Shown here piece after piece: positions 1 to 64,000 of a stretch of DNA of 64,000 nucleotides (its first letter is position 1; the number at the start of each line of letters is the position of its first letter). The notes beneath the pieces were generated by a model, which saw only the letters and a program-made list of their open reading frames with translations, searched no databases and was not told where the DNA came from. A program made the position numbers and the translations under genes. Source of the stretch: Kudoa neothunni (taxonomy: Eukaryota > Animalia > Cnidaria). The stretch spans positions 5,996,443 through 6,060,442 of the forward strand of contig OZ199838.1 in NCBI GenBank assembly GCA_964304625.1, read 5' to 3'.

Positions 1-794
1 CATGCATTGCTGCATTGGCAAAAAATTGAGCAAATAAATCATGTGCAGACATTTGATTATCTGAGAATAAAAAATTCAGTAACATAAAAAAATATTTAGA
101 AAAATTACTATAAAACCGATTTTGATTAAATGGCGAATGAGACTGACGATGCTCGTCATCATCAGGACCAACTTCATCGTATTCTCGACGTTTCGCAGGA
201 TCATTTAGAATAGTGTACGCGTTGCTTACCGCTTTAAATACATCACCAGATCCAGGAGCCTTATTTTTATCGGGGTGGAATTTAAGGGCCATTTTTTTGT
301 AGGCTTTCTTTAAATCAATTGACGCTGCGGTTTTCGACACGCCAAGAAGTTCGTAAAAATCTTTACATTTCTTTGCTCTGTTAAACAGAATATTTTTAAT
401 TGATACAAAATTATCATATCACAACCACCAATCAAATCCGATCTAATGATTAGAACGGTCAGCATACTTTTTAACTTGCTCAAGTTGATGTTGCGTGTAC
501 ACAGGAGGAGTAGGTTCAGTGGAATCGTTAGAGTTGGAAGGTGGTTCTTCTTTGACCTCACTTTCATTTGTGATATTATTTATTTTGCTTTTGGTGGAAT
601 ATCTTTTCATTTTTTCATATTTATCTAGATAAAAAATTAACTATATTTGTATTCAAATATTACAAACCCTCATTAACAATAGATTCATCCATCCTACGAG
701 CTTTCGATATGAATTTGAATGCTTTATTGTAGTCACCTTGGGCAAAGGATTCATCTGCTAGTGAAACACATCGCTGCGCCTCATCCTTGTTCAT
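1..794 (-). CDS. DNAJB12: DnaJ homolog subfamily B member 12/14-like (5' part; gene runs off the window's left edge); introns at about 61-108, 378-467 and 625-667
   Basis: Manual splicing gives MNKDEAQRCVSLADESFAQGDYNKAFKFISKA... (matches the DNAJB12/14 N-terminus NKDEAERC). The J-domain follows: FYELLGVSKTAASIDLKKAYKKMALKFHPDKNKAPGSGDVFKAVSNAYTILNDPAKRREYD, with HPD intact, then SAHDLFAQFF. B12 versus B14 cannot be resolved. Confidence 0.9.
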
Positions 795-3189
795 TCTTCT
801 TAATCCGGAGTGACATGTCGGATGATTTCGGTTAGAAACCTCATCTGTCGCGGTGTTAGGGGTGATTATTGAGGAAGATTTTTTTGATCATTAACATTAA
901 TAATCTTGACTGGTTTACTTTATTAAAAAATACGGAGATGAATACCAATTGTATAGGGTAGTTATCAAATAGCCACAATGCACATACAGATTTAGTTTGG
1001 TTGTTTGACGCCAAATTACATGTTCTATTTGCGATGCAAGTTAGTATAAAACTCCAGATAAGATTTTTTAGATATAAAGTCGTATTGTTAGGAAATTGAT
1101 CCATAATTTGTTTATTTATTTGAGTAATTGAATAATCTTATATCAATTAACATTATTTTTGAATAGTTTCACCTAAAAATATTAAAAAAAATAATCGTGT
1201 ATAAACAAAAAAGACTAAAAGTAATAATATATAAATATAAACAGTTATATTTGTATACTTATAGAATTCTTAAATCCAATCAAATTCGGAAGCTACTACT
1301 AGCTGGATAGAGTTACACCGGAAAGTATTTCTTTGATGATAGCTAGAAACATTTATTTATTGATGTAAGCAACTATTTCCGATAATTTTTGAATCACCCA
1401 CTATAAAATATTTATTTTTATTATGCGAAAATGAAAGATTTTGTAATTAAGATTGTTTAATGTTGTTTTCACGCTTTTTACTTTTAAGTAACAAATATAT
1501 GGCTGCCGGTCGTCACAGTCGTTTAATTAATAATTATAAAACACGGAGATAAATGTATTTCATCTAAATTGTTCGATTCAATTTGTTATTCAAGATCCAA
1601 GATTTACCAAGTTTCGAACTAACATTGAAAGTTACCTAAAAAGTCTTAAATCTAATTTTATCCATGTCATCACTTCTTTTTTACGTATCATAATCTAAAC
1701 CAGTTAATCTCAAAATAGGGTATAAGCCATAGTGCTGCTAAAGAGAGAATAAATTGATCATGATACGAATGAAATAGATCAGATGTGGACAAATGGGTTA
1801 GAGCAGTATTTCCCAACATGAAGCATGAGAATTTTAGAACTTTTAATGAACCACTCTGGTAGGACGCGGAAAATCTCGAGTATTGGTGTCACACGGATAA
1901 TGGTGAGATTATTGGGAAGTATAACGTACTTTGAAGCCAATATCGGGATTTTCGATATTGTTTATTTTTAAGTGACGATTAATATCATAATAAATACAAA
2001 AATTAATGACTAATTATATAAAAATTAATAATAATATTTAACGTGCCTTTCATCCGAATATAATCAAAATGGTTTGAATCTCAATCTTATCTCATTTAGA
2101 ATCGTATATCCTTTTTTTGATTAAACACGATATAATATTGATTAATTTTGTATTGCATTATTTATTTTCGGTTCATTAGCCCCGTATACACCAAAGTCCT
2201 TCATAATGAAAGTTGGATTATCACGAGTTTCATTTGACGCTGTTTTTGACAGAATGAAGAACTTAAGATGTTAATTTTTAAGGTCCATCGATAGAATAAG
2301 TTCGATATGGTCGAATATATTTTAATTTCAATAAGGGAAGAAAATTACATTACTTGCTTTCAAATTTTAATGTGATAGGGAGCATTATTCAATGTTATGA
2401 ACAGTTCAAGTTAATACAATCAATATTTTTGCAAAAGGTGGGGCATGGAACTTTTGTTCAAGAAAAAGCGAGACGCAATAGAAAAATGGTTGGGAAACAC
2501 TGGGATAGAGAATATATAGGGTTACTGGCAAATTTCAAAGTTTTTGTTGGAATGAATGGTGGAATTAAATTATTCAGGAGTTTTATACTAAGAAAAATAG
2601 TCTCCTTTTATCTAACTTATTAATAGTTTGAATATCTTTTCTAGTACACATTTTTGGAGTAAGTATCAACAAAGTCACGAATGAAATAAAAAATTAAGTA
2701 CCTTAAATTTTGTGCTTTTTTGAAATAGAATATAGATTTCCCTACCTCTTTATTAAATTAATTTGATTAAATAAAACGTTTGAATAGTTTTTTATTACAA
2801 TATTTTTGTTAAAATTTTCATAAGCAGGTGATTTTTGACGTTTTTTAAAATGAAATGAAAAACATCTGATTTCAATTAGAAAATATTTATTTAAAATGGA
2901 TTTGTTGAAAAAAATAAATATATATCTAATATATCGTTCGTTGAATAATAAAAAATCAAAATTTTTAATTATTTTTAATTCCAACTGCTAAACCATTATT
3001 TCCGCGTCGACAAATCTCAATTATTAATTTAATTGTGAATATTTTTAACAATTAATTAAATTTCTTCGGGTAAAAATTTTTTACCTTGTAGTCTGGAATC
3101 TCATAATTCACGTTAACCCAAGGTCTATTTAATGAAACATCACAGGCGCACGCATAGATATTTCGATCAATTTTGGTTTTCCTCTCCCA

Positions 3190-5034
3190 ATGGAATCTGA
3201 TTTTAGATTAAACAAATGGTCATCTTTACAAAGATGCTCCTTTTATGAATCAATTCTTTTGTTTTGTATTCATGGTTATTTGTTGTTGGCTTGCCAAAGC
3301 GTGGTATCCTATCGACGCATAGTCTTTGCTGTAGTGTCGTGGTTTCAGATTGTTTTCAGAGTTATTGGCTTTCAATCTTCCGATGAACTCACATCTTATT
3401 GGTTTTATGAAAGAGAAGGGGTGAATTCATTTGGATTATCGTTTGTGTTCTACATACCCCAAATATTTTTATTGGGTTTATTGGTCAATCATGAACATTC
3501 CTATGGGGTGTTTGTTGGATCAGTGTATGCAAATCAGCTTGTAGATTATCTCTATTTTTCATTTTGGCTCTATCTATTAGCCACTTCGTTTCTATTATTC
3601 CACCAATTGGTATACCGATCCAAATTATTGAATGCAGTCATAGTGGTTGTAACATGGGTGGCATTCTATTATGGTTTCCATAGATATCATTTTTTCTATT
3701 GGCTACTAGCCTATGGATTTGCTTGCTTGACATTTATTGGCGCCAAATACATCAAACACACCTGGTCATTCGGGGAATACAGCATGATATTGTTGGCTGT
3801 GGTCACAGTGTTAGTATTATTGTGTGATAACACCTCCACTATTTTCAAACGTCGTTTCACATTCAATTATACAATCCCAGATTCTGCCATACGGGATAAT
3901 TCTATGGGGTTGGCTGTTAGAGTTGGTAACAATACCATTTATTCCAATCAAACCGCGGCCGCTTGTTCTGTCAAAAATTATGCTGACGTTGAATGGATTG
4001 AGGCACTTCAAGTCGCTTGTGGTGTACTCTCGTCGAATGCTGTTACAATCATTGTTTGTGTAATGTTGTTTTCGCTGACAAAGCGATTTTCAAACTATTA
4101 TGTTCGTAGTATAGCAGCTAGAAGCTCATTATTGATTGTGTGTATTGTGGTTGTGAGTTTGAACGTGTGTGTTTCGCTATCAACGCGGCATTCACTTATG
4201 GTTATAACTCGTTGGTTTTTGGTGGATTTTATGTCCAAACAATACCGGTGGATTCAATTTGGTTGGTGTGCGGTTATGTCATTCGGTTGTCTAATATACA
4301 CATTGAGGCACTACTCTGTAGTAGACTCGACTCACAACACCCCAACCAACAAACCATATAATCCTAGTATTTGCATTCAAAGAAAAGTCTTTCATTTTAT
4401 TCTCTCTTTCACATTACTACCGCTGTTGTGCGTGGATGATCAATTCACATTACTAGCTACCAGCGGACTTTTGACATTGTTTATTATGATGGAAATGATT
4501 CGGATTTTTAATGCCGACCGACTGGCTAGTTTTTATTATTGTTTTATCAAAAATTTTCTCGACGACAAAGATAAAGGAAGTGTGGTGGTCAGTCATGTGA
4601 ACCTGTTGCTTGGGACATCCATTCCAATTTGGACTATAAGATCGGTCTCATTCAATCACAAAACAGATCCTACAATTATATCAGCCTATCGTACTATAAT
4701 CTTGAGTTGTGGTTTAGTTAGCATTGGAATTGGTGATTCGGTCGCCTGTATTTTTGGCATTAAATATGGTCAGAAATCAAAGAAAATATTGGACAGCAAA
4801 AAAACTGTAGTAGGCATGATTGCCTCATTCGTTTTTCAATTCGTTGTCTTTTTCGTGTTGTTTTATATTAAAGTTCACTCCATGTATACAGTTAGTGAGT
4901 TGATACTCTCAAAACATGCCCTAACAATGCTCTACGTCAGTTTTTTATCATCAATGCTAGAAATGTTAATTACCCAAAATGATAATCTCATGATACCTCT
5001 TGTAGTCTTTCCTATGATTGCATTTTTCACCTGA
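3190..5034 (+). CDS. DOLK: Dolichol kinase (intronless, 614 aa polytopic membrane protein)
   Basis: Many hydrophobic segments plus the family motifs RKVFHF, SHVNLLLGTSIPIW, GIGDSVACIFG, KKTVVG and QNDNLMIPL. Confidence 0.92.
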   Translation: MESDFRLNKWSSLQRCSFYESILLFCIHGYLLLACQSVVSYRRIVFAVVSWFQIVFRVIGFQSSDELTSYWFYEREGVNSFGLSFVFYIPQIFLLGLLVNHEHSYGVFVGSVYANQLVDYLYFSFWLYLLATSFLLFHQLVYRSKLLNAVIVVVTWVAFYYGFHRYHFFYWLLAYGFACLTFIGAKYIKHTWSFGEYSMILLAVVTVLVLLCDNTSTIFKRRFTFNYTIPDSAIRDNSMGLAVRVGNNTIYSNQTAAACSVKNYADVEWIEALQVACGVLSSNAVTIIVCVMLFSLTKRFSNYYVRSIAARSSLLIVCIVVVSLNVCVSLSTRHSLMVITRWFLVDFMSKQYRWIQFGWCAVMSFGCLIYTLRHYSVVDSTHNTPTNKPYNPSICIQRKVFHFILSFTLLPLLCVDDQFTLLATSGLLTLFIMMEMIRIFNADRLASFYYCFIKNFLDDKDKGSVVVSHVNLLLGTSIPIWTIRSVSFNHKTDPTIISAYRTIILSCGLVSIGIGDSVACIFGIKYGQKSKKILDSKKTVVGMIASFVFQFVVFFVLFYIKVHSMYTVSELILSKHALTMLYVSFLSSMLEMLITQNDNLMIPLVVFPMIAFFT

Positions 5035-5564
5035 TGGGTGATTATTGTATTTTTTTAGCAATATTCTGTATTTATTAATGTGTTTGATGTTGTATGTTTT
5101 AGTTTTTGTGTATTTTTTTGTGTTGCGCATGTATAAATTTGCCTGGTTCCTTATAAATGCATTTGACGGCTTTTGGATCCGGATTGAACTTCTCTTAATT
5201 TCTCTTCCATATTAAAAATATAACAATTCCTATAAAAATATTTCAAACGGATATATCTTTTAAAGACATTTAATAACGAAGGGTAGAAATAAAAATTTTA
5301 AGTGTTGAATAATAAAGGAAGTGTTTATATCTCAGGTACCTGATAATCCGATCGCGCTCAAGCTCGATCTCAAGGAATGAATATCTCTAAAGCTACTTAG
5401 TAATTTTATTCAAATTTTACATATTATCTAATATTTAATTAATCCTCTAACGATAATGAGGTCGAATCGACCTCAAATTAGAATTGAATAACATATAACG
5501 TTTTGTCCCTTAGTTCCATTGTTCTTGAATTCAAACTATTCTTTATGAATATATTCTTCTATGT

Positions 5565-7961
5565 CAGGGGTCGGGAACCTTTGCGGCACAAAGAGCCACA
5601 AATGCTATATATTTTTAAATCTAATTCCATGAGAGCCATATGCTACGCTCGAAGAAAACAACACTAATGCATACAAGTGTATTATACGGTTACAACCCAT
5701 TACTAGTACAAAAATCTCCGATTCATATTTACCAAAATAATATTTTTTGTTATAACAAAAAAAAATATTTGTAATAATTAATGTGATTTTTGTTTTTGCA
5801 TTGTTTTGGAGATGGCGTTGTAGTCAGATTGATCTTGATGCAGGCGTTGAGACTTTCATCTGTTAACGTGAACGTAGGTTGGTTTTTATGCTGTTTAGAT
5901 GTGAGAAGGACTACTCACATGAATATGTAGAGCCAAACCTTGTTAGTACAGCGATACTCACACGCTGTAACGCGTCGTAATATGTGATAGGAAGCGCGTT
6001 CCAAGTTTTGGCAATCAGCTGATCTGCAGGTTGAAGCCTTCTCATTTCTGCCCATTTGTGTTGACTCGCCAACTCTGCTCGCTGCCGTTCAAGTCCTTCT
6101 AAATCGTCATTCATTATGTCGAACTTATTTACCCATATGTCTGAGGCCTTCAGGTCAACAACTCGTAATTCAAAATCTCTGATGGAGACACCAGGGATAT
6201 AACTCAAATCAGTACCATCTACTTCACACTCATGTGGATGGGTTATAAACCTAAACAGCCGACAGTGCTCACGAAATTCTTCAACCCGCTCCTTAAATGA
6301 TTGCATAAGAGTAGATGTAAAGCCTGCTAGCTGCTGAAGATCAAAAGGCTGAGCGGAGCCATTTTTTGAGCATGCATCTATGAACTGAACTCTCCCAGTT
6401 TTTCAAAATGTAATAGACGACCTGTTGCAATGTCAGCGACGAAGAGTTCTAGTTTCTTTTCAAATGCAAACACAGCTTGTCGCAGGGATAGGATCGTATT
6501 TCCAACGCCTTGCATTTTTACATTAAGCTGGTTAAGGTGGTCAATCGTGTCCACTAGATAGTAGAACTTCAGGAGTCACTTGGTGTCAACTAACTCCGGA
6601 TACTCGACATTTTTCATTTTAAGAAAAGTCTTAATTTCACCAAGACAAGCCGCGAAACGGCTAAGAACCTTCCCCCTTGACAGCCAACGCACGTTGTTGT
6701 ACAAAAGCAGGTCGCAATAATAATTTCTAACTTCATCCAGTAGATTCTTAAATCGGCGATCATTTAATGCTCGAGAAACAATAAAGTTGACCACCCGGAT
6801 GACCAGCGACATCACCTCACCTAACTGTTCGCCCAATATCTGAGCACAAAGCGTTTCCTGGTGTATGATACAATGAAAGTTTAAAATGTTTCTCTTTTAA
6901 TGCTCACAAAGAAGCGCTACGAATTCTCTATTTTTACCTACCATACACGGAACACCATCAGTACACACTGAAACAAGTTTATCCATTGGCAAATTTTTTT
7001 CCTTGGCGAAATCGGTAAACGATCTTAATAAATCTTCCCCTCTTGTAGTCACTTTCACGGGCAAAACTGCAAGGCTCTCTTCTTGCAATTTGTCACCGAC
7101 AATATATCTTGCAATTACACTAAATTGTGACAAATTACTCATGTCTGTTGACTCATCCAAAGCTAGAGAGAAAAACGGTGCCGTATTTATGTCTTTTATT
7201 CTTTGGATTATTTTTTGTTTATCCAATAAGTCGTCAAAAAGTTCATTTGCAACATCAAGCATTAATGATCTAACGTATTCCCGTCTGTGAACGGTTTCCC
7301 GTTTCTCACAATGGCTAAGGTACCAGCAAAGCTAGCTGAACTCCAATCGTCATTTTGGGTCCAAACACGGAATTATTGTTGACTAGCTTTCACTTTTAAA
7401 AGTAGCTCTCGACATGCTTTCTCTCGGCTGTCGCCAGGGGAGTATTTTGACGCAAACGTAATATGACGTGTGTTAACATGCCGCTTTATATTTGATCGTA
7501 TCATGGATGCAATTTTATCGTTGCAAATTAGACACACTGCCAAATTCATGCGTCCACTCCTGTTGAAATCTACAATAATCTTCGCCTCTTTTTCTATTAT
7601 CCATTTTCTAAAAGAATTTAACTAAAACGCGAACGAAACGGAAGAGTTCGCTTACAGATTTTATGGCACGATTTTGTGCAAACCCTTTTGCATATGCGCA
7701 CAACTACCGCTATTTTAAGAGACAAAATGCTGCAAACCTAATGGAGTAGTATGTGCTGCATTTACATTGCATGAATGTTATGGATAAATGAATCTGTGGT
7801 ACAACGACGTATATGTTAGTCTCATTCTAAAATCAGTACGAATCGGGTTTCTAATGGCCTGCAACGCATATGCGCAAACGATTATAAAAAAAATTTTCCT
7901 TTAAATTATAATTTTTTGGAGAGCCACATATGGCTCGCGAGCCATAGGTTCCCGACCCCTG
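5565..7961 (-). mobile_element. hAT DNA transposon (Buster/Charlie-type, GTF2IRD2/EPM2AIP1-like transposase), full length but decayed
   Basis: Perfect 16-bp TIRs: caggggtcgggaacct (5565-5580) and aggttcccgacccctg (7946-7961). The 8-bp flanks ttcTAtgt and cacTAgat both have a central TA. Confidence 0.92.
5779..7604 (-). pseudogene. Frameshifted hAT transposase
   Basis: Fragments in different frames contain FSLALDESTD, VCTDGVPCMVG, HCIIHQE, VRWLSRGKVL and FGSTYSCE. Stops and frameshifts lie between the ORFs 6897-7262, 6576-6836 and 5911-6306. Confidence 0.88.
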
Positions 7962-9094
7962 CACTAGATAATATAAAATATTTTTTTCCTTCAGTAGTAA
8001 TTTAGTAACAGGATGATATCTATGAAGTCTAAATTTAATTTTTTATTCCATAACGATTAGTCTTATGATAGTGAATATGAGGATGTAATAATTGAGGATC
8101 TCTCAATCAACTGATGACGACGATCTGGGTATACACGATGATCCATTTATTAGCAAATATAGGTTAGTTTAGAATCTTGCAAAAAGATCTACATCAGGAA
8201 CAAAGCAGAAAATGAAAATATTTTTTTGAACTCTCGGACGCGCTCAACAATCTATACGACGTTGAGAGTAGAATCAATGCCTGATTGTTGTTGTTTGCGG
8301 ATTGTGCAAACAACAATTTTTTCATTGACCAGTTACGTAGACGTTACATTAAGTGTCTCAAAATTGAAAAAAAATGAACCACGGGAAATATTATATTGCG
8401 TAGATAGTGTCAAGTTACGGACGAACGTTGGAATGCGTTATTTTTTTTATGTGCAAAGTCATAAAGCTACCTTTGATGTTTGTTCTAATTTCAGTAAAAT
8501 TTCGCTAAAATTGTCATAACTAGCGTCATTAAATTAGTTTGCATAGATGAATCTCATTTCACGATAGAGCCGCCGTTCCCCCGGTATGTAATATTAACAA
8601 TACGTAGCGGGGTTGTATGAATCCGTACATTAACGGATTATCGAAGATTAATGAGTTAGTAAACTTTAATTTATTCAAAATTTACTCGATAGATTTCTTA
8701 CATATTTTATAAACCAAAACAAAATATTTCTTAGCCAAGAAAAATAAAATAAAAATGTGGGGTCGATTCGACCCCAAATGATCGGTGGAGGGTTAAACCT
8801 AGGTAATTCTTAAGACTAAAAATCCTCAAACTAAATTTTATTATTCAATGAAATATTTAAAAAAATAATATTGTATTTGCGTGCATTATTTATTACAGCT
8901 AATTGTAAATTCTTAAACTAACATTGCTAAAAGATTAAAATAATTGAATAAACTGGCCTCTTTTATTTTATGACTTGATAAAGAAAAATATTCAATTTAA
9001 TACGAAGCGACAATATACTCTCATTTTTTCTTTATTATAAGGCATTATTTATTGAGACGATATAGATAACAAAATTTGCAAAAAAAATTCAAAG

Positions 9095-10800
9095 TTATAC
9101 ATCAAGATGATGTCTGATATCTTGAATTAAAGAGCCGTTTTTTAAACGAGTTAATTTAGTTTTGTTGCTGTTATTATCTTCGCCAGAAGGTATTTTCAAT
9201 TCATACCCAAGATATTTATTGACAATTATCTACAACAATCAAATTATTATATTAAAAACATAACCTAATCGATATACATTGCAATAATTTTGAAATTGTG
9301 GATTAGGCTGATTAGTAATGTCATCGATAGAAATAGAGTTCGACTTGATTAGATCACCAAACTTATCAACTACGTAAGGACTCAACGTTTCACATTGAGA
9401 ATAGTTTGGATTGATGGAAAGATCATTACATTTGACATCGTTATAAAAAGGAAGCCGGACTAATAAAAATCCACATAGTTTTGGATTAGTTCGGATATGA
9501 GGAACCATAAGGCCAAGATGAGTGGGGGTATGATGCCTCAAATTACATTGAACAACTATACCCATTTTTCTATCGTTTGAACGAGACAAAAGATGAAAAA
9601 AAGCTGAGCAATTTTTGTCTGATTGTGAGTTTTGTGAAGCGTGAGACTTGTTACGGTCGGTTATAGAAACATCCTTTGGCACCACCAACATCAGTGAACC
9701 ACCAGGAAACAACGGACGAACAAAATTATCCAAATATGTGAATCCAATAACAAAAATTCCTTTTGAATTATTGAGCGGTATATTTTTGAGTAGGCTATCG
9801 AATTGTTCGTCCAACACAAATTTTTCATTTCCAAATGTAAAAACTAGAAGCGATAAAAACAAAAAATATCCAAATTATTAGCTACCCTTTTCGATAAATT
9901 TTGACTGGACAAAATTTCCATTTGAATCAGTAATTCGTTTGTTTACGGAGAGACCACATTTTGAAGGTTGAACATCAAAATTTGATATTTCGGTGTTAAA
10001 TTTAATGAATTTGGGGAGGTCGGTCTCCACAATTAACGAATAGCAAGACACATCAAGCGAAAAACAATCGCCAAATATTAGTGGACCATGATACCGAGCT
10101 GTTTGTTGATATTCTCTCTTTTTGAAACGGCCGATAATTTTTATTGCCGAGCTAAAAGGAATTGTGGTTGTTTTTTCGTAGTTTAACAAAAACTTCAAGG
10201 GATTTTCAGAATTGTTGATCGTCTCTACATTCATCCCAGTAATTACTATCTCAACATGGCGATTATTCGCCCTCTGTATGAGAGAAAATATATCGGCTGA
10301 TTGGATGCTGATATTGAAACCCGTGGGAAAATTGGTGAAATTTGACAAAATCACTATTGTCTCGTGCCTATTTGTGCGGTATTTGGTTTGGTTTTCGACT
10401 TCTTGAAAATGATATAATGCTTGCTCCAAACCAGAAAAAATGTCCACACAATCCACTGGAAACGCAACGGAAACATTAGCTGGATTGAGAAGATGAAACA
10501 GTTGCTGATCAGCAAAATCCATACATCTTATATGGTTAACTCCTTTCAACACATCTATAATAAGGTAATATATTTCATAGTGGTTAAAAAGGTTGAATGC
10601 GTACGATTATTATCGCTCTGGCTTGCCCCAATGAAAAATATAGTGAATAGATCATTCCGATTTGATAGAACGCGCCGCCAAATAGTGGCAATAACAATTC
10701 GTAAACTGTATTCCAATAAGGAAACATTGGTGCCCGGATAGGTTGCCCCCGCGTGATAACTAACGTCAATAAGAAATGCAATCTTTTCACATTCTTTCAT
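9095..10800 (-). CDS. XRCC5: Ku80-like NHEJ protein, 4 exons (introns 10555-10604, 9844-9885, 9230-9277), about 521 aa
   Basis: vWA start IAFLIDVS, then RRVLSNRNDLFTIFFIG. IPFSSAIKIIGRFKK resembles Ku80 SFSESLRKLCVFKK; LPFYNDVK and QPNPQFQ resemble Ku80 LPFMEDLR and IPNPRFQ. Exon lengths 196+669+566+135 give an open frame. Confidence 0.82.
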
Positions 10801-11090
10801 TGCTTATTTTTGGGGCCTAAAATTAACAATAGATCAAAATAATAACCGCGCCTCAGTTGTTGTTTTTGGCATTAAATGCGGACGTGCATGCGCCAGAAGT
10901 AGACATCTACATGAACATTCATTTTGCCAAAATTATTTCCGTTTTACATGCCTTAAAGTTCCAGGAGAATAAAAATAATGATACGCAAAAAAATATTTCA
11001 TATGGTTTTAATTCCTACGAGATGAAAGAGCTCTTTTATATTTAACTGACCACTATTTCTTTAACCTTCCAAGTCACATGAAAATTTATA

Positions 11091-12293
11091 CCCTCCAAGT
11101 ATAATTGGGATCCGAAAGACCCCACATTATTATTTGATGAAATATTCGATCGATTATATATTCAGTAATTTCATAAATGACATCATATAATATCGTCTGT
11201 GCATGTACGAATGATAAAGAAATATTTTAACCGCAAACTATGTATTACTTTTGAGATCGCATATTTTCTATCAACCTAACTCAAAATTCAGCTCATTTAG
11301 TAAAATTAATTCATTATTTAATTTGCGCGTAAAGTGATAAAAAAACATCATAATCCCAACATAGACTATTGCATAAAACAGGTAACATAGATACGCTTGA
11401 AATGTTCATTTGGGCGGAAACGACGCGTGAAAAATCCACCTAAATATTCCGTAGTTCACCAACATGGCAAAAATTTCCGGATTATTTTGTCACCTCAATA
11501 CTTTCCAGACCATCAAAATGTGAAACTCGCATTATTTGGAGAAATTTATGTAATGAGAATAAATCTCGATATATCTTTCCTTCTTCTAACCCAAATATCT
11601 CTTTAACCGATTATCGATTATCCCTGTGATATCCGATCAGAAATCAACAGCTAATGTACCCATCCAATTCTGTCCATCTATCCCAAAAATTTTTCCACCC
11701 ATGTACTGGTATATTTTAAAATAATGGCGTACTTAACATAATTAAATATTATTCTGAAAGTAACAATTGTATTTGGTAATAAAAGCGGCGAGACACAAGG
11801 ACGACTATTCATAATATTCGCAACACATGTTCTAAATGCCAACGGGGGGTTCATCGACCATAACGTTCCATTCTTGTGTATTAATGAGTTAAGTTGTATA
11901 TTTGTACCAATATCAAATTGTTCTAACGATAGATAATATTCAAACGGAGAAAATGAATCTGAAGACTCGGAATCGGAGTAATTACTATTAAGATCACTTG
12001 AATACATCCTTGAAATTAATTATGGTGTATGCGCGATGAAGATTAAGATATGATATTCATGCAATGAAAACATATTTACTCGATAGTATTTTTTCAAAGT
12101 TTCTCCAAACATTTAAATCAATATTTTGGATAATTAGATGGAAAAAATCGTGGGGTCCAAAAAACCTCAATTTTACTACAGAATATTTTAGAAGAATAGA
12201 CTGGCTGCCAATAATTTCTCACAAGTTAATGTGTTAGAAAATTGATAATTAATGTCGCCTGGAATCCGAAAGACCCCAATTATACTTCGAGGG
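11091..12293 (-). mobile_element. Non-autonomous piggyBac relic
   Basis: TIRs ccctccaagtataattggg and (reverse complement) ccctcgaagtataattgggg, with TTAA on the right and TATA on the left. ORF 11678-12007 has a piggyBac-like acidic N-terminus (SDSESSDS, KNGTLWS...ANIM), and a downstream FLQIMRVSHFD remnant follows. Confidence 0.75.
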
Positions 12294-13925
12294 TTAAATA
12301 TAAAAATGATTTTTTTAAATTTTAAACTCACAAGCATCCGGGATAACATACAAATAATAATCGATGAATTATATATTATTTTAATTGTGTGATATAAAAG
12401 ACTTAAATTCCATGAAAACAATATTTTTAACCTGCTGAGTTGCTGAAAAATCCACACCATCCAAATAAAATTCAACACTGACTGACAAAATATGAGGAAA
12501 ATTCAGCGAGTAAACTTTGAGTAAATGACCAATTATTAAAGTTATATTCGGTGTACGCATGTGCACATTTTATGTTGTTACATTTCCATGGAGTATGTTT
12601 GTATGTAGTATGTATAGGTGTATTTCTGCGTTTTTTAGTTTTAACATTTAATTTAAGTTTTTAACAGGTGCCAATTAATTCATCTTACTTTAAACAACGA
12701 ATTGTGAAACTTCGCAGAAAAACAAAACTTGTTAAAATGTTGAGCAATAATATCAAATGTTTTTTTTATGCTCGCTACAATACGAAACTAAGCATATTGA
12801 TTAACAATTCACACATATATTTTTTAATGCTCTATACAATGTAGAAAAAAGAAAACTGATGAAAAGCCATCGTATTTTGAATAACGGGTAGAAAAATAAT
12901 GAGAGAATGAAGAGCTATCGTTGCATTCTGGATAGAACGATATGTTATTTCAGGGGTGCCCACACCTTGGGGGGGTGTAAACTTTGGTTTCAGGTGGTGT
13001 GAGATCCGATCAAAATTGAAAATAATGTTTGATAAATTTTAAGTCAGTTACACCTTATCGTATGCAAAAGGGTGCGAGTCCAGTCTTAGTTGGGAAGCGC
13101 TGTGTTATATCGACGTTGCGAATGCGGACTGACATCGACTGTATAATGTTTCGCTATTATTCATTATTTACTCGACAGCATTTCCGTAAGTTTTTGAAAA
13201 AATCACACGTATCAATATTTAAATAATTTTATTTGGAAAGCGTTTTTACATTAAATTTTTTGATATACGTCAAAAAAAATTTCAACACATTTTTCTGCAA
13301 ATTTTCAGAAATATAAAAGATTACAAAAAGTGGGGAGGAGTTATGTTCCACTTATACTCTATAATACTGTTGCGAAATTCACTTGGGGTAGAAATCTATC
13401 CCATTTTATTTAGAAGGTTAAATTTGAGTTGAATTCCTAACCTTCATAAAAAAATTCATAAAAATTATCGCTAAATTAAAATAAAATATTAAATATGCTC
13501 ATAAAAGACCTTTTATTTAGTTTAGAATAAACATATTTACGTTCTGCAGGATCTTTCAGATCAAATTGCTCTTGTCCCGTGCTATTGGCATGTAACAATT
13601 CTGTTAATTTATGTTTAGTTAGATTTATTGAAGATATGAGATAACTGGATGAAAAATTTGATAAAACGTTAAAGTCATAAATACAAAATTAATTATCACA
13701 AGATTAATTTACTTATTAATTGACGGAAACTTGTCAAAATCGATTTAAAGTAATTGTTCAACATAAATCATTTATTAACAAATAATTTTAACTTTAGCCC
13801 GATATTAGAAATATTACTTTAGTTGAAATAATTTGAATTAAGTTAAATTATTAAAATTGAGAAAAAAAGTATTTCCTCATTCTCTCATGACATTATCGAA
13901 TTCTGAAGCCGATTTTTATTGAAAA

Positions 13926-15516
13926 CTAGCGCAAAAGCCCCGCTTCGCGAAGGCTTCCTTGCCCAGCCAAGTAGGCTAAAACCTGGCGCAGGCTAAAGCC
14001 TTTTTGATTTTAAAGTAAATGGCGCTAATGCATAGTTTTGCCTGGTACAGTGTGATGGAAAAATTTAACTTTTAATTTTATTTTTCTATTTTAATTTATG
14101 CATTTTAAAGCTTGTCATTATTTTTGCAATATGATGATTTCGATAAACGAAATTATGCGCACACTTTCCATTCAAATATAAATAGAGGTATGGAGAGAAA
14201 TTAATGGGTAATTTTAACTGTATTTTACAAATTATTGACCAAAACTACGATGACCTAAATTATAAAAGAAATGTAATTAACGATTAAAGTTCAGCTATTT
14301 ATGAAACAAAATCATTAAGCGACTTAAATAGGACTTTCAGTTCTTTTCAAAATTTTGTGATAAAAATTAATCCTTCTAATTATAAAATTTATTATTAGTC
14401 TAAAAACGATAAAAAAAATAAAATCAACTTAAGATGCCTCCGAAATATAAACAGTAATTGTTACTCCTTTTATCGCAATTTTATAATGATACCATTGATG
14501 TTTTGAAAAGCTGTGAGCAGTAACTTACGTATTCATTACTGTAACAAAATTTCCCTATTTATAAATAAATCCAACCTTGCTTTTTAACAAAAATATACAA
14601 ATTTAATTAACGAAATACGATTAAATGTAAAAATGTTATTGGTTTGAAAAATTGCAGTAATGCTTAAACATCAACTGGTTTTCTTGAGGGATGCACCTTT
14701 TTAAAAATTAACGTACTCTTTGACTGCCCTAAAAAACTCTCTTCGTACTGAACTATTCTTAGATTAACGAAAACTTTGTGAAAATATCGGTTAGATCGAA
14801 TAGACCAATAATTTCTTATTAACTTACATGGCACGCATTGAGAAGGGACTGTATTTTTATGCAGCTTTTATATCATAATAAATTAATGCGATCATAAAGA
14901 AAACAGTATATTGATTTGAATATTAACCTCAAGGTCTAGGGTAAGGAATAATTAGGATACATATAGAGACTCGAATTATGTGTTTTATTTAAAATGATTA
15001 TAATCTTTTTTGCTTAACTATATCCATAACGCTCGAAATGAGAAAATACATACCAAATAACTTGTTTATGCTTCAAATTTTAAGGGAAATATGACAACTC
15101 TTGTAAATGTAACGTTAATAGGTTTATTTGTCTCAAAAGTGCTCCGAACAGGCGTATGTAAAATTTTCAGAACATTCTATACCATAATTAAGAGACTCTT
15201 TTTCTATATAGTGAGTAAAAGTTCATATTAATTGGCTATCAATCAGAAGTAAACAAATATCAATATTATTCAGGTGTTTTTAATCTTCTATTTGTGAAGA
15301 CAACCAGAAAATTCCTTACTTCGGACTGTGTTATTGACTATATTTATACTTCTAAATGAATGATCGATTTTCATTAATGGTTTTATCTATTCAAATACAA
15401 ACTTACAGCAATATTTAAAGAAAATTTCTCCGTGGCACATGCGTACTACTGCAAACTGACACACACACGGACAGACAGACAGACATAAGAACTCTATTTT
15501 GTATATAGAATATAGA
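13926..15516 (-). mobile_element. Non-autonomous Helitron
   Basis: On the minus strand it starts A|TCTATA... followed by a (GTCT)n/(GT)n microsatellite. It ends with a GC-rich hairpin (gccttcgcgaagcggggc) and CTAG|T, and sits between host A and T. The 3' end is near-identical to the one at 46351. Confidence 0.75.
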
Positions 15517-15992
15517 TTAAACAAATTTTTAATTTTACTAATACTCGTTGTATACGCGATTACAGTTTTTACCAAAGATATCAAATTATTTTCCGCATTT
15601 ACTTTGCGTGCACAACGCCAAGTAGAATAATTAAAATAGTAACATAAAGTGTAAGCAAGCATATATTGTGGTTTAATAAATTGGAAGAAAAAAATAAAAA
15701 CTATTATTCAACTAAAACAAAACCAAGCGATCACAAGTAATTTTGGAATGTATTACATGGAAAACAGCTAATAAAGAAAACATATATTAAAATTAATCTA
15801 TTTATATCTTCTTTCAGGTTTTCTTCCTCCACAAATGTTTAGGCCCCGCGATTTTGGTCATTTATGCATAGTATAAAATTAAATATTGCACTTTATTGAT
15901 TATACATTTTTTAAATATAAAGACAAACAAGTGAATAAATTTAATTATTTACACGCAATGTAATGTGAAAATAATAAAAATATACTGAGGTA

Positions 15993-16077
15993 CAGCCGAA
16001 CCTCTTTTATCCAAAAATGTTGGGACTTGGAATTTTCCTTTCGGATATTGAAATTTCGGATAAACGGGGTTCGACTG
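15993..16077. mobile_element. 85-bp pogo/Tigger-like MITE
   Basis: TA on both sides; imperfect TIRs cagccgaacctcttttatccaaaa and (reverse complement) cagtcgaaccccgtttatccgaaa. Confidence 0.75.
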
Positions 16078-17031
16078 TATTGATAAAAATCAAATATTTA
16101 TTAACCTAATATATATATATCGAAAAAAACAAAAAACTTTGGATTATTTTATAAATAAATACGCATATATAAGAACATTTATAATTATCAAAAATATTAT
16201 TATAACAGATTTTTTTAATACAAAAAAATAGATATACTAAATATCGGTGTTGTTTAAATTGAGAAAACTTTTATTCAGTTATTTCATAATTAATAAAATG
16301 TACAATTACGCGAAAAACGTAGTTTAATAATATATGTAAAAGGAATCGGACATGAATAACATATAAGTATAAATTAAGTAGTTATATATAAGATAGTTTT
16401 AATGTATAACAAATTAAATTGATAATGAGTTCATTATAATTAATGATTGGATTTTGTACCTGAGTTAGAACATATGACCTAATGTATTTTTATTTTCCTA
16501 GAAATAATTTATATATATTCACGATGTAAAGCATTTAATGTGAGACCCATTATTATAATTTTCTCTGAAAAAATCAAAGTTAAACTATAAATTTTTATAG
16601 CAACTTTCAACATCAGAATTATTGAGAAACAAAGTAGTAAGTTGAATAAAGTGCATTACCTTGGTTATTCCTTTTATTACAATAACTATTGCTATAATAT
16701 GATATATTTTAGTCCCAAATTTTAATGCTAATAATAGGGATAATGTTTTAGATTTGTAATAAGGAATATTAAACTTTCAGAGAATTTTTAATTGAAAACT
16801 TCTGAATTAATGAAAGATAGAGGCCTTTGATGTGGATATTTATCAAAGCAGATTATATCCGGTGTAGAGTTTTGCTCGTCTAATTATTACTCAAGTATGG
16901 TTACGCTCTTACTCTCTTAGAGGCCAAAAATAATTAAACATAAAAGATTTTAGAAATTAAACTGTATAAAAAAGTATAAATTAGAGTGATGGAAATAAAA
17001 ATTTAGTTAGTTTAAGCGTAAATGGAACGTA

Positions 17032-17781
17032 CAGTATTTCAAGATCAAAATGCAACCAATCTTTCAATATGATATAATTCTTGTTGTAAACGTTTTCTAA
17101 ATTAAAAATACATTATTTTTATATCAAAAAACAATTTTTAAACGTGCTCAGAAATACGCCTGGTCGAAACACACCCTTACCGAATCAAAATTGAATTAAC
17201 GTAAATAAATGGAAATATGTGACATTGCACGCAAGAATGCGAAATAGAATTATTCTATTCGCAGGAATAATTATTGTTTGTTTGATTTCTTATGGAATGC
17301 CTCAGAAATATACAAATGGATAAATTGCCGAGCATATGGATGTTCACGATTCACCGATTGAGTGAATTTTGATACTAAATCAAGATAGTATCTGTTCAGT
17401 CAGTAAAAAGATGGTAACTGCCGATCAAAACTTTCCAATGTGCAAAAATCATTCGTTCAAAATTTAGTAGATGATGATTGCATAACAAGTTTTGCAAAAA
17501 TTGTCTAAAAATTAATTTCCTTATCACGTTATGACCCTTTTTTAAGTCCGAATGAGATATTTTTCATTATTTGATATCAGTTGTAAGAAATAAAAATCCT
17601 TCCGCCAATAAGAATTATTTAACGCTATTACGAATGACCAACTAGAATTACGTCTAAAATTTTTTGTTAACTATCACAACAATTCATACTAATAGTTTAA
17701 TCGTTGTTTAAACTCAGAAAATATTGATAACTAAAAATATGTTTCATTTTAAGAAGGTTGCATTTTGATCTTGAAATATTG
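17032..17781 (+). mobile_element. Internally deleted Tc1/mariner (IS630-like) element
   Basis: TA target duplication and 26-bp TIRs with 25/26 identity (cagtatttcaagatcaaaatgcaacc). A remnant YDPFLSPNE near 17530-17556 resembles the YSPxLNPIE DDE motif. Confidence 0.85.
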
Positions 17782-17923
17782 TAAAATTAATTTTGTACAG
17801 GGCAGTAGTATAATCCTAATTGGAATGACAGCTTTTATGAAAAATTAAAGAATAAAACGTCGATTGAAAAATTAGGAGGCATAAATTTGGATATCCAAAT
17901 ATTTCAGTCGCAGAATAAAAAAC

Positions 17924-20170
17924 CTAGTCATTTCGGAGGTTTTTATTAGGTGAGGTCCTTTTCTTCCGTCTTCCTCGACGGTGATTGACGCTTGCATGTG
18001 TTTCAGAAATCTTCAGTTCTATTAGTTTATCTCTTGATATTTTGTCGAAAAATATCAAGCCCGCGGCTCTTTCAATATTTTGAAGAGGACAAGAGTAGTC
18101 ATAAAATTTGGAATCTTCAGGCAGAGCAATATTCGGTATAACATAGCACTAATACACCAATTATATGTTAGAAGTGAAAGCGTAACCATCACTTGAATCT
18201 CATAGGTGTCGTTGTGGTTAACGCCAAGTATTACTTTGAAGAAGTGGGTAGGCACAGCAACTTCATTTTTCCCAATTACCTAAAGCCACTTCAATCAACA
18301 CAAAGATAACATCGGAAATTAGATACTCTATAACTAACATAGCTATATCCATCTTCATGTTTCCTTCATTAATGAGAATAGATTTTTAGCAAATATATTC
18401 AATATACAAAATGTACATAGATAAAAATAATGGTCCTGAAACAACATAAACTTGTTTGTATTGGCGAATCAACTGACGAGAATAATTTTCTAAATGAAGC
18501 CACACATGTTGATTGAAACCTCTACCTATCATTAATAAATAATGAAATAGATTCTAATGTATTTCTCTTTAATGCAAATGATACCTATTTGAGGCGAAAT
18601 GTTGCTCAGTAGAAAAGTAGTACAAACACGCTCTTGAGTAATTTTATGGTTATTTGCCGCGGCAAGATGGCCTCTCTGATAACCAGTTGATCTACACAAA
18701 ATTTAAACTTCCATACCTTAAAATATTTAATAATTTGTTTAAATTATTTAAAAACGTTTTATTAGTATTTTTGGGGTTCGAAATAAAAATATTTCAATAA
18801 TATTGCAATACGGGGAAAAACTTCCGAAAATTTTTCTGTCATTTATTTGGGTAATCATTAAAAGTAAAAAAATTAATAGCCGCTTATATGGAAAGTATCT
18901 CGAGAGAAACGTAAACTGATGTGAAAATAATCCTCAATAATCCAATTCGGTACGATTGTACGGTAGTTCATGCAATTCTGCCAGAGTTAAAATTGAAATC
19001 CTATATTTTTAAATAAATATAAAACCATTTCAAGTATAATTTTACCTCAAAACAACCTAAGCAAGGTTAGGGTTATGGTAAGCAAATAAAATACTCCTGT
19101 TACGAGTATATCTAAGTTGTTAGAATTTTTGAAATTTAATTTTACTACAAAATTCAACCTATGAGTAAATTAACATTTTAAATATTCTTAGGAGAATTAT
19201 AGGCGCAAGTTTTTGACACAGTTTTTAAGATATGTTAAAGGAGTATTCTAATAATTCGATTCCGATGTTTGAAATTTGTTGTAAAAAGATAAAATTTATC
19301 AAAACCCACAAGAGATAGATGTATTCTTAGTAAATATGCAGGATTCCAAATTCTGGTCTGTTCGATTCAAAGCGAAATAATACAAATATGATCCGAAACA
19401 AAATCCCAAAGATTAGTTGATTAGTTAACTTACCATTTCCTCAACAACGGACCAATAAAATCACATAATAACTTTATTTTCGGCTAATTTTAGATTACCT
19501 AGTTGTGATAACAAACAATGTGAAGTTAGATTAACAAAAAATCCTTAAACTAAACATTAAACTCGTTTTATCTACCCCGTTTTAGGTGATGCATTAAATG
19601 ATAAATTACTTAAAATCATCATTTTTTGATTGAAAGAAAGGATGAATTTCTGGATCGGACATAAAAATGCATTTCATTCGGTCAATATCATCATGAAAAT
19701 CTGAATCCAGACGATCTTTTGTCAACATCTTGAACAGAAGATAAATCTATGCAATTTCTTGTCTCAGGATTACTTCCAGCACCCAATTAGGCTGTTTAAG
19801 TCGATTCGAATATGAAATTATGTAATCTTCCCGAAGAAGTAAATTCTCATCACCTTGATTGATAGACCACATCGTTAGAATCGGAACATATTGAGATTTT
19901 ATATTTACCGGGAACTCCATATTTTGTTAAATCGTCAACATTTTCGATTGTTGGAGGTTTGATTTTTCGAATTTTCACTTTTTCTAATGCATCACTTTGC
20001 CGAATGGGCGTTTTAAAAGTATTTTTCCGACTAAATATGACATCATAAATTAACAGGGTACGCACATAACTGGATTACCATTGTTCGAATAAATAAGCTA
20101 GAAGAACCCCAGCAGAAAAACTAAAAAAAACACCGATGGCACTTCGGGTAATTCCAACCAGTTTGGTCAT
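17924..20170 (-). CDS. ENDOG: Endonuclease G (DNA/RNA non-specific His-metal nuclease), 9 exons including one 918-nt intron (18692-19609)
   Basis: Spliced product: ...KYGVPGDENLLLREDYIISYSNRLKQPNWVLE...IHPFFQSKNDDFKSTGYQRGHLAAANNH...TFLLSNISPQIGRGFNQHVWLHLE...VYVVSGPLFL...VAVPTHFFKV...IERAAGLIFF. It has a hydrophobic N-terminal leader. Confidence 0.92.
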
Positions 20171-22554
20171 TACCCTAGACTTGCTTCGAGGAATGCTCGC
20201 GCTTCATTCGTTAATCTATAAATTTGGCCCACTAAGTCACTTCATGTTAAACTTCATTCCAGTGTATCTTAATTTTGTAAAAAATCGATGTATCATTCAA
20301 AAAATATTTTTATTTGAAAAATTAACAAATTCGTCTCCCTATTTTACACCCTTTAAATATAACAAAAGAATTTAATATTAAATTCCAATGGATATTGGGA
20401 TGTAAAATATCTCAGTGTCGTTTCAAGATAAGTTGTTTTCATCAGTACAGAATTAAAAAATTTAACTACCATTTAATTGATCTATATAAGTATAATTCTA
20501 AAATATTCATTCCATTTTAAATATGCCATATTTTTAATTCGAAGCAATAAGAAAACTATTTATTGTTTGTAATTTTAAATTCTTAAAGGATCAATTATAA
20601 TATTATCGTTTGCGCACATAACACGAAATAAAAATTTGTCAATATTTTTATATCGCATTTATTTAGATGGAACCATTAAAAAATTTAGTATATATTCAAG
20701 TTAGAGATAAAAGTTCACCTGTAGTACCATTATGATTTCAATAATGAAGGCACTTAACAACAAATATGTTATACATTTTTTACTACTTAAATCACATTAA
20801 ATATTTGCCGGATTTATTGTTAATGATTTTTCATCGCTATTGTATTAATAATTTGTTAATTATTAGTACAATTAATTAAAATTTATAATATAGAGATATA
20901 ACATTGGAAAATAAAAATTAAAGCTTTGACTTATCTAATCGGTCTTAAAATGCTGATAAAATTGAATGTTACTCCATAAATAATGTTTTGTTAAAACAGT
21001 TGCTACAAAAACATTTTATACGCTTTATAACCGATAGGGAACTGGATAACCACAATTTAGATCGTGTTTATACGTTTGTTTCAACTTTAAATGCGAAATG
21101 CATTAAAATGTATTATTTTATTCAAACAATGAAATTTAAAATAAATCATTTACATTAAATTATTAAAGGCGAAATATATTTTATTCGTGAAAAATAATAA
21201 CCATTAGAGAGCAAAAGAGTTAATTTAAAGACATGTGCACACAACAAAATATGTTTCCAAGTAAAAACGTTTTGATTATGATATTGATTAAGTATTTAAT
21301 TCGTGAACTTTATATTTATCGTTCGATAATTTTCACGATTAATTTAATAAATGAAAAATAATAAAATGTTTGAATGTTATGTGTACTATAATAATTCACC
21401 TAATTCGTTAACTTACAAGGTAGTCAAAGTTTTCCATAATTACAATGCCACCTCGGATTTCGACCATAATCCGTTATAGAAGTGTTTTAGAAGTCCAAAT
21501 AATTTTTTCCCACGCAAAATATTGAAAATTAGTTTATTCCGTTACCGCTCATCAAATAAATGACTATTTTTAGTCTTATTTATTAAACACAAGAATGTCT
21601 TGTGTTTACAAAATATAAAATATAACAACCAAATATTAAATACAATAATAAAAATGAAATATTGGATAAATATTTTTTGGTGTCATACGATACAACACAA
21701 AGGGTTCTTTTTCGATGACTTTCGCACAATTTGATTGAGCGAATTATCTTCTAGAATTTCTTTTCTTTACTGTTTTTTGGCCCAACTGGATTTGCTCTGA
21801 ATACCCCTTCTTTACGCGTTCGAATTCAAAAGTGTTTCTGACTCAATATTTAAGGCCGAACTCCGCTCCGAGGCTGCGCTATATAAATGTAAGTTCGTAG
21901 AAAAATACCCTCAAATTTTCCTCCGTTAAAACATACGCGTATGATTAATATTGGGAGATCTAATATTTGATAGTCAACCAACAAATATGTCGTAATAAAA
22001 TATTTCTAAAAAAGAGCCTTCTTTATTTTATCGAAAATTAAAATAATTCTTTACGACATTAAATGTCCTTAATTAATATAAAAATTAGTTATTACATGAT
22101 TTATATTAATTTTTTAATTAAAACAGCTTTAAGTCCATCATTGATTTATTACGACCGATTTAAAATATCGTAATTTGAATTCTATGCATGAATGCGATTA
22201 ATCTTTTAGTACAATTATTTATACAAACATATAAAATCTTAACCAATTCGTAAAATTTATTTAATAAATTTTAAGTTTTAAAACTCGGATTTATTTATTA
22301 TGGCTTAAATTCCCTTGCGATACGCGAAAAAATTAAAAATCTTCATAACAAGGCCAAAAATATTATAAAGGAACTTAGTCTAATTTAATAATTAATAAAA
22401 AAGTAAATAATATCTAAAAGTACAAATAGAGAACAATGCTTTAAGCATAAAAATCCAACTCTAAAACTTCACCATTTTAAAAATCTAAAAAAACTCAACC
22501 TAGTAATTTTCGTCTTATTGAGGTAGATGCCACTTGCTGTTTTGGCAGCATCGG

Positions 22555-25500
22555 TTAAATTGTTGACGGTTTTTGAATGGAATCTTGAAGGTCTTTTATT
22601 GCTGACATGAAAGACTTGGTATTACCCCGAGAGTTGCCAATTGGATTGATCTAACGGAAAAATACAATCTGTTCGATAAGACTAAAAAAATTCACATCAA
22701 TATTCAGCTTATACTGAACCTTGGCACTGTGTGTTAGCCTCAGCAGATTGATAACGGTTTTCAGAATGTTACTGGAGGAGACAATAAGGGATGAAGCCAT
22801 TTGACTGGCTTCATTGTGATCACTTTGGCCTTTGTAGCCAGAATACACTGATCCGTAATTCACCTTGGAAATCATCAACAACTGTTGCAAAAATAATGGA
22901 AGTTCTTCCGTCAAGTTAGTGATCTCAGATTTGGTTGTACCTTTTTGGCACTAAATCATTGGTGAGTTTTTGTGAAATAGAAATTTTTAATTAACACAAT
23001 TACTTGGTTTGCTATTTTGGAGCACAATGCTATCATATCCTCACCAAGCCGCTTTATTTCTCGACAGTTGTTTATGATATCTTTATCAGTAATTAGAGGG
23101 CCTTCGCTTCGAGTGAGATCAACAATATGGGAGACTAAAAAGCTAATTTTTTTGGCCAGCGCCAATATGCCATAATCAGCATTAGGATTGTCGCTAGAGG
23201 CTGGATCGATTTTGTCACTCATGAGTGCATCATGTGCATTGATCGAGATAGATTTGCGTAATTGGCTAAGGAAGTCGCTTTGTAATTGGTCAAACTCTTT
23301 GTTGAGTTTATTGATTTTATCGCCATCATGTTTTTTGATTTTTTTGATGAGACTGTGAATGTTATTCTGAGAATCCGTGGTATTTGTAATTGTTTCATTT
23401 GTAGAGGTATTACTCACAAATAGAGATGAATCTGAATTTGATGGCTGAGTCCCTATAATGATTTCCCAATCAATTACAGCAACAAAAAGTAGATCTACTT
23501 ATGTATTCAACCAAGTGGATTGGAACAGTAGGTGCAACCTTGACACATCTAAAATTGTCCCCTTTCTTGACTGCTTCGCTATTAACAAAAATAGCTGAAA
23601 AGTTATCTTGTGGATGTATATTGTTTGATGGAAAATCAAAAAACTGAGACACACTTTCCAAGGAATCACCTTAAACCAAAAATGATAAATATCCATTTGG
23701 TAAACATATGCAAGTTTACCAATTCCATGCGTAAAAACAAAACAACACACGCTTCCTATGGTTAGACCACCAATAAACTCTTCGATTTCTGCCGCTTTTA
23801 CTTCAACCAAATTACCATAGTGAGGATTTTGAAGGTTCTCAAACACATAACAATGACCACAACCAGCGTTATTATTGGTGCCGTCAAAGACCCCTTTGTT
23901 TACAGAGTTCATGTATTCAACTCCATTTATGGTGATGGATGTAAGGAAAGGAATAGGCGTATTATTATATAGAGTTTGTAGACTGACAGCGGATGAAGAC
24001 GAATGGTTCGTCTGTTTAATTTCAACTTTTACCACCTCACCATATGCTAATGGTGTAGGAATATTATCGTTATAAATGTGGGAAAGCTTTGAAGCGTTGA
24101 TAACGCTCGATTGGGCATGATACCAACTGATATATCGGTGTGTAGAAACATAACCAACAAAAATGGCACTATTCAAACTGACGTCGTCGCCTGTGGATGG
24201 TGTGTAATTTTTTTGGAACTTGGAGAAAATCTGGCAGTCAATTAGAGTAAAATAATTGATCAGATTGTCTGGGATTTTTGAATCTAAAGAAATTTTTTAC
24301 GATTTTAATATATATCGTAATTGTAGATGAGTTACTTGTAGGATTAATGACTGAAACCACCAAAAGTGTGCGTGGTGTCAAACACTTGAGGAAGTTGATA
24401 ATTTCGGCATCTTCCAGTTGATAAACTCTCACATCAATCACGGAATTACCAAATTCGTTGACAACCACAAAACACACGCAAGGATCATATTCGATGACGC
24501 ATGCTGTGTTGTTGATGGAAATTTTAGAGCTTATGACGTTGGATGCTATCGTATTGTCGCACACCTGTTCCACACATAGTTTAACCGTCGCTATAATTTA
24601 AGTTAATGGGTTATTAAATGATCTGCAATGTGCATACTTGTGGGGGCTGGAGCTGATAACTTGTCGAGTGGGTTATTCATCTTATGAATAAGATTCTAAA
24701 ATAATAAAAATCACAGATTTCGCAAACAATTAGTTTGAATACATGTATATTGTAGAGTGAAGTGAAATCATGTAACTCGGATTGAATCTAAAACGCGTCC
24801 ATAACCAAGAAAATAAACGGTATAATTACATTCGAGCACAAGCGCTCAAATTTTTCAAGGTAGTTCTCCGGCAACATTACGCTGGGATTGTTGGTTATAA
24901 AATGATGTACCGAAACAAATGCACGATAAAATTTTCTAATAGCTATCACATGGAATTAGCGAATGAAATGACAGATCGATAAGTACATTTATTTTTAAAG
25001 TTTTGTATTTTATTTAAGACTACTTGAGAATGATCATTGTTTTGATCATACAATAACTTGTCTCTCACAAAACACAGCATATAATCCAATAGAGCAGCGA
25101 TCGATACAGATTTTGAGTGGAAAAGTTCGGCCTTCCCAGTGCTGATCGATCTTATGGCTTCTTTGGCAGCTGAAAAATACAGATCCTCTATATAAAGTTG
25201 CCAATTCAGTTCAAATGTGTATTATTGTTTACCTAACAGCGCGAAATAATCACCAAAATTTATTGTTCGATGCAAATCAGCGAGGTATTTGTAGTAAATC
25301 TGATGCCACAATGAGCTTAGGTAGTTCACCATGGAATAGTAGAGACTACAATCTTTAACACAGTTCAAGCTGAACCAGTGTTCGATAACAAACAAAATCT
25401 AACATAATATAAAATAACATCTGTATAAGCATTTAAAAAAAGATTGAAGTACTTGCTTGGACACAAAACTAACTTTGTCAGAAGTAAACAACAGTTCTGC

Positions 25501-27138
25501 AGCTTGGGTTTCATCCGTAGCCAACAACGACATTATTCCTGCATTCTAAATCAGTACGAATAATAAAACGAAATTAAGTTTAATCAGTACGTTTGTCAGC
25601 GTGGAAAACAAATCTCGAAAATTGTTGAATAATGGCTCTTGGCTGTTAGATTTTTTGATAGTAGAAATCAGCGAGTTGAATTGATAGAGGGTTGATTTTA
25701 AGGTGTTACCAATAGAGACCATAACTTCCGCTTTCAACTATATTCGCAATAGTTTAGTACCATTTACAATTATAACTCTCATTACTTTAGCGAGAAACAA
25801 CTCCAAGCTATCTACAGCCAAAACAATTTCATCCCACTGAAAGTTATTCTTTTCTACCTAAATGGAATCAACTTATATAAATGTGATGGTTGAGGTTAAA
25901 AATTCACCTCGTGTTGACAATCTCGTAGGAGTTGCCTAGTATCGTCATAGTTGGATTTGATGTCAACATGAGTAGCGGCTAACGAAAGTAATAACTCTTC
26001 AAGAATTTTAAGTTTGGAATTTAGTATGGATAGGTCATCTGAAGTCAAATTTTTGTCATTCAATTGAGTTTTCACATAGTGAATGGTGGAATAAATAGAT
26101 ATGGAAGAATTGAGTTTGTGGAGAGTGATTTGATGGACGGAATTTCTAGTAAGGTCCAGTTGATCGACACACATTGAGATAGCTTCGATTCTTTTACCAT
26201 GTCCACCCTAGTAAAACAATATTTGGTAAGAACTAAGAATATAATTGATAATAAAATGTAATTTAGACTTAAATATAAAAATTAATGAAAGAAAGCACAG
26301 CCTTGTAGCTGAAAATACCTTGAAATTGGAAATATATTTCAACTGGAGAGTGGAGCAGGAAAAAAAGAACAAATGTTTCAGTAGGTTATCAATTCGTTCG
26401 GCTTTCGTGAACTAATCAATGAGTCTATAACGTTTCAGTGAATGTGAAAATGTTACATGAACAACGTCGTATATCATGTGAATAAGTTGAATGGATTGAT
26501 TAGTTAGATGGTTCACCTTTTGGTTGAATATCTCATCTCTTTGCCATCTTGATACTTCGTTGAGTTGAATGTAGCGTTCTCGGATCTATGCATATACATC
26601 AATATCAAATGTTTAGGGGATATTTCTATAAACTGTACTTTTGCAATCATTCTAATGGTTGAATCCGTGTGATTACTGTAGAAAACCTCACAGATACGTG
26701 ACGAATTATCAAGATATTTTTTCAATGAATCTATCAGACATTTTTTATGGCTTGGTTTCAGCGGCTCCGAGAGAAACACAAGCAAATTTTTAACAAGATA
26801 TTTGTCTGTTAAATAGTAAGTTTGATAGCAGCTGCCACACATAGTTATAGAGTTAATTACACTTGGCCGTTGCGTCACTGATAAGACTGGTGAAAAGAGT
26901 TTGATCTGATTTGAAATGGACCAACTGTTTCTCAATTAGATTCTGTTGTTGAGCTATCCCACTTATGATATTGTTGGACTTTGTGGACAGTCCGAATGTG
27001 GCACATTTAGGAGGTTGACTGAGTTGATCGATCTACAAATATTCACAATCAAAATTCATCAACCACGCCTGTTCGAAATTAGCATAAAACACTAACATAT
27101 TCTCGCGAAATCACATTAACAGCTCTCATTTCACACAT
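22555..27138 (-). CDS. Alpha-catenin/vinculin-family protein with an inserted tandem ILEI-like module; 20 exons, about 1190 aa
   Basis: 19 GT-AG introns join all the ORF fragments into one open frame. M-region resemblance: LEELLLSLAATHVDIKSNYDDTRQLLRDC and LAKLKAEVMVSIGNTL. The C-terminal actin-binding domain ILALAKKISFLVSHIVDLTRSEGPLITDKDII...LQQLLMISKV...SLIVSSSNILKTV aligns by eye to alpha-catenin IIVLAKQM...DFTRGKGPLKNTSDVI...CHQLNICSKV...SLIQAAKNLMNAV. The first exon is the least certain. Confidence 0.82.
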
Positions 27139-30100
27139 TTAATCGGTAAAATAAAAAACAAAATATTGCGACTCTATAGGGGTACGCTACAAAGAGACTC
27201 CAAATAGATTAGCGTCACCTTACTAATATAATAGATCTAGGTGGTGCAGCGATGTCGGAACGTCTAACGAATTCTTTTAGCAAGGAGGTGGACAGTGAAA
27301 GCGCACATCCGCGAATACATTAAGACCGTTATTAGTCTAATACAATCTCACTTTATAATTAGTCAACATAAATTATTCGGATTTTCGATTTAACCTAATC
27401 ACCATCACTATAGTCATAGGAGTGTCGTTAGCGTAAGCAACGATGTAGGCGGCAGCCGACAAAGAATGCGGCTACTGTCCAATTTGAATTTTGTCGATAG
27501 TCTAAAAACCCTTTCCGATAAATAACGTAGAAATAAATTATTTTTTTCTTTTGTTATGCTTGAAATATTCAATCAAAAATCTAAAATAATTTCTTAGTAT
27601 TTACCTATCATTCCATATTTGTTTATCTAGGTTGGATCTCATTTAATCTCCTGATGCTAAAAATCCTTCTGTGATATATTTAGTTGACATTTTGGGTGAA
27701 TAATAATGTAGATGGAAACTAAAAAAATAATTGTGGTTTTTGATTGACATTGAATTATTCAAGTTTTGGGTTTTTATTATGAGCCTTTTACTCTTTTTAT
27801 CGGCAAAAGCTCTTTAAAAATGATCCCTCTTCCAATTTATTAGTTTTATTCGCTATATCAATTAAATAATCGAAGTAATTCTTGTTCCTACTTTAATAAT
27901 ACGTAAAAATTTGATTTGGCCATCACAGAGAACATTTTCCGTTTTTTATCTAGTAGATTGAGTACATATTGTTACGAAATCAGTTAGATTTGTGATCTAA
28001 CTGTTTTTAATGATTCCATTATTAAGTACTCCAATCAAAAAGTAAAAATTAATGATTATTATTAATATGAACACATATTTTTGAATGAACAAACCAAATT
28101 ATTTATTTTTACCATTTAATTTGATATAAAAACATTCGATGCATTTTTTGAATATCATAAAACATAATCCATTGGAAAAAAATTCAAAAAAGTACAAATT
28201 TATTTGATCTAAGATAACGATTTTTGTGTATAAATTATAATAAAATAAAAAAATGTGATGTATTATGCAGTAAACCTTCACTTTAAACCATTAAAAATAT
28301 CGATTCTTGTTTTCACATAGATCGCATGATAAAATTATTTTAATCGTATTTTGTAGAAAATAAAAAAACTTAAAATAAAGCATACAATTAAAATCAATAA
28401 TGGGCGATATCACTATAGATCAACTTCCGCTAATATTTCCTATGCGACCGAACCCTTCCTGTTTTATAATAAATTTCCTCGAAACCGTCTGATTTAAAGT
28501 ACTTTGAGATTATTGTTTAGTCGTGGAGGAATTTAATCCTGTATAGTTTATATACGCGTAAGCCATGTTACTCCCAAACAATTCCTATTTTTAAGGCGAA
28601 CGATTCTACCACTAAATACGAACTCTTATATTTGTTGCGTGATTATTTTAATTTCGAAAAAAATTCCCTAATGCGCAGAATAACAATATAATCTATTGAT
28701 GGGATAATGTTGTAAGCCTTCAAAAAAATACATAATAAAAGGAAATATTTAATCTTAATAATCTTTATTTATTATGATATGAATAGATTTTTCATAGTAA
28801 TCGTTCAAAGAATTTTTATATTGGGGCGATTTTAGGAAAAAACAATACTTACACATATTCGAAATTAAATGATCTCTTTTAAATATTATTTATAACCTTA
28901 TAGCAATTTTTCAAAAAATTTTTCATAAGGGAGTAAATAAGTAAAAAAATTCGTGGAGAGATTCGGGAATTAATTAATTAAATTTGTGAGATTAAAGGAT
29001 TTGAATATTTATATAGTCCTGATAAATAAAATTTCCTCCAAGTTCGCCTCATAATGTTAATTTCAAATAATCCAAAAATAAATTTCTAAACAGAGATATG
29101 TTAAAATTATAACTAATAGTATTTAATTTAAATTTAACTCCAAATAAATAAAGAATACCTTGTTTACAAAGTTATTTCAAGAAAGGTCAAAAATATAAGG
29201 CGTATTAAGATTTAATACGCATAAAAGAATCAGAATCAATATAACAAATAGTTTCGATTTTCGGTAGTTACAAGGGTATTTTAAGTAAACGGAAGGCAAC
29301 AATTCAGATAGCTCAATCAAGTATGCAACAGCAATCTTAAAATCAATATGGCATCAAATATATGCTATGGTAACGTCAAAACGTACAGAAACCCTTTCTT
29401 AAATTCCCATCTCAGCTCCCCTTTCCCATAAAAAAGATAGCATAATAGAAGCACGCAACGAATAGTTACCTGATCGCTTGCTTGATTTATTGATGAAATT
29501 TCCAACCAAGAACAACACCTCATTGCCTAACAAGAGTGATAAGATAGCGGTCAATTCTGAACAGATTTAAGACTACAACAAAATCTTGTAGGATCAATCG
29601 ATTGTAGGGCCACACTGTTTGTTAGAGTATTCCCGTGAGAGTAGTAACACAGGATATACGCTCAATTAAACAAAACACCTTTTACAAGGTGATTCACAAC
29701 AAGAAAACACCTGACAACACTAAATTAACTGAAAACTATTTGATTTGGGTGTGGAATAGTTTTTAAGGATTTTCGGAATTGGTTTTACGGTACTTAGATT
29801 TCTACCTTAATTCAAGTTTAATCTGGCTTTATCACTATTTTTATACCTCCGTATAACAACCGACTATGATATCCAGTTATCTCTGCAGTATCATACTTTC
29901 ATTGCATCATGTTGAAAGAAATAATATTTTTCTACCATACACAAAATTAAACTTCTCAAAATTCTCTAATGGTATCCACAAATCCCTACAGGCGTAGGTG
30001 CGATAGATTCGATCGTGTAGGTGTTGTTTGTGAAGTCTTCACAGGTCCAATATATCCATAATAACTATTAGCATGATAGCTTTGAGAATACTATCTCTTT

Positions 30101-33100
30101 GCTGAACTCTCAAAACAGCTTGTTTTTATCATAAAAATTAAAATAGAGTTGTTTGCTGTTGATCGATATAGCATGTATTCAACAAAATTCAGGTGGATTA
30201 AAAGTAAATAATTTTGATTCTATTATCCTGCTGAAATTGGCCATTGATTTTTCTCATAATAAATAACGGAAAACAAGAAAATCTAGATTGAAAATGGTGA
30301 AAAATCAGCCGGCCAATATTAATTTAAGCTGCTAAGTAATATTAAAGCTGCACATTTTAATAAAAATAAGGGATTAATTCCAATTCTTAAAAATAATATA
30401 TTTTGAAATTTAAATTTATTTTACTACAAACATAACACAAATTTTATTAATTATGCCTCGAACAAAATAAATAAGACAAACTACTATAAATTATAACGCA
30501 CGCGCGAGAATACAAAAACTAAGTATTTCGTGCATTCGAATCTTGCTTAAGTGTTCATTTCTAATATTTCCGTCGAAAAATAATTTTTTAAGCTGTAGTA
30601 ATTTACTCAAGTTTATATATAATGGCATTATTTAGTTAGGAGTAAAACAATTAAATCACCAGATAGTAAATGACTCGGTATATTCTCAGCAGCTGCTGCA
30701 GCGTAGATTAGCTTAACACTCTTCCTTCAAAAAGTCCTAATTCAACGGCACGATTCTTAAATGTTGAGGATTCGCTTAACTCTGTAGTTGTCTCAACTAA
30801 ATATTCGTATTCGTCTTTAAATATATATCATGCTTGAAGCATTTATCAAAATACGATAGATTATCAAGATTGCGTAGGTTTATGTGGAGTCAGAGTAACT
30901 ACACAGCATCGTTGATTACGTATGCGCATTGACATATTTTGATAAGATGGTTGTTTGTCGTTTGTTTCGGGATCTCGTTTTCTTTTGGCAAACAAATGAC
31001 ATACAAAAGGGTCAAAGGAAGTTATAGTTACATTACTTTATCATATATGTTCCAATTTATTTAATCTCATCGCTCAAATGAATGTCAGAAGAGCTCTATC
31101 TTAATATGATGTTTGGATCAGTATCGCAATTGAAAATTATGGTATTCGTCCTCCTGACAGTCGTAATATTTTTTGATAACACTGAAAGCTCGTGATCCCC
31201 TCCAATTCGTTAGAATAAATAATAGAAATCCACAATACACTAAATTATAATATATCACTACGTGTAAATAACAAAATGCTTTTATATTATTTGTATGGCA
31301 ATTCGTTTCTTAATAGTTATATAAAATTATAGTTTCAAAAGCTTGCAGTGATTTCAGAGTCATATCGTATATTATATGTTAATTTAAGATATCAGCCATA
31401 TAAATTAAGACGTTTTCGATACTTTTTAACTTTAAGATGCATTTTTTACGAAATAGCATAAACATCCATGTTGTGTAATGCCGTAGCGATCAAATATCAT
31501 CGTCTATTTTGCTTAGCTATGCTATCCAAAACTATTAGCCCAATTTCTCAAGCATGTTTTAAATTTATATACAATTAAATTTTTCAGCGCCAATTTTTTG
31601 AAATTAAATATACGGTGACAAATATTCATGAAATATTTGCAAAGATTCGGTATAATTGAGTCTAACTCTTTAAATCTTCATAGAAATTGCTTCGCGCGTA
31701 ATTTGACCCGAAATGAAATTAGGTGGATGCAAAAATATAAATACTTGCAATTTGATGATAATTCAAGAGTATAAAGGTTCTCATTTTTCTAAACAGTAGT
31801 GATATTTATGCTATTTCTGAACTAAATAGAGACCAGTCAAGGCATTCAATGTTGAGATTTTAATTTATGAATATTTTTCTAGATATATCATAAATTTCGT
31901 TAATTTTTTAAATTGAAGTAAACGTGAATAAAAATACTGGGGTCTGAACATTTCGCGATTAAAATACCATATAATGGCCCCATTTCCCGATTAAAGATTA
32001 TAATTAGTTCAAACATTAATCCTATATATTTTAAATCGAATTAATATATTTGTTGAAAAATTTGCATTAAGATTGCCCGCATTTGACCCAATAAGTAAAT
32101 TTCGATACTAACTTTATGAATTTGATACAATTAACCAACTAATGACTATATAAAATGAGGAATTCTTGTTCTTATATACTTAGGATTGATAATAGGTAAT
32201 AGCTAAGGATAAGTTGTGACAACACGCCAAAATCACAATCGCCACACTCAAATTTTAAGATTAACAAATATTACGTTACTCGATTGAGTGCTATTGCCTG
32301 TAAAATAATTGAGAAATGCTAGGGATTCAATATAATATTACAGCAACCATTGTTGATGATTAACAGGAGGTCGAAAGTAACCTAATGTTGATGGAACACT
32401 GATAAATACAAAAAATAAATAAACAGGTCGGTTTCGATCGTAAAAGTCGATTTGGATTATAGCCACTATTCTAAATTTTAATCCATTCCGCATAACATAA
32501 AATATTCCAATTTCCACTTTAACCCTCCAACGAATTTGAGGTGTGTTACACCTCAAGATCAACGTTAATCCTTTTGGCCTCGCGGTGATTAACTACACAT
32601 AATTGTGCTTTTCATATTTCTCACTTGAAATTTTAGACTTTTATTTATTATATTACACCCTCGAATAATGTAATATTGATGGAAATGATTCTATGTACGG
32701 ACGTGTTTACGAGTATACTCGAAGTAACAATTTGATTATATAATTATTGGATAAGAAAATAAGGATTTTGGAATTAAAAAATTTGATTTTTATGATTTTA
32801 TCATTATACTCGAGAATTTTTATGCCCCAAATCATTCATCGATTTTTTCTACTTTATTATCATTATTATTTAAATTTACGATATAAATAATTGGGAACAA
32901 TAACAAAAATCTTCTTCAATTTCGTAACTACAAAATTATACTGAAATTCTTCTTTAGGACATAACACTTATTTACTTAAAGCTCATGTCTATTGTGTGTG
33001 ATATAAGATAAATTGCTCCACTTTCAATTTTTTTATTGGGAAGTGTCTATTGGCAAGATAAATGATGCGTAAGTGTCACTATTTTGACTGTATTTAATTA

Positions 33101-33761
33101 TTTCTGATCCACCTTTTCGCTCTAAGCGACCAGAAATAATTAAATATAGCATATTCTAAAAAATTGAATCTGAATATAGCTGGCGAACAAGAGTTGTTGG
33201 GATTAAAAATTTCAACTGCGCGTGAGTACATGCAATTTAGGATTAAAATATACTGTACGAATAGTCTCTGCCTATTTTGTTATTCAATAGGTAAATAACG
33301 TTAAAACTACTTCATACACTAATCCATGAAGTACTGATATGAGAATGGAATTTACAGTGTGAAATCTTTAAATTAACTCCTCACAAAGATAATTGACCAA
33401 TCATTACTCACAAGTGAAATTTTTGATTAAATTAATTTATTAAGATTATAATTGCACTATTCATCAACAAAATGATGTTTGGCATTTGTTCACGTTCTTT
33501 CGTTTGCATAATAGACTTTATTATTGTAATTATGGGCGGAGTAAAGTATGAGTAAGAATGTATTTGAATTTTGTATATGGGGGTTGTTTATACGCATTGA
33601 ATAGAGTGTGCATCGTCATAGAAACAATATATTTACTAACTTTAAGCTTTGGCCCCCGTGTTAAGTGTTTGTTTTCACAAAATGCGCGAGTCTGAAAAAT
33701 CATCATCCGGATTCCACTGTTTTCCCGTGCACCAACGGCATTGGCCACTGGTGGTGAGTCA

Positions 33762-35994
33762 ATGTGTTTATTTTTTAGACTGTTATCACTTATTGTGATG
33801 GTTACCATAAAATTATCGTCTTGTCGTGATATCAACGTACTCTACCCAACATCGACAGATCTCCTCTCAATTGAGAACAATACACTAATACTCACTTTTG
33901 ATATCAATTATGAGATGATGGTCGTGTTGTTTAATAGTAGTGTAGTTCCCGAGAGTGTTGCTTTTACTAAAAAATCGATATCAAATGCAGACGAGCCTTG
34001 CGGTAGCATTTTTTCTATAAGCGAGGTGAAATGTGTACAAAATTCGGTGGGTGAAGGTGCCAAACGGCAGACTCATCTAATCAACTTCACGTTACCATCT
34101 CATATTAACGATGCGAATACCGAAGATCAGATTAGACTGTATATATGTGCGAAATATTTCACTACTGATTCAAAACCTGGTGTGCGCAGTAAAGAATGGA
34201 GATATCAAGGCGCTGATTTTTATGTGATAGCCATAAGACCTACCTATCACCTACCATTGATAGCTAGTGTGCTAATTGCGATGGCGCTGCTGATTCTGTC
34301 TGGGTTATTTTCTGGTCTTAACATTGGTCTTATGTCGTTACAATTGAACGAATTGGAGGTTATTTCCAACACCGGAACCCCTACTGAACAGTTGTACGCC
34401 CGAAATATTATCCCCTTGAGAAAACTTGGTAACATACTTCTGGTGTGCATACTTTTGAGCAATACCGCGGTCAACAGCACCCTAACTATTATTATCGATA
34501 AAATATCAACTGGTGCTATCGCGGTTGTTTCATCCACATTATGTATTATGCTTATCGGTGAAATTATTCCACAAAGCATTTGCACCAGATATTCGCTTGC
34601 TATTGGATCCAATACCAGATATATTATGTGGTTGTTTATTGCATTGACAAGTGTTTTGAGCTTTCCATTGGGATATTTGCTCAATTGTGTGTTGGGACCT
34701 GAACCGCCTACAGTAGTTGGTAGGAAACAACTTCTTGAACTAATACGTGTTCACGGTAAAGATGCCAACCTTGACAACGAAGAAGTAGGAATAATATCTG
34801 GTGCATTGAATTTCCGGAGCAAAGTTGTTGCAGATGCTATGGTGCCGATTGATAAATGTTTTCTACTGAGTGAAGATGCTATTTTGGATTTCGAAACCAT
34901 CACTCGAATAGTACAATGTGGTTTCAGTAGGATACCAGTGTATTCGAAAACACGCAGCAATGTGGTCGGTTTATTGCTTATGAAGGATCTCACATTGGTG
35001 GATCCTGATGACAAGATCCCGCTGACCACAGTTATCAATTTCTACAAAAGAACCATTATCAAAGTGTTTCCTGACATTACATTGGACAAGCTGTTTCATG
35101 AATTCAAAATTGGAGTTGGGCATCTTGCTGTTGTAATCGAAGTAAAAACCGGTGACAACGGTGATCCGTACTACAACTCTGTTGGTATTATCACTCTGGA
35201 AGATATAATTGAAGAGATTATCCAAAGTGAAATAACTGATGAGACTGATTTCTATAATGAGAAAATGATCTCCAACCAACAAAAATCCAACGCTGATGCC
35301 AACAACAAACTTATGCCATTCTTCCATCAAGAATCTACTGCCGCCCCCGAACTGTCTCCTAATATGGTATTGACTATCTGTCAATTTCTATCCACAGGTA
35401 TGTGTGTGAAGTTCTGTCTTTGGTGATTGATTATCTGGATATGTAGCTATACCTGATTTTGCTGAAGAGCATATCTCCAGAACAACCCTTAAAGTACTGG
35501 TCACCAGACTTGATGTTGTATATAGCTACGAAAATATTGACCTTGAACAACCTATCTACTTGTATAAACATGGCGTTTTAAGTGATTGTTTCACACTCAT
35601 ACTCGAAGGTTGTGTATTTGTGACGAATACGGGTGTTTTGATTTTTTGTATATTAGGAAAGGTTGAAGTTACTGTAGGTCAAGAAAAGATTCTTAGTGTG
35701 CATGGACCATTTTCTTATTTTGGTACACCTGTACTAAGAGGTTCGTCCACTCAAAGCATCACCTCAAAGATGAGACGCTCCACAAACTTCTGCCCCGATT
35801 ATTCGGTCAAGGTTATCACAAATGTGCTTTGTCTGCGAATTAAAAGTTCGCTCTACTTGGACACTCTGAGAACTGCCGGAGATGTATCTTTTGTAGCGTG
35901 ATCTTAGTCTCACTATTTTGAACATTTTTAGAAGGATGCTGACTCCAAATTTTCCACAGTTCCGTCTCAAAATTCGTTGAATAATACTCAATAA
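33762..35994 (+). CDS. CNNM/ACDP divalent metal (Mg2+) transporter; introns at about 35398-35447, 35609-35656 and 35884-35931
   Basis: Signal peptide, extracellular domain and DUF21 (SGLFSGLNIGLMSL, GEIIPQSIC). A CBS pair follows (GFSRIPVY, GIITLEDIIEEIIQSEITDETD), then a CNBH-like tail (FTLILEG, GPFSYFG, PDYSVK). Confidence 0.93.
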
Positions 35995-37319
35995 CATGCT
36001 TATTTTTTATCTGATAGATTTTGAATATAAACATGATATATATAATTTTTATGGTGTTAAAAATAATATTACCCTATGTCTATGCTTTCTGAATATTGAA
36101 CTCTAGAAAAAATTCTATTAGTTTAAATAACCTAGGTCATATATCATAGTTTGTTTACCATAAATAGCCAGCTAAGCCTCCTGTTAACACATACTGAGTT
36201 TGGGGTCATTTTTGACCCCAAAATAAATAATTATATTATGGCGTTAACAATTCGACATAATAAATAAATTTAAAGATTATCTTTGATATTAAAATCTTCC
36301 CAACGTTTTAGACCCTTCCAAAGTTTTCTAGAAGGATCCTGAACAGTGGTAGGCATAACGTGGCCGTGGGTCGGATCTTGTCACATGATGTTCAACTCAG
36401 CCATCGGGAGCGATAGCAAGTTTACTATAGAATATGTCTATTTGTGATAGATCTGGGATTTAGTTCCTCTCGAAGATATTTTAAAAGTCAGACTATTATT
36501 AATTCATCGGTAAATATAAAGTTGCCATATTTGTTTACACTCAAGTTTAATACCTGTTTACGTTAGACTTACAATTAGACACATGAATAATTATTAAATA
36601 TGGCTAGCAATATTTAGAAAATTTAAAGGAATAAAACATATGAATTAACAGAAATGCGCGGCGTCACAAAAGTTATTCAAACTAAAAAGTCTATAACATT
36701 GTAGAAGAGAACTTCCTCTTTTATTGGAATGGCGCTTATTATAAACGGATTAGACCTACTTTAAATAATAAAATTACTCCGCTACATACCACCTGATTTA
36801 ATAACCTATACAAAAATCTATTGAAAAATGAGTCATTTAATTTATTAATTTGTTTGTGAAAAATAAAGTTCGAAATATATTTTGCCTCACTCTATTATAC
36901 TTACAATAATCATTGCTATACTAATTAAACATGTAATTCCTTTACATGATGTTTAATTCTAACCACAGTGGACACTGAAAAGCGAAAAATTGATAACGAG
37001 AACTTCTTTTTTAATAAAGATTTGGTTGAGATGAATTTATTTGTACATACTGGTCCAACACTGTCTTATTTATCACCGAACCTGTGCAGTATTCAAAAAA
37101 TGAGATTTATATTAATACTGAATTCTTTGAAAATAATTGCTTTCAGACCTATGATAAAATTTTTTTATAAAAATCTGTCCCCGCCGAAATATAATTGCCC
37201 ACCCCTGAACAATAAGAAAATATGTTAGTATTATTGAAGAAATTTCAAATGAATACGACATTGACAACGTAGCCAGCCAGAATCAAATTTCGCGTAAATG
37301 AGATTTAAATTAAATGATA

Positions 37320-37430
37320 AGATGTTCCATTTGTCCTAGAGAGCATAATAACAAACGTTCAACTTGCCATTAAAATTGTATGAAACCTATGTTTAACCTT
37401 CATATATCAATATTTTGTGAAAATTGCATC
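37320..37430 (+). pseudogene. piggyBac transposase C-terminal cysteine-rich domain remnant
   Basis: Translates as RCSICPREHNNKRSTCH*NCMKPMFNLHISIFCENC, matching the C-x2-C...C-x2-C...H...C-x2-C pattern. Confidence 0.55.
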
Positions 37431-39635
37431 CAAAATTGTAATTAGATAATTATATTAACACTCTTATTATAGTGGAGGAAATTTTTATTCTTGAAGTGTC
37501 TCAGAATTTAAAAAGAGCTTCCCGATTACGTTCTTAATTTTATTTAAATTTAATTCATTACATTAATACATTAGTATAATTTCGGCTGTTAAATCAATAT
37601 GGATATTTAAGTTTGTTTTGTTGACTTATAGGGTAAGGACCTTATCGCAACTTATTAGACTGTGGAATTTATTGGTGATCAGTTCATCAATTTGGACGTT
37701 GTAAGCAACGTAGCAAGTCTCATACAACCTTTCTTTATCCTATTAAGGAACTATTGGGGTTTAACTCACTATAAATTTTCGTTTTAGGTGAATGTAATCT
37801 TAAATCCTACCATCTTGACCCTTTCATGCTCAAAATAATTTCTACCATCCAGTAACATCAAATTACAGGAAAAAATCAAAAATAAGTTAAAATCCTACTC
37901 GTATGTACCATAACAACGAAAAGTTTCACATTGATTTTAAAATGCATTGAAAATTAATTTTTGATTTGATTTATAAACAAAATAAATTAATAAAGTTAAT
38001 ATGTATACATCGATAAATTTTTGATGTATGCACGCCAATTTAGATATCAACTTCTCATTTTCAAAACTATTCCATATCGCAAAATATTTAAAGGTGAAGC
38101 TTATAAAAATAAGCATAATAGATTGAATTTTAGTATATATTTTTTCTTGTTATTAATAATTATATAATAATGGTTTATTAGATAATTTATAACAATAATT
38201 CATTTAAAACTTTCTTTAATTAATCTCCTAATTTTTTAAATATATGTAAGAATATTTTTAAACAATGACAAATTATGTTTTAAGAAAAATCGTATGTGGA
38301 ATTTCTTTTGATTATGCATAAAAATAGATTACATTTTTAAAAATGACGTTTAAAATTTTTGGAAGGGTATTTTTTAGGATGTGACTATTAACACGGTAAA
38401 TAATATTCAAGTGACACTAATTAAATATGGCAGATTCTATGAAATGAAATTTATGAACAACTTGTAAGTAGGAGTTGCTGAGATTAAAAATTCTCAATGT
38501 CCAAGCATACACGCCGTTTAGGATTAAATTTTACCGTGCCAATAGCCTCTGTCATATTTTAATGCAATTAATTTAAAAAAATATTTTCTTCTAATAAAGA
38601 AATCAACATTAAAGCGTTAAAAACTGAAAATAAAATGAAAATGTAAACTCTAATAATCCTTTTAAAATGTCTGAGGATATTAAAGTTTATTTTTGTTGGT
38701 GATGGTCAAAATTTATCTAAATTTCAGCCTGCTGTAAAAATAATAAACAATTTTTTGAATTTTAATCTTACGTGTAGTTTTTTACCTTTTTAATAAGATC
38801 CTTTATTTTTTGACCATATAATTAATTGGCATATTATTTTAAAAATATTTAGTTATCAAATAAAAAGTATTCCTATAGCAATCTGTTAGCGATTCTAATT
38901 ATAATCAAATAGTTCAATGTCACTTTTGTTTCGTCGCTATCTCTTTATTCGTAAATAATTAATTATGATTTTGTAATGCATAAATTTAAAAAAATAAAAT
39001 ATTATACTTTGAGAATATTATATGCATATATTGCTAAATTATTTATAACCACGTGAATGTGATGTGATTAGAAATAACACTCGTGGGGAATTAATTATGA
39101 TTTGAAATATAAACCACAACCTTGTATAGTGATGGATTTTAGAATCTCAGTAGTGTAATTATATTTGGAATATAAAATTTTGATAACTTAATTTATTCTT
39201 GCATATTATAGTTATTTCTGTATATGCTAAGTCTATACAATATACGACGTTTTATCCGGAGGTATTATTCTATAATGAATTGCTTCGTATATTCGGATGT
39301 AACAATTCATTATTAATTTATAACTATGGCTTATAATTTTCACAGCTTTTGGTAGATCTTAATTTCCAACGTCTTTTATCTTTATTTACGGCTGTTTTTT
39401 GGAAAAGTTTATACATATATACATTAAGATTCGGTATTTACGTTTATTTGCTAAATCTTTTTATATCTTTAACTATTTATTTTAATCTTTAAAGAGTTTT
39501 TACTTTGTATATATTTAAGATAAATAATAAATTATCTAAACTTTGAATTATTTGTTTTTCTATTCACTTCGATATTAATATCTACTTTCGCTAATCCTTA
39601 TTGAATTCATTACTTACAGCGTTCGATCCAAAACC

Positions 39636-41650
39636 ATGATTGTCGCATTTATATTTCTCACGTTATTCTATAGGGGTAATATTTTGTGACACGGAGATGT
39701 CTAATTAGTCATATAGTTCAACTCCACAGATATCACATCATAAGAAATAACGATTTGCAAAACAATGTCATCCACTTGACTCTAGAAGGAAATCCCAACC
39801 ATCAATGTCACATCAAATTATTCACGCAATCTGAAGATCATTATTATTATAAAGATGTGAGTTGTGGTAATAAAAGGATCTGTGAGGTTCCTTGCAACGG
39901 AGAGTACACTATTTCTACCGATACTATTGCTCCTCACCACTATTTGCAAATAGCTTCTAAAGCCAAGACAGACTACCTCAAAGTTGCTCACAGTAGATTT
40001 GCGATGAGTTAAGTACTTGGTTTAATTTTCTGTAGGCACCTCATCCATACCTTTCTCCAAATATTTCTTTGATAGTACGACTGTGTCGTTTGTCAATAAA
40101 CACTTATGTAGGGATTCGTCCAAACCTGTTTGTTATATAAGATCCGGTCAGTTTGTTGTTTCGAGTTACTCCCACGATTCGCATCCTGAATGTGGCGGCG
40201 AGTACATTCTAAGCTCATACTATAATATTTACAATAAACCTCTCGAGCTCTTTTGTGGTCCTCATTATCCCAAAATTTTCTTCGATAAGAATCTGCTATT
40301 AAACAACAAACAAAACCTACTAAACCGATACCCTGTGAGAATTTCTACAAATACAACTAGTACAAAAATAGACATCAAATTTGATGAGCCTATTCTTGAC
40401 ACTATTTGCAGATTTGAAATAGCCAAAAAAGATGGTTCACTCAGTTCTAAATGCGAGGTAACTACCGATGCAGATAACTGTTATCAATCATGTCAAAATG
40501 TTACTATGGAACTAGAACATACACCTGCGAGTGATAAAATAATGAAAGTTAAAATATCTACCAGAGACAAAACAATTCAGCCTCTACTAATGTCAAGTAA
40601 TTTTAATATTATAATAATTTTTACTGATTTAAATTAGCCGATAAGAAGGATATTGACATAACAGAAATTACGAGGTCATCAGCCATTGTTAAGGTTTCTG
40701 CACTACATGATAGCACTGCCCAATGCAAGGTGAGATTGTTTTTTCAAGAAAATTATGTGAAAGTAGAAGCCAATCGTGTTGGATTAGAGAGTCGAACTAG
40801 CTTTGGCTCATGCCAGCCTGATATAAAATTAGTTTCACTTATTGCTGATACAAAGTATGTTGTAAGTGTGCAGTACAAAGCCCAATCTTCTGACTCTGAC
40901 TCTGACATAATACACATAAATAAAATGTTTCAAACTCGTATGACAAAGAATTCTGATTAGAATGTTATAATATTTTTAATAGCTAAATTGGATGCTTTTA
41001 CTCCGGATTATACGATTTATCCTCATAATGTTGTCATCAATCCGCAACCCATATGGATAGAAGATTATCAAGCAGAATGCATGATTATGCAAAAACTAGG
41101 AACTACAGGAGAATTCATTGGATCGACATGTGAGGAATCCTTAAACTGTTTGGGTTTGTGCAGCTCAGTATTTACCGTGACAAGTTTGAAACCAGGAACA
41201 GATTACACATTTAAAGTTGTTCCTTTAAGTTTATATGCGGTCTCAGATACTTTAACCAAAATTGTCCAAACAAGTATAACCTAAATATTAATAACATTTA
41301 TATTATTTTTAGTGTCCGAGTTTATAAAAGTAAACGTTCAGTACAAATGGACAGACAATAATTTAGAAATATCAACTGAAGTAAAGGTTAAAACGGATGG
41401 AATATGTGACCTTATGTTTGTGGATAAATCCGTAGAAAATGAGGTTAAAATACTCGCAGTTTATGACGAAAAAAATGATTGGAATGAATCATGCAACACT
41501 ATAATAACATTCTTTGATGTTCCTGAATACAAATCGGCTACTGTGATCGTAAAATCAAGATATAGAGGAGAACCAACAGAGTTAAACCTCTTCGAGTCAC
41601 CTACCACTACTGATACCCCAGATCAAACAACAAAATCAACGGAAGCATAA
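39636..41650 (+). CDS. Gene A copy 1: secreted Cys-rich protein of about six FN3-like modules, no TM; 6 exons, all introns phase 1
   Basis: Signal-peptide exon MIVAFIFLTLFYR, then introns of about 41-45 nt. FN3-like motifs SLIADTKYVVSV and SLKPGTDYTFKV. It ends in a Thr/Pro-rich tail PTTTDTPDQTTKSTEA* with no hydrophobic anchor. Confidence 0.85.
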
Positions 41651-43341
41651 TATATTGACGATATATTATGCGAAAATGATATTTTTTAAGAAATAAGATG
41701 CAAATTAATATTATTCTGAATTTTCAACAAACTTTTTCGAATTATAGTTAAAATTATTTCGTCCAATATTATGTTATAACTTTTGAGAATTTAGGTTTTT
41801 TCCTTGCAAAACTATATAAAAATTATAATATTATGTTATTAGTATGCGAAGTTTATGTATGGACATTATTAGTTTCAATATTACAAACAACTTTAATGAC
41901 CAGTCTATCAGTTTAATGAGATATTTTTTTTGTCACATTAAAGAAACTAAAAAATTTATTACATTAATGTATATGATAGATATAATTATTTTATAACAAC
42001 AATTCCCATAAACGAATAGTTATCAAAGACAGATATAAAACATAGGACTCATACATTATGCAATAAAGTATATTCTGTGAGAATACGTTACTTTTTCCAT
42101 ATTTTATTGGTCAATTCATTAATTACATTATTCTCACCCCAAATAAAATATGATAAATTTTTTGAATAATAAATGAATTATTCAGTGTCAATCATATCTA
42201 ATTTCATCACGATTAATCGCTTCATTAATTATATTTGGGTCTCAAGAGGGATGTTTATGGGTGCAAATAAATAGAGTTTTAAAAACTATGGATATAAATC
42301 TTCAAGTTTATATTAGTTGAAACTATCAATAATTTATAATAACATTAACATAAGGACGAGAAAATTTTAATAAATTATGTGTCAATAATTTTTGAAGACC
42401 TCATTCGTCAACCCTAAAATGGAATAGAAAAGGTTTTGTAGTCATGCTGTAAATATATTATGATTGTAAATTTAGACATGAGAATATTTAATAGATTATT
42501 AATTTACAATTAAAATAAAAATTTATACACAAATAAAAAATGAGAGAGGATTTTGAAAACTGTTGTGCAACTTGTCGATTCATATGCAGCAGATAACTTG
42601 GCTCCTCTTGATAGTACTTCGTTTTCATTTCAATTAATTATGGTATATAACATATAATTCCACTTAACAACTAAAATTCATAGTTTTAATTAGTCAAAAA
42701 ATTTAGTTATCTATTATATAAAAATCTTATATTTGATTAAAATAATTGCATTATAAAAATTGAATTTTCATATAATAAACAGAAAAATTATCATATATAA
42801 TGGAAGATACCACCATTTTCCAGATAATTTTATTATCTAAATAATTCGAATATTTCAACAATAAATGTATAAGATAACGATTTTATTAAGAAAAAAGTAC
42901 TTTAATGAAGTATAAATAAATTACAAGAGCTTAATAATACGTAATGGAATATAACATTTTATTTCAGTTAGTTACAAATTTTATTTGTAACTCATTTTCT
43001 TGAAATAAAACTCATATCGACTTTTACCACGTTAAAATAAAATGGATTAAGAACATAATTACAAATTTATTATGTATGGGTACTTTGATTACGAAACAAA
43101 TAAATTATTGAGCAAAAAATATCAATCTAAAGTAGCAAGCAATTTAGGCTTGATATATACCTAATGTTTTTCTTGTTATCCTTAATGAATGAAAGTAAAA
43201 TTCAGATGAAGGTTTAGATGCTGAATTCAATCGTTTATAATCCATGAATGAAAAGGAACGATTCTCGTGGTATTTCTAATCGTATTTAATCATAAGTTGT
43301 ATTAAATTATTGTATTTATTAAGACAAAATAAACAATAAGG

Positions 43342-45598
43342 ATGATAATAATTACTTTTTTTCTTTTTACGTTGTGTTGCAGAAGTACAATTTGAATTGT
43401 GGAATTTTGTCATATTTTTTAGTTCGTTCGCATAAATACTACGTAGAACGCGACCAATTAAATTCAGAGGATCTAATCCATCTTAAACTTGAAGGAAATT
43501 CAGGAAGAAAATGCGAAATTAGACTATTAGACAAGAATAATCATTTCTACAACTATGTGCATAGTGGTGAAATGGAAAATGATGTTCACACCATTCCTTG
43601 CAATGGAAGATACATCATTTCAACTGGAACTGCCTCTCCTATATACTATGTACAAATAAAATCAAAATCTGAAATTGAGACACTCAAAGTGGTTCATAGT
43701 AAATCGCTTTTTTATGTTTGAATTTAATATTTCATTAGCATTGGATAAGACACCTGAAACTGAATTCAAAGTAAATGCTGACTCGATTGAGTTCACAACA
43801 AAAAATATCTGTAGTCATCCTCAAACTTGCACACTAACCAGTGGAGATAAAATACTTGATAAATTCATCCCCAAAAATGACACTGAATGCAACGCTGAAA
43901 CTAAACTCACTGGGTTCTTCGATTCAGTAAAGGCTGACTCAGTCAAACTATCTTGTGGGAGCAACCAACCAAATATCCACATGTATAAACAAAACAACAA
44001 AATTGTGGAGTTTAATCCAATGGAAAAATATCCCTTCCGTATAAGCAAAAAAAATGCAGAGACCAACAAGATTACAATTACTTTCGACGAAGATATTAGG
44101 GATGAAATTTGCTTGTTTGAAATAAAAAAGAAGAGTGAAAACGGTGATTTTACAAAAAAATGCTCTGTGACTGGCGATGGGGATTGTTATCAACTATGCA
44201 CTGAAGTTACCATGGATCTGACTTTTTCAGATGCAACGGACAAGGACTTTAAAGTAAAAGTATCGACTAGAAATCATTCTGGTGAAGAAAAAACTTTAAG
44301 ACGTAAAATATAATTTGAAATACTTTAAATTTAAAAAAAAATAGTTGGAAAAGGTGACCTTCCAGTCCAACCTAAAGAAACGTCTGCAGCTATCTCTGTT
44401 GGCACTCTAAAAGAAGCTACAGGTATTACAACTTGCACAATTGAAGTGAGGAAACAAGAATACCCAAAGATTACTATTGATGCTAAGTGTGACGCAGAAT
44501 TAAAGAACCCATGCCCAGCGACTTGCCCAGAAACCGCAACTATTTATGGGTTGGAACAAAACACCAAATACATTGTGAAAGTAACCTATGCTGGTGGTAG
44601 TGAATCCTACATTGCAGAGAAACTCTTTACAACAGGTAATAAAAGAACTAAATTATTTACCTCATCCGAATTTAGATAGCTATAACATGACACAAGCACC
44701 GGTGATAACATCGTACTACGAGCACGTAAAAATGACCATAGCGCCAAAAACTACTTTGTTTGACGGGGTTTATTGCAAAATTCTGCAAAAATTGAATGGC
44801 CAAAATGATTTAAGCCCATCTGAATGTGAGGAGTCAATTGACTGCTATGGTTTATGTGGAGAACCGATGACAATCAAAAATCTTTTATCTGATACCGAAT
44901 ATCAATTCAAATATTTTTTCGACAAATACGTTGGTGACTTGCCTAAAAACATAGTGACTGTTAAAACCAGTAAAAATAACTCAAGTATACACGAATAAAA
45001 CTGATTAAGGTGATAAACTCGAAAAACTCAACGTGACATACGCATGGAGAGGTTCCGATTTAATCGTAACAACAAACTTGGAGTCATCAGAAGAAAAACA
45101 TATCTGTGACTTTACATTTGTAGACACTATGGAAGGGGACATAAATTTCGTTTTTGGGATATATGATAAAACCACCGATTGGGATGGCAAATGCAACAAG
45201 GAAGTCACTTTTTACAACGCTCTGTCCTATAAACAAGGATTAATGAAAGTACAAGCAAGATATGTCAGTGAGCCAGTCATAGTTGATTTTTCTGCCCCAA
45301 TAACCCAAGAACAAAAGGATTTGGTTAATCCTGAAACTAATGAACACGGTAAACTTTTTTAATGAGGGTTAGATAATCCAATAATAATTCTGTAGGAACA
45401 TCTGATGGGTAAACTCATATTATATTATTTGATTAGTTTATACTAACTATAATTTAGTGCTTCTACTGGCGGAACTAAAGTTATGTAATTTAATTGGTGT
45501 GATTCAAACATTCAATGTTGTTTAGGCTGGTTGTTGGTGGAGTTATTATAGCCCTGCTTGTGTGTGTCATTGGTTTTATGGTATTCAGGAAGAAATAG
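43342..45598 (+). CDS. Gene B copy 1: type I membrane paralogue of gene A; 9 exons including 13-nt and 27-nt micro-exons
   Basis: Signal peptide MIIITFFLFTLCCR. Same intron positions and motifs as gene A (IHLxLEGN, PCNGxYxIST, ICxFEIxKK, CYQxC, CEESxxCxGLC). C-terminus ...GTKVMLVVGGVIIALLVCVIGFMVFRKK*. Confidence 0.87.
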
Positions 45599-46350
45599 AT
45601 GAGTTCAATTCTTCCATAGATCTTTCTTAAAATGGCGAACACATACAGGAACCGAATACACACTTATTTGTAGTCGTCTGATTATTATTATTATTATTAT
45701 TGTTACTTTTAATTTTGTGAGATGGGATTATTTCAAACATGTTTCATGCTGATTATAGGATATTATTATTTCTTTAATCAGTAAAATTTTGTATTAATCA
45801 AACATGATTTATATCATTAAATATTTAAAATTATTAGACGTCTTTTCTCGGTCTTTATATATAATTTCTCTTAACTCGTTCGACTCGCTCCACCTTAATT
45901 TTTTACATTAACCCTCCAATTATATTGGGGTCAATATGACCCTAGATTTTTATTTGATGAATTTGATAAATTTTTATAATCACAATGGTAAAATATTAAA
46001 AAATTCCGAATGATTGAATTCCGAGTAAAACGATATTAACCCTGGCTGTACGAGGCGAGGTCACTCAGTGACCCCAAAAAGCGTCTTATCTTCATATCTC
46101 CTAAAAAATAATTTTCTCCTCATTTGACCCCGTGAATGCTTCTTTGACGATATGTTTCTCATTTTAAAATAATTTTATATTAAAGTTTTTAAATCGTTTA
46201 TATACCTATATTTCACTACAGATATCAAATTCTAACAGCAATAATCAATGTAATCTAGACGTAAATTTCTGGATTTTCGTTTTTTTTAATTTGTGGTATT
46301 ATTCGTTCTCACTTTATTTTGAGAAGTAATTAACATTCTCTTATCAATAA

Positions 46351-47010
46351 CTAGCGCAAAAGCTCCGCTTCGCATGGGCTTCCTTTCCCGGCTAAGTAGA
46401 CTAAAGCCTTGAGTAGGCCAAGATCATTTGAAGTTCAAAGATTACCCAATTAACGGATGATTTATTTAACTAATTGGACGCATGAACCTTATTTAATATT
46501 TTTAAAAACGAATAAACACTACTGAGCGTTCAAAATTTCCTCTTTAGAGCTCCTAAAAAATTGATTTTCTTCTTGCTGTTTGTGGTAATTTCTAAATCAT
46601 ACCATATGAATTGGACTAATCTTGTTACACATTAACAAATGAGTTTCATATTAATGATTGATTACATAACCTAATATTACCTTCTTTATTTGAACCAATT
46701 CAATTACTAAATTACTTTTCAATAATTTTAAAGTAAAATAAAAACAACGGTATATTTAAAATTAACTTTTAAATCTTTAATGAAATGATCTATATGCTTG
46801 CATAAATCTTCAAATCAAACCAATCATACCACGTGAAAATGTTTTTAGTCATTTTGCAGGATGCAAATCCTTTATAATTTTTTAAGTATTTTTCTGTGTT
46901 AAATAAAATTCTATCTTTCCATATATGTTCTCGAATGGAGTGATATATCGCTCTATAAAGAATGAAAAATGCCTACACACACGGATTACCGGTTTGCTTT
47001 ATATAGTAGA
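46351..47010 (-). mobile_element. Non-autonomous Helitron (3' end shared with the 13926 family)
   Basis: The minus strand begins TCTACTATATAAAG...gtgtgtgt and ends gcccatgcgaagcggagcttttgcgCTAG|T. Confidence 0.72.
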
Positions 47011-48159
47011 CTAGCGGGAATTGCCCGGCGTTGCTTGGGAGTAATAAGCACTGAAAAATTTCTTAATAACATTCAAAAAAGGTATTAATGTTCAAATTGA
47101 CCTATAGATTTAATCAAATTAAAAATTGTTGTTAAACTCATATTTTAACGACTGTGAATATGAAATTTTAATTATTATTTTTTCTGTGAAGGGATGTACC
47201 AATCCCGGCGTTCATTCAAAAATTTTTGGGCTCGACACCAAAACTAAATAATTTAACGTCAATGTCGTATTTAATTTGCATTCCCGAATTATTTAAATTC
47301 CCTTAAGTGCTATGTAAAACGTTATTTTGTGATCCTGGGGTTTTTAAATGTTGAATTCTGGCCTAACAGAAATTTTTTGCACCACAGTTTACGGGAGACA
47401 AATAAATAGAAAAAGATATAGAGCTAAAATAAAACAAAAGAAAATTAATTGTTATTGCTCATAGCAATATCCTTTGGCCCCGAATAAACTTTCATGCGCT
47501 TTTCCCCATAAGCAGCCACAAATCGCGTCAACTTCAACATAAAAAATTTAAATATTTGGTTTAAATAAAAATACAACCATCTGAATTGAATTCAATCACA
47601 GAAAGTTAAACTTAGAGGGTGACTTCAATAAAATCTACGGACATGATGCTTGTATTATAAAGTTTCAATCTAGCTGATTATAGAATTTCTTACTAAATCG
47701 CTATTAATGATGAAAACATACTTTTCCCATATTTTAAACCAATAATAGAACTTTTAAAATATACTTATCAAGTCATATACGTTAAAACTCCACAAATAAG
47801 AAGTGTATATGCAAAAACCCCAAAATATACACGCCAAAATTATATAAAAAGTCCGATAGCGACAGTTAATCAACATTTGATTGAGCATATAAAGGGGAAA
47901 ATTAACTTCAACCAACCATCCGCAGGTCATAATTGGGGTTAATCCTATTGTTGAACCCAAGTAATCCGATAAACAAACTTTGAATTGGCAGAATCACCAT
48001 TTTCTGAACATTTGGTAATGTGAAAACGATTTAAATATTTTGGAAACATTGTGATTTTTTAAAAATTACATATATGTCTCTCTATAAGGAAAAAATTTTG
48101 ACGAGCATGTGTACTTGCTGACACACAAACGGACACTTCAGCTTTATATTTATAGTAGA
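47011..48159 (-). mobile_element. Second non-autonomous Helitron, head-to-tail with the previous one
   Basis: The minus strand begins A|TCTACTATAAATATAAAG...tgtgtgtc and ends cccaagcaacgccgggcaattcccgCTAG, directly abutting the TC of the next element. Confidence 0.72.
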
Positions 48160-48818
48160 TAATACAAAACTCAAAAAATGTAATTTATTGGATTAGTGGA
48201 AAACTTTGTCTATGAAGACAATTTTTTAAGAATGGAAATCAGTATATAATAAACAGTAAGACTTTTGGAACACATGATGAATCTTTAGGAATTAAGTTAC
48301 GGTTTGGTCAAAAAAAGGTAAACTCAACATATGGTATTCTATACTAAAGATTAAGTTGAACCGACTTATTTCGATTTGTGACAATGTAAAAATTTACAAG
48401 TTATTTTTAGGAGTCGAGTTTCTAAGTTTTCGTTTTATTAATTTTCTTAAAATAAATTATGAAAAATTTGGGGAATTATAATGTGCGTAAGAGGGTGTTT
48501 TTTAGTTAACAGCTTTGTCTGTAATTAAAAGGATTAAGATCACGTAAATTATAACTCTGTACCAGTATGATCAACTTTCAAAAGAGTACTATAAATTGAA
48601 TTTTTTGCATAGATTAATATACATCATATTTTATAAAACCCATAAAATTTATATAAATCAAATTGTAATAGCATATTTGCATTTTTTAAGGTAGAAGGTT
48701 AAGGAAGTACTTAAAAGAACCCCTATATTATAGATCAAATGGACTACGTTTAAGATTTGTTGCTTTAAGCCTAAGAATTAAACTATACTTATGCATTGGT
48801 TTATTGTTTTAAATAAAA

Positions 48819-50292
48819 ATGAAAGAAAATGTAAAGTCGATTGTTAGAAATTATTTTTCATAAGTTGATGAAATCAATTCAAAGTGGTGTTGTAAATGTG
48901 GGAAGGAAAGAATTCAAAAAAACGCAGGATGGAAAAATCTTTTTAATCATGTTAAAAGCCAGCACAAAGATTATCTCAAGTCAATTGAAACGCCAACAAT
49001 ATTGAATAATTTTGGGATGGTGCCAGAAGTTACAAAAAAGGGTAGCACCATTTACAGATGTTTAAATTGTGTTTGTTGTACATGTAAACTATTTCATTTT
49101 GTAGAAAATGAATTCACTCGTTTGTATGGCAACCTAGAGACAATTTCAGTCAAAACGTTTAAAAAATATTTCGAATTAGTTACAAAGGAGGTCGGCATAA
49201 AAATAAAAGATCCGTTCCCCCCCCCTCCATTTTAGATGGGTGGACGAAAAATTACACCCATTATATCGGCATTTTTGCTACTTTTAAATCACCAAATTCG
49301 AACGGCTATGAAGTATTTCTTTTAACGTTTTTTCCATTGTTGACAGAGACAACATTTGCAGAAAATGATCATTATGATCTTCTAAAATTTGTTTTGAGTA
49401 TATATGGGAAATCTTTTTCCAATATAATATCAATAAGTGAAGACATTGCTGAAGTTAATAAAGCTTTAGCGAATCTATGTCAAGTCACGTTAATTGGATA
49501 TGCTTCGTATCGTTTAAATTTGGCCGTCTTGAAATTCTTGAAACCCCACGAAAACTTAATTCAAAGAGTGCATAATTTAATGGGAAATTTAAAGAATCTA
49601 AAAAATTCGGGATTGTTGCGAACCTTTACAAACCTAAGGCCGAAACAAAAAAATGAGACCAGATGGTCAAGTACTTCTGAAATGTTTGAAATGTACGAAA
49701 AGTTAAAAGTTTTTTTTCTGACTCTGCTGAAAAAAGTTCGAATGATCATTCGCTATCACCGAGAGAAAATATGAATATATCTTAATTATTAATTCATCTG
49801 AAAAAGTTTAACTCGATTTCATTGATCCTTCAAAAAGAAAGTGTTACGTTGGCTGAAACGCGATATTTGTTTGATGAACTTATCCTCATATACTCCTGCT
49901 TGGATGAATCACTTGGTGCCAACGCCAAAATCATTCACCCTCCAACTTTTGAAAAAGCGATATATAAAATTCAGGAGGAAAGGTTGGATGAGATGACTTA
50001 TGAGGAACAAAATGAAGTTTGGGATTTGAAAATAAATACATCCAATCCCACGGAAGAAATTGAATCTTTAACTATATGTGATGATTTTTCCCTTAACGTA
50101 TTAAGAAAAAGGAAGATGGAGAAAAAATTTATTCCTACCTGCTATATGGATACTAGATTCATCCTTCTAACCTCTAATATTGATGAGCGCTTTTTCAGCA
50201 ATGCTGGCTACGTCTCTAACGACTCTAGTCAAAGTTCATTGTATTCAAATTTAGAAATGAAAATTTTTTTAAAGGCAAACCGTAAACTGTGA
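48819..50292 (+). pseudogene. Decayed hAT transposase with BED-type zinc finger
   Basis: WCCKCGKERIQKNAGWKNLFNHVKSQH, DGWT, YASYRLNLAV (CxxH-derived), TRWSST and TSNIDERFFS are spread over frameshifted ORFs. Confidence 0.85.
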
Positions 50293-51641
50293 AACGAAAA
50301 ACTTGTTTCCAAAATTGTTTCTTCGAACTCAAGTATATAATTTTAATTTTATTTTCGATTTGCCACTGCGAACTTTTTAGATTCCTCGCTAAGCCCAGAC
50401 ATTATGCTTAGAAATAAAAACTAAAACAAAACAACCACAGGACTAATAATAAAGTTTTTATGCGATCCCACCGAGAATAAATTGGAGTAGATTATGCCAC
50501 ACACGCCATAATAAAATTAACAGTATTATACCGTGCTTATGAATATGCTATAGTTAATTCGGATAATTTTAGAAGAACGATCAAATTACTTTTCTTCTAA
50601 CAGCTATAACACAAACTCTACTTTAAAAAATTTTTTTTGGTTATTTTTATATTTGTCCTCTTTTATTTTTTTCGCTATAAGTAACAATAGATTAATATAT
50701 CTTTTATTAATGCGAGTCTATCTCAGATATTCTTTTATCGCATTTAGGAAGATAGCTAAATCGCAGTTTACTATTAATAATTCATATTTTGTTATAATAT
50801 ATTGATAAAAGAAATATTTTGATATTGAAATTAAAAACGCATAAGTAATTAACTTATTCTTTTGTGATAATTTTTTAGAATAATTTTCACAACTATTTAT
50901 ACCTTATTTGGATTTTTCATTACTGTTTAATGGCGCTTAAAAATTTATTATTAATTGGAAAATAAGCAAAATCATTTTCAAGCGTGGAATGCAAGATGAT
51001 TAGTCGTAATATAAATAATTTTTTATATAATGAAATAATTATTAAATGAAAATTCATTAAATTATTTTGTTATTAGACCATTAAAAAATTTTTTAGATAA
51101 ATTTCAATTAATTGAAATAATTGATTGTGACAAATCGAAAAAAATCAATTATTTCCAGGCCCTGCTTAAAATGTGAAATTTTGATGACTCAACTAATTTA
51201 TTATTGCATATTATATTTATTTGTATATAAACCAAGGTTATACAATTTACGATATTTTATTCGGAGGTATTATCCTATAATGAATAGCTTCGCACATTCA
51301 GATGTAACAATTTATTATTCATTTATAATTACGGCTGACACATTTTCACTGCTTTAGGTACAGTTTAATTTTAAATTTCAGTTATCTTTATTTGAGAATG
51401 TTTTTTTAAAAAATGTACCCTTATATACTGTATGATTCGGTATTCATGTTTATTTGCTAAATCTTTTTATATCTTTAACTATTTATTTTAATCTTTAAAG
51501 AGTTTTTACTTTGTATATATTTAAGATAAATAATAAATTATCTAAACTTTGAATTATTTGTTTTTCTATTCACTTCGATATTAATATCTACTTTCGCTAA
51601 TCCTTATTGAATTCATTACTTACAGCGTTCGATCCAAAACC

Positions 51642-53651
51642 ATGATTGTCGCATTTATATTTCTCACGTTATTCTATAGGGGTAATATTTTGTGACACGG
51701 AGATGTCTAATTAGTCATATAGTTCAACTCCACAGATATCACATCATAAGAAATAACGATTTGCAAAACAATGTCATCCACTTGACTCTAGAAGGAAATC
51801 CCAACCATCAATGTCACATCAAATTATTCACGAAATCTGAAGATCATTATTATTATAAAGATGTGAGTTGTCATAATAAAAGGATCTGTGAGGTTCCTTG
51901 CAACGGAGAGTACACTATTTCTACCGATACTATTGCTCCTCACCACTATTTGCAAATAGCTTCTAAAGCCAAGACAGACTACCTCAAAGTTGCTCACAGT
52001 AGATTTGCGATGAGTTAAGTACTTGGTTTAATTTTCTGTAGGCACCTCATCCATACCTTTCTCCAAATATTTCTTTGATAGTACGACTGTGTCGTTTGTC
52101 AATAAACACTTATGTAGGGATTCGTCCAAACCTGTTTGTTATATAAGATCCGGCCAGTTTGTTGTTTCGAGTTACTCCCACGATTCGCATCCTGAATGTG
52201 GCGGTGAGTACATTCTAAGCTCATACTATAATATTTACAACAAACCCCTTGAACTCTTTTGTGGCCCACACTATCCCAAAATTTTCTTCGATAAGAATCT
52301 GCTACTAAACAACAAACAAAACCTACTAAACCGATACCCTGTGCGAATTTCTACAAATACAACTAATACAAAAATAGACATCAAATTTGATGAACCTATT
52401 CTAGATACTATTTGCAGATTCGAAATTGCCAAAAAAGATGATTCACTCAGTTCTAAATGTGAAGTGAATACCGATGCAGATAACTGTTATCAATCATGTC
52501 AAAATGTTACTATGGAACTGACTCATACATCTACAAGTGATAAAATAGTGAAAGTTAAAATATCTGCCAGAGATACGACAACTCAGCCTTTAATGATGGC
52601 AAGTAATTTTAAGATTCTAATAACTTTTTCTGAATTTTTATTAGCCGATAAAAACGATATTGAAATAGCATCAATTACTAAATCTTCAGCCACTCTCAAG
52701 GTTTCTACATTCTATACCGCCAATGCCCAATGCAAGGTACAATTGTTTTTTCAAGAAAATTATGTGGAAGTAGAAGCAAAACGTGTAGGATTAGAGGGTC
52801 GAACTAGCTTTAGTTCATGCCAGACTGATATAAAATTAGTTTCACTTATTGCAGATACAAAATATGTTGTAAGTGTGCAGTACAAAGCCCAATCTACTGA
52901 CACTGACATAATACACATAAATAAAATGTTTCAAACTCGTATGACAAAGAATTCTGATTAGAATGTTATAATATTTTTAATAGCTAAATTGGATGCTTTT
53001 ACTCCGGATTATACGATTTATCCTCATAATGTTGTCATCAATCCGCAACCCATATGGATAGAAGATTATCAAGCAGAATGCATGATTATGCAAAAACTAG
53101 GAACTACAGGAGAATTCATTGGATCGACATGTGAGGAATCCTTAAACTGTTTGGGTTTGTGCAGCTCAGTATTTACCGTGACAAGTTTGAAACCAGGAAC
53201 AGATTACACATTTAAAGTTGTTCCTTTAAGTTTATATGCGGTCTCAGATACTTTAACCAAAATTGTCCAAACAAGTATAACCTAAATATTAATAACATTT
53301 ATATTATTTTTAGTGTCCGAGTTTATAAAAGTAAACGTTCAGTACAAATGGACAGACAATAATTTAGAAATATCAACTGAAGTAAAGGTTAAAACGGATG
53401 GAATATGTGACCTTATGTTTGTGGATAAATCCGTAGAAAATGAGGTTAAAATACTCGCAGTTTATGACGAAAAAAATGATTGGAATGAATCATGCAACAC
53501 TATAATAACATTCTTTGATGTTCCTGAATACAAATCGGCTACTGTGATCGTAAAACCAAGATATAGAGGAGAACCAACAGAGTTAAACCTCTTCGAGTCA
53601 CCTACCACTACTGATACCCCAGATCAAACAACAAAATCAACGGAAGCATAA
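51642..53651 (+). CDS. Gene A copy 2: secreted Cys-rich FN3-like repeat protein
   Basis: Same exon structure as 39636-41650 and an intact frame. Confidence 0.85.
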
Positions 53652-54644
53652 TATATTGACGATATATTATGCGAAAATGATATTTTTTTAGAAATAAGAT
53701 GCAAATTAATATTATTCTGAATTTTCAACAAATTTTTTCGAATTATAGTTAAAATTATTTCGTCCAATATTATGTTATGACTTTTGAGAATTTAGGTTTT
53801 TTCCTTGCAAAACTATATAAAAATTATAATATTATGTTATTAGTATGCGAAGTTTATGTATGGAAATTTTTTATTTTCAACATTACAAACAACTTTAATG
53901 ACCAGTCTATCAGTTTAATGAGATATATTTTTTGTCACATTAAAGAAATTAAAAAATTTACTACATTAATTTATATGAAAGACGTAAATATTTTATAATA
54001 ATAATAATTCCCATAAACTTATAACTATTAAACACATATTTAAAAAATGGGACTCAGTATTAAATAAAATATACACTGTAAGAATGCATTACTTTTTTCA
54101 TATTTTATTGGTAAATTAATCACATTTTTATTCTCACTATCGAAATAAATTTTAATATTTTTTTTAAATATGTCGTTTATTGAGATTTAATTTAGCTTAT
54201 TGATTTAGTGGTAATCATATCATACATAATGATTAGTTTCTACATTAATTATTTTGTGAGCCTTAAAAGAGATATTTATATGAAAAGTTATTTTTAAAAC
54301 TATAAGGATAAATGTTTAAGCTTATAAGGATTTAAATTTAAAGATTTTTAAAAATAAACATGAGGAACAAATAAATTGTGATATATTAAATTTCTATGAT
54401 TTTGGAAGACTTTATTTGTCATCCCTAAGATCGATTAACAAGGATTTTGTAGTTATGCTGCAAGTGTATTATTATTATTGTTAGCATCGACGTGAAAATA
54501 ACAGATAAACTTTTAGATTACAATAAAATGTACAATTTTTTAAACTAAATAATGAGATAGAATTTTGAAAATTGTTGTGTAAATTAACTCGTGAGAAGCA
54601 GATAACTTTTTTCTTTTTGATAGTACTTCGTTTTCATTTGAATT

Positions 54645-56075
54645 GTATTCTTAACGGCATGACGAATTTTTATATGTACATGATAAAAAAAGTCAAAAAA
54701 CCAACTATCGAGATGTAAGGTAAGAACATGTAAGTGGCGAATAAAAACAAATAATTCAAGTGATATGATTTTCATACAAGAGTCAGGATTACATAATCAC
54801 GTTACGTCAGAAACGGGTATTGAAAATATTAAGCTTAATTTTAAAATTAAGGAAATTACACAGTCGACACAATATTCTACCCGAAAAGTTTTTACCTTGG
54901 TTACAGTAAATGAAAATCTAAATAATTAACAAACAAAAAAAATATTTATAAAAAATACAAAATGAAAGAAAAAGGGGGAATATTACAATATCGAATATTT
55001 TAAATCTTTGTGAAAACCATGTAAGTACGTTAAGAGGTGAAAAATTCTGCTTTTATGACTCTAACCCGAGTGATAGTCAGCGAATTGTAATTTTTACAAC
55101 AAAGGAGAACATTGAACATTTCAATGATTCAATGGTGATGGTAACAGATGGAACTTTTGATGTCGTTCCTAAAGAGTTTTTACAGCTCTACGCCCTTAAT
55201 GGAAGTATCATAGATAATTTTTCCCTCTGGTTTTTGTTTTAATGAAAATAAAAAATCTAGAATCTTTCAATACATTAATGAACATATTAAGTAATCAAAT
55301 TAATATAAAAATTCCACATAGTATAATTATGGATTTTGAATATGCATCTTTTTGTGCTTTTAAAAATGCATCAAAATTTTCAACCATCTATTTTTGTACT
55401 TTTCATTTAGAACAGTGTGTTTGGAAGAAAGCGCAAAAATTTATGACAACAATTTACAAAAATAATGTGGAATTTAGACTTTTAATTAAATCTCTTACTT
55501 CGTTGGCATTCGTTCCTGAGGAGAATATTTTAAAAGAATATGAAAAATTGAAGATAGAACCTAGGAAAGTAACTGAAATATCATTAAGGCTATTTATAGA
55601 TTATTTCAGAAAAAAATTTCCTATATGGAGGTAAGTATCCTATACCGGCTTGGAACTCGTACAAAAGAGTAATGGAAAATTTACCCTCAGCCTCGAACAA
55701 TGCGGGAAACTTTCATAAATGTTTTAAAGCATTATTCGAACAGTCGCATTTAGGACTGAATAATTTGGTGTAAAAGCTGCAAGAATATCAGCGACAACGA
55801 GAAAGAAATAGAAGGTCTAATGTCTAATCCATTGAATAATTCCACCACGAATAAAACCCATGACAAAATGAAAAAAATAAAAGTGGTGTGCGAAAATTAT
55901 AAGCGCTACTACGGATTATTTTATGTTAAGACATTAGCCAACCTGTATAATTGGTGTATCAATCAGAATATTTATTTTACGTAATTATGTTAGTTTGCCA
56001 CAAAAAATTGTTTTTTCTGTTATTCCAACCTATCATGGTCAACAAGGAACGTTCGGCAAAATTTCTCCTCACGGT
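54645..56075 (+). mobile_element. Decayed MULE (Mutator-like) transposon present only in duplication copy 2
   Basis: Motifs DGTFDVVPKEFLQLY, FPLVFVLM, IIMDFE, CTFHLEQCVWKK and SLAFVP. The flanks join seamlessly in copy 1 near 42635-42645. Ends are approximate. Confidence 0.85.
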
Positions 56076-56870
56076 TCATAACATATAATTCCACTTAACA
56101 ACTAAAATTCATAGTTTTGATAGTCAAAAAATTAAGTTGAAAATTTTAACGATCTCGGTTACAAAATTTTCCATTTACTGAAAAGTTATTCATGTAAACT
56201 TTAGATATCTATTATATAAAAATCTGAGATCTGATTAAAGTACTTGCATTATAAAAATTGTATTTTTATATAATAAACAGAAAAATTATCGTATATAATG
56301 GAAGATACCACCTTTTTCCTAATAATTTAATTATATAAATAATTAAATTTTGAAAATTTCCTTAATAAATCTATGAAATATTTACTTTATTAAGCTTACA
56401 AATACTTAAATGAAGTATATAAAAATTACAAGAGATTAAAATAATTAAAGGAATATAATTTTTTATTTCAATCGGTTGCAAATAAATTAAATGATTCATC
56501 TTATTTTATTAAAACTTACATTAGTTTGTTTCACGTTAAAATAATATGAATTAGGAACATATTTAAAAATTTATTATATTTGGATACTTTAATTATTAAA
56601 AAAATAATTTATTGAGCAAGAAATATCAATTTTAAGTAGCAAGAAATTTAGGCTTGGTATATACCTAATGTTTTTCGTTTTATCTCTAATGAATTAAGGA
56701 AAATTTAGACGGAGGTTTAGGTGCTTAATTCATTACTATTTAATTAGTTATGAATTCAATCGTTTATAATCCATGAATGAAAAGGAACGATTCCCGTGGT
56801 ATTTCTAATCGTATTTAATCATAAGTTGTATTAAATTATTGTATTTATTAAGACAAAATAAACAATAAGG

Positions 56871-59127
56871 ATGATAATAATTACTTTTTTATTTTTTACA
56901 CTGTGTTGCAGAAGTACAATTTGAATTGTGGATTTTAGTCACATTTTTTAGTTCGCTCGCATAAATACTACGTGGAACGCGACCAATTAAATTCAGAGGA
57001 TCTAATCCATCTTAAACTTGAAGGAAATTCAGGAAGGAAATGCGAAATTAGACTATTAGACAAGAATAATCATTTCTACAACTATGTGCATAGTGGTGAA
57101 ATGGAAAATGATGTTCACACCATTCCTTGCAATGGAAGATACATCATTTCAACTGGAACTGCCTCTCCTATATACTATGTACAAATAAAATCAAAATCTG
57201 AAATTGAGACACTCAAAGTGGTTCATAGTAAATCGCTTTTTTATGTTTGAATTTAATATTTCATTAGCATTGGATAAGACACCTGAAACTGAATTCAAAG
57301 TAAATGCTGACTCGATTGAGTTCACAACCAAAAATATCTGTAGTCATCCTCAAACTTGCACACTAACCAGTGGAGATAAAATACTTGATAAATTCATCCC
57401 CAAAAATGACACTGAATGCAACGCTGAAACTAAACTCACAGGGTTCTTCGATTCAGTAAAGGCTGACTCAGTCAAACTATCTTGTGGGAGCAACCAACCA
57501 AATATCCACATGTATAAACAAAACAACAAAATTGTGGAGTTTAATCCATTGGAAAAATATCCCTATCGCATAAGCAAAAAAGGCACTGATAACAACAAGA
57601 TTACAATTACTTTCGACGAAGATATTCCAGATGAAATTTGCTTGTTTGAAATAAAAAAAAAGAGTGCAAGCGGTGACTTTACAAAAAGATGCTCTGTTCC
57701 TAGCGAAGGGGATTGTTATCAATTATGCGCTGAAGTTACCATGGATCTTGAAAATGTTAGTGGAACAGATAAAGACTTTAAAGTAAAAGTATCGACTAGA
57801 AATCATTCTGGTGAAGAAAAAACTTTAAGACGTAAAATATAATTTGAAATACTTTAAATTTAAAAAAAAATAGTTGGAAAAGGTGACCTTCCAGTCCAAC
57901 CTAAAGAAACGTCTGCAGCTATCTCTGTTGGCACTCTAAAAGAAGCTACAGGTATTACAACTTGCACAATTGAAGTGAGGAAACAAGAATACCCAAAGAT
58001 CACTATTGATGCTAAGTGTGACGCAGAATTAAAGAACCCATGCCCAGCGACTTGCCCAGAAACCGCAACTATTTATGGGTTGGAACAAAACACCAAATAC
58101 ATTGTGAAAGTAACCTATGCTGGTGGTAGTGAATCCTACATTGCAGAGAAACTCTTTACAACAGGTAATAAAAGAACTAAATTATTTACCTCATCCGAAT
58201 TTAGATAGCTATAACATGACACAAGCACCGGTGATAACATCGTACTACGAGCACGTAAAAATGACCATAGCGCCAAAAACTACTTTGTTTGACGGGGTTT
58301 ATTGCAAAATTCTGCAAAAATTGAATGGCCAAAATGATTTCAGCCCATCTGAATGTGAGGAGTCAATTGACTGCTATAGTTTATGTGGAGAACCGATGAC
58401 AATCAAAAATCTTTTATCTGATACCGAATATCAATTCAAATATTTTTTCGACAAATACGTTGGTGACTTGCCTAAAAACATAGTGACTGTTAAAACCAGT
58501 AAAAATAACTCAAGTATACACGAATAAAACTGATTAAGGTGATAAACTCGAAAAACTCAACGTGACATACGCATGGAGAGGTTCCGATTTAATCGTAACA
58601 ACAAACTTGGAGTCATCAGAAGAAAAACATATCTGTGACTTTACATTTGTAGACACTATGGAAGGGGACATAAATTTCGTTTTTGGGATATATGATAAAA
58701 CCACCGATTGGGATGGCAAATGCAACAAGGAAGTCACTTTTTACAACGCTCTGTCCTATAAACAAGGATTAATGAAAGTACAAGCAAGATATGTCAGTGA
58801 GCCAGTCATAGTTGATTTTTCTGCCCCAATAACCCAAGAACAAAAGGATTTGGTTAATCCTGAAACTAATGAACACGGTAAACTTTTTTAATGAGGGTTA
58901 GATAATCCAATAATAATTCTGTAGGAACATCTGATGGGTAAACTCATATTATATTATTTGATTAGTTTATACTAACTATAATTTAGTGCTTCTACTGGCG
59001 GAACTAAAGTTATGTAATTTAATTGGTGTGATTCAAACATTCAATGTTGTTTAGGCTGGTTGTTGGTGGAGTTATTATAGCCCTGCTTGTGTGTGTCATT
59101 GGTTTTATGGTATTCAGGAAGAAATAG
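56871..59127 (+). CDS. Gene B copy 2: type I membrane Cys-rich FN3-like repeat protein
   Basis: Same exon structure as 43342-45598, an intact frame and an identical TM/RKK tail. Confidence 0.87.
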
Positions 59128-61276
59128 ATGAGTTCAATTCTTCCATAGATCTTTCTTAAAATGGCGAACACATACAGGAACCGAATACACACTTATTTGT
59201 AGTCGTCTGATTATTATTATTATTATTGTTACTTTTAATTTTGTGAGATGGGATTATTTCAAACATGTTTCATGCTGATTATAGGATATTATTATTTCTT
59301 TAATCAGTAAAATTTTGTATTAATCAAACATGATTTATATCATCAAATACTAAAAATTATTAGACGTCTTTTCTCGGTCTTTGATTCGTAATTGCTCTGA
59401 TATTGCACGACTTCAACTCAATTTTTTGTATTAAATTATTTTTAAATAACAATTTTGTAATAAAATAATGTTAGTTTTTAAAGATGTTTAGTAATTTATT
59501 TTAATTAATTTGATTAAAATATTTTTTTATTTGTAAATAATTGTTGACCTTATAAAACATTGAGTTATCAAAAAACAGGGTGAGATATTAAATTTTAATA
59601 ATTATTCAGCTTAATTATGATCGATAAAAATTATAACGAATACTTTAATTATTTTTCATTAGTCGAACAGCATTAAATCATTTATTAGCCCAAAAAACAA
59701 GAAATATTATACCGTACAATATCGATTTTACATAATTTCACTTCTTTGTTTGCAAATACATAAATAATGAATTCAAAACTATTTTGATAGTTATGAGAGA
59801 TTGATTATACACAATTGTTATTAAAAGGAAGTGGCTATTGACACGGATCATAATATCCAGGTAGGTATAGTTTTGACCGCATTTAATTATTTTTGGACCC
59901 AAGAAGCGGTAGCGAAGGGCCAAAAACAATTAAATACCACAGATTCTAAAAAATAAGCTTTATTGGTCAACTATAAATAGGAGTTACCGGATTAAAACTT
60001 GCGTGTCAATTGCCAGTGCCCTATTAAAAATTACAAAAATATGTATTTTCGACATTATGTTATTTTTTGGCTACCATCTTAATATTTAAACATTTTTATT
60101 TTAATTACTTATATTTCTGATAATTCCAAAACTTATTTCAATATATAATAATGTCTATTATTATATACTTTTCAATAATTTGGCAAAGAAGCTACTTAAA
60201 CTAATTCTGTTACTATTCACCAATTTAATATTCTTTATACTTAAACTTTGTAGAACGTCTATAGTAAGATAAAATAATTAACTTATCCATTTAAAACAAG
60301 GCTGGCTTAATCCACACAATCTAACAAATAATGAAATCGATAAATTAATCAAAAAATGATTTTAATGTTATGTCCTATGATTTATCATATTAATTAAAAG
60401 CTAGTAAACATATTTTTATAAAAGATAATATAATCATACACAAAAAATGAGGAACGGAGTCCACATGAATCAATTCGTGACTTTTGGGTGATTCCGACTA
60501 TAAAATAGCCCTTTAATGTAAGAACGATCCTTTTAGGCATTCACAACTCTTACCAACTCTGGATCTTCAAAATGAGTGCTATTGTTAAGGGATATTATTA
60601 TAATTTTTTGTCCAATTTAGACAAAACTGCGTTATTTTGGAATTAAACCACGGTAAATTTATTCATATAATAAACATGGATTTTTTAAGATAAAATTCGT
60701 TCCATATCCTGATTTTAAATAACATCTACATAAAATCTCCCAAACTAATTTTTTATGCGTATTAATATGTCTATCTTTTTATTAATCATCTAAAGAAGAA
60801 TAATATAAGATTTTAAAAACATGAAAAATAAGCGTATTTAATTATAGTCAAATAATTAAGCGTAAAGGAGATGCTGAATTATTTAGAGGATATTTTTTAA
60901 AATAATTATTTGAAAAAAATATAAATATACTTTGGGGGTGTTAAAACCACCATATAATTAAATTATATATCACTCCTATATTTTTCATAAAGTTAAACGT
61001 GTTATTTATAACCTCTCAATCAACGGAAAACTATCCTTTAAATCTCAAATAACAATATCCTTTACGCCAATAAAAGTAAATTGAACACAGGGAATAATTA
61101 GACGCGCGAGAAAATAAGCTGGCGACTTCGTTAGGAGCACATATGGACCCCAACCAATACCATAAAAGTTAAAATCGTCTGTATGAAATAAAAAGATGAA
61201 ATGCTAACAAAATATCATCGAAAATGAAACCTACTAAGACTAGGCGAAAAGCTAATTAACATGAATGTTAACACAC

Positions 61277-62835
61277 CTAATGAACAGAAGTGTAACAAGG
61301 GGAGTTAATCACGACATCATGTATGGCTTTTGCGACGTATTCTACGTTTTTAGGAGTAAGTCCACATACGTTGATTCTACCATTTTTAGTGAGGTAAATG
61401 TGATGCTTTTCAGCAAGCAAGTCCACTTGATTTTCTAAAATCATCATCTTAAAAAACTGGAAACTAATCGTTAAAATACTATTGAGACCAGTGAACGAGA
61501 AAAGACCTCTTTGTTTTACGATATGAGACCAATCGCCGGGAGTGCCAAGTGATAGAAGACGGTCGTGTAATTGTTTTCTCATTTCTAATATTCTTGAGGT
61601 CATAATATTTAAATCTGATTTCCTACATCGAAAAAATAAAATTAAAAACTCTAAAATATGCATATTTACCATTGAGATTGATTCTCAGCAGATGAAAGAA
61701 CATTAGAAACAATTCTAGCTCCATGTGAAGGAGGATTTGAGTAAGTGTTTCTTGCGATTATTTTCATTTGGTTCTTAACCACGCTAAGGGCACCATCATG
61801 ATTTATAAAAGCAAGGCAGCCAATTCTTTCATCTAACAGAACTCTTAATCAACTACAATCTCCATAGCAGAAGCTTACTGTAAAGCCCCATAATTTTTGC
61901 AAAAGATAAAGCAACAAACATCTCATGCCCATCCTCAGCAAATTTTCTCACAGGATAAGCATCTGAATCGATATCACCAGAACAGAACCCCAAATAAGCA
62001 CAGTCGAAAAATGGGAAAAGTTGTTTCCTCATAAAAATCTCCGACAATTCATCCCATTGTTCAGGTGTGGGATCAACTCCAGTTGGATTATGCCCTGAAC
62101 CATGGAGGACTACCACACTGTTTGGTTGAGCATTCTAATATGAATAACACAATCAAAAATAAAATTTAAACCACCAAATTAATTATAACCTCCAAGTCGT
62201 TTTTCATCTGATCAAAATCCAAAAGATTGGTTTTAGTGTCGAAGTATGTGTACATGTCGTATTTAGGAAAACCAGCGAATTGGGAAAGAGTGTAATGAAT
62301 AGCTAATCGTTATTCCAATTCATAACCAATTACAAACAAGTTAGATATCACCCCATGTTGGATTGGATAGGTATATGTTTTCAAAGTGTTGGTATTTCTT
62401 TAGATATTCGAATCCGATGCGACAAGCACCAGTTCCTGACAACGTCTGTATTCCATCTACCTACAAATTGGAGATCATTCCAAAGTTTATTTACGTCGAA
62501 ATTCCTTCTGTTACATTTTTATTACGTATAACTTTATGTTCAGATCCGAAGATCAAAGGTAGGCAACCTGTAACAAAGTTTGGATCACCAGATATTGGTA
62601 GATATTCTTTGTTGAGTGATTTATCGATAGCGATTTCCATTTCGACTTTTCTAACCACAGGCAATACCCAAGGTTTGCCGTTTTCATCTTGATAAGCACC
62701 AACACCGAGGTTTACCTTAGTGGGGGAGGTGTCTTTTTTGAAATTTTCCGTGATCGAGAAAACTGGATCTAATGGAGGTGGGATCCGATTTTTGAAAAAA
62801 CTCATTTTGCGTAATGCAAATCTTGGAAACAGCAT
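61277..62835 (-). CDS. GOT1: Aspartate aminotransferase, cytosolic (GOT1)-type sequence, multi-exon
   Basis: KVNLGVGAY, KPWVLPVVRK, QTLSGTGA, HNPTGVDP, FFDCAY, SFAK (PLP lysine), RNTYSNPP, GTPGDWSHI and HIYL...GRINVCGLT. Confidence 0.9.
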
Positions 62836-64000
62836 GGGAATCAGATTTAATGCGATAACCTTAATGATGACGACAACAACAACACTTAAGTTGGTATTCT
62901 ATGAATAAGCGTGGGCTGCGTTTAGTTTGCTAGCGGTTTAACCGACAAAGTTCACGAAAATTAAATCTCCTACTGCCTTCTATCTGGGAAAACTAGTTTT
63001 AATATTAAGCTTTTTTAAGTCATGTTTAGTTCTAATGCTGAGATGTCACGTAATAGTCGCCTGCCACGTTGCAATACCTGAGTGGCTATCTCAGTTTATT
63101 TAATATTGTTCATTAAAACAATGATACACCAAGATAAATGGATAAAAGTTGTCACCTAGCCTTGAATACAACAAGACTCAAATCACTGAGCGTTTATATA
63201 ATATACTACCACAACTTACGATTGTTACATGATTATGCAATAAAGAAAAGTTACTTAACTGAGGACATAAAATTTTCTATATTAGTCATAAATTTTATTT
63301 TCATTAATTAAAATTTCAACCTAGATGATTAAAATGAGGAAATTTATGCAAGTTTCTAGTTCAATTGACTTATCGACTGTCATCGTTTGTTGTCGTAATG
63401 CTTTTTTTATAAAAATTCGATCGATATTTTTTGTTGCGCACTTCATAAATTGTGATAAGTGTCACGTTTTTTAATTTGTTTACTCTATGTCCGTGAGAGT
63501 TTGGTTAGAATTCTATAATTTTTCAGCGCTCGAATTTCGCTCAATGCACCTTATGTTGACTTTATTCCCTTACGGAAGTTGTCGGTGTAGCATAAGCTTG
63601 TTTTTAATGGCAGTTAAAATTTAATTAAATTTGAAATATTGTATTTGGTGATAGAATTGTCAGGTATGAAGATAAAAAGACGGAAAAACCCTCTCTAAAC
63701 GATGAGGTTAGCATAATAATTCGCAATGGAGGAAAAACTTAGATTGTTAAACTTTCGCATTGCTACATACGTAGGTGGTATGTTTTTAACACATTGGGGT
63801 CCGTGGAAAGTCGCAACAAAAGCGTTACCTAGCTACCAAGAGGATTAATATATGGGAGTGATGCCGCGAAGCCAATTTTTCTCGTTTTTTTAATTTCTGT
63901 CGAATTTTTAATATATTAAATGAGCTTAGTTTACTGTTATATGTTACAATTTTTATTTTTTGCGTGTTTCATATATTGAAGCCAAAATCAACTTTAGGAG

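Follow-up and report, generated by a model that had tools for sequence, protein, structure and literature searches.

Alpha-catenin connects cadherin junctions to actin and senses force at that link. One locus in the genome of the parasitic myxozoan Kudoa neothunni raises the question of whether such a protein carries, at the hinge before its actin-binding tail, a folded module of an otherwise extracellular kind, and, if so, what the module is, where it came from and what it would do there. The window (the whole 64,000-nucleotide stretch analysed, C1:5996443-6060442 of a 40.3-Mb genome in four contigs) is AT-rich, with 26-40% G+C in 2-kb windows, and its introns are very short. First-pass annotation, made from the letters of this DNA, had placed two ILEI/PANDER-like domains between the M region and the tail of an alpha-catenin at 23499-24590. 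Our main reading, to which we assign a probability of roughly 75%, is that the gene encodes a myxozoan alpha-catenin whose hinge holds two tandem ILEI folds, an old cnidarian module that likely eases F-actin binding.

A three-frame translation of the minus strand, combined with inspection of the sequence, provided a chain of short open pieces as starting material. Exon joins were anchored on blocks conserved in L002, a contig from a related species described below, and for each adjacent pair of exons the frame-preserving, stop-free GT...AG introns were enumerated. The splice model obtained in this way from genomic sequence comprises 19 exons on the minus strand (27032-22555), all with GT-AG borders and with introns of 42-111 nt; the joined exons, checked for frame, read through 1181 codons without interruption to a terminal stop. 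Its features, with the principal evidence for each, are as follows (P0001 and P0002 are database matches introduced below).

27097..27138, minus strand: tentative first coding exon, a candidate only (ATG at 27138 or 27129, donor GTTAGT, 64-nt intron to 27032)
24638..27032, minus strand: N/M-like region in 13 exons, model residues 1-586 (GT-AG introns, frame kept, stop-free; all exons collinear with L002)
27032-26861, 26805-26639, 26585-26457, 26411-26319, 26207-25908, 25857-25786 and 25737-25591, minus strand: N/M-like exons 1-7
25545-25453, 25398-25233, 25187-24987, 24942-24830, 24787-24743 and 24695-24638, minus strand: N/M-like exons 8-13
24336..24590, minus strand: insert exon 1, first half of the predicted FAM3/ILEI-fold domain 1 (faint Pfam ILEI match; similarity to L002)
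23720..24283, minus strand: insert exon 2, second half of domain 1, inter-domain linker and first half of domain 2 (matches to P0001, P0002 and L002)
23499..23669, minus strand: insert exon 3, second half of domain 2, ending in a phase-1 donor conserved in L002
23004..23452, minus strand: linker and first part of the alpha-catenin actin-binding domain (Pfam Vinculin; alpha-catenins in the PDB)
22696..22950, minus strand: second exon of the actin-binding domain (Pfam Vinculin positions 756-835; 58-76% identity to L002)
22555..22650, minus strand: last exon, C-terminal extension and stop codon (frame and collinearity with L002)

The tentative exon at 27097..27138 holds the only frame-compatible ATG...GT candidates upstream of the acceptor at 27032, and comparison of the 5' end of the window with L002 revealed no conserved first exon. 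At the insert, the limits proposed by first-pass annotation coincide exactly with exon boundaries: 24590, preceded by AG, is the first base of exon 14, and 23499, directly before GT, is the last base of exon 16. The three insert exons (24590-24336, 24283-23720 and 23669-23499) amount to 990 nt, or 330 codons, and lie in one frame with the exon upstream (24695-24638) and the exon downstream (23452-23004). The 19-exon frame and its collinear counterpart in L002 thus bear out the earlier tracing of a single frame from catenin-side exons through about 330 residues of insert into the catenin tail, exon order conserved in L002 and in a second contig, L001, supports the placement of the insert between an M-like region and the actin-binding tail, and the motifs quoted for the insert are present in the translation. 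The introns flanking the insert are 46-47 nt long and both of phase 1, so that the insert is a symmetric phase 1-1 module. Internal to the open frame, it has no start codon, signal peptide or hydrophobic leader of its own, its first Met lying deep within domain 2; it thus lacks the signal peptide typical of known ILEI members, whose secreted or lumenal location does not enter into how the domain is defined.

Relatives were sought by an exhaustive phmmer search with insert exon 2 as the query (window:23721-24281, minus strand), which yielded two real matches only, P0001 (E 1.3e-23) and P0002 (E 6.2e-11). A third match, P0003, was false, being of low complexity. In word-indexed searches the insert matched P0001 only, and the tail exon matched nothing. 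The contigs behind the two real matches, L001 (1.2 kb) and L002 (8.8 kb, 20.6% G+C), derive from two public sequencing runs. Collinearity with L002 extends over the whole gene (window 26996-22558, L002 678-4745); per-exon identity is 32-71% across the N/M-like exons, 33-41% across those of the insert and 39-76% across those of the tail. The 13 N/M-like exons occupy L002 678-2789 in the same order; insert exon 1 matches L002 2847-3161 at 41% identity and insert exon 2 matches L002 3093-3632 at 40% (E 4.2e-38 in a separate comparison). The insert of L002 is a single intron-less exon (L002:2845-3810; 966 nt, 322 codons), which confirms the splice joins within the window insert, and it is flanked by introns of 37 and 36 nt, both of phase 1 as in the window. 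In L001, which represents a third species, the exon encoding the end of M3, the linker exon and the insert follow one another in the order seen in the window; the intron within domain 2 is present there and that within domain 1 is absent. Exon order, frame and flanking intron phases are thus kept across species at approximately 40% protein identity, and on this genomic evidence we regard the locus as a single gene conserved in three species.

The assignment to the alpha-catenins derives from the tail. Exon 23452-23004 matches Pfam Vinculin (PF01044) at positions 700-755 (E 7.3e-8, 31.7 bits), and the following exon, 22950-22696, continues the match at positions 756-835 (E 0.012, 14.4 bits); taken singly, each lies below the whole-protein cut-off of 38.1 bits for this family. 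Searched against PDB sequences, exon 23452-23004 matched best to alpha-N-catenin (E 1.9e-4) and alpha-E-catenin. The ten best matches, all with E < 0.01 (1.9e-4 to 4.5e-3), and the eleventh (HMP-1, E 0.3) are alpha-catenins, and no vinculin chain occurs among the PDB matches listed for this exon. Across the 40.3-Mb genome, this gene is the only locus with a Vinculin-family match at E < 0.01. Judged by these alignments, the C-terminal actin-binding domain is homologous to that of alpha-catenin. The genome also has a second, weak and separate Vinculin-family locus with collinear N-terminal matches (L004, on C3), which is probably vinculin.

The 586 residues of the N/M-like region fit the N and M domains of alpha-catenin in length and position, and are conserved between species. 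No match of this region to alpha-catenin or vinculin was obtained in a Pfam scan of ten window and ten L002 pieces, in a comparison of four two-species exon profiles with PDB sequences (E up to 10), or in one Atlas feature search. The alpha-catenin identity originally proposed for the whole protein therefore holds for the tail, from the Pfam Vinculin and PDB matches; the catenin nature of the N/M exons is undetectable exon by exon, and we infer their homology to alpha-catenin from position, length and collinear conservation.

The nature of the insert emerged from profile searches and, more fully, from predicted structure. In the window, its exons give faint matches to Pfam ILEI (E 0.09-0.17, 12.8-13.7 bits per exon), faint because domain 1 is split by an intron; the uninterrupted insert of L002 scores 38.8 bits against the same profile (PF15711; gathering score 27, E 1.4e-9), and P0001 reaches 26.8 bits, covering columns 3-89 of the 90 in the profile. 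Domain 2 has no Pfam ILEI match in any of the three species. Two AlphaFold2 models of moderate confidence were made from the L002 orthologue: (i) the insert (321 residues; pLDDT 65.5) and (ii) domain 2 alone (161 residues; pLDDT 66.8, pTM 0.60). Foldseek searches with the first returned as top matches only FAM3C/ILEI, the POMGNT1 stem, FAM3A and FAM3B/PANDER (E 2.9e-5 to 3.7e-3). With VIA-align, domain 1 (model residues ~1-160) aligned to the POMGNT1 stem with Z 13.6 (rmsd 3.0, 136 residues aligned), to TMEM2 with Z 12.9 and to FAM3B with Z 11.5, the next unrelated chain scoring 4.2. For the second model, the top 17 among the Foldseek matches listed all belong to the FAM3/POMGNT1/TMEM2 family (E 2.4e-3 to 0.12), and a scan of 48,161 chains, independent of Foldseek, ranked POMGNT1 first (Z 9.3, rmsd 3.4, 126 aligned over residues 1-161), followed by FAM3A (8.2), FAM3B (7.8) and TMEM2 (5.0), with all other chains at 3.8 or below. 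Feature and shape searches of the Atlas likewise led to ILEI-bearing clusters.

In these orthologue models a FAM3-type beta-beta-alpha fold covers the whole of each domain. The models thus show the insert as two tandem, complete FAM3/ILEI (GG) folds, whose mutual kinship is visible only in the predicted fold. The resemblance to the ILEI/PANDER domain of FAM3, the POMGNT1 stem and CEMIP noticed by first-pass annotation was well founded, since the L002 insert exceeds the Pfam threshold and the models of both halves match exactly that set. Its description of the halves as two similar repeats survives in part: they share a predicted fold, and their likeness in sequence is not significant (BLASTP E 17; 0.2% probability in hhalign of three-species profiles).

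The further claim, that no protein of this architecture had been described, is not borne out. Clarke et al. (2016, Mol Biol Evol 33:2016; PMC4948710) described and biochemically tested it in Nematostella vectensis; the arrangement is therefore already documented, in one cnidarian. The alpha-catenin of N. vectensis is enlarged at the hinge, between M domain and actin-binding domain, by an insert of 362 residues, in which two regions resemble Pfam ILEI (PF15711; E 5.7e-11) and which forms a trypsin-stable 37-kDa subdomain (PMC4948710). When the insert was deleted the protein became more compact and bound F-actin with markedly lower affinity, and in the authors' conclusion the insert relieves a conformation that would otherwise be autoinhibited (PMC4948710). 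The Nematostella cDNA included the insert, so that the architecture is proven there by cDNA and protein; the genome encodes a single alpha-catenin and one vinculin, the structure of the insert was called unknown, and the insert was considered peculiar to N. vectensis, other cnidarian orthologues lacking it (PMC4948710). No second paper connecting ILEI with alpha-catenin came up in a full-text literature search.

If the Nematostella biochemistry is a guide, the folded module would most likely hold the N/M bundles away from the actin-binding domain, and the protein would then bind F-actin constitutively, being neither autoinhibited nor force-gated. That the function of the insert is that of a bulky hinge module conferring constitutive F-actin binding, as measured in Nematostella, is a proposal to which we would give about even odds.

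Another role, proposed in first-pass annotation, is possible, although we think it less likely: the insert may bind a ligand or partner (sugar, lipid or protein) and so recruit something to the hinge, instead of acting as a passive spacer. In the models it most closely resembles the POMGNT1 stem, a carbohydrate-binding domain, and its identity between species (33-41%) is about at the level found elsewhere in the protein (32-71%), which exceeds the needs of a mere spacer. This conservation of both domains on a par with the rest of the protein suggests that they are more than a spacer. The Nematostella experiments, however, found conformation and F-actin affinity to be affected and named no ligand (PMC4948710); they speak rather for a conformational role in which autoinhibition of F-actin binding is relieved, and a cytosolic location makes glycan ligands unlikely. 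Binding of a ligand or partner is, in any event, not incompatible with a role as a hinge module.

We consider it doubtful that the insert exons form an alternatively spliced cassette, by which the 1181-residue protein would alternate with an in-frame, 851-residue canonical alpha-catenin. The arrangement would permit this, in that both flanking introns are of phase 1, the insert is a whole number of codons in the window (990 nt, 330 codons) and in L002 (966 nt, 322 codons), and joining 24638 to 23452 keeps the frame; skipping of the cassette might then, with equally little confidence on our part, give the parasite a choice of constitutive or autoinhibited actin binding. Symmetric phases are, however, already expected from exon shuffling, and in Nematostella the insert is present in the cDNA (PMC4948710). 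A broader conjecture, no firmer than the last, is that a two-ILEI module ancestral in cnidarian alpha-catenin would have become in myxozoans a skippable cassette that toggles constitutive and autoinhibited forms across life stages.

Returning to the reading of the insert as an old constituent of the hinge, exon shuffling into a phase-1 intron would be expected to leave a symmetric phase 1-1 unit such as this one, and an ILEI-domain unit probably entered a phase-1 hinge intron of alpha-catenin by this pathway. Elsewhere the genome contains at least ten other ILEI exon matches, including a tandem cluster on C3. Profiles of both insert halves gave only weak matches to these other loci (E 0.005 or worse), and the lack of any other ILEI gene in the genome close to the insert in sequence argues that the insertion is old. 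Because the same architecture has been published for N. vectensis, cnidarians most likely acquired the module long ago and a strongly reduced parasite genome has retained it, and we infer a common origin with the Nematostella insert. If the insert is ancestral, other cnidarian alpha-catenins without it (PMC4948710) require that it has been lost. This is one of three considerations that could point to convergent capture, in which ILEI domains were acquired independently at the same hinge in the myxozoan and in Nematostella; the others are that the Nematostella protein was not among the matches of insert exon 2 in the exhaustive phmmer search, which so gave no sequence link to it, and that the numerous ILEI-domain genes of this genome are possible donors. 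We judge convergence quite unlikely nonetheless, as it would have to account for the same site, the same rare domain type, two copies in both and a similar length (330 versus 362 residues), and since the sequence divergence of the insert from the other ILEI genes of the genome favours an old event.

A gene-model artefact, in which the ILEI-like exons make up a gene of their own, with an unrelated helical-protein gene on one side and a short alpha-catenin-tail gene on the other, might be entertained given a model built on genomic DNA alone and N/M exons lacking a detectable catenin signature, and is scarcely tenable when the insert boundaries have no stop, start codon or signal peptide, when the flanking introns are short (46-47 nt in the window, 36-37 nt in L002) and keep their phase in two species whose proteins are about 40% identical, when order and frame are kept in three species, which with the missing start and leader makes any two- or three-gene reading very unlikely, and when the same architecture is proven by cDNA and protein in Nematostella (PMC4948710).

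What is new is that a second and distant cnidarian lineage, that of a parasitic myxozoan, possesses an alpha-catenin with a two-ILEI hinge, the architecture itself being already known (PMC4948710). How the regulation of actin binding by alpha-catenin evolved is an open question, in which the Nematostella insert has been the sole non-canonical hinge so far and was published as species-specific; its presence, as the same two-ILEI module, in the genomes of three myxozoans makes it a feature that spans lineages, and suggests that it dates far back in Cnidaria and persisted in a parasite whose genome is reduced. Gene loss in this group is reported at about two thirds of the ancestral set (PMC12239612), and retention of the module in genomes of such heavy loss argues for a functional requirement. 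The module now also has a predicted structure, of two complete FAM3/GG folds, in which a fold otherwise found outside the cell serves in the cytoplasm. In the literature the insert stands as unique to Nematostella, and the correction of this point is modest but concrete.

Compared with known systems, the protein follows canonical alpha-catenins in the order of its parts (N/M-like region, hinge, actin-binding domain), and its tail aligns to the actin-binding domain of alpha-E- and alpha-N-catenin (PDB 4igg, 6duw) at aE-catenin residues 697-764. It departs from them in an N/M region whose similarity is undetectable exon by exon, and in a 330-residue insert at the hinge, where canonical forms have a short flexible phospho-linker. 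Both halves of the insert share, in the models, the fold of FAM3A/B/C (ILEI/PANDER), the POMGNT1 stem and the GG domains of CEMIP/TMEM2 (Z 13.6 to 7.8), at a sequence identity of only 10-21%; those proteins are secreted, lumenal or extracellular, whereas here the domains lie, without a signal peptide, inside a cytoplasmic cytoskeletal adaptor. The nearest counterpart is the alpha-catenin of Nematostella, an anthozoan and not a parasitic myxozoan, which likewise has a large hinge insert with two ILEI-like regions; to that description the present gene adds two halves that are each predicted to be complete FAM3/GG folds, encoded together in a symmetric phase 1-1 cassette.

Introns within the insert, the two-ILEI-domain hinge module of the alpha-catenin gene, vary by species: two interrupt it in the window, one in L001 and none in L002, the insert-bearing contigs of two related species. 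L001 has only the second of the two window introns, at about L001 1020-1060, and the L002 insert (2845-3810) is uninterrupted; phase-1 introns on both sides of the insert are common to the window and L002. The final bases of L001, a Logan contig, are not genomic, because positions 1224-1244 at its end are Illumina adapter sequence.

Elsewhere in the 40.3-Mb genome containing the window, the Pfam ILEI profile, applied genome-wide, matched at least 10 more exons outside the catenin gene, and none of those compared (at least 10) is close kin of the insert. These loci, together with others bearing on the gene, are as follows.

Window 24335-24284 and 23719-23670, minus strand: introns inside the insert
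C3:6525544-6559954: L006-L011, Pfam ILEI exon matches, including a tandem cluster
C2:3453609, C1:7022036-7027955, C2:10997312: L005 and L012-L014, Pfam ILEI exon matches
C1:3889383-3891038; C1:4702128-4702613; C1:1507447-1507727: cadherin-repeat gene and two Armadillo-repeat loci
C3:8436491-8439787: L004, second Vinculin-family locus (ORFs at L004 1009-1203 and 1492-2178), weak profile matches

Equal scores in two pairs of matches, spaced about 12.3 kb apart, suggest recent segmental duplication in the C3 cluster.

A short way upstream of the first recognisable exon of the alpha-catenin gene, window 27200-27480 (minus strand) lacks a long open frame and, judged by eye, seems higher in G+C; it may be promoter, 5' UTR or repeat. 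An Rfam search of the window found no RNA families.

Open frames of 796 and 1331 aa, both very long, make up the cadherin-repeat gene; given this gene and the two Armadillo-repeat loci, partners of a cadherin-catenin complex may be present. A genome search for the cadherin cytoplasmic domain (PF01049) returned no matches, but it returned none in the controls either, so this negative carries no weight. The L004 ORFs match the N-terminal part of the Vinculin profile weakly but collinearly (positions 2-56 and 110-208), and L004 is probably the vinculin gene. If so, the genome would fit the set in Nematostella, one alpha-catenin and one vinculin (PMC4948710).

What the first reader, a model, noticed from the sequence alone, without database searches (positions are those of the whole stretch)
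39636..59127. Duplicated secreted + membrane-anchored paralogue pair (A-B-A'-B'): candidate surface-antigen/decoy system
Seen: genes A and B share intron positions and phases, six Cys-rich FN3-like modules and many motifs, yet are only distantly similar to each other. A stops after a Thr/Pro stalk. B continues into a TM helix with a 3-residue cytoplasmic tail (RKK), so it has no signalling domain. The pair is duplicated as a unit and all four genes have intact frames. I recognise no known family. Inference: a lineage-specific surface coat or adhesin with a shed soluble partner (decoy or heterodimer), plausibly at a host-parasite interface.
Basis: partly seen in the sequence, partly recalled or inferred. 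Interest (0 to 1): 0.8.

Follow-up and report, generated by a model that had tools for sequence, protein, structure and literature searches.

The report
Secreted plus anchored Kudoa gene pair
Two tandem copies of a gene pair, one secreted protein and one membrane-anchored protein built from the same six small beta-sandwich modules, belong to a large, apparently undescribed surface-protein family of a fish-muscle parasite (probably Kudoa); what they bind is unknown.

Summary
A (601 aa) and B (639 aa) share a short signal-peptide exon and five module exons with phase-1 GT-AG introns of about 40 nt, and are 34% identical. A stops after a Thr-rich tail. B runs through two microexons into a TM helix ending in RKK. 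A' and B' are intact copies (94% and 96% protein identity).

- **Recurring pair.** A-then-B recurs at six or seven other loci on all three chromosomes. The A and B trees match, so the pair is an old unit copied repeatedly.
- **Large family.** The pair is a subfamily of a family with at least 139 loci in this 40-Mb genome, which fits the published Kudoa neothunni assembly.
- **Mosaic copies.** The two copies are about 100% identical except for module 3 (plus module 4 in A). Their spacers are only 45-80% identical. This indicates gene conversion that spares one module. Positive selection is not shown (ratio 0.2-0.9).
- **No named relatives.** Outside this genome, 1.84 billion proteins gave only unnamed fragments.

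Expression, A-B binding and a host-facing role remain untested. The scan has already flagged this family, and this pair type, elsewhere in the same genome.

The parts
39169..45871 (+). Duplicated unit, copy 1 (gene A, spacer, gene B)
   Evidence: Self-BLAST pairs 39169-42635 and 42698-45871 with copy 2; identity profile.
51170..59398 (+). Duplicated unit, copy 2 (gene A', spacer with a 1.55-kb insertion, gene B')
   Evidence: The window holds no N.
39636..41650 (+). Gene A: 6 exons, 601 aa. It has a 13-aa signal-peptide exon and five module exons, and stops after a Thr/Pro-rich tail with no TM.
   Evidence: Gene model. No hydrophobic segment. The same tail type occurs in 7 other A-type genes. 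Intron positions and phase are conserved in 7 A-type genes.
43342..45598 (+). Gene B: 9 exons, 639 aa. It has a 14-aa signal-peptide exon, five module exons, two microexons (45396-45408, 45458-45484) and a TM exon (45526-45598) ending in RKK and the stop.
   Evidence: The TM exon is conserved in 20 B-type loci. The microexons and their splice sites are conserved in 8 B-type genes.
51642..53651 (+). Gene A': 599 aa, intact, 94.0% identical to A
56871..59127 (+). Gene B': 639 aa, intact, 96.4% identical to B. Microexons at 58925-58937 and 58987-59013; TM exon at 59055-59127.
40168..40916 (+). Variable patch of A (module 3, the second half of exon 3, plus module 4, exon 4). The counterpart in A' is 52174-52917.
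   Evidence: The patch is 88% identical while the flanks are 99.4-99.5%. 89 of 94 A/A' differences lie in 40158-40903. Exon-level dS is 0.25 here and 0 elsewhere.
43961..44310 (+). Variable patch of B (module 3, the second half of exon 3). The counterpart in B' is 57490-57839.
   Evidence: The patch is 89.7% identical while the 3' flank is 99.8%. 41 of 55 B/B' differences lie in 43884-44245. Module-3 dS 0.34, dN 0.12.
45872..51169 (.). Spacer between the two units. It is not duplicated and holds ORFs (49337-50292) that look transposase-like by eye only.
   Evidence: No self-match. No Pfam hit at E<=0.01.
54645..56195 (.). Insertion present only in the A'-B' spacer, with ORF 55242-55634
   Evidence: Gap in the unit alignment. 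No Pfam hit.

Best explanation
This is two tandem copies of a conserved head-to-tail gene pair from a myxozoan-restricted family of extracellular proteins. The proteins are built from disulfide-stapled Ig/FN3-like beta-sandwich modules, mostly one module per phase-1 exon.

Shown:
- B is a type I membrane protein. Its six-module ectodomain is held by one TM helix and a three-residue basic stub, so it can display or bind but cannot signal on its own.
- A is a paralogue with the same six modules. It ends in a short Thr-rich, probably O-glycosylated tail and should be released from the cell.
- The A/B split predates all copies of the pair, and the pair has been copied as a unit several times.
- Both gene types are under purifying selection.
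- Neighbouring copies are kept nearly identical by gene conversion, except for module 3 in both A and B.

Inferred:
- Module 3 carries the specificity of each copy.
- A acts at the parasite surface together with B. Either B holds A there, or A competes with B for the same ligand. This would resemble the anchored/soluble paralogue pairs of the Plasmodium 6-Cys family.
- Whether the target is host tissue or other parasite cells is open.
For: - **Gene models and architecture:**
- **Conservation across about 21 paralogues** at 50-70% identity: signal-peptide exon, phase-1 GT-AG introns of 38-47 nt, microexons and TM exon.
- **Purifying selection** between distant paralogues: pN/pS 0.10-0.47 in every exon of both A-type and B-type genes.
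- **Fold:** exon 3 is two sandwiches, with module 2 matching FN3 at Z 7-8, rmsd 2.3-2.9 A over about 80 residues. Exon 2 matches Ig/FN3-like folds at Z 6.3-7.7. Eight Cys are invariant in exon 3 across 31 family members.
- **Pair recurrence:** 6-7 further intact A-B pairs, all with A upstream on the same strand.
- **Trees:** A and B are reciprocally monophyletic (SH-aLRT 100) with matching sub-clades.
- **Mosaic identity:** identical runs of 653 and 749 nt (simulated P < 5e-5), differences packed into module 3, and spacers only 45-80% identical.
- **Same module-3 patch** in three independent copy pairs elsewhere in the genome.
- **Lineage restriction:** 28 hits among 1.84 billion representative proteins, none with an informative name apart from weak CUB-repeat matches.
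Against: - No RNA or protein evidence that these genes are expressed.
- The A-B binding prediction on exon 3 gave no verdict.
- A is absent at 6 B-type loci and decayed at 5, so B does not need an adjacent A.
- The module-3 ratio of 0.2-0.9 does not show diversifying selection. The patch could persist simply because diverged sequence blocks conversion.
- Fold matches at Z under 8 are of the generic kind.
Confidence: 0.6

Rival explanations
1. This is a variant surface-antigen system for immune evasion. B-type proteins form the coat seen by the fish host. Family members are expressed one or a few at a time. Module 3 is the variable epitope and A is a shed antibody decoy.
For: - The family is large, with at least 139 loci in clusters on all chromosomes, densest at both ends of chromosome 3.
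- B has a tiny cytoplasmic stub.
- One module stays different while the rest is homogenised.
- Surface-variation families are being proposed for another myxozoan (bioRxiv 10.64898/2026.02.11.705288).
Against: - No expression data of any kind.
- The ratio is below 1 in module 3.
- This locus lies among housekeeping genes in a chromosome interior.
- From my own knowledge, Kudoa develops largely inside muscle fibres, where antibody pressure is limited.
- No switching machinery was seen.
Confidence: 0.2
2. These are parasite-internal adhesion or matrix proteins. The family would mediate contacts between the parasite's own cells (cell-in-cell stages, valve and capsule cells of the spore) or build the spore surface. 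A would be a secreted matrix component.
For: - Modular Ig/FN3-like ectodomains without signalling tails are typical adhesion and matrix parts.
- All modules are under steady purifying selection.
- The family persists in other AT-rich, presumably myxozoan, genomes at 22-34% identity.
Against: Hundreds of copies and a module kept deliberately different between neighbouring copies are unusual for structural proteins.
Confidence: 0.15
3. The second copy is an assembly artefact: an uncollapsed haplotype placed in tandem.
For: The source paper reports haplotypic duplication before purging. Long stretches are 100% identical.
Against: - The spacers are only 45-80% identical.
- One copy carries a private 1.55-kb insertion.
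- 5.3 kb of unique sequence separates the units, and there are no N.
- The repeat ends coincide with the gene-pair ends.
- The same mosaic pattern occurs in other tandem copies.
- Read depth was not checked.
Confidence: 0.03

Closest known systems
Plasmodium 6-Cys (s48/45) proteins: P12/P41, P52/P36, Pfs48/45/Pfs230 (from my own knowledge)
   Same: Paralogous parasite surface proteins made of Cys-stapled beta-sandwich modules. One partner is membrane-anchored and the other soluble. Some are encoded as adjacent genes.
   Different: No sequence match to the s48/45 domain. Modules here have 2-4 Cys rather than 6. The anchor is a TM helix rather than GPI. The organism is an animal (cnidarian), not an apicomplexan. 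Binding between A and B is not shown.
Fibronectin type III / Ig-like modular ectodomains of animal adhesion molecules and cytokine receptors
   Same: Predicted fold of the tested modules (Z 6.3-8.0). Mostly one module per phase-1 exon. Type I topology.
   Different: Pfam fn3 is below threshold in every exon. Each module has conserved disulfides. There is no cytoplasmic domain. The family is confined to a parasite lineage and has well over a hundred copies.
Giardia variant-specific surface proteins (from my own knowledge, and as summarised in bioRxiv 10.64898/2026.02.11.705288)
   Same: A large family of Cys-rich type I proteins with a cytoplasmic tail of only a few basic residues.
   Different: No CXXC-repeat ectodomain and no CRGKA tail. 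The fold here is beta-sandwich. Mutually exclusive expression is unknown.
Hydractinia allorecognition (Alr) genes (from my own knowledge)
   Same: A cnidarian, lineage-specific family of Ig-like type I proteins. They are clustered, barely detectable by sequence, and have one hypervariable domain.
   Different: Alr proteins have signalling tails, and their variable domain is the N-terminal one. No similarity was tested here.
CUB domain repeats (starfish cubilin-like proteins)
   Same: Weak summed profile hits of exon-3 module 1 to the second half of CUB repeats.
   Different: No family member hits Pfam CUB. hhalign probability is 33%. The predicted module aligns to Ig-like sandwiches.

Membership tests
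Fibronectin type III (Pfam PF00041) | Sequence match above the curated threshold | tested here: not met
   Best scores are 13.2-17.5 bits against a cut-off of 25, in exons 4 and 5 only.
Fibronectin type III (Pfam PF00041) | Seven-strand beta-sandwich superposable on solved FN3 domains | tested here: inconclusive
   Exon 3 module 2: Z 7.0-8.0, rmsd 2.3-2.9 A, 76-82 residues. Exon 2: Z 6.3-7.7. Z under 8 is in the generic range. Exons 4-6 were not folded.
CUB domain (PF00431) | Profile match and jelly-roll fold | tested here: not met
   0 of 31 family members hit CUB. hhalign probability 33%. Module 1 aligns to an Ig-like domain.
Apicomplexan 6-Cys s48/45 domain | Profile match; six conserved Cys per domain | tested here: not met
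   No Pfam hit. Modules have 2-4 Cys.
Giardia VSP | CXXC-rich ectodomain and conserved CRGKA tail | tested here: not met
   The translated models show no CXXC repeats, and the tail is RKK, KK or KKK.
Orphan Kudoa FN3-like family (the scan's working name) | Exon-3 double module with eight invariant Cys | tested here: met
   Alignment of 31 genome copies, including A, A', B and B'. At least 139 loci.
Orphan Kudoa FN3-like family (the scan's working name) | Phase-1 introns of about 40 nt between modules; signal-peptide exon; TM exon with a 2-3 residue basic tail in anchored members | tested here: met
A/B pair subfamily | Specific N-terminal head module (exon 2), and an A-type gene directly upstream of a B-type gene on the same strand | tested here: met
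   Exon 2 has only 33 genome matches: all but three are A-type or B-type, and the three are weak (E about 1e-5) at chromosome 1, 11.83-11.86 Mb. Pair layout; trees.

The most novel reading that the evidence does not exclude
A and B of each unit form a matched pair through their module 3. The family would then be a combinatorial recognition code, either for self/non-self or partner recognition between parasite cells, or for a set of host ligands. Gene conversion would keep the scaffold uniform, and selection would keep the specificity module of neighbouring units different. This would be a new recognition system in a cnidarian parasite.
Probability: 0.12. Interest if true: 0.85.

Novelty: new variant of a known kind. 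Interest (0 to 1): 0.55.

Why it matters
Myxozoans have some of the smallest animal gene sets; about 5,300 genes are predicted for this species. A family with well over a hundred loci would be a sizeable share of that proteome. It may be under-annotated, because the published annotation relied on protein hints and 45.6% of the assembly was classed as repeats. I did not check this.

Kudoa species spoil fish flesh and one causes food poisoning, yet no surface molecules that mediate host contact are defined for them, to my knowledge. A recurring secreted-plus-anchored pair with one deliberately different module offers concrete candidates for antibodies, diagnostics and binding studies. It is also a clean case of gene conversion sparing a single module.

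Tried and rejected
- **Binding prediction.** Complex prediction of B exon 3 with A exon 3 gave no verdict (score 0.00, controls not run). It counts neither for nor against binding.
- **Pfam.** The ten exons and all 31 exon-3 homologues gave only sub-threshold or scattered hits.
- **ESM Atlas.** The feature search of B exon 3 gave best scores of 0.78-0.80, which is in the chance range.
- **CUB lead.** Starfish cubilin-like hits were not supported.
- **Imported patches.** I looked for a third paralogue that might have donated the variable patches. Among the fetched A-type and B-type loci the next best are only 68-73% identical, against 88-90% between the two copies. The patches are therefore each other's closest kin and were not imported.
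- **Hidden TM exon for A.** None was found in either A-B spacer.
- **Transposase-like ORFs in the spacers.** No Pfam hit.
- **Literature.** Searches found no description of this family in Kudoa or other myxozoans in the held library.
- **Joined models.** Joined spliced proteins were built only inside scripts, for local alignment, dN/dS and trees, and once for a local tblastn against three fetched contigs. No joined model went to a database search, fold or complex tool, so a full-length fold and a full-length search were left out.
Full report
**1. The observation**

The window is AT-rich, about 30% GC. A self-comparison gives exactly two long repeats: 39169-42635 matches 51170-54644 at 89.7%, and 42698-45871 matches 56196-59398 at 94.1%. 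They are collinear. Together they form a 6.7-kb unit repeated after about 12 kb.

Reading the sequence and joining exons at GT-AG sites gives four open genes.

- Gene A has six exons: 39636-39675, 39717-39992, 40036-40596, 40638-40937, 40983-41273 and 41313-41650. It encodes 601 aa.
- Gene B has the same first six exons at homologous positions: 43342-43384, 43423-43698, 43739-44302, 44345-44635, 44676-44969 and 45010-45348. It then has two microexons (45396-45408, 45458-45484) and a last exon (45526-45598). It encodes 639 aa.
- Introns 1-5 are phase 1 in both genes and 38-45 nt long.
- A' (51642-53651, 599 aa) and B' (56871-59127, 639 aa) are intact.

The only frame-relevant A/A' indel, 1 bp at 40627, lies inside intron 3. 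Protein identities are A/B 34%, A/A' 94.0% and B/B' 96.4%.

A ends in a short Thr/Pro-rich tail. It has no hydrophobic segment, and neither A-B spacer holds a TM-like frame. B has one strong TM segment followed by RKK and the stop. Cys counts are even in every module exon.

**2. Are the gene models real without RNA?**

Across 14 B-type and 7 A-type genes at 50-70% identity:

- Introns 2-5 are GT-AG, phase 1 and 38-47 nt at nearly every position checked; at 2 of the 84 positions (one each in two B-type genes) the script found no clean GT-AG intron. The 13-aa (A) and 14-aa (B) hydrophobic first exon is present in every gene.
- The two microexons of B, their splice sites and the TM exon are conserved in eight B-type genes.
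- The donor that yields the TM frame is conserved. An alternative donor that would give a different tail is not.
- All A-type genes stop in a Thr-rich tail. All 20 B-type loci have the TM exon ending in KK, KKK or RKK.
- Between distant paralogues pN/pS is 0.10-0.47 in every exon of both types, with synonymous sites near saturation.

These are coding genes under constraint. Expression itself remains unshown.

**3. What the modules are**

Pfam gives only sub-threshold fn3 hits in exons 4 and 5.

An AlphaFold model of B exon 3, built on 31 family sequences, has mean pLDDT 77 and shows two beta-sandwiches. The second matches FN3 domains at Z 7.0-8.0, rmsd 2.3-2.9 A over about 80 residues. The first matches an Ig-like domain at Z 7.0. 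Exon 2 (pLDDT 80) is an Ig/FN3-like sandwich at Z 6.3-7.7.

These Z values are in the generic range. 'FN3-like' is therefore a fold label, not family membership. Exon 3 has eight invariant Cys across the family. Exons 4-6 were not folded. A full-length fold was left out because only single exons have a reference.

**4. Organism**

- The assembly has three contigs of 17.15, 12.04 and 11.05 Mb, plus one of 18.2 kb.
- The first 10 kb of the small contig has no tRNA genes.
- The neighbouring CNNM gene has its best named hits in Hydra, Clytia, Myxobolus and Thelohanellus.
- A published Kudoa neothunni assembly, recovered from yellowfin tuna data, has three chromosome scaffolds and a circular mitochondrion. 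It has 5,316 predicted proteins annotated from protein hints, almost no parasite RNA, and 45.6% repeats (PMC12239612).

The fit is good, but I did not compare sequences directly. Earlier notes of this scan named the same species.

**5. Family and pair recurrence**

- Exon 3 of B matches at least 139 places in the genome, and exon 5 matches 86. Both are lower bounds.
- Exon 2, the N-terminal head, has only 33 matches. Apart from three weak matches at chromosome 1, 11.83-11.86 Mb, all are A-type or B-type, so A/B is a subfamily with its own head module.
- Of the 18 other B-type loci, 6-7 have an intact A-type gene directly upstream on the same strand, 5 have A remnants and 6 have none.
- A tree of exons 2, 5 and 6 puts A-types and B-types in reciprocal clades (SH-aLRT 100) with matching sub-clades.

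The A/B split is therefore older than all copies of the pair, and the pair was copied as a unit several times. A is also lost fairly often.

**6. The two copies are mosaics**

Identity is about 100% over most of both genes, including introns and about 200 nt upstream. It falls to 72-92% in the second half of exon 3 (module 3) in both A and B, and through exon 4 in A. The spacers are only 45-80% identical.

- 89 of 94 A/A' differences lie in 40158-40903, and 41 of 55 B/B' differences lie in 43884-44245.
- Identical runs of 653 and 749 nt were never reached in 20,000 simulations.
- At exon level (exon 3, and exon 4 in A), dS is 0.17-0.25; in the other exons it is about 0, apart from B's short first exon. 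Within module 3 alone dS is 0.30-0.34.
- The patches of the two copies are each other's closest relatives (88-90%, against 68-73% for the next paralogue), so they were not imported.

The simplest reading is an old duplication whose gene bodies are repeatedly homogenised by gene conversion, with module 3 left out.

The same patch in the same module appears in three other copy pairs on chromosomes 2 and 3. The module-3 ratio is 0.2-0.9, so positive selection is not shown. Most B/B' replacements fall in predicted loops around the conserved Cys cluster of module 3; this comes from reading the positions against the secondary structure.

**7. Relatives elsewhere**

A profile of exon 3 searched against 1.84 billion representative proteins found 28 hits.

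They keep the module-3 Cys signature. The three contigs I fetched are AT-rich and 22-34% identical to A or B.
- Six are long repeat proteins with weak, repeated matches. Three are starfish cubilin-like proteins made of CUB repeats; the one I looked up among the other three is an unnamed metagenome protein. The CUB lead did not hold.
- I found no paper describing this family. One preprint proposes other surface-variation families in Sphaerospora molnari.

**8. Mechanism**

Shown:
- A is predicted to be secreted, and B is a type I anchor without a signalling tail.
- The two share modular sandwich ectodomains.
- The pair is an old, repeatedly copied unit.
- Gene conversion spares module 3.

Inferred:
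- Module 3 sets the specificity of each copy.
- A works with B at the parasite surface, either held there by B or competing for the same ligand.
- The target, host or parasite, is open.

The only binding test, exon 3 against exon 3, returned no verdict.

**9. Artefact check**

A haplotype artefact is unlikely for four reasons. The spacers are strongly diverged, one copy has a private 1.55-kb insertion, 5.3 kb of unique sequence lies between the units, and there are no N. Read depth was not examined.

**10. Verdict**

The finding is real and correctly described. It is one locus of a family that this scan has already flagged several times on other DNA of the same genome, including this pair type. 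It is a new variant of a known kind: a lineage-specific Ig/FN3-like surface family with a conserved secreted-plus-anchored gene pair. Function is untested.

Noticed in passing
L056 and L057 (G000:C2:8195018-8204018 and 8179430-8188430): Two A-B units 15.6 kb apart are 100% identical over at least 4.8 kb. Identity ends abruptly inside exon 2 of the A-type gene, so one copy has a 5'-truncated A. This is either a very recent duplication or an assembly duplicate.
   Followed up: partly
L053, L058, L060, L061, L062 (B-type loci on C1, C2, C3): A-type remnants (single exons, or exons with stops) lie upstream of intact B-type genes. The secreted partner decays more often than the anchored one.
   Followed up: partly
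L051, L053, L054, L056, L057, about 90 nt after the A-type stop: A conserved hydrophobic open frame ending in basic residues follows the A-type genes of the chromosome 2 cluster. It could be chance in AT-rich DNA or a cryptic TM exon. Nothing like it follows A or A' in the window.
   Followed up: no
G000:C1:11828538-11864206: Three distant matches (29-35%) to the exon-2 head module lie next to exon-3-like exons. They may be the nearest outgroup of the A/B subfamily.
   Followed up: no
window 48841-50292 and 55242-55634: ORFs in the inter-unit spacer and in the A'-B' insertion look like hAT- and MULE-type transposase fragments by eye, but they gave no Pfam hit at E<=0.01.
   Followed up: partly
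L025 (G000:C4:1-10000): The first 10 kb of the 18.2-kb fourth contig has no tRNA genes, no Rfam hits and only two long ORFs under code 11. This is as expected for a myxozoan mitochondrial genome read with the wrong code.
   Followed up: partly
window 33741-35426 (+): A long single-exon CNNM-type metal transporter. Its best named relatives are cnidarian and myxozoan, and the top hit is an unnamed 58% match from a Logan contig.
   Followed up: yes
P0001, P0014, P0020 (starfish cubilin-like proteins): Up to 20 weak repeated matches of exon-3 module 1 fall on the second half of CUB repeats, sharing a C...CG..P pattern. This is probably convergence or very remote kinship.
   Followed up: partly
G000 chromosome 3, first 0.5 Mb and last 0.6 Mb: Exon-3-like loci are densest near both ends of chromosome 3. 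Smaller clusters lie near the right ends of chromosomes 1 and 2. These are counts by eye.
   Followed up: no
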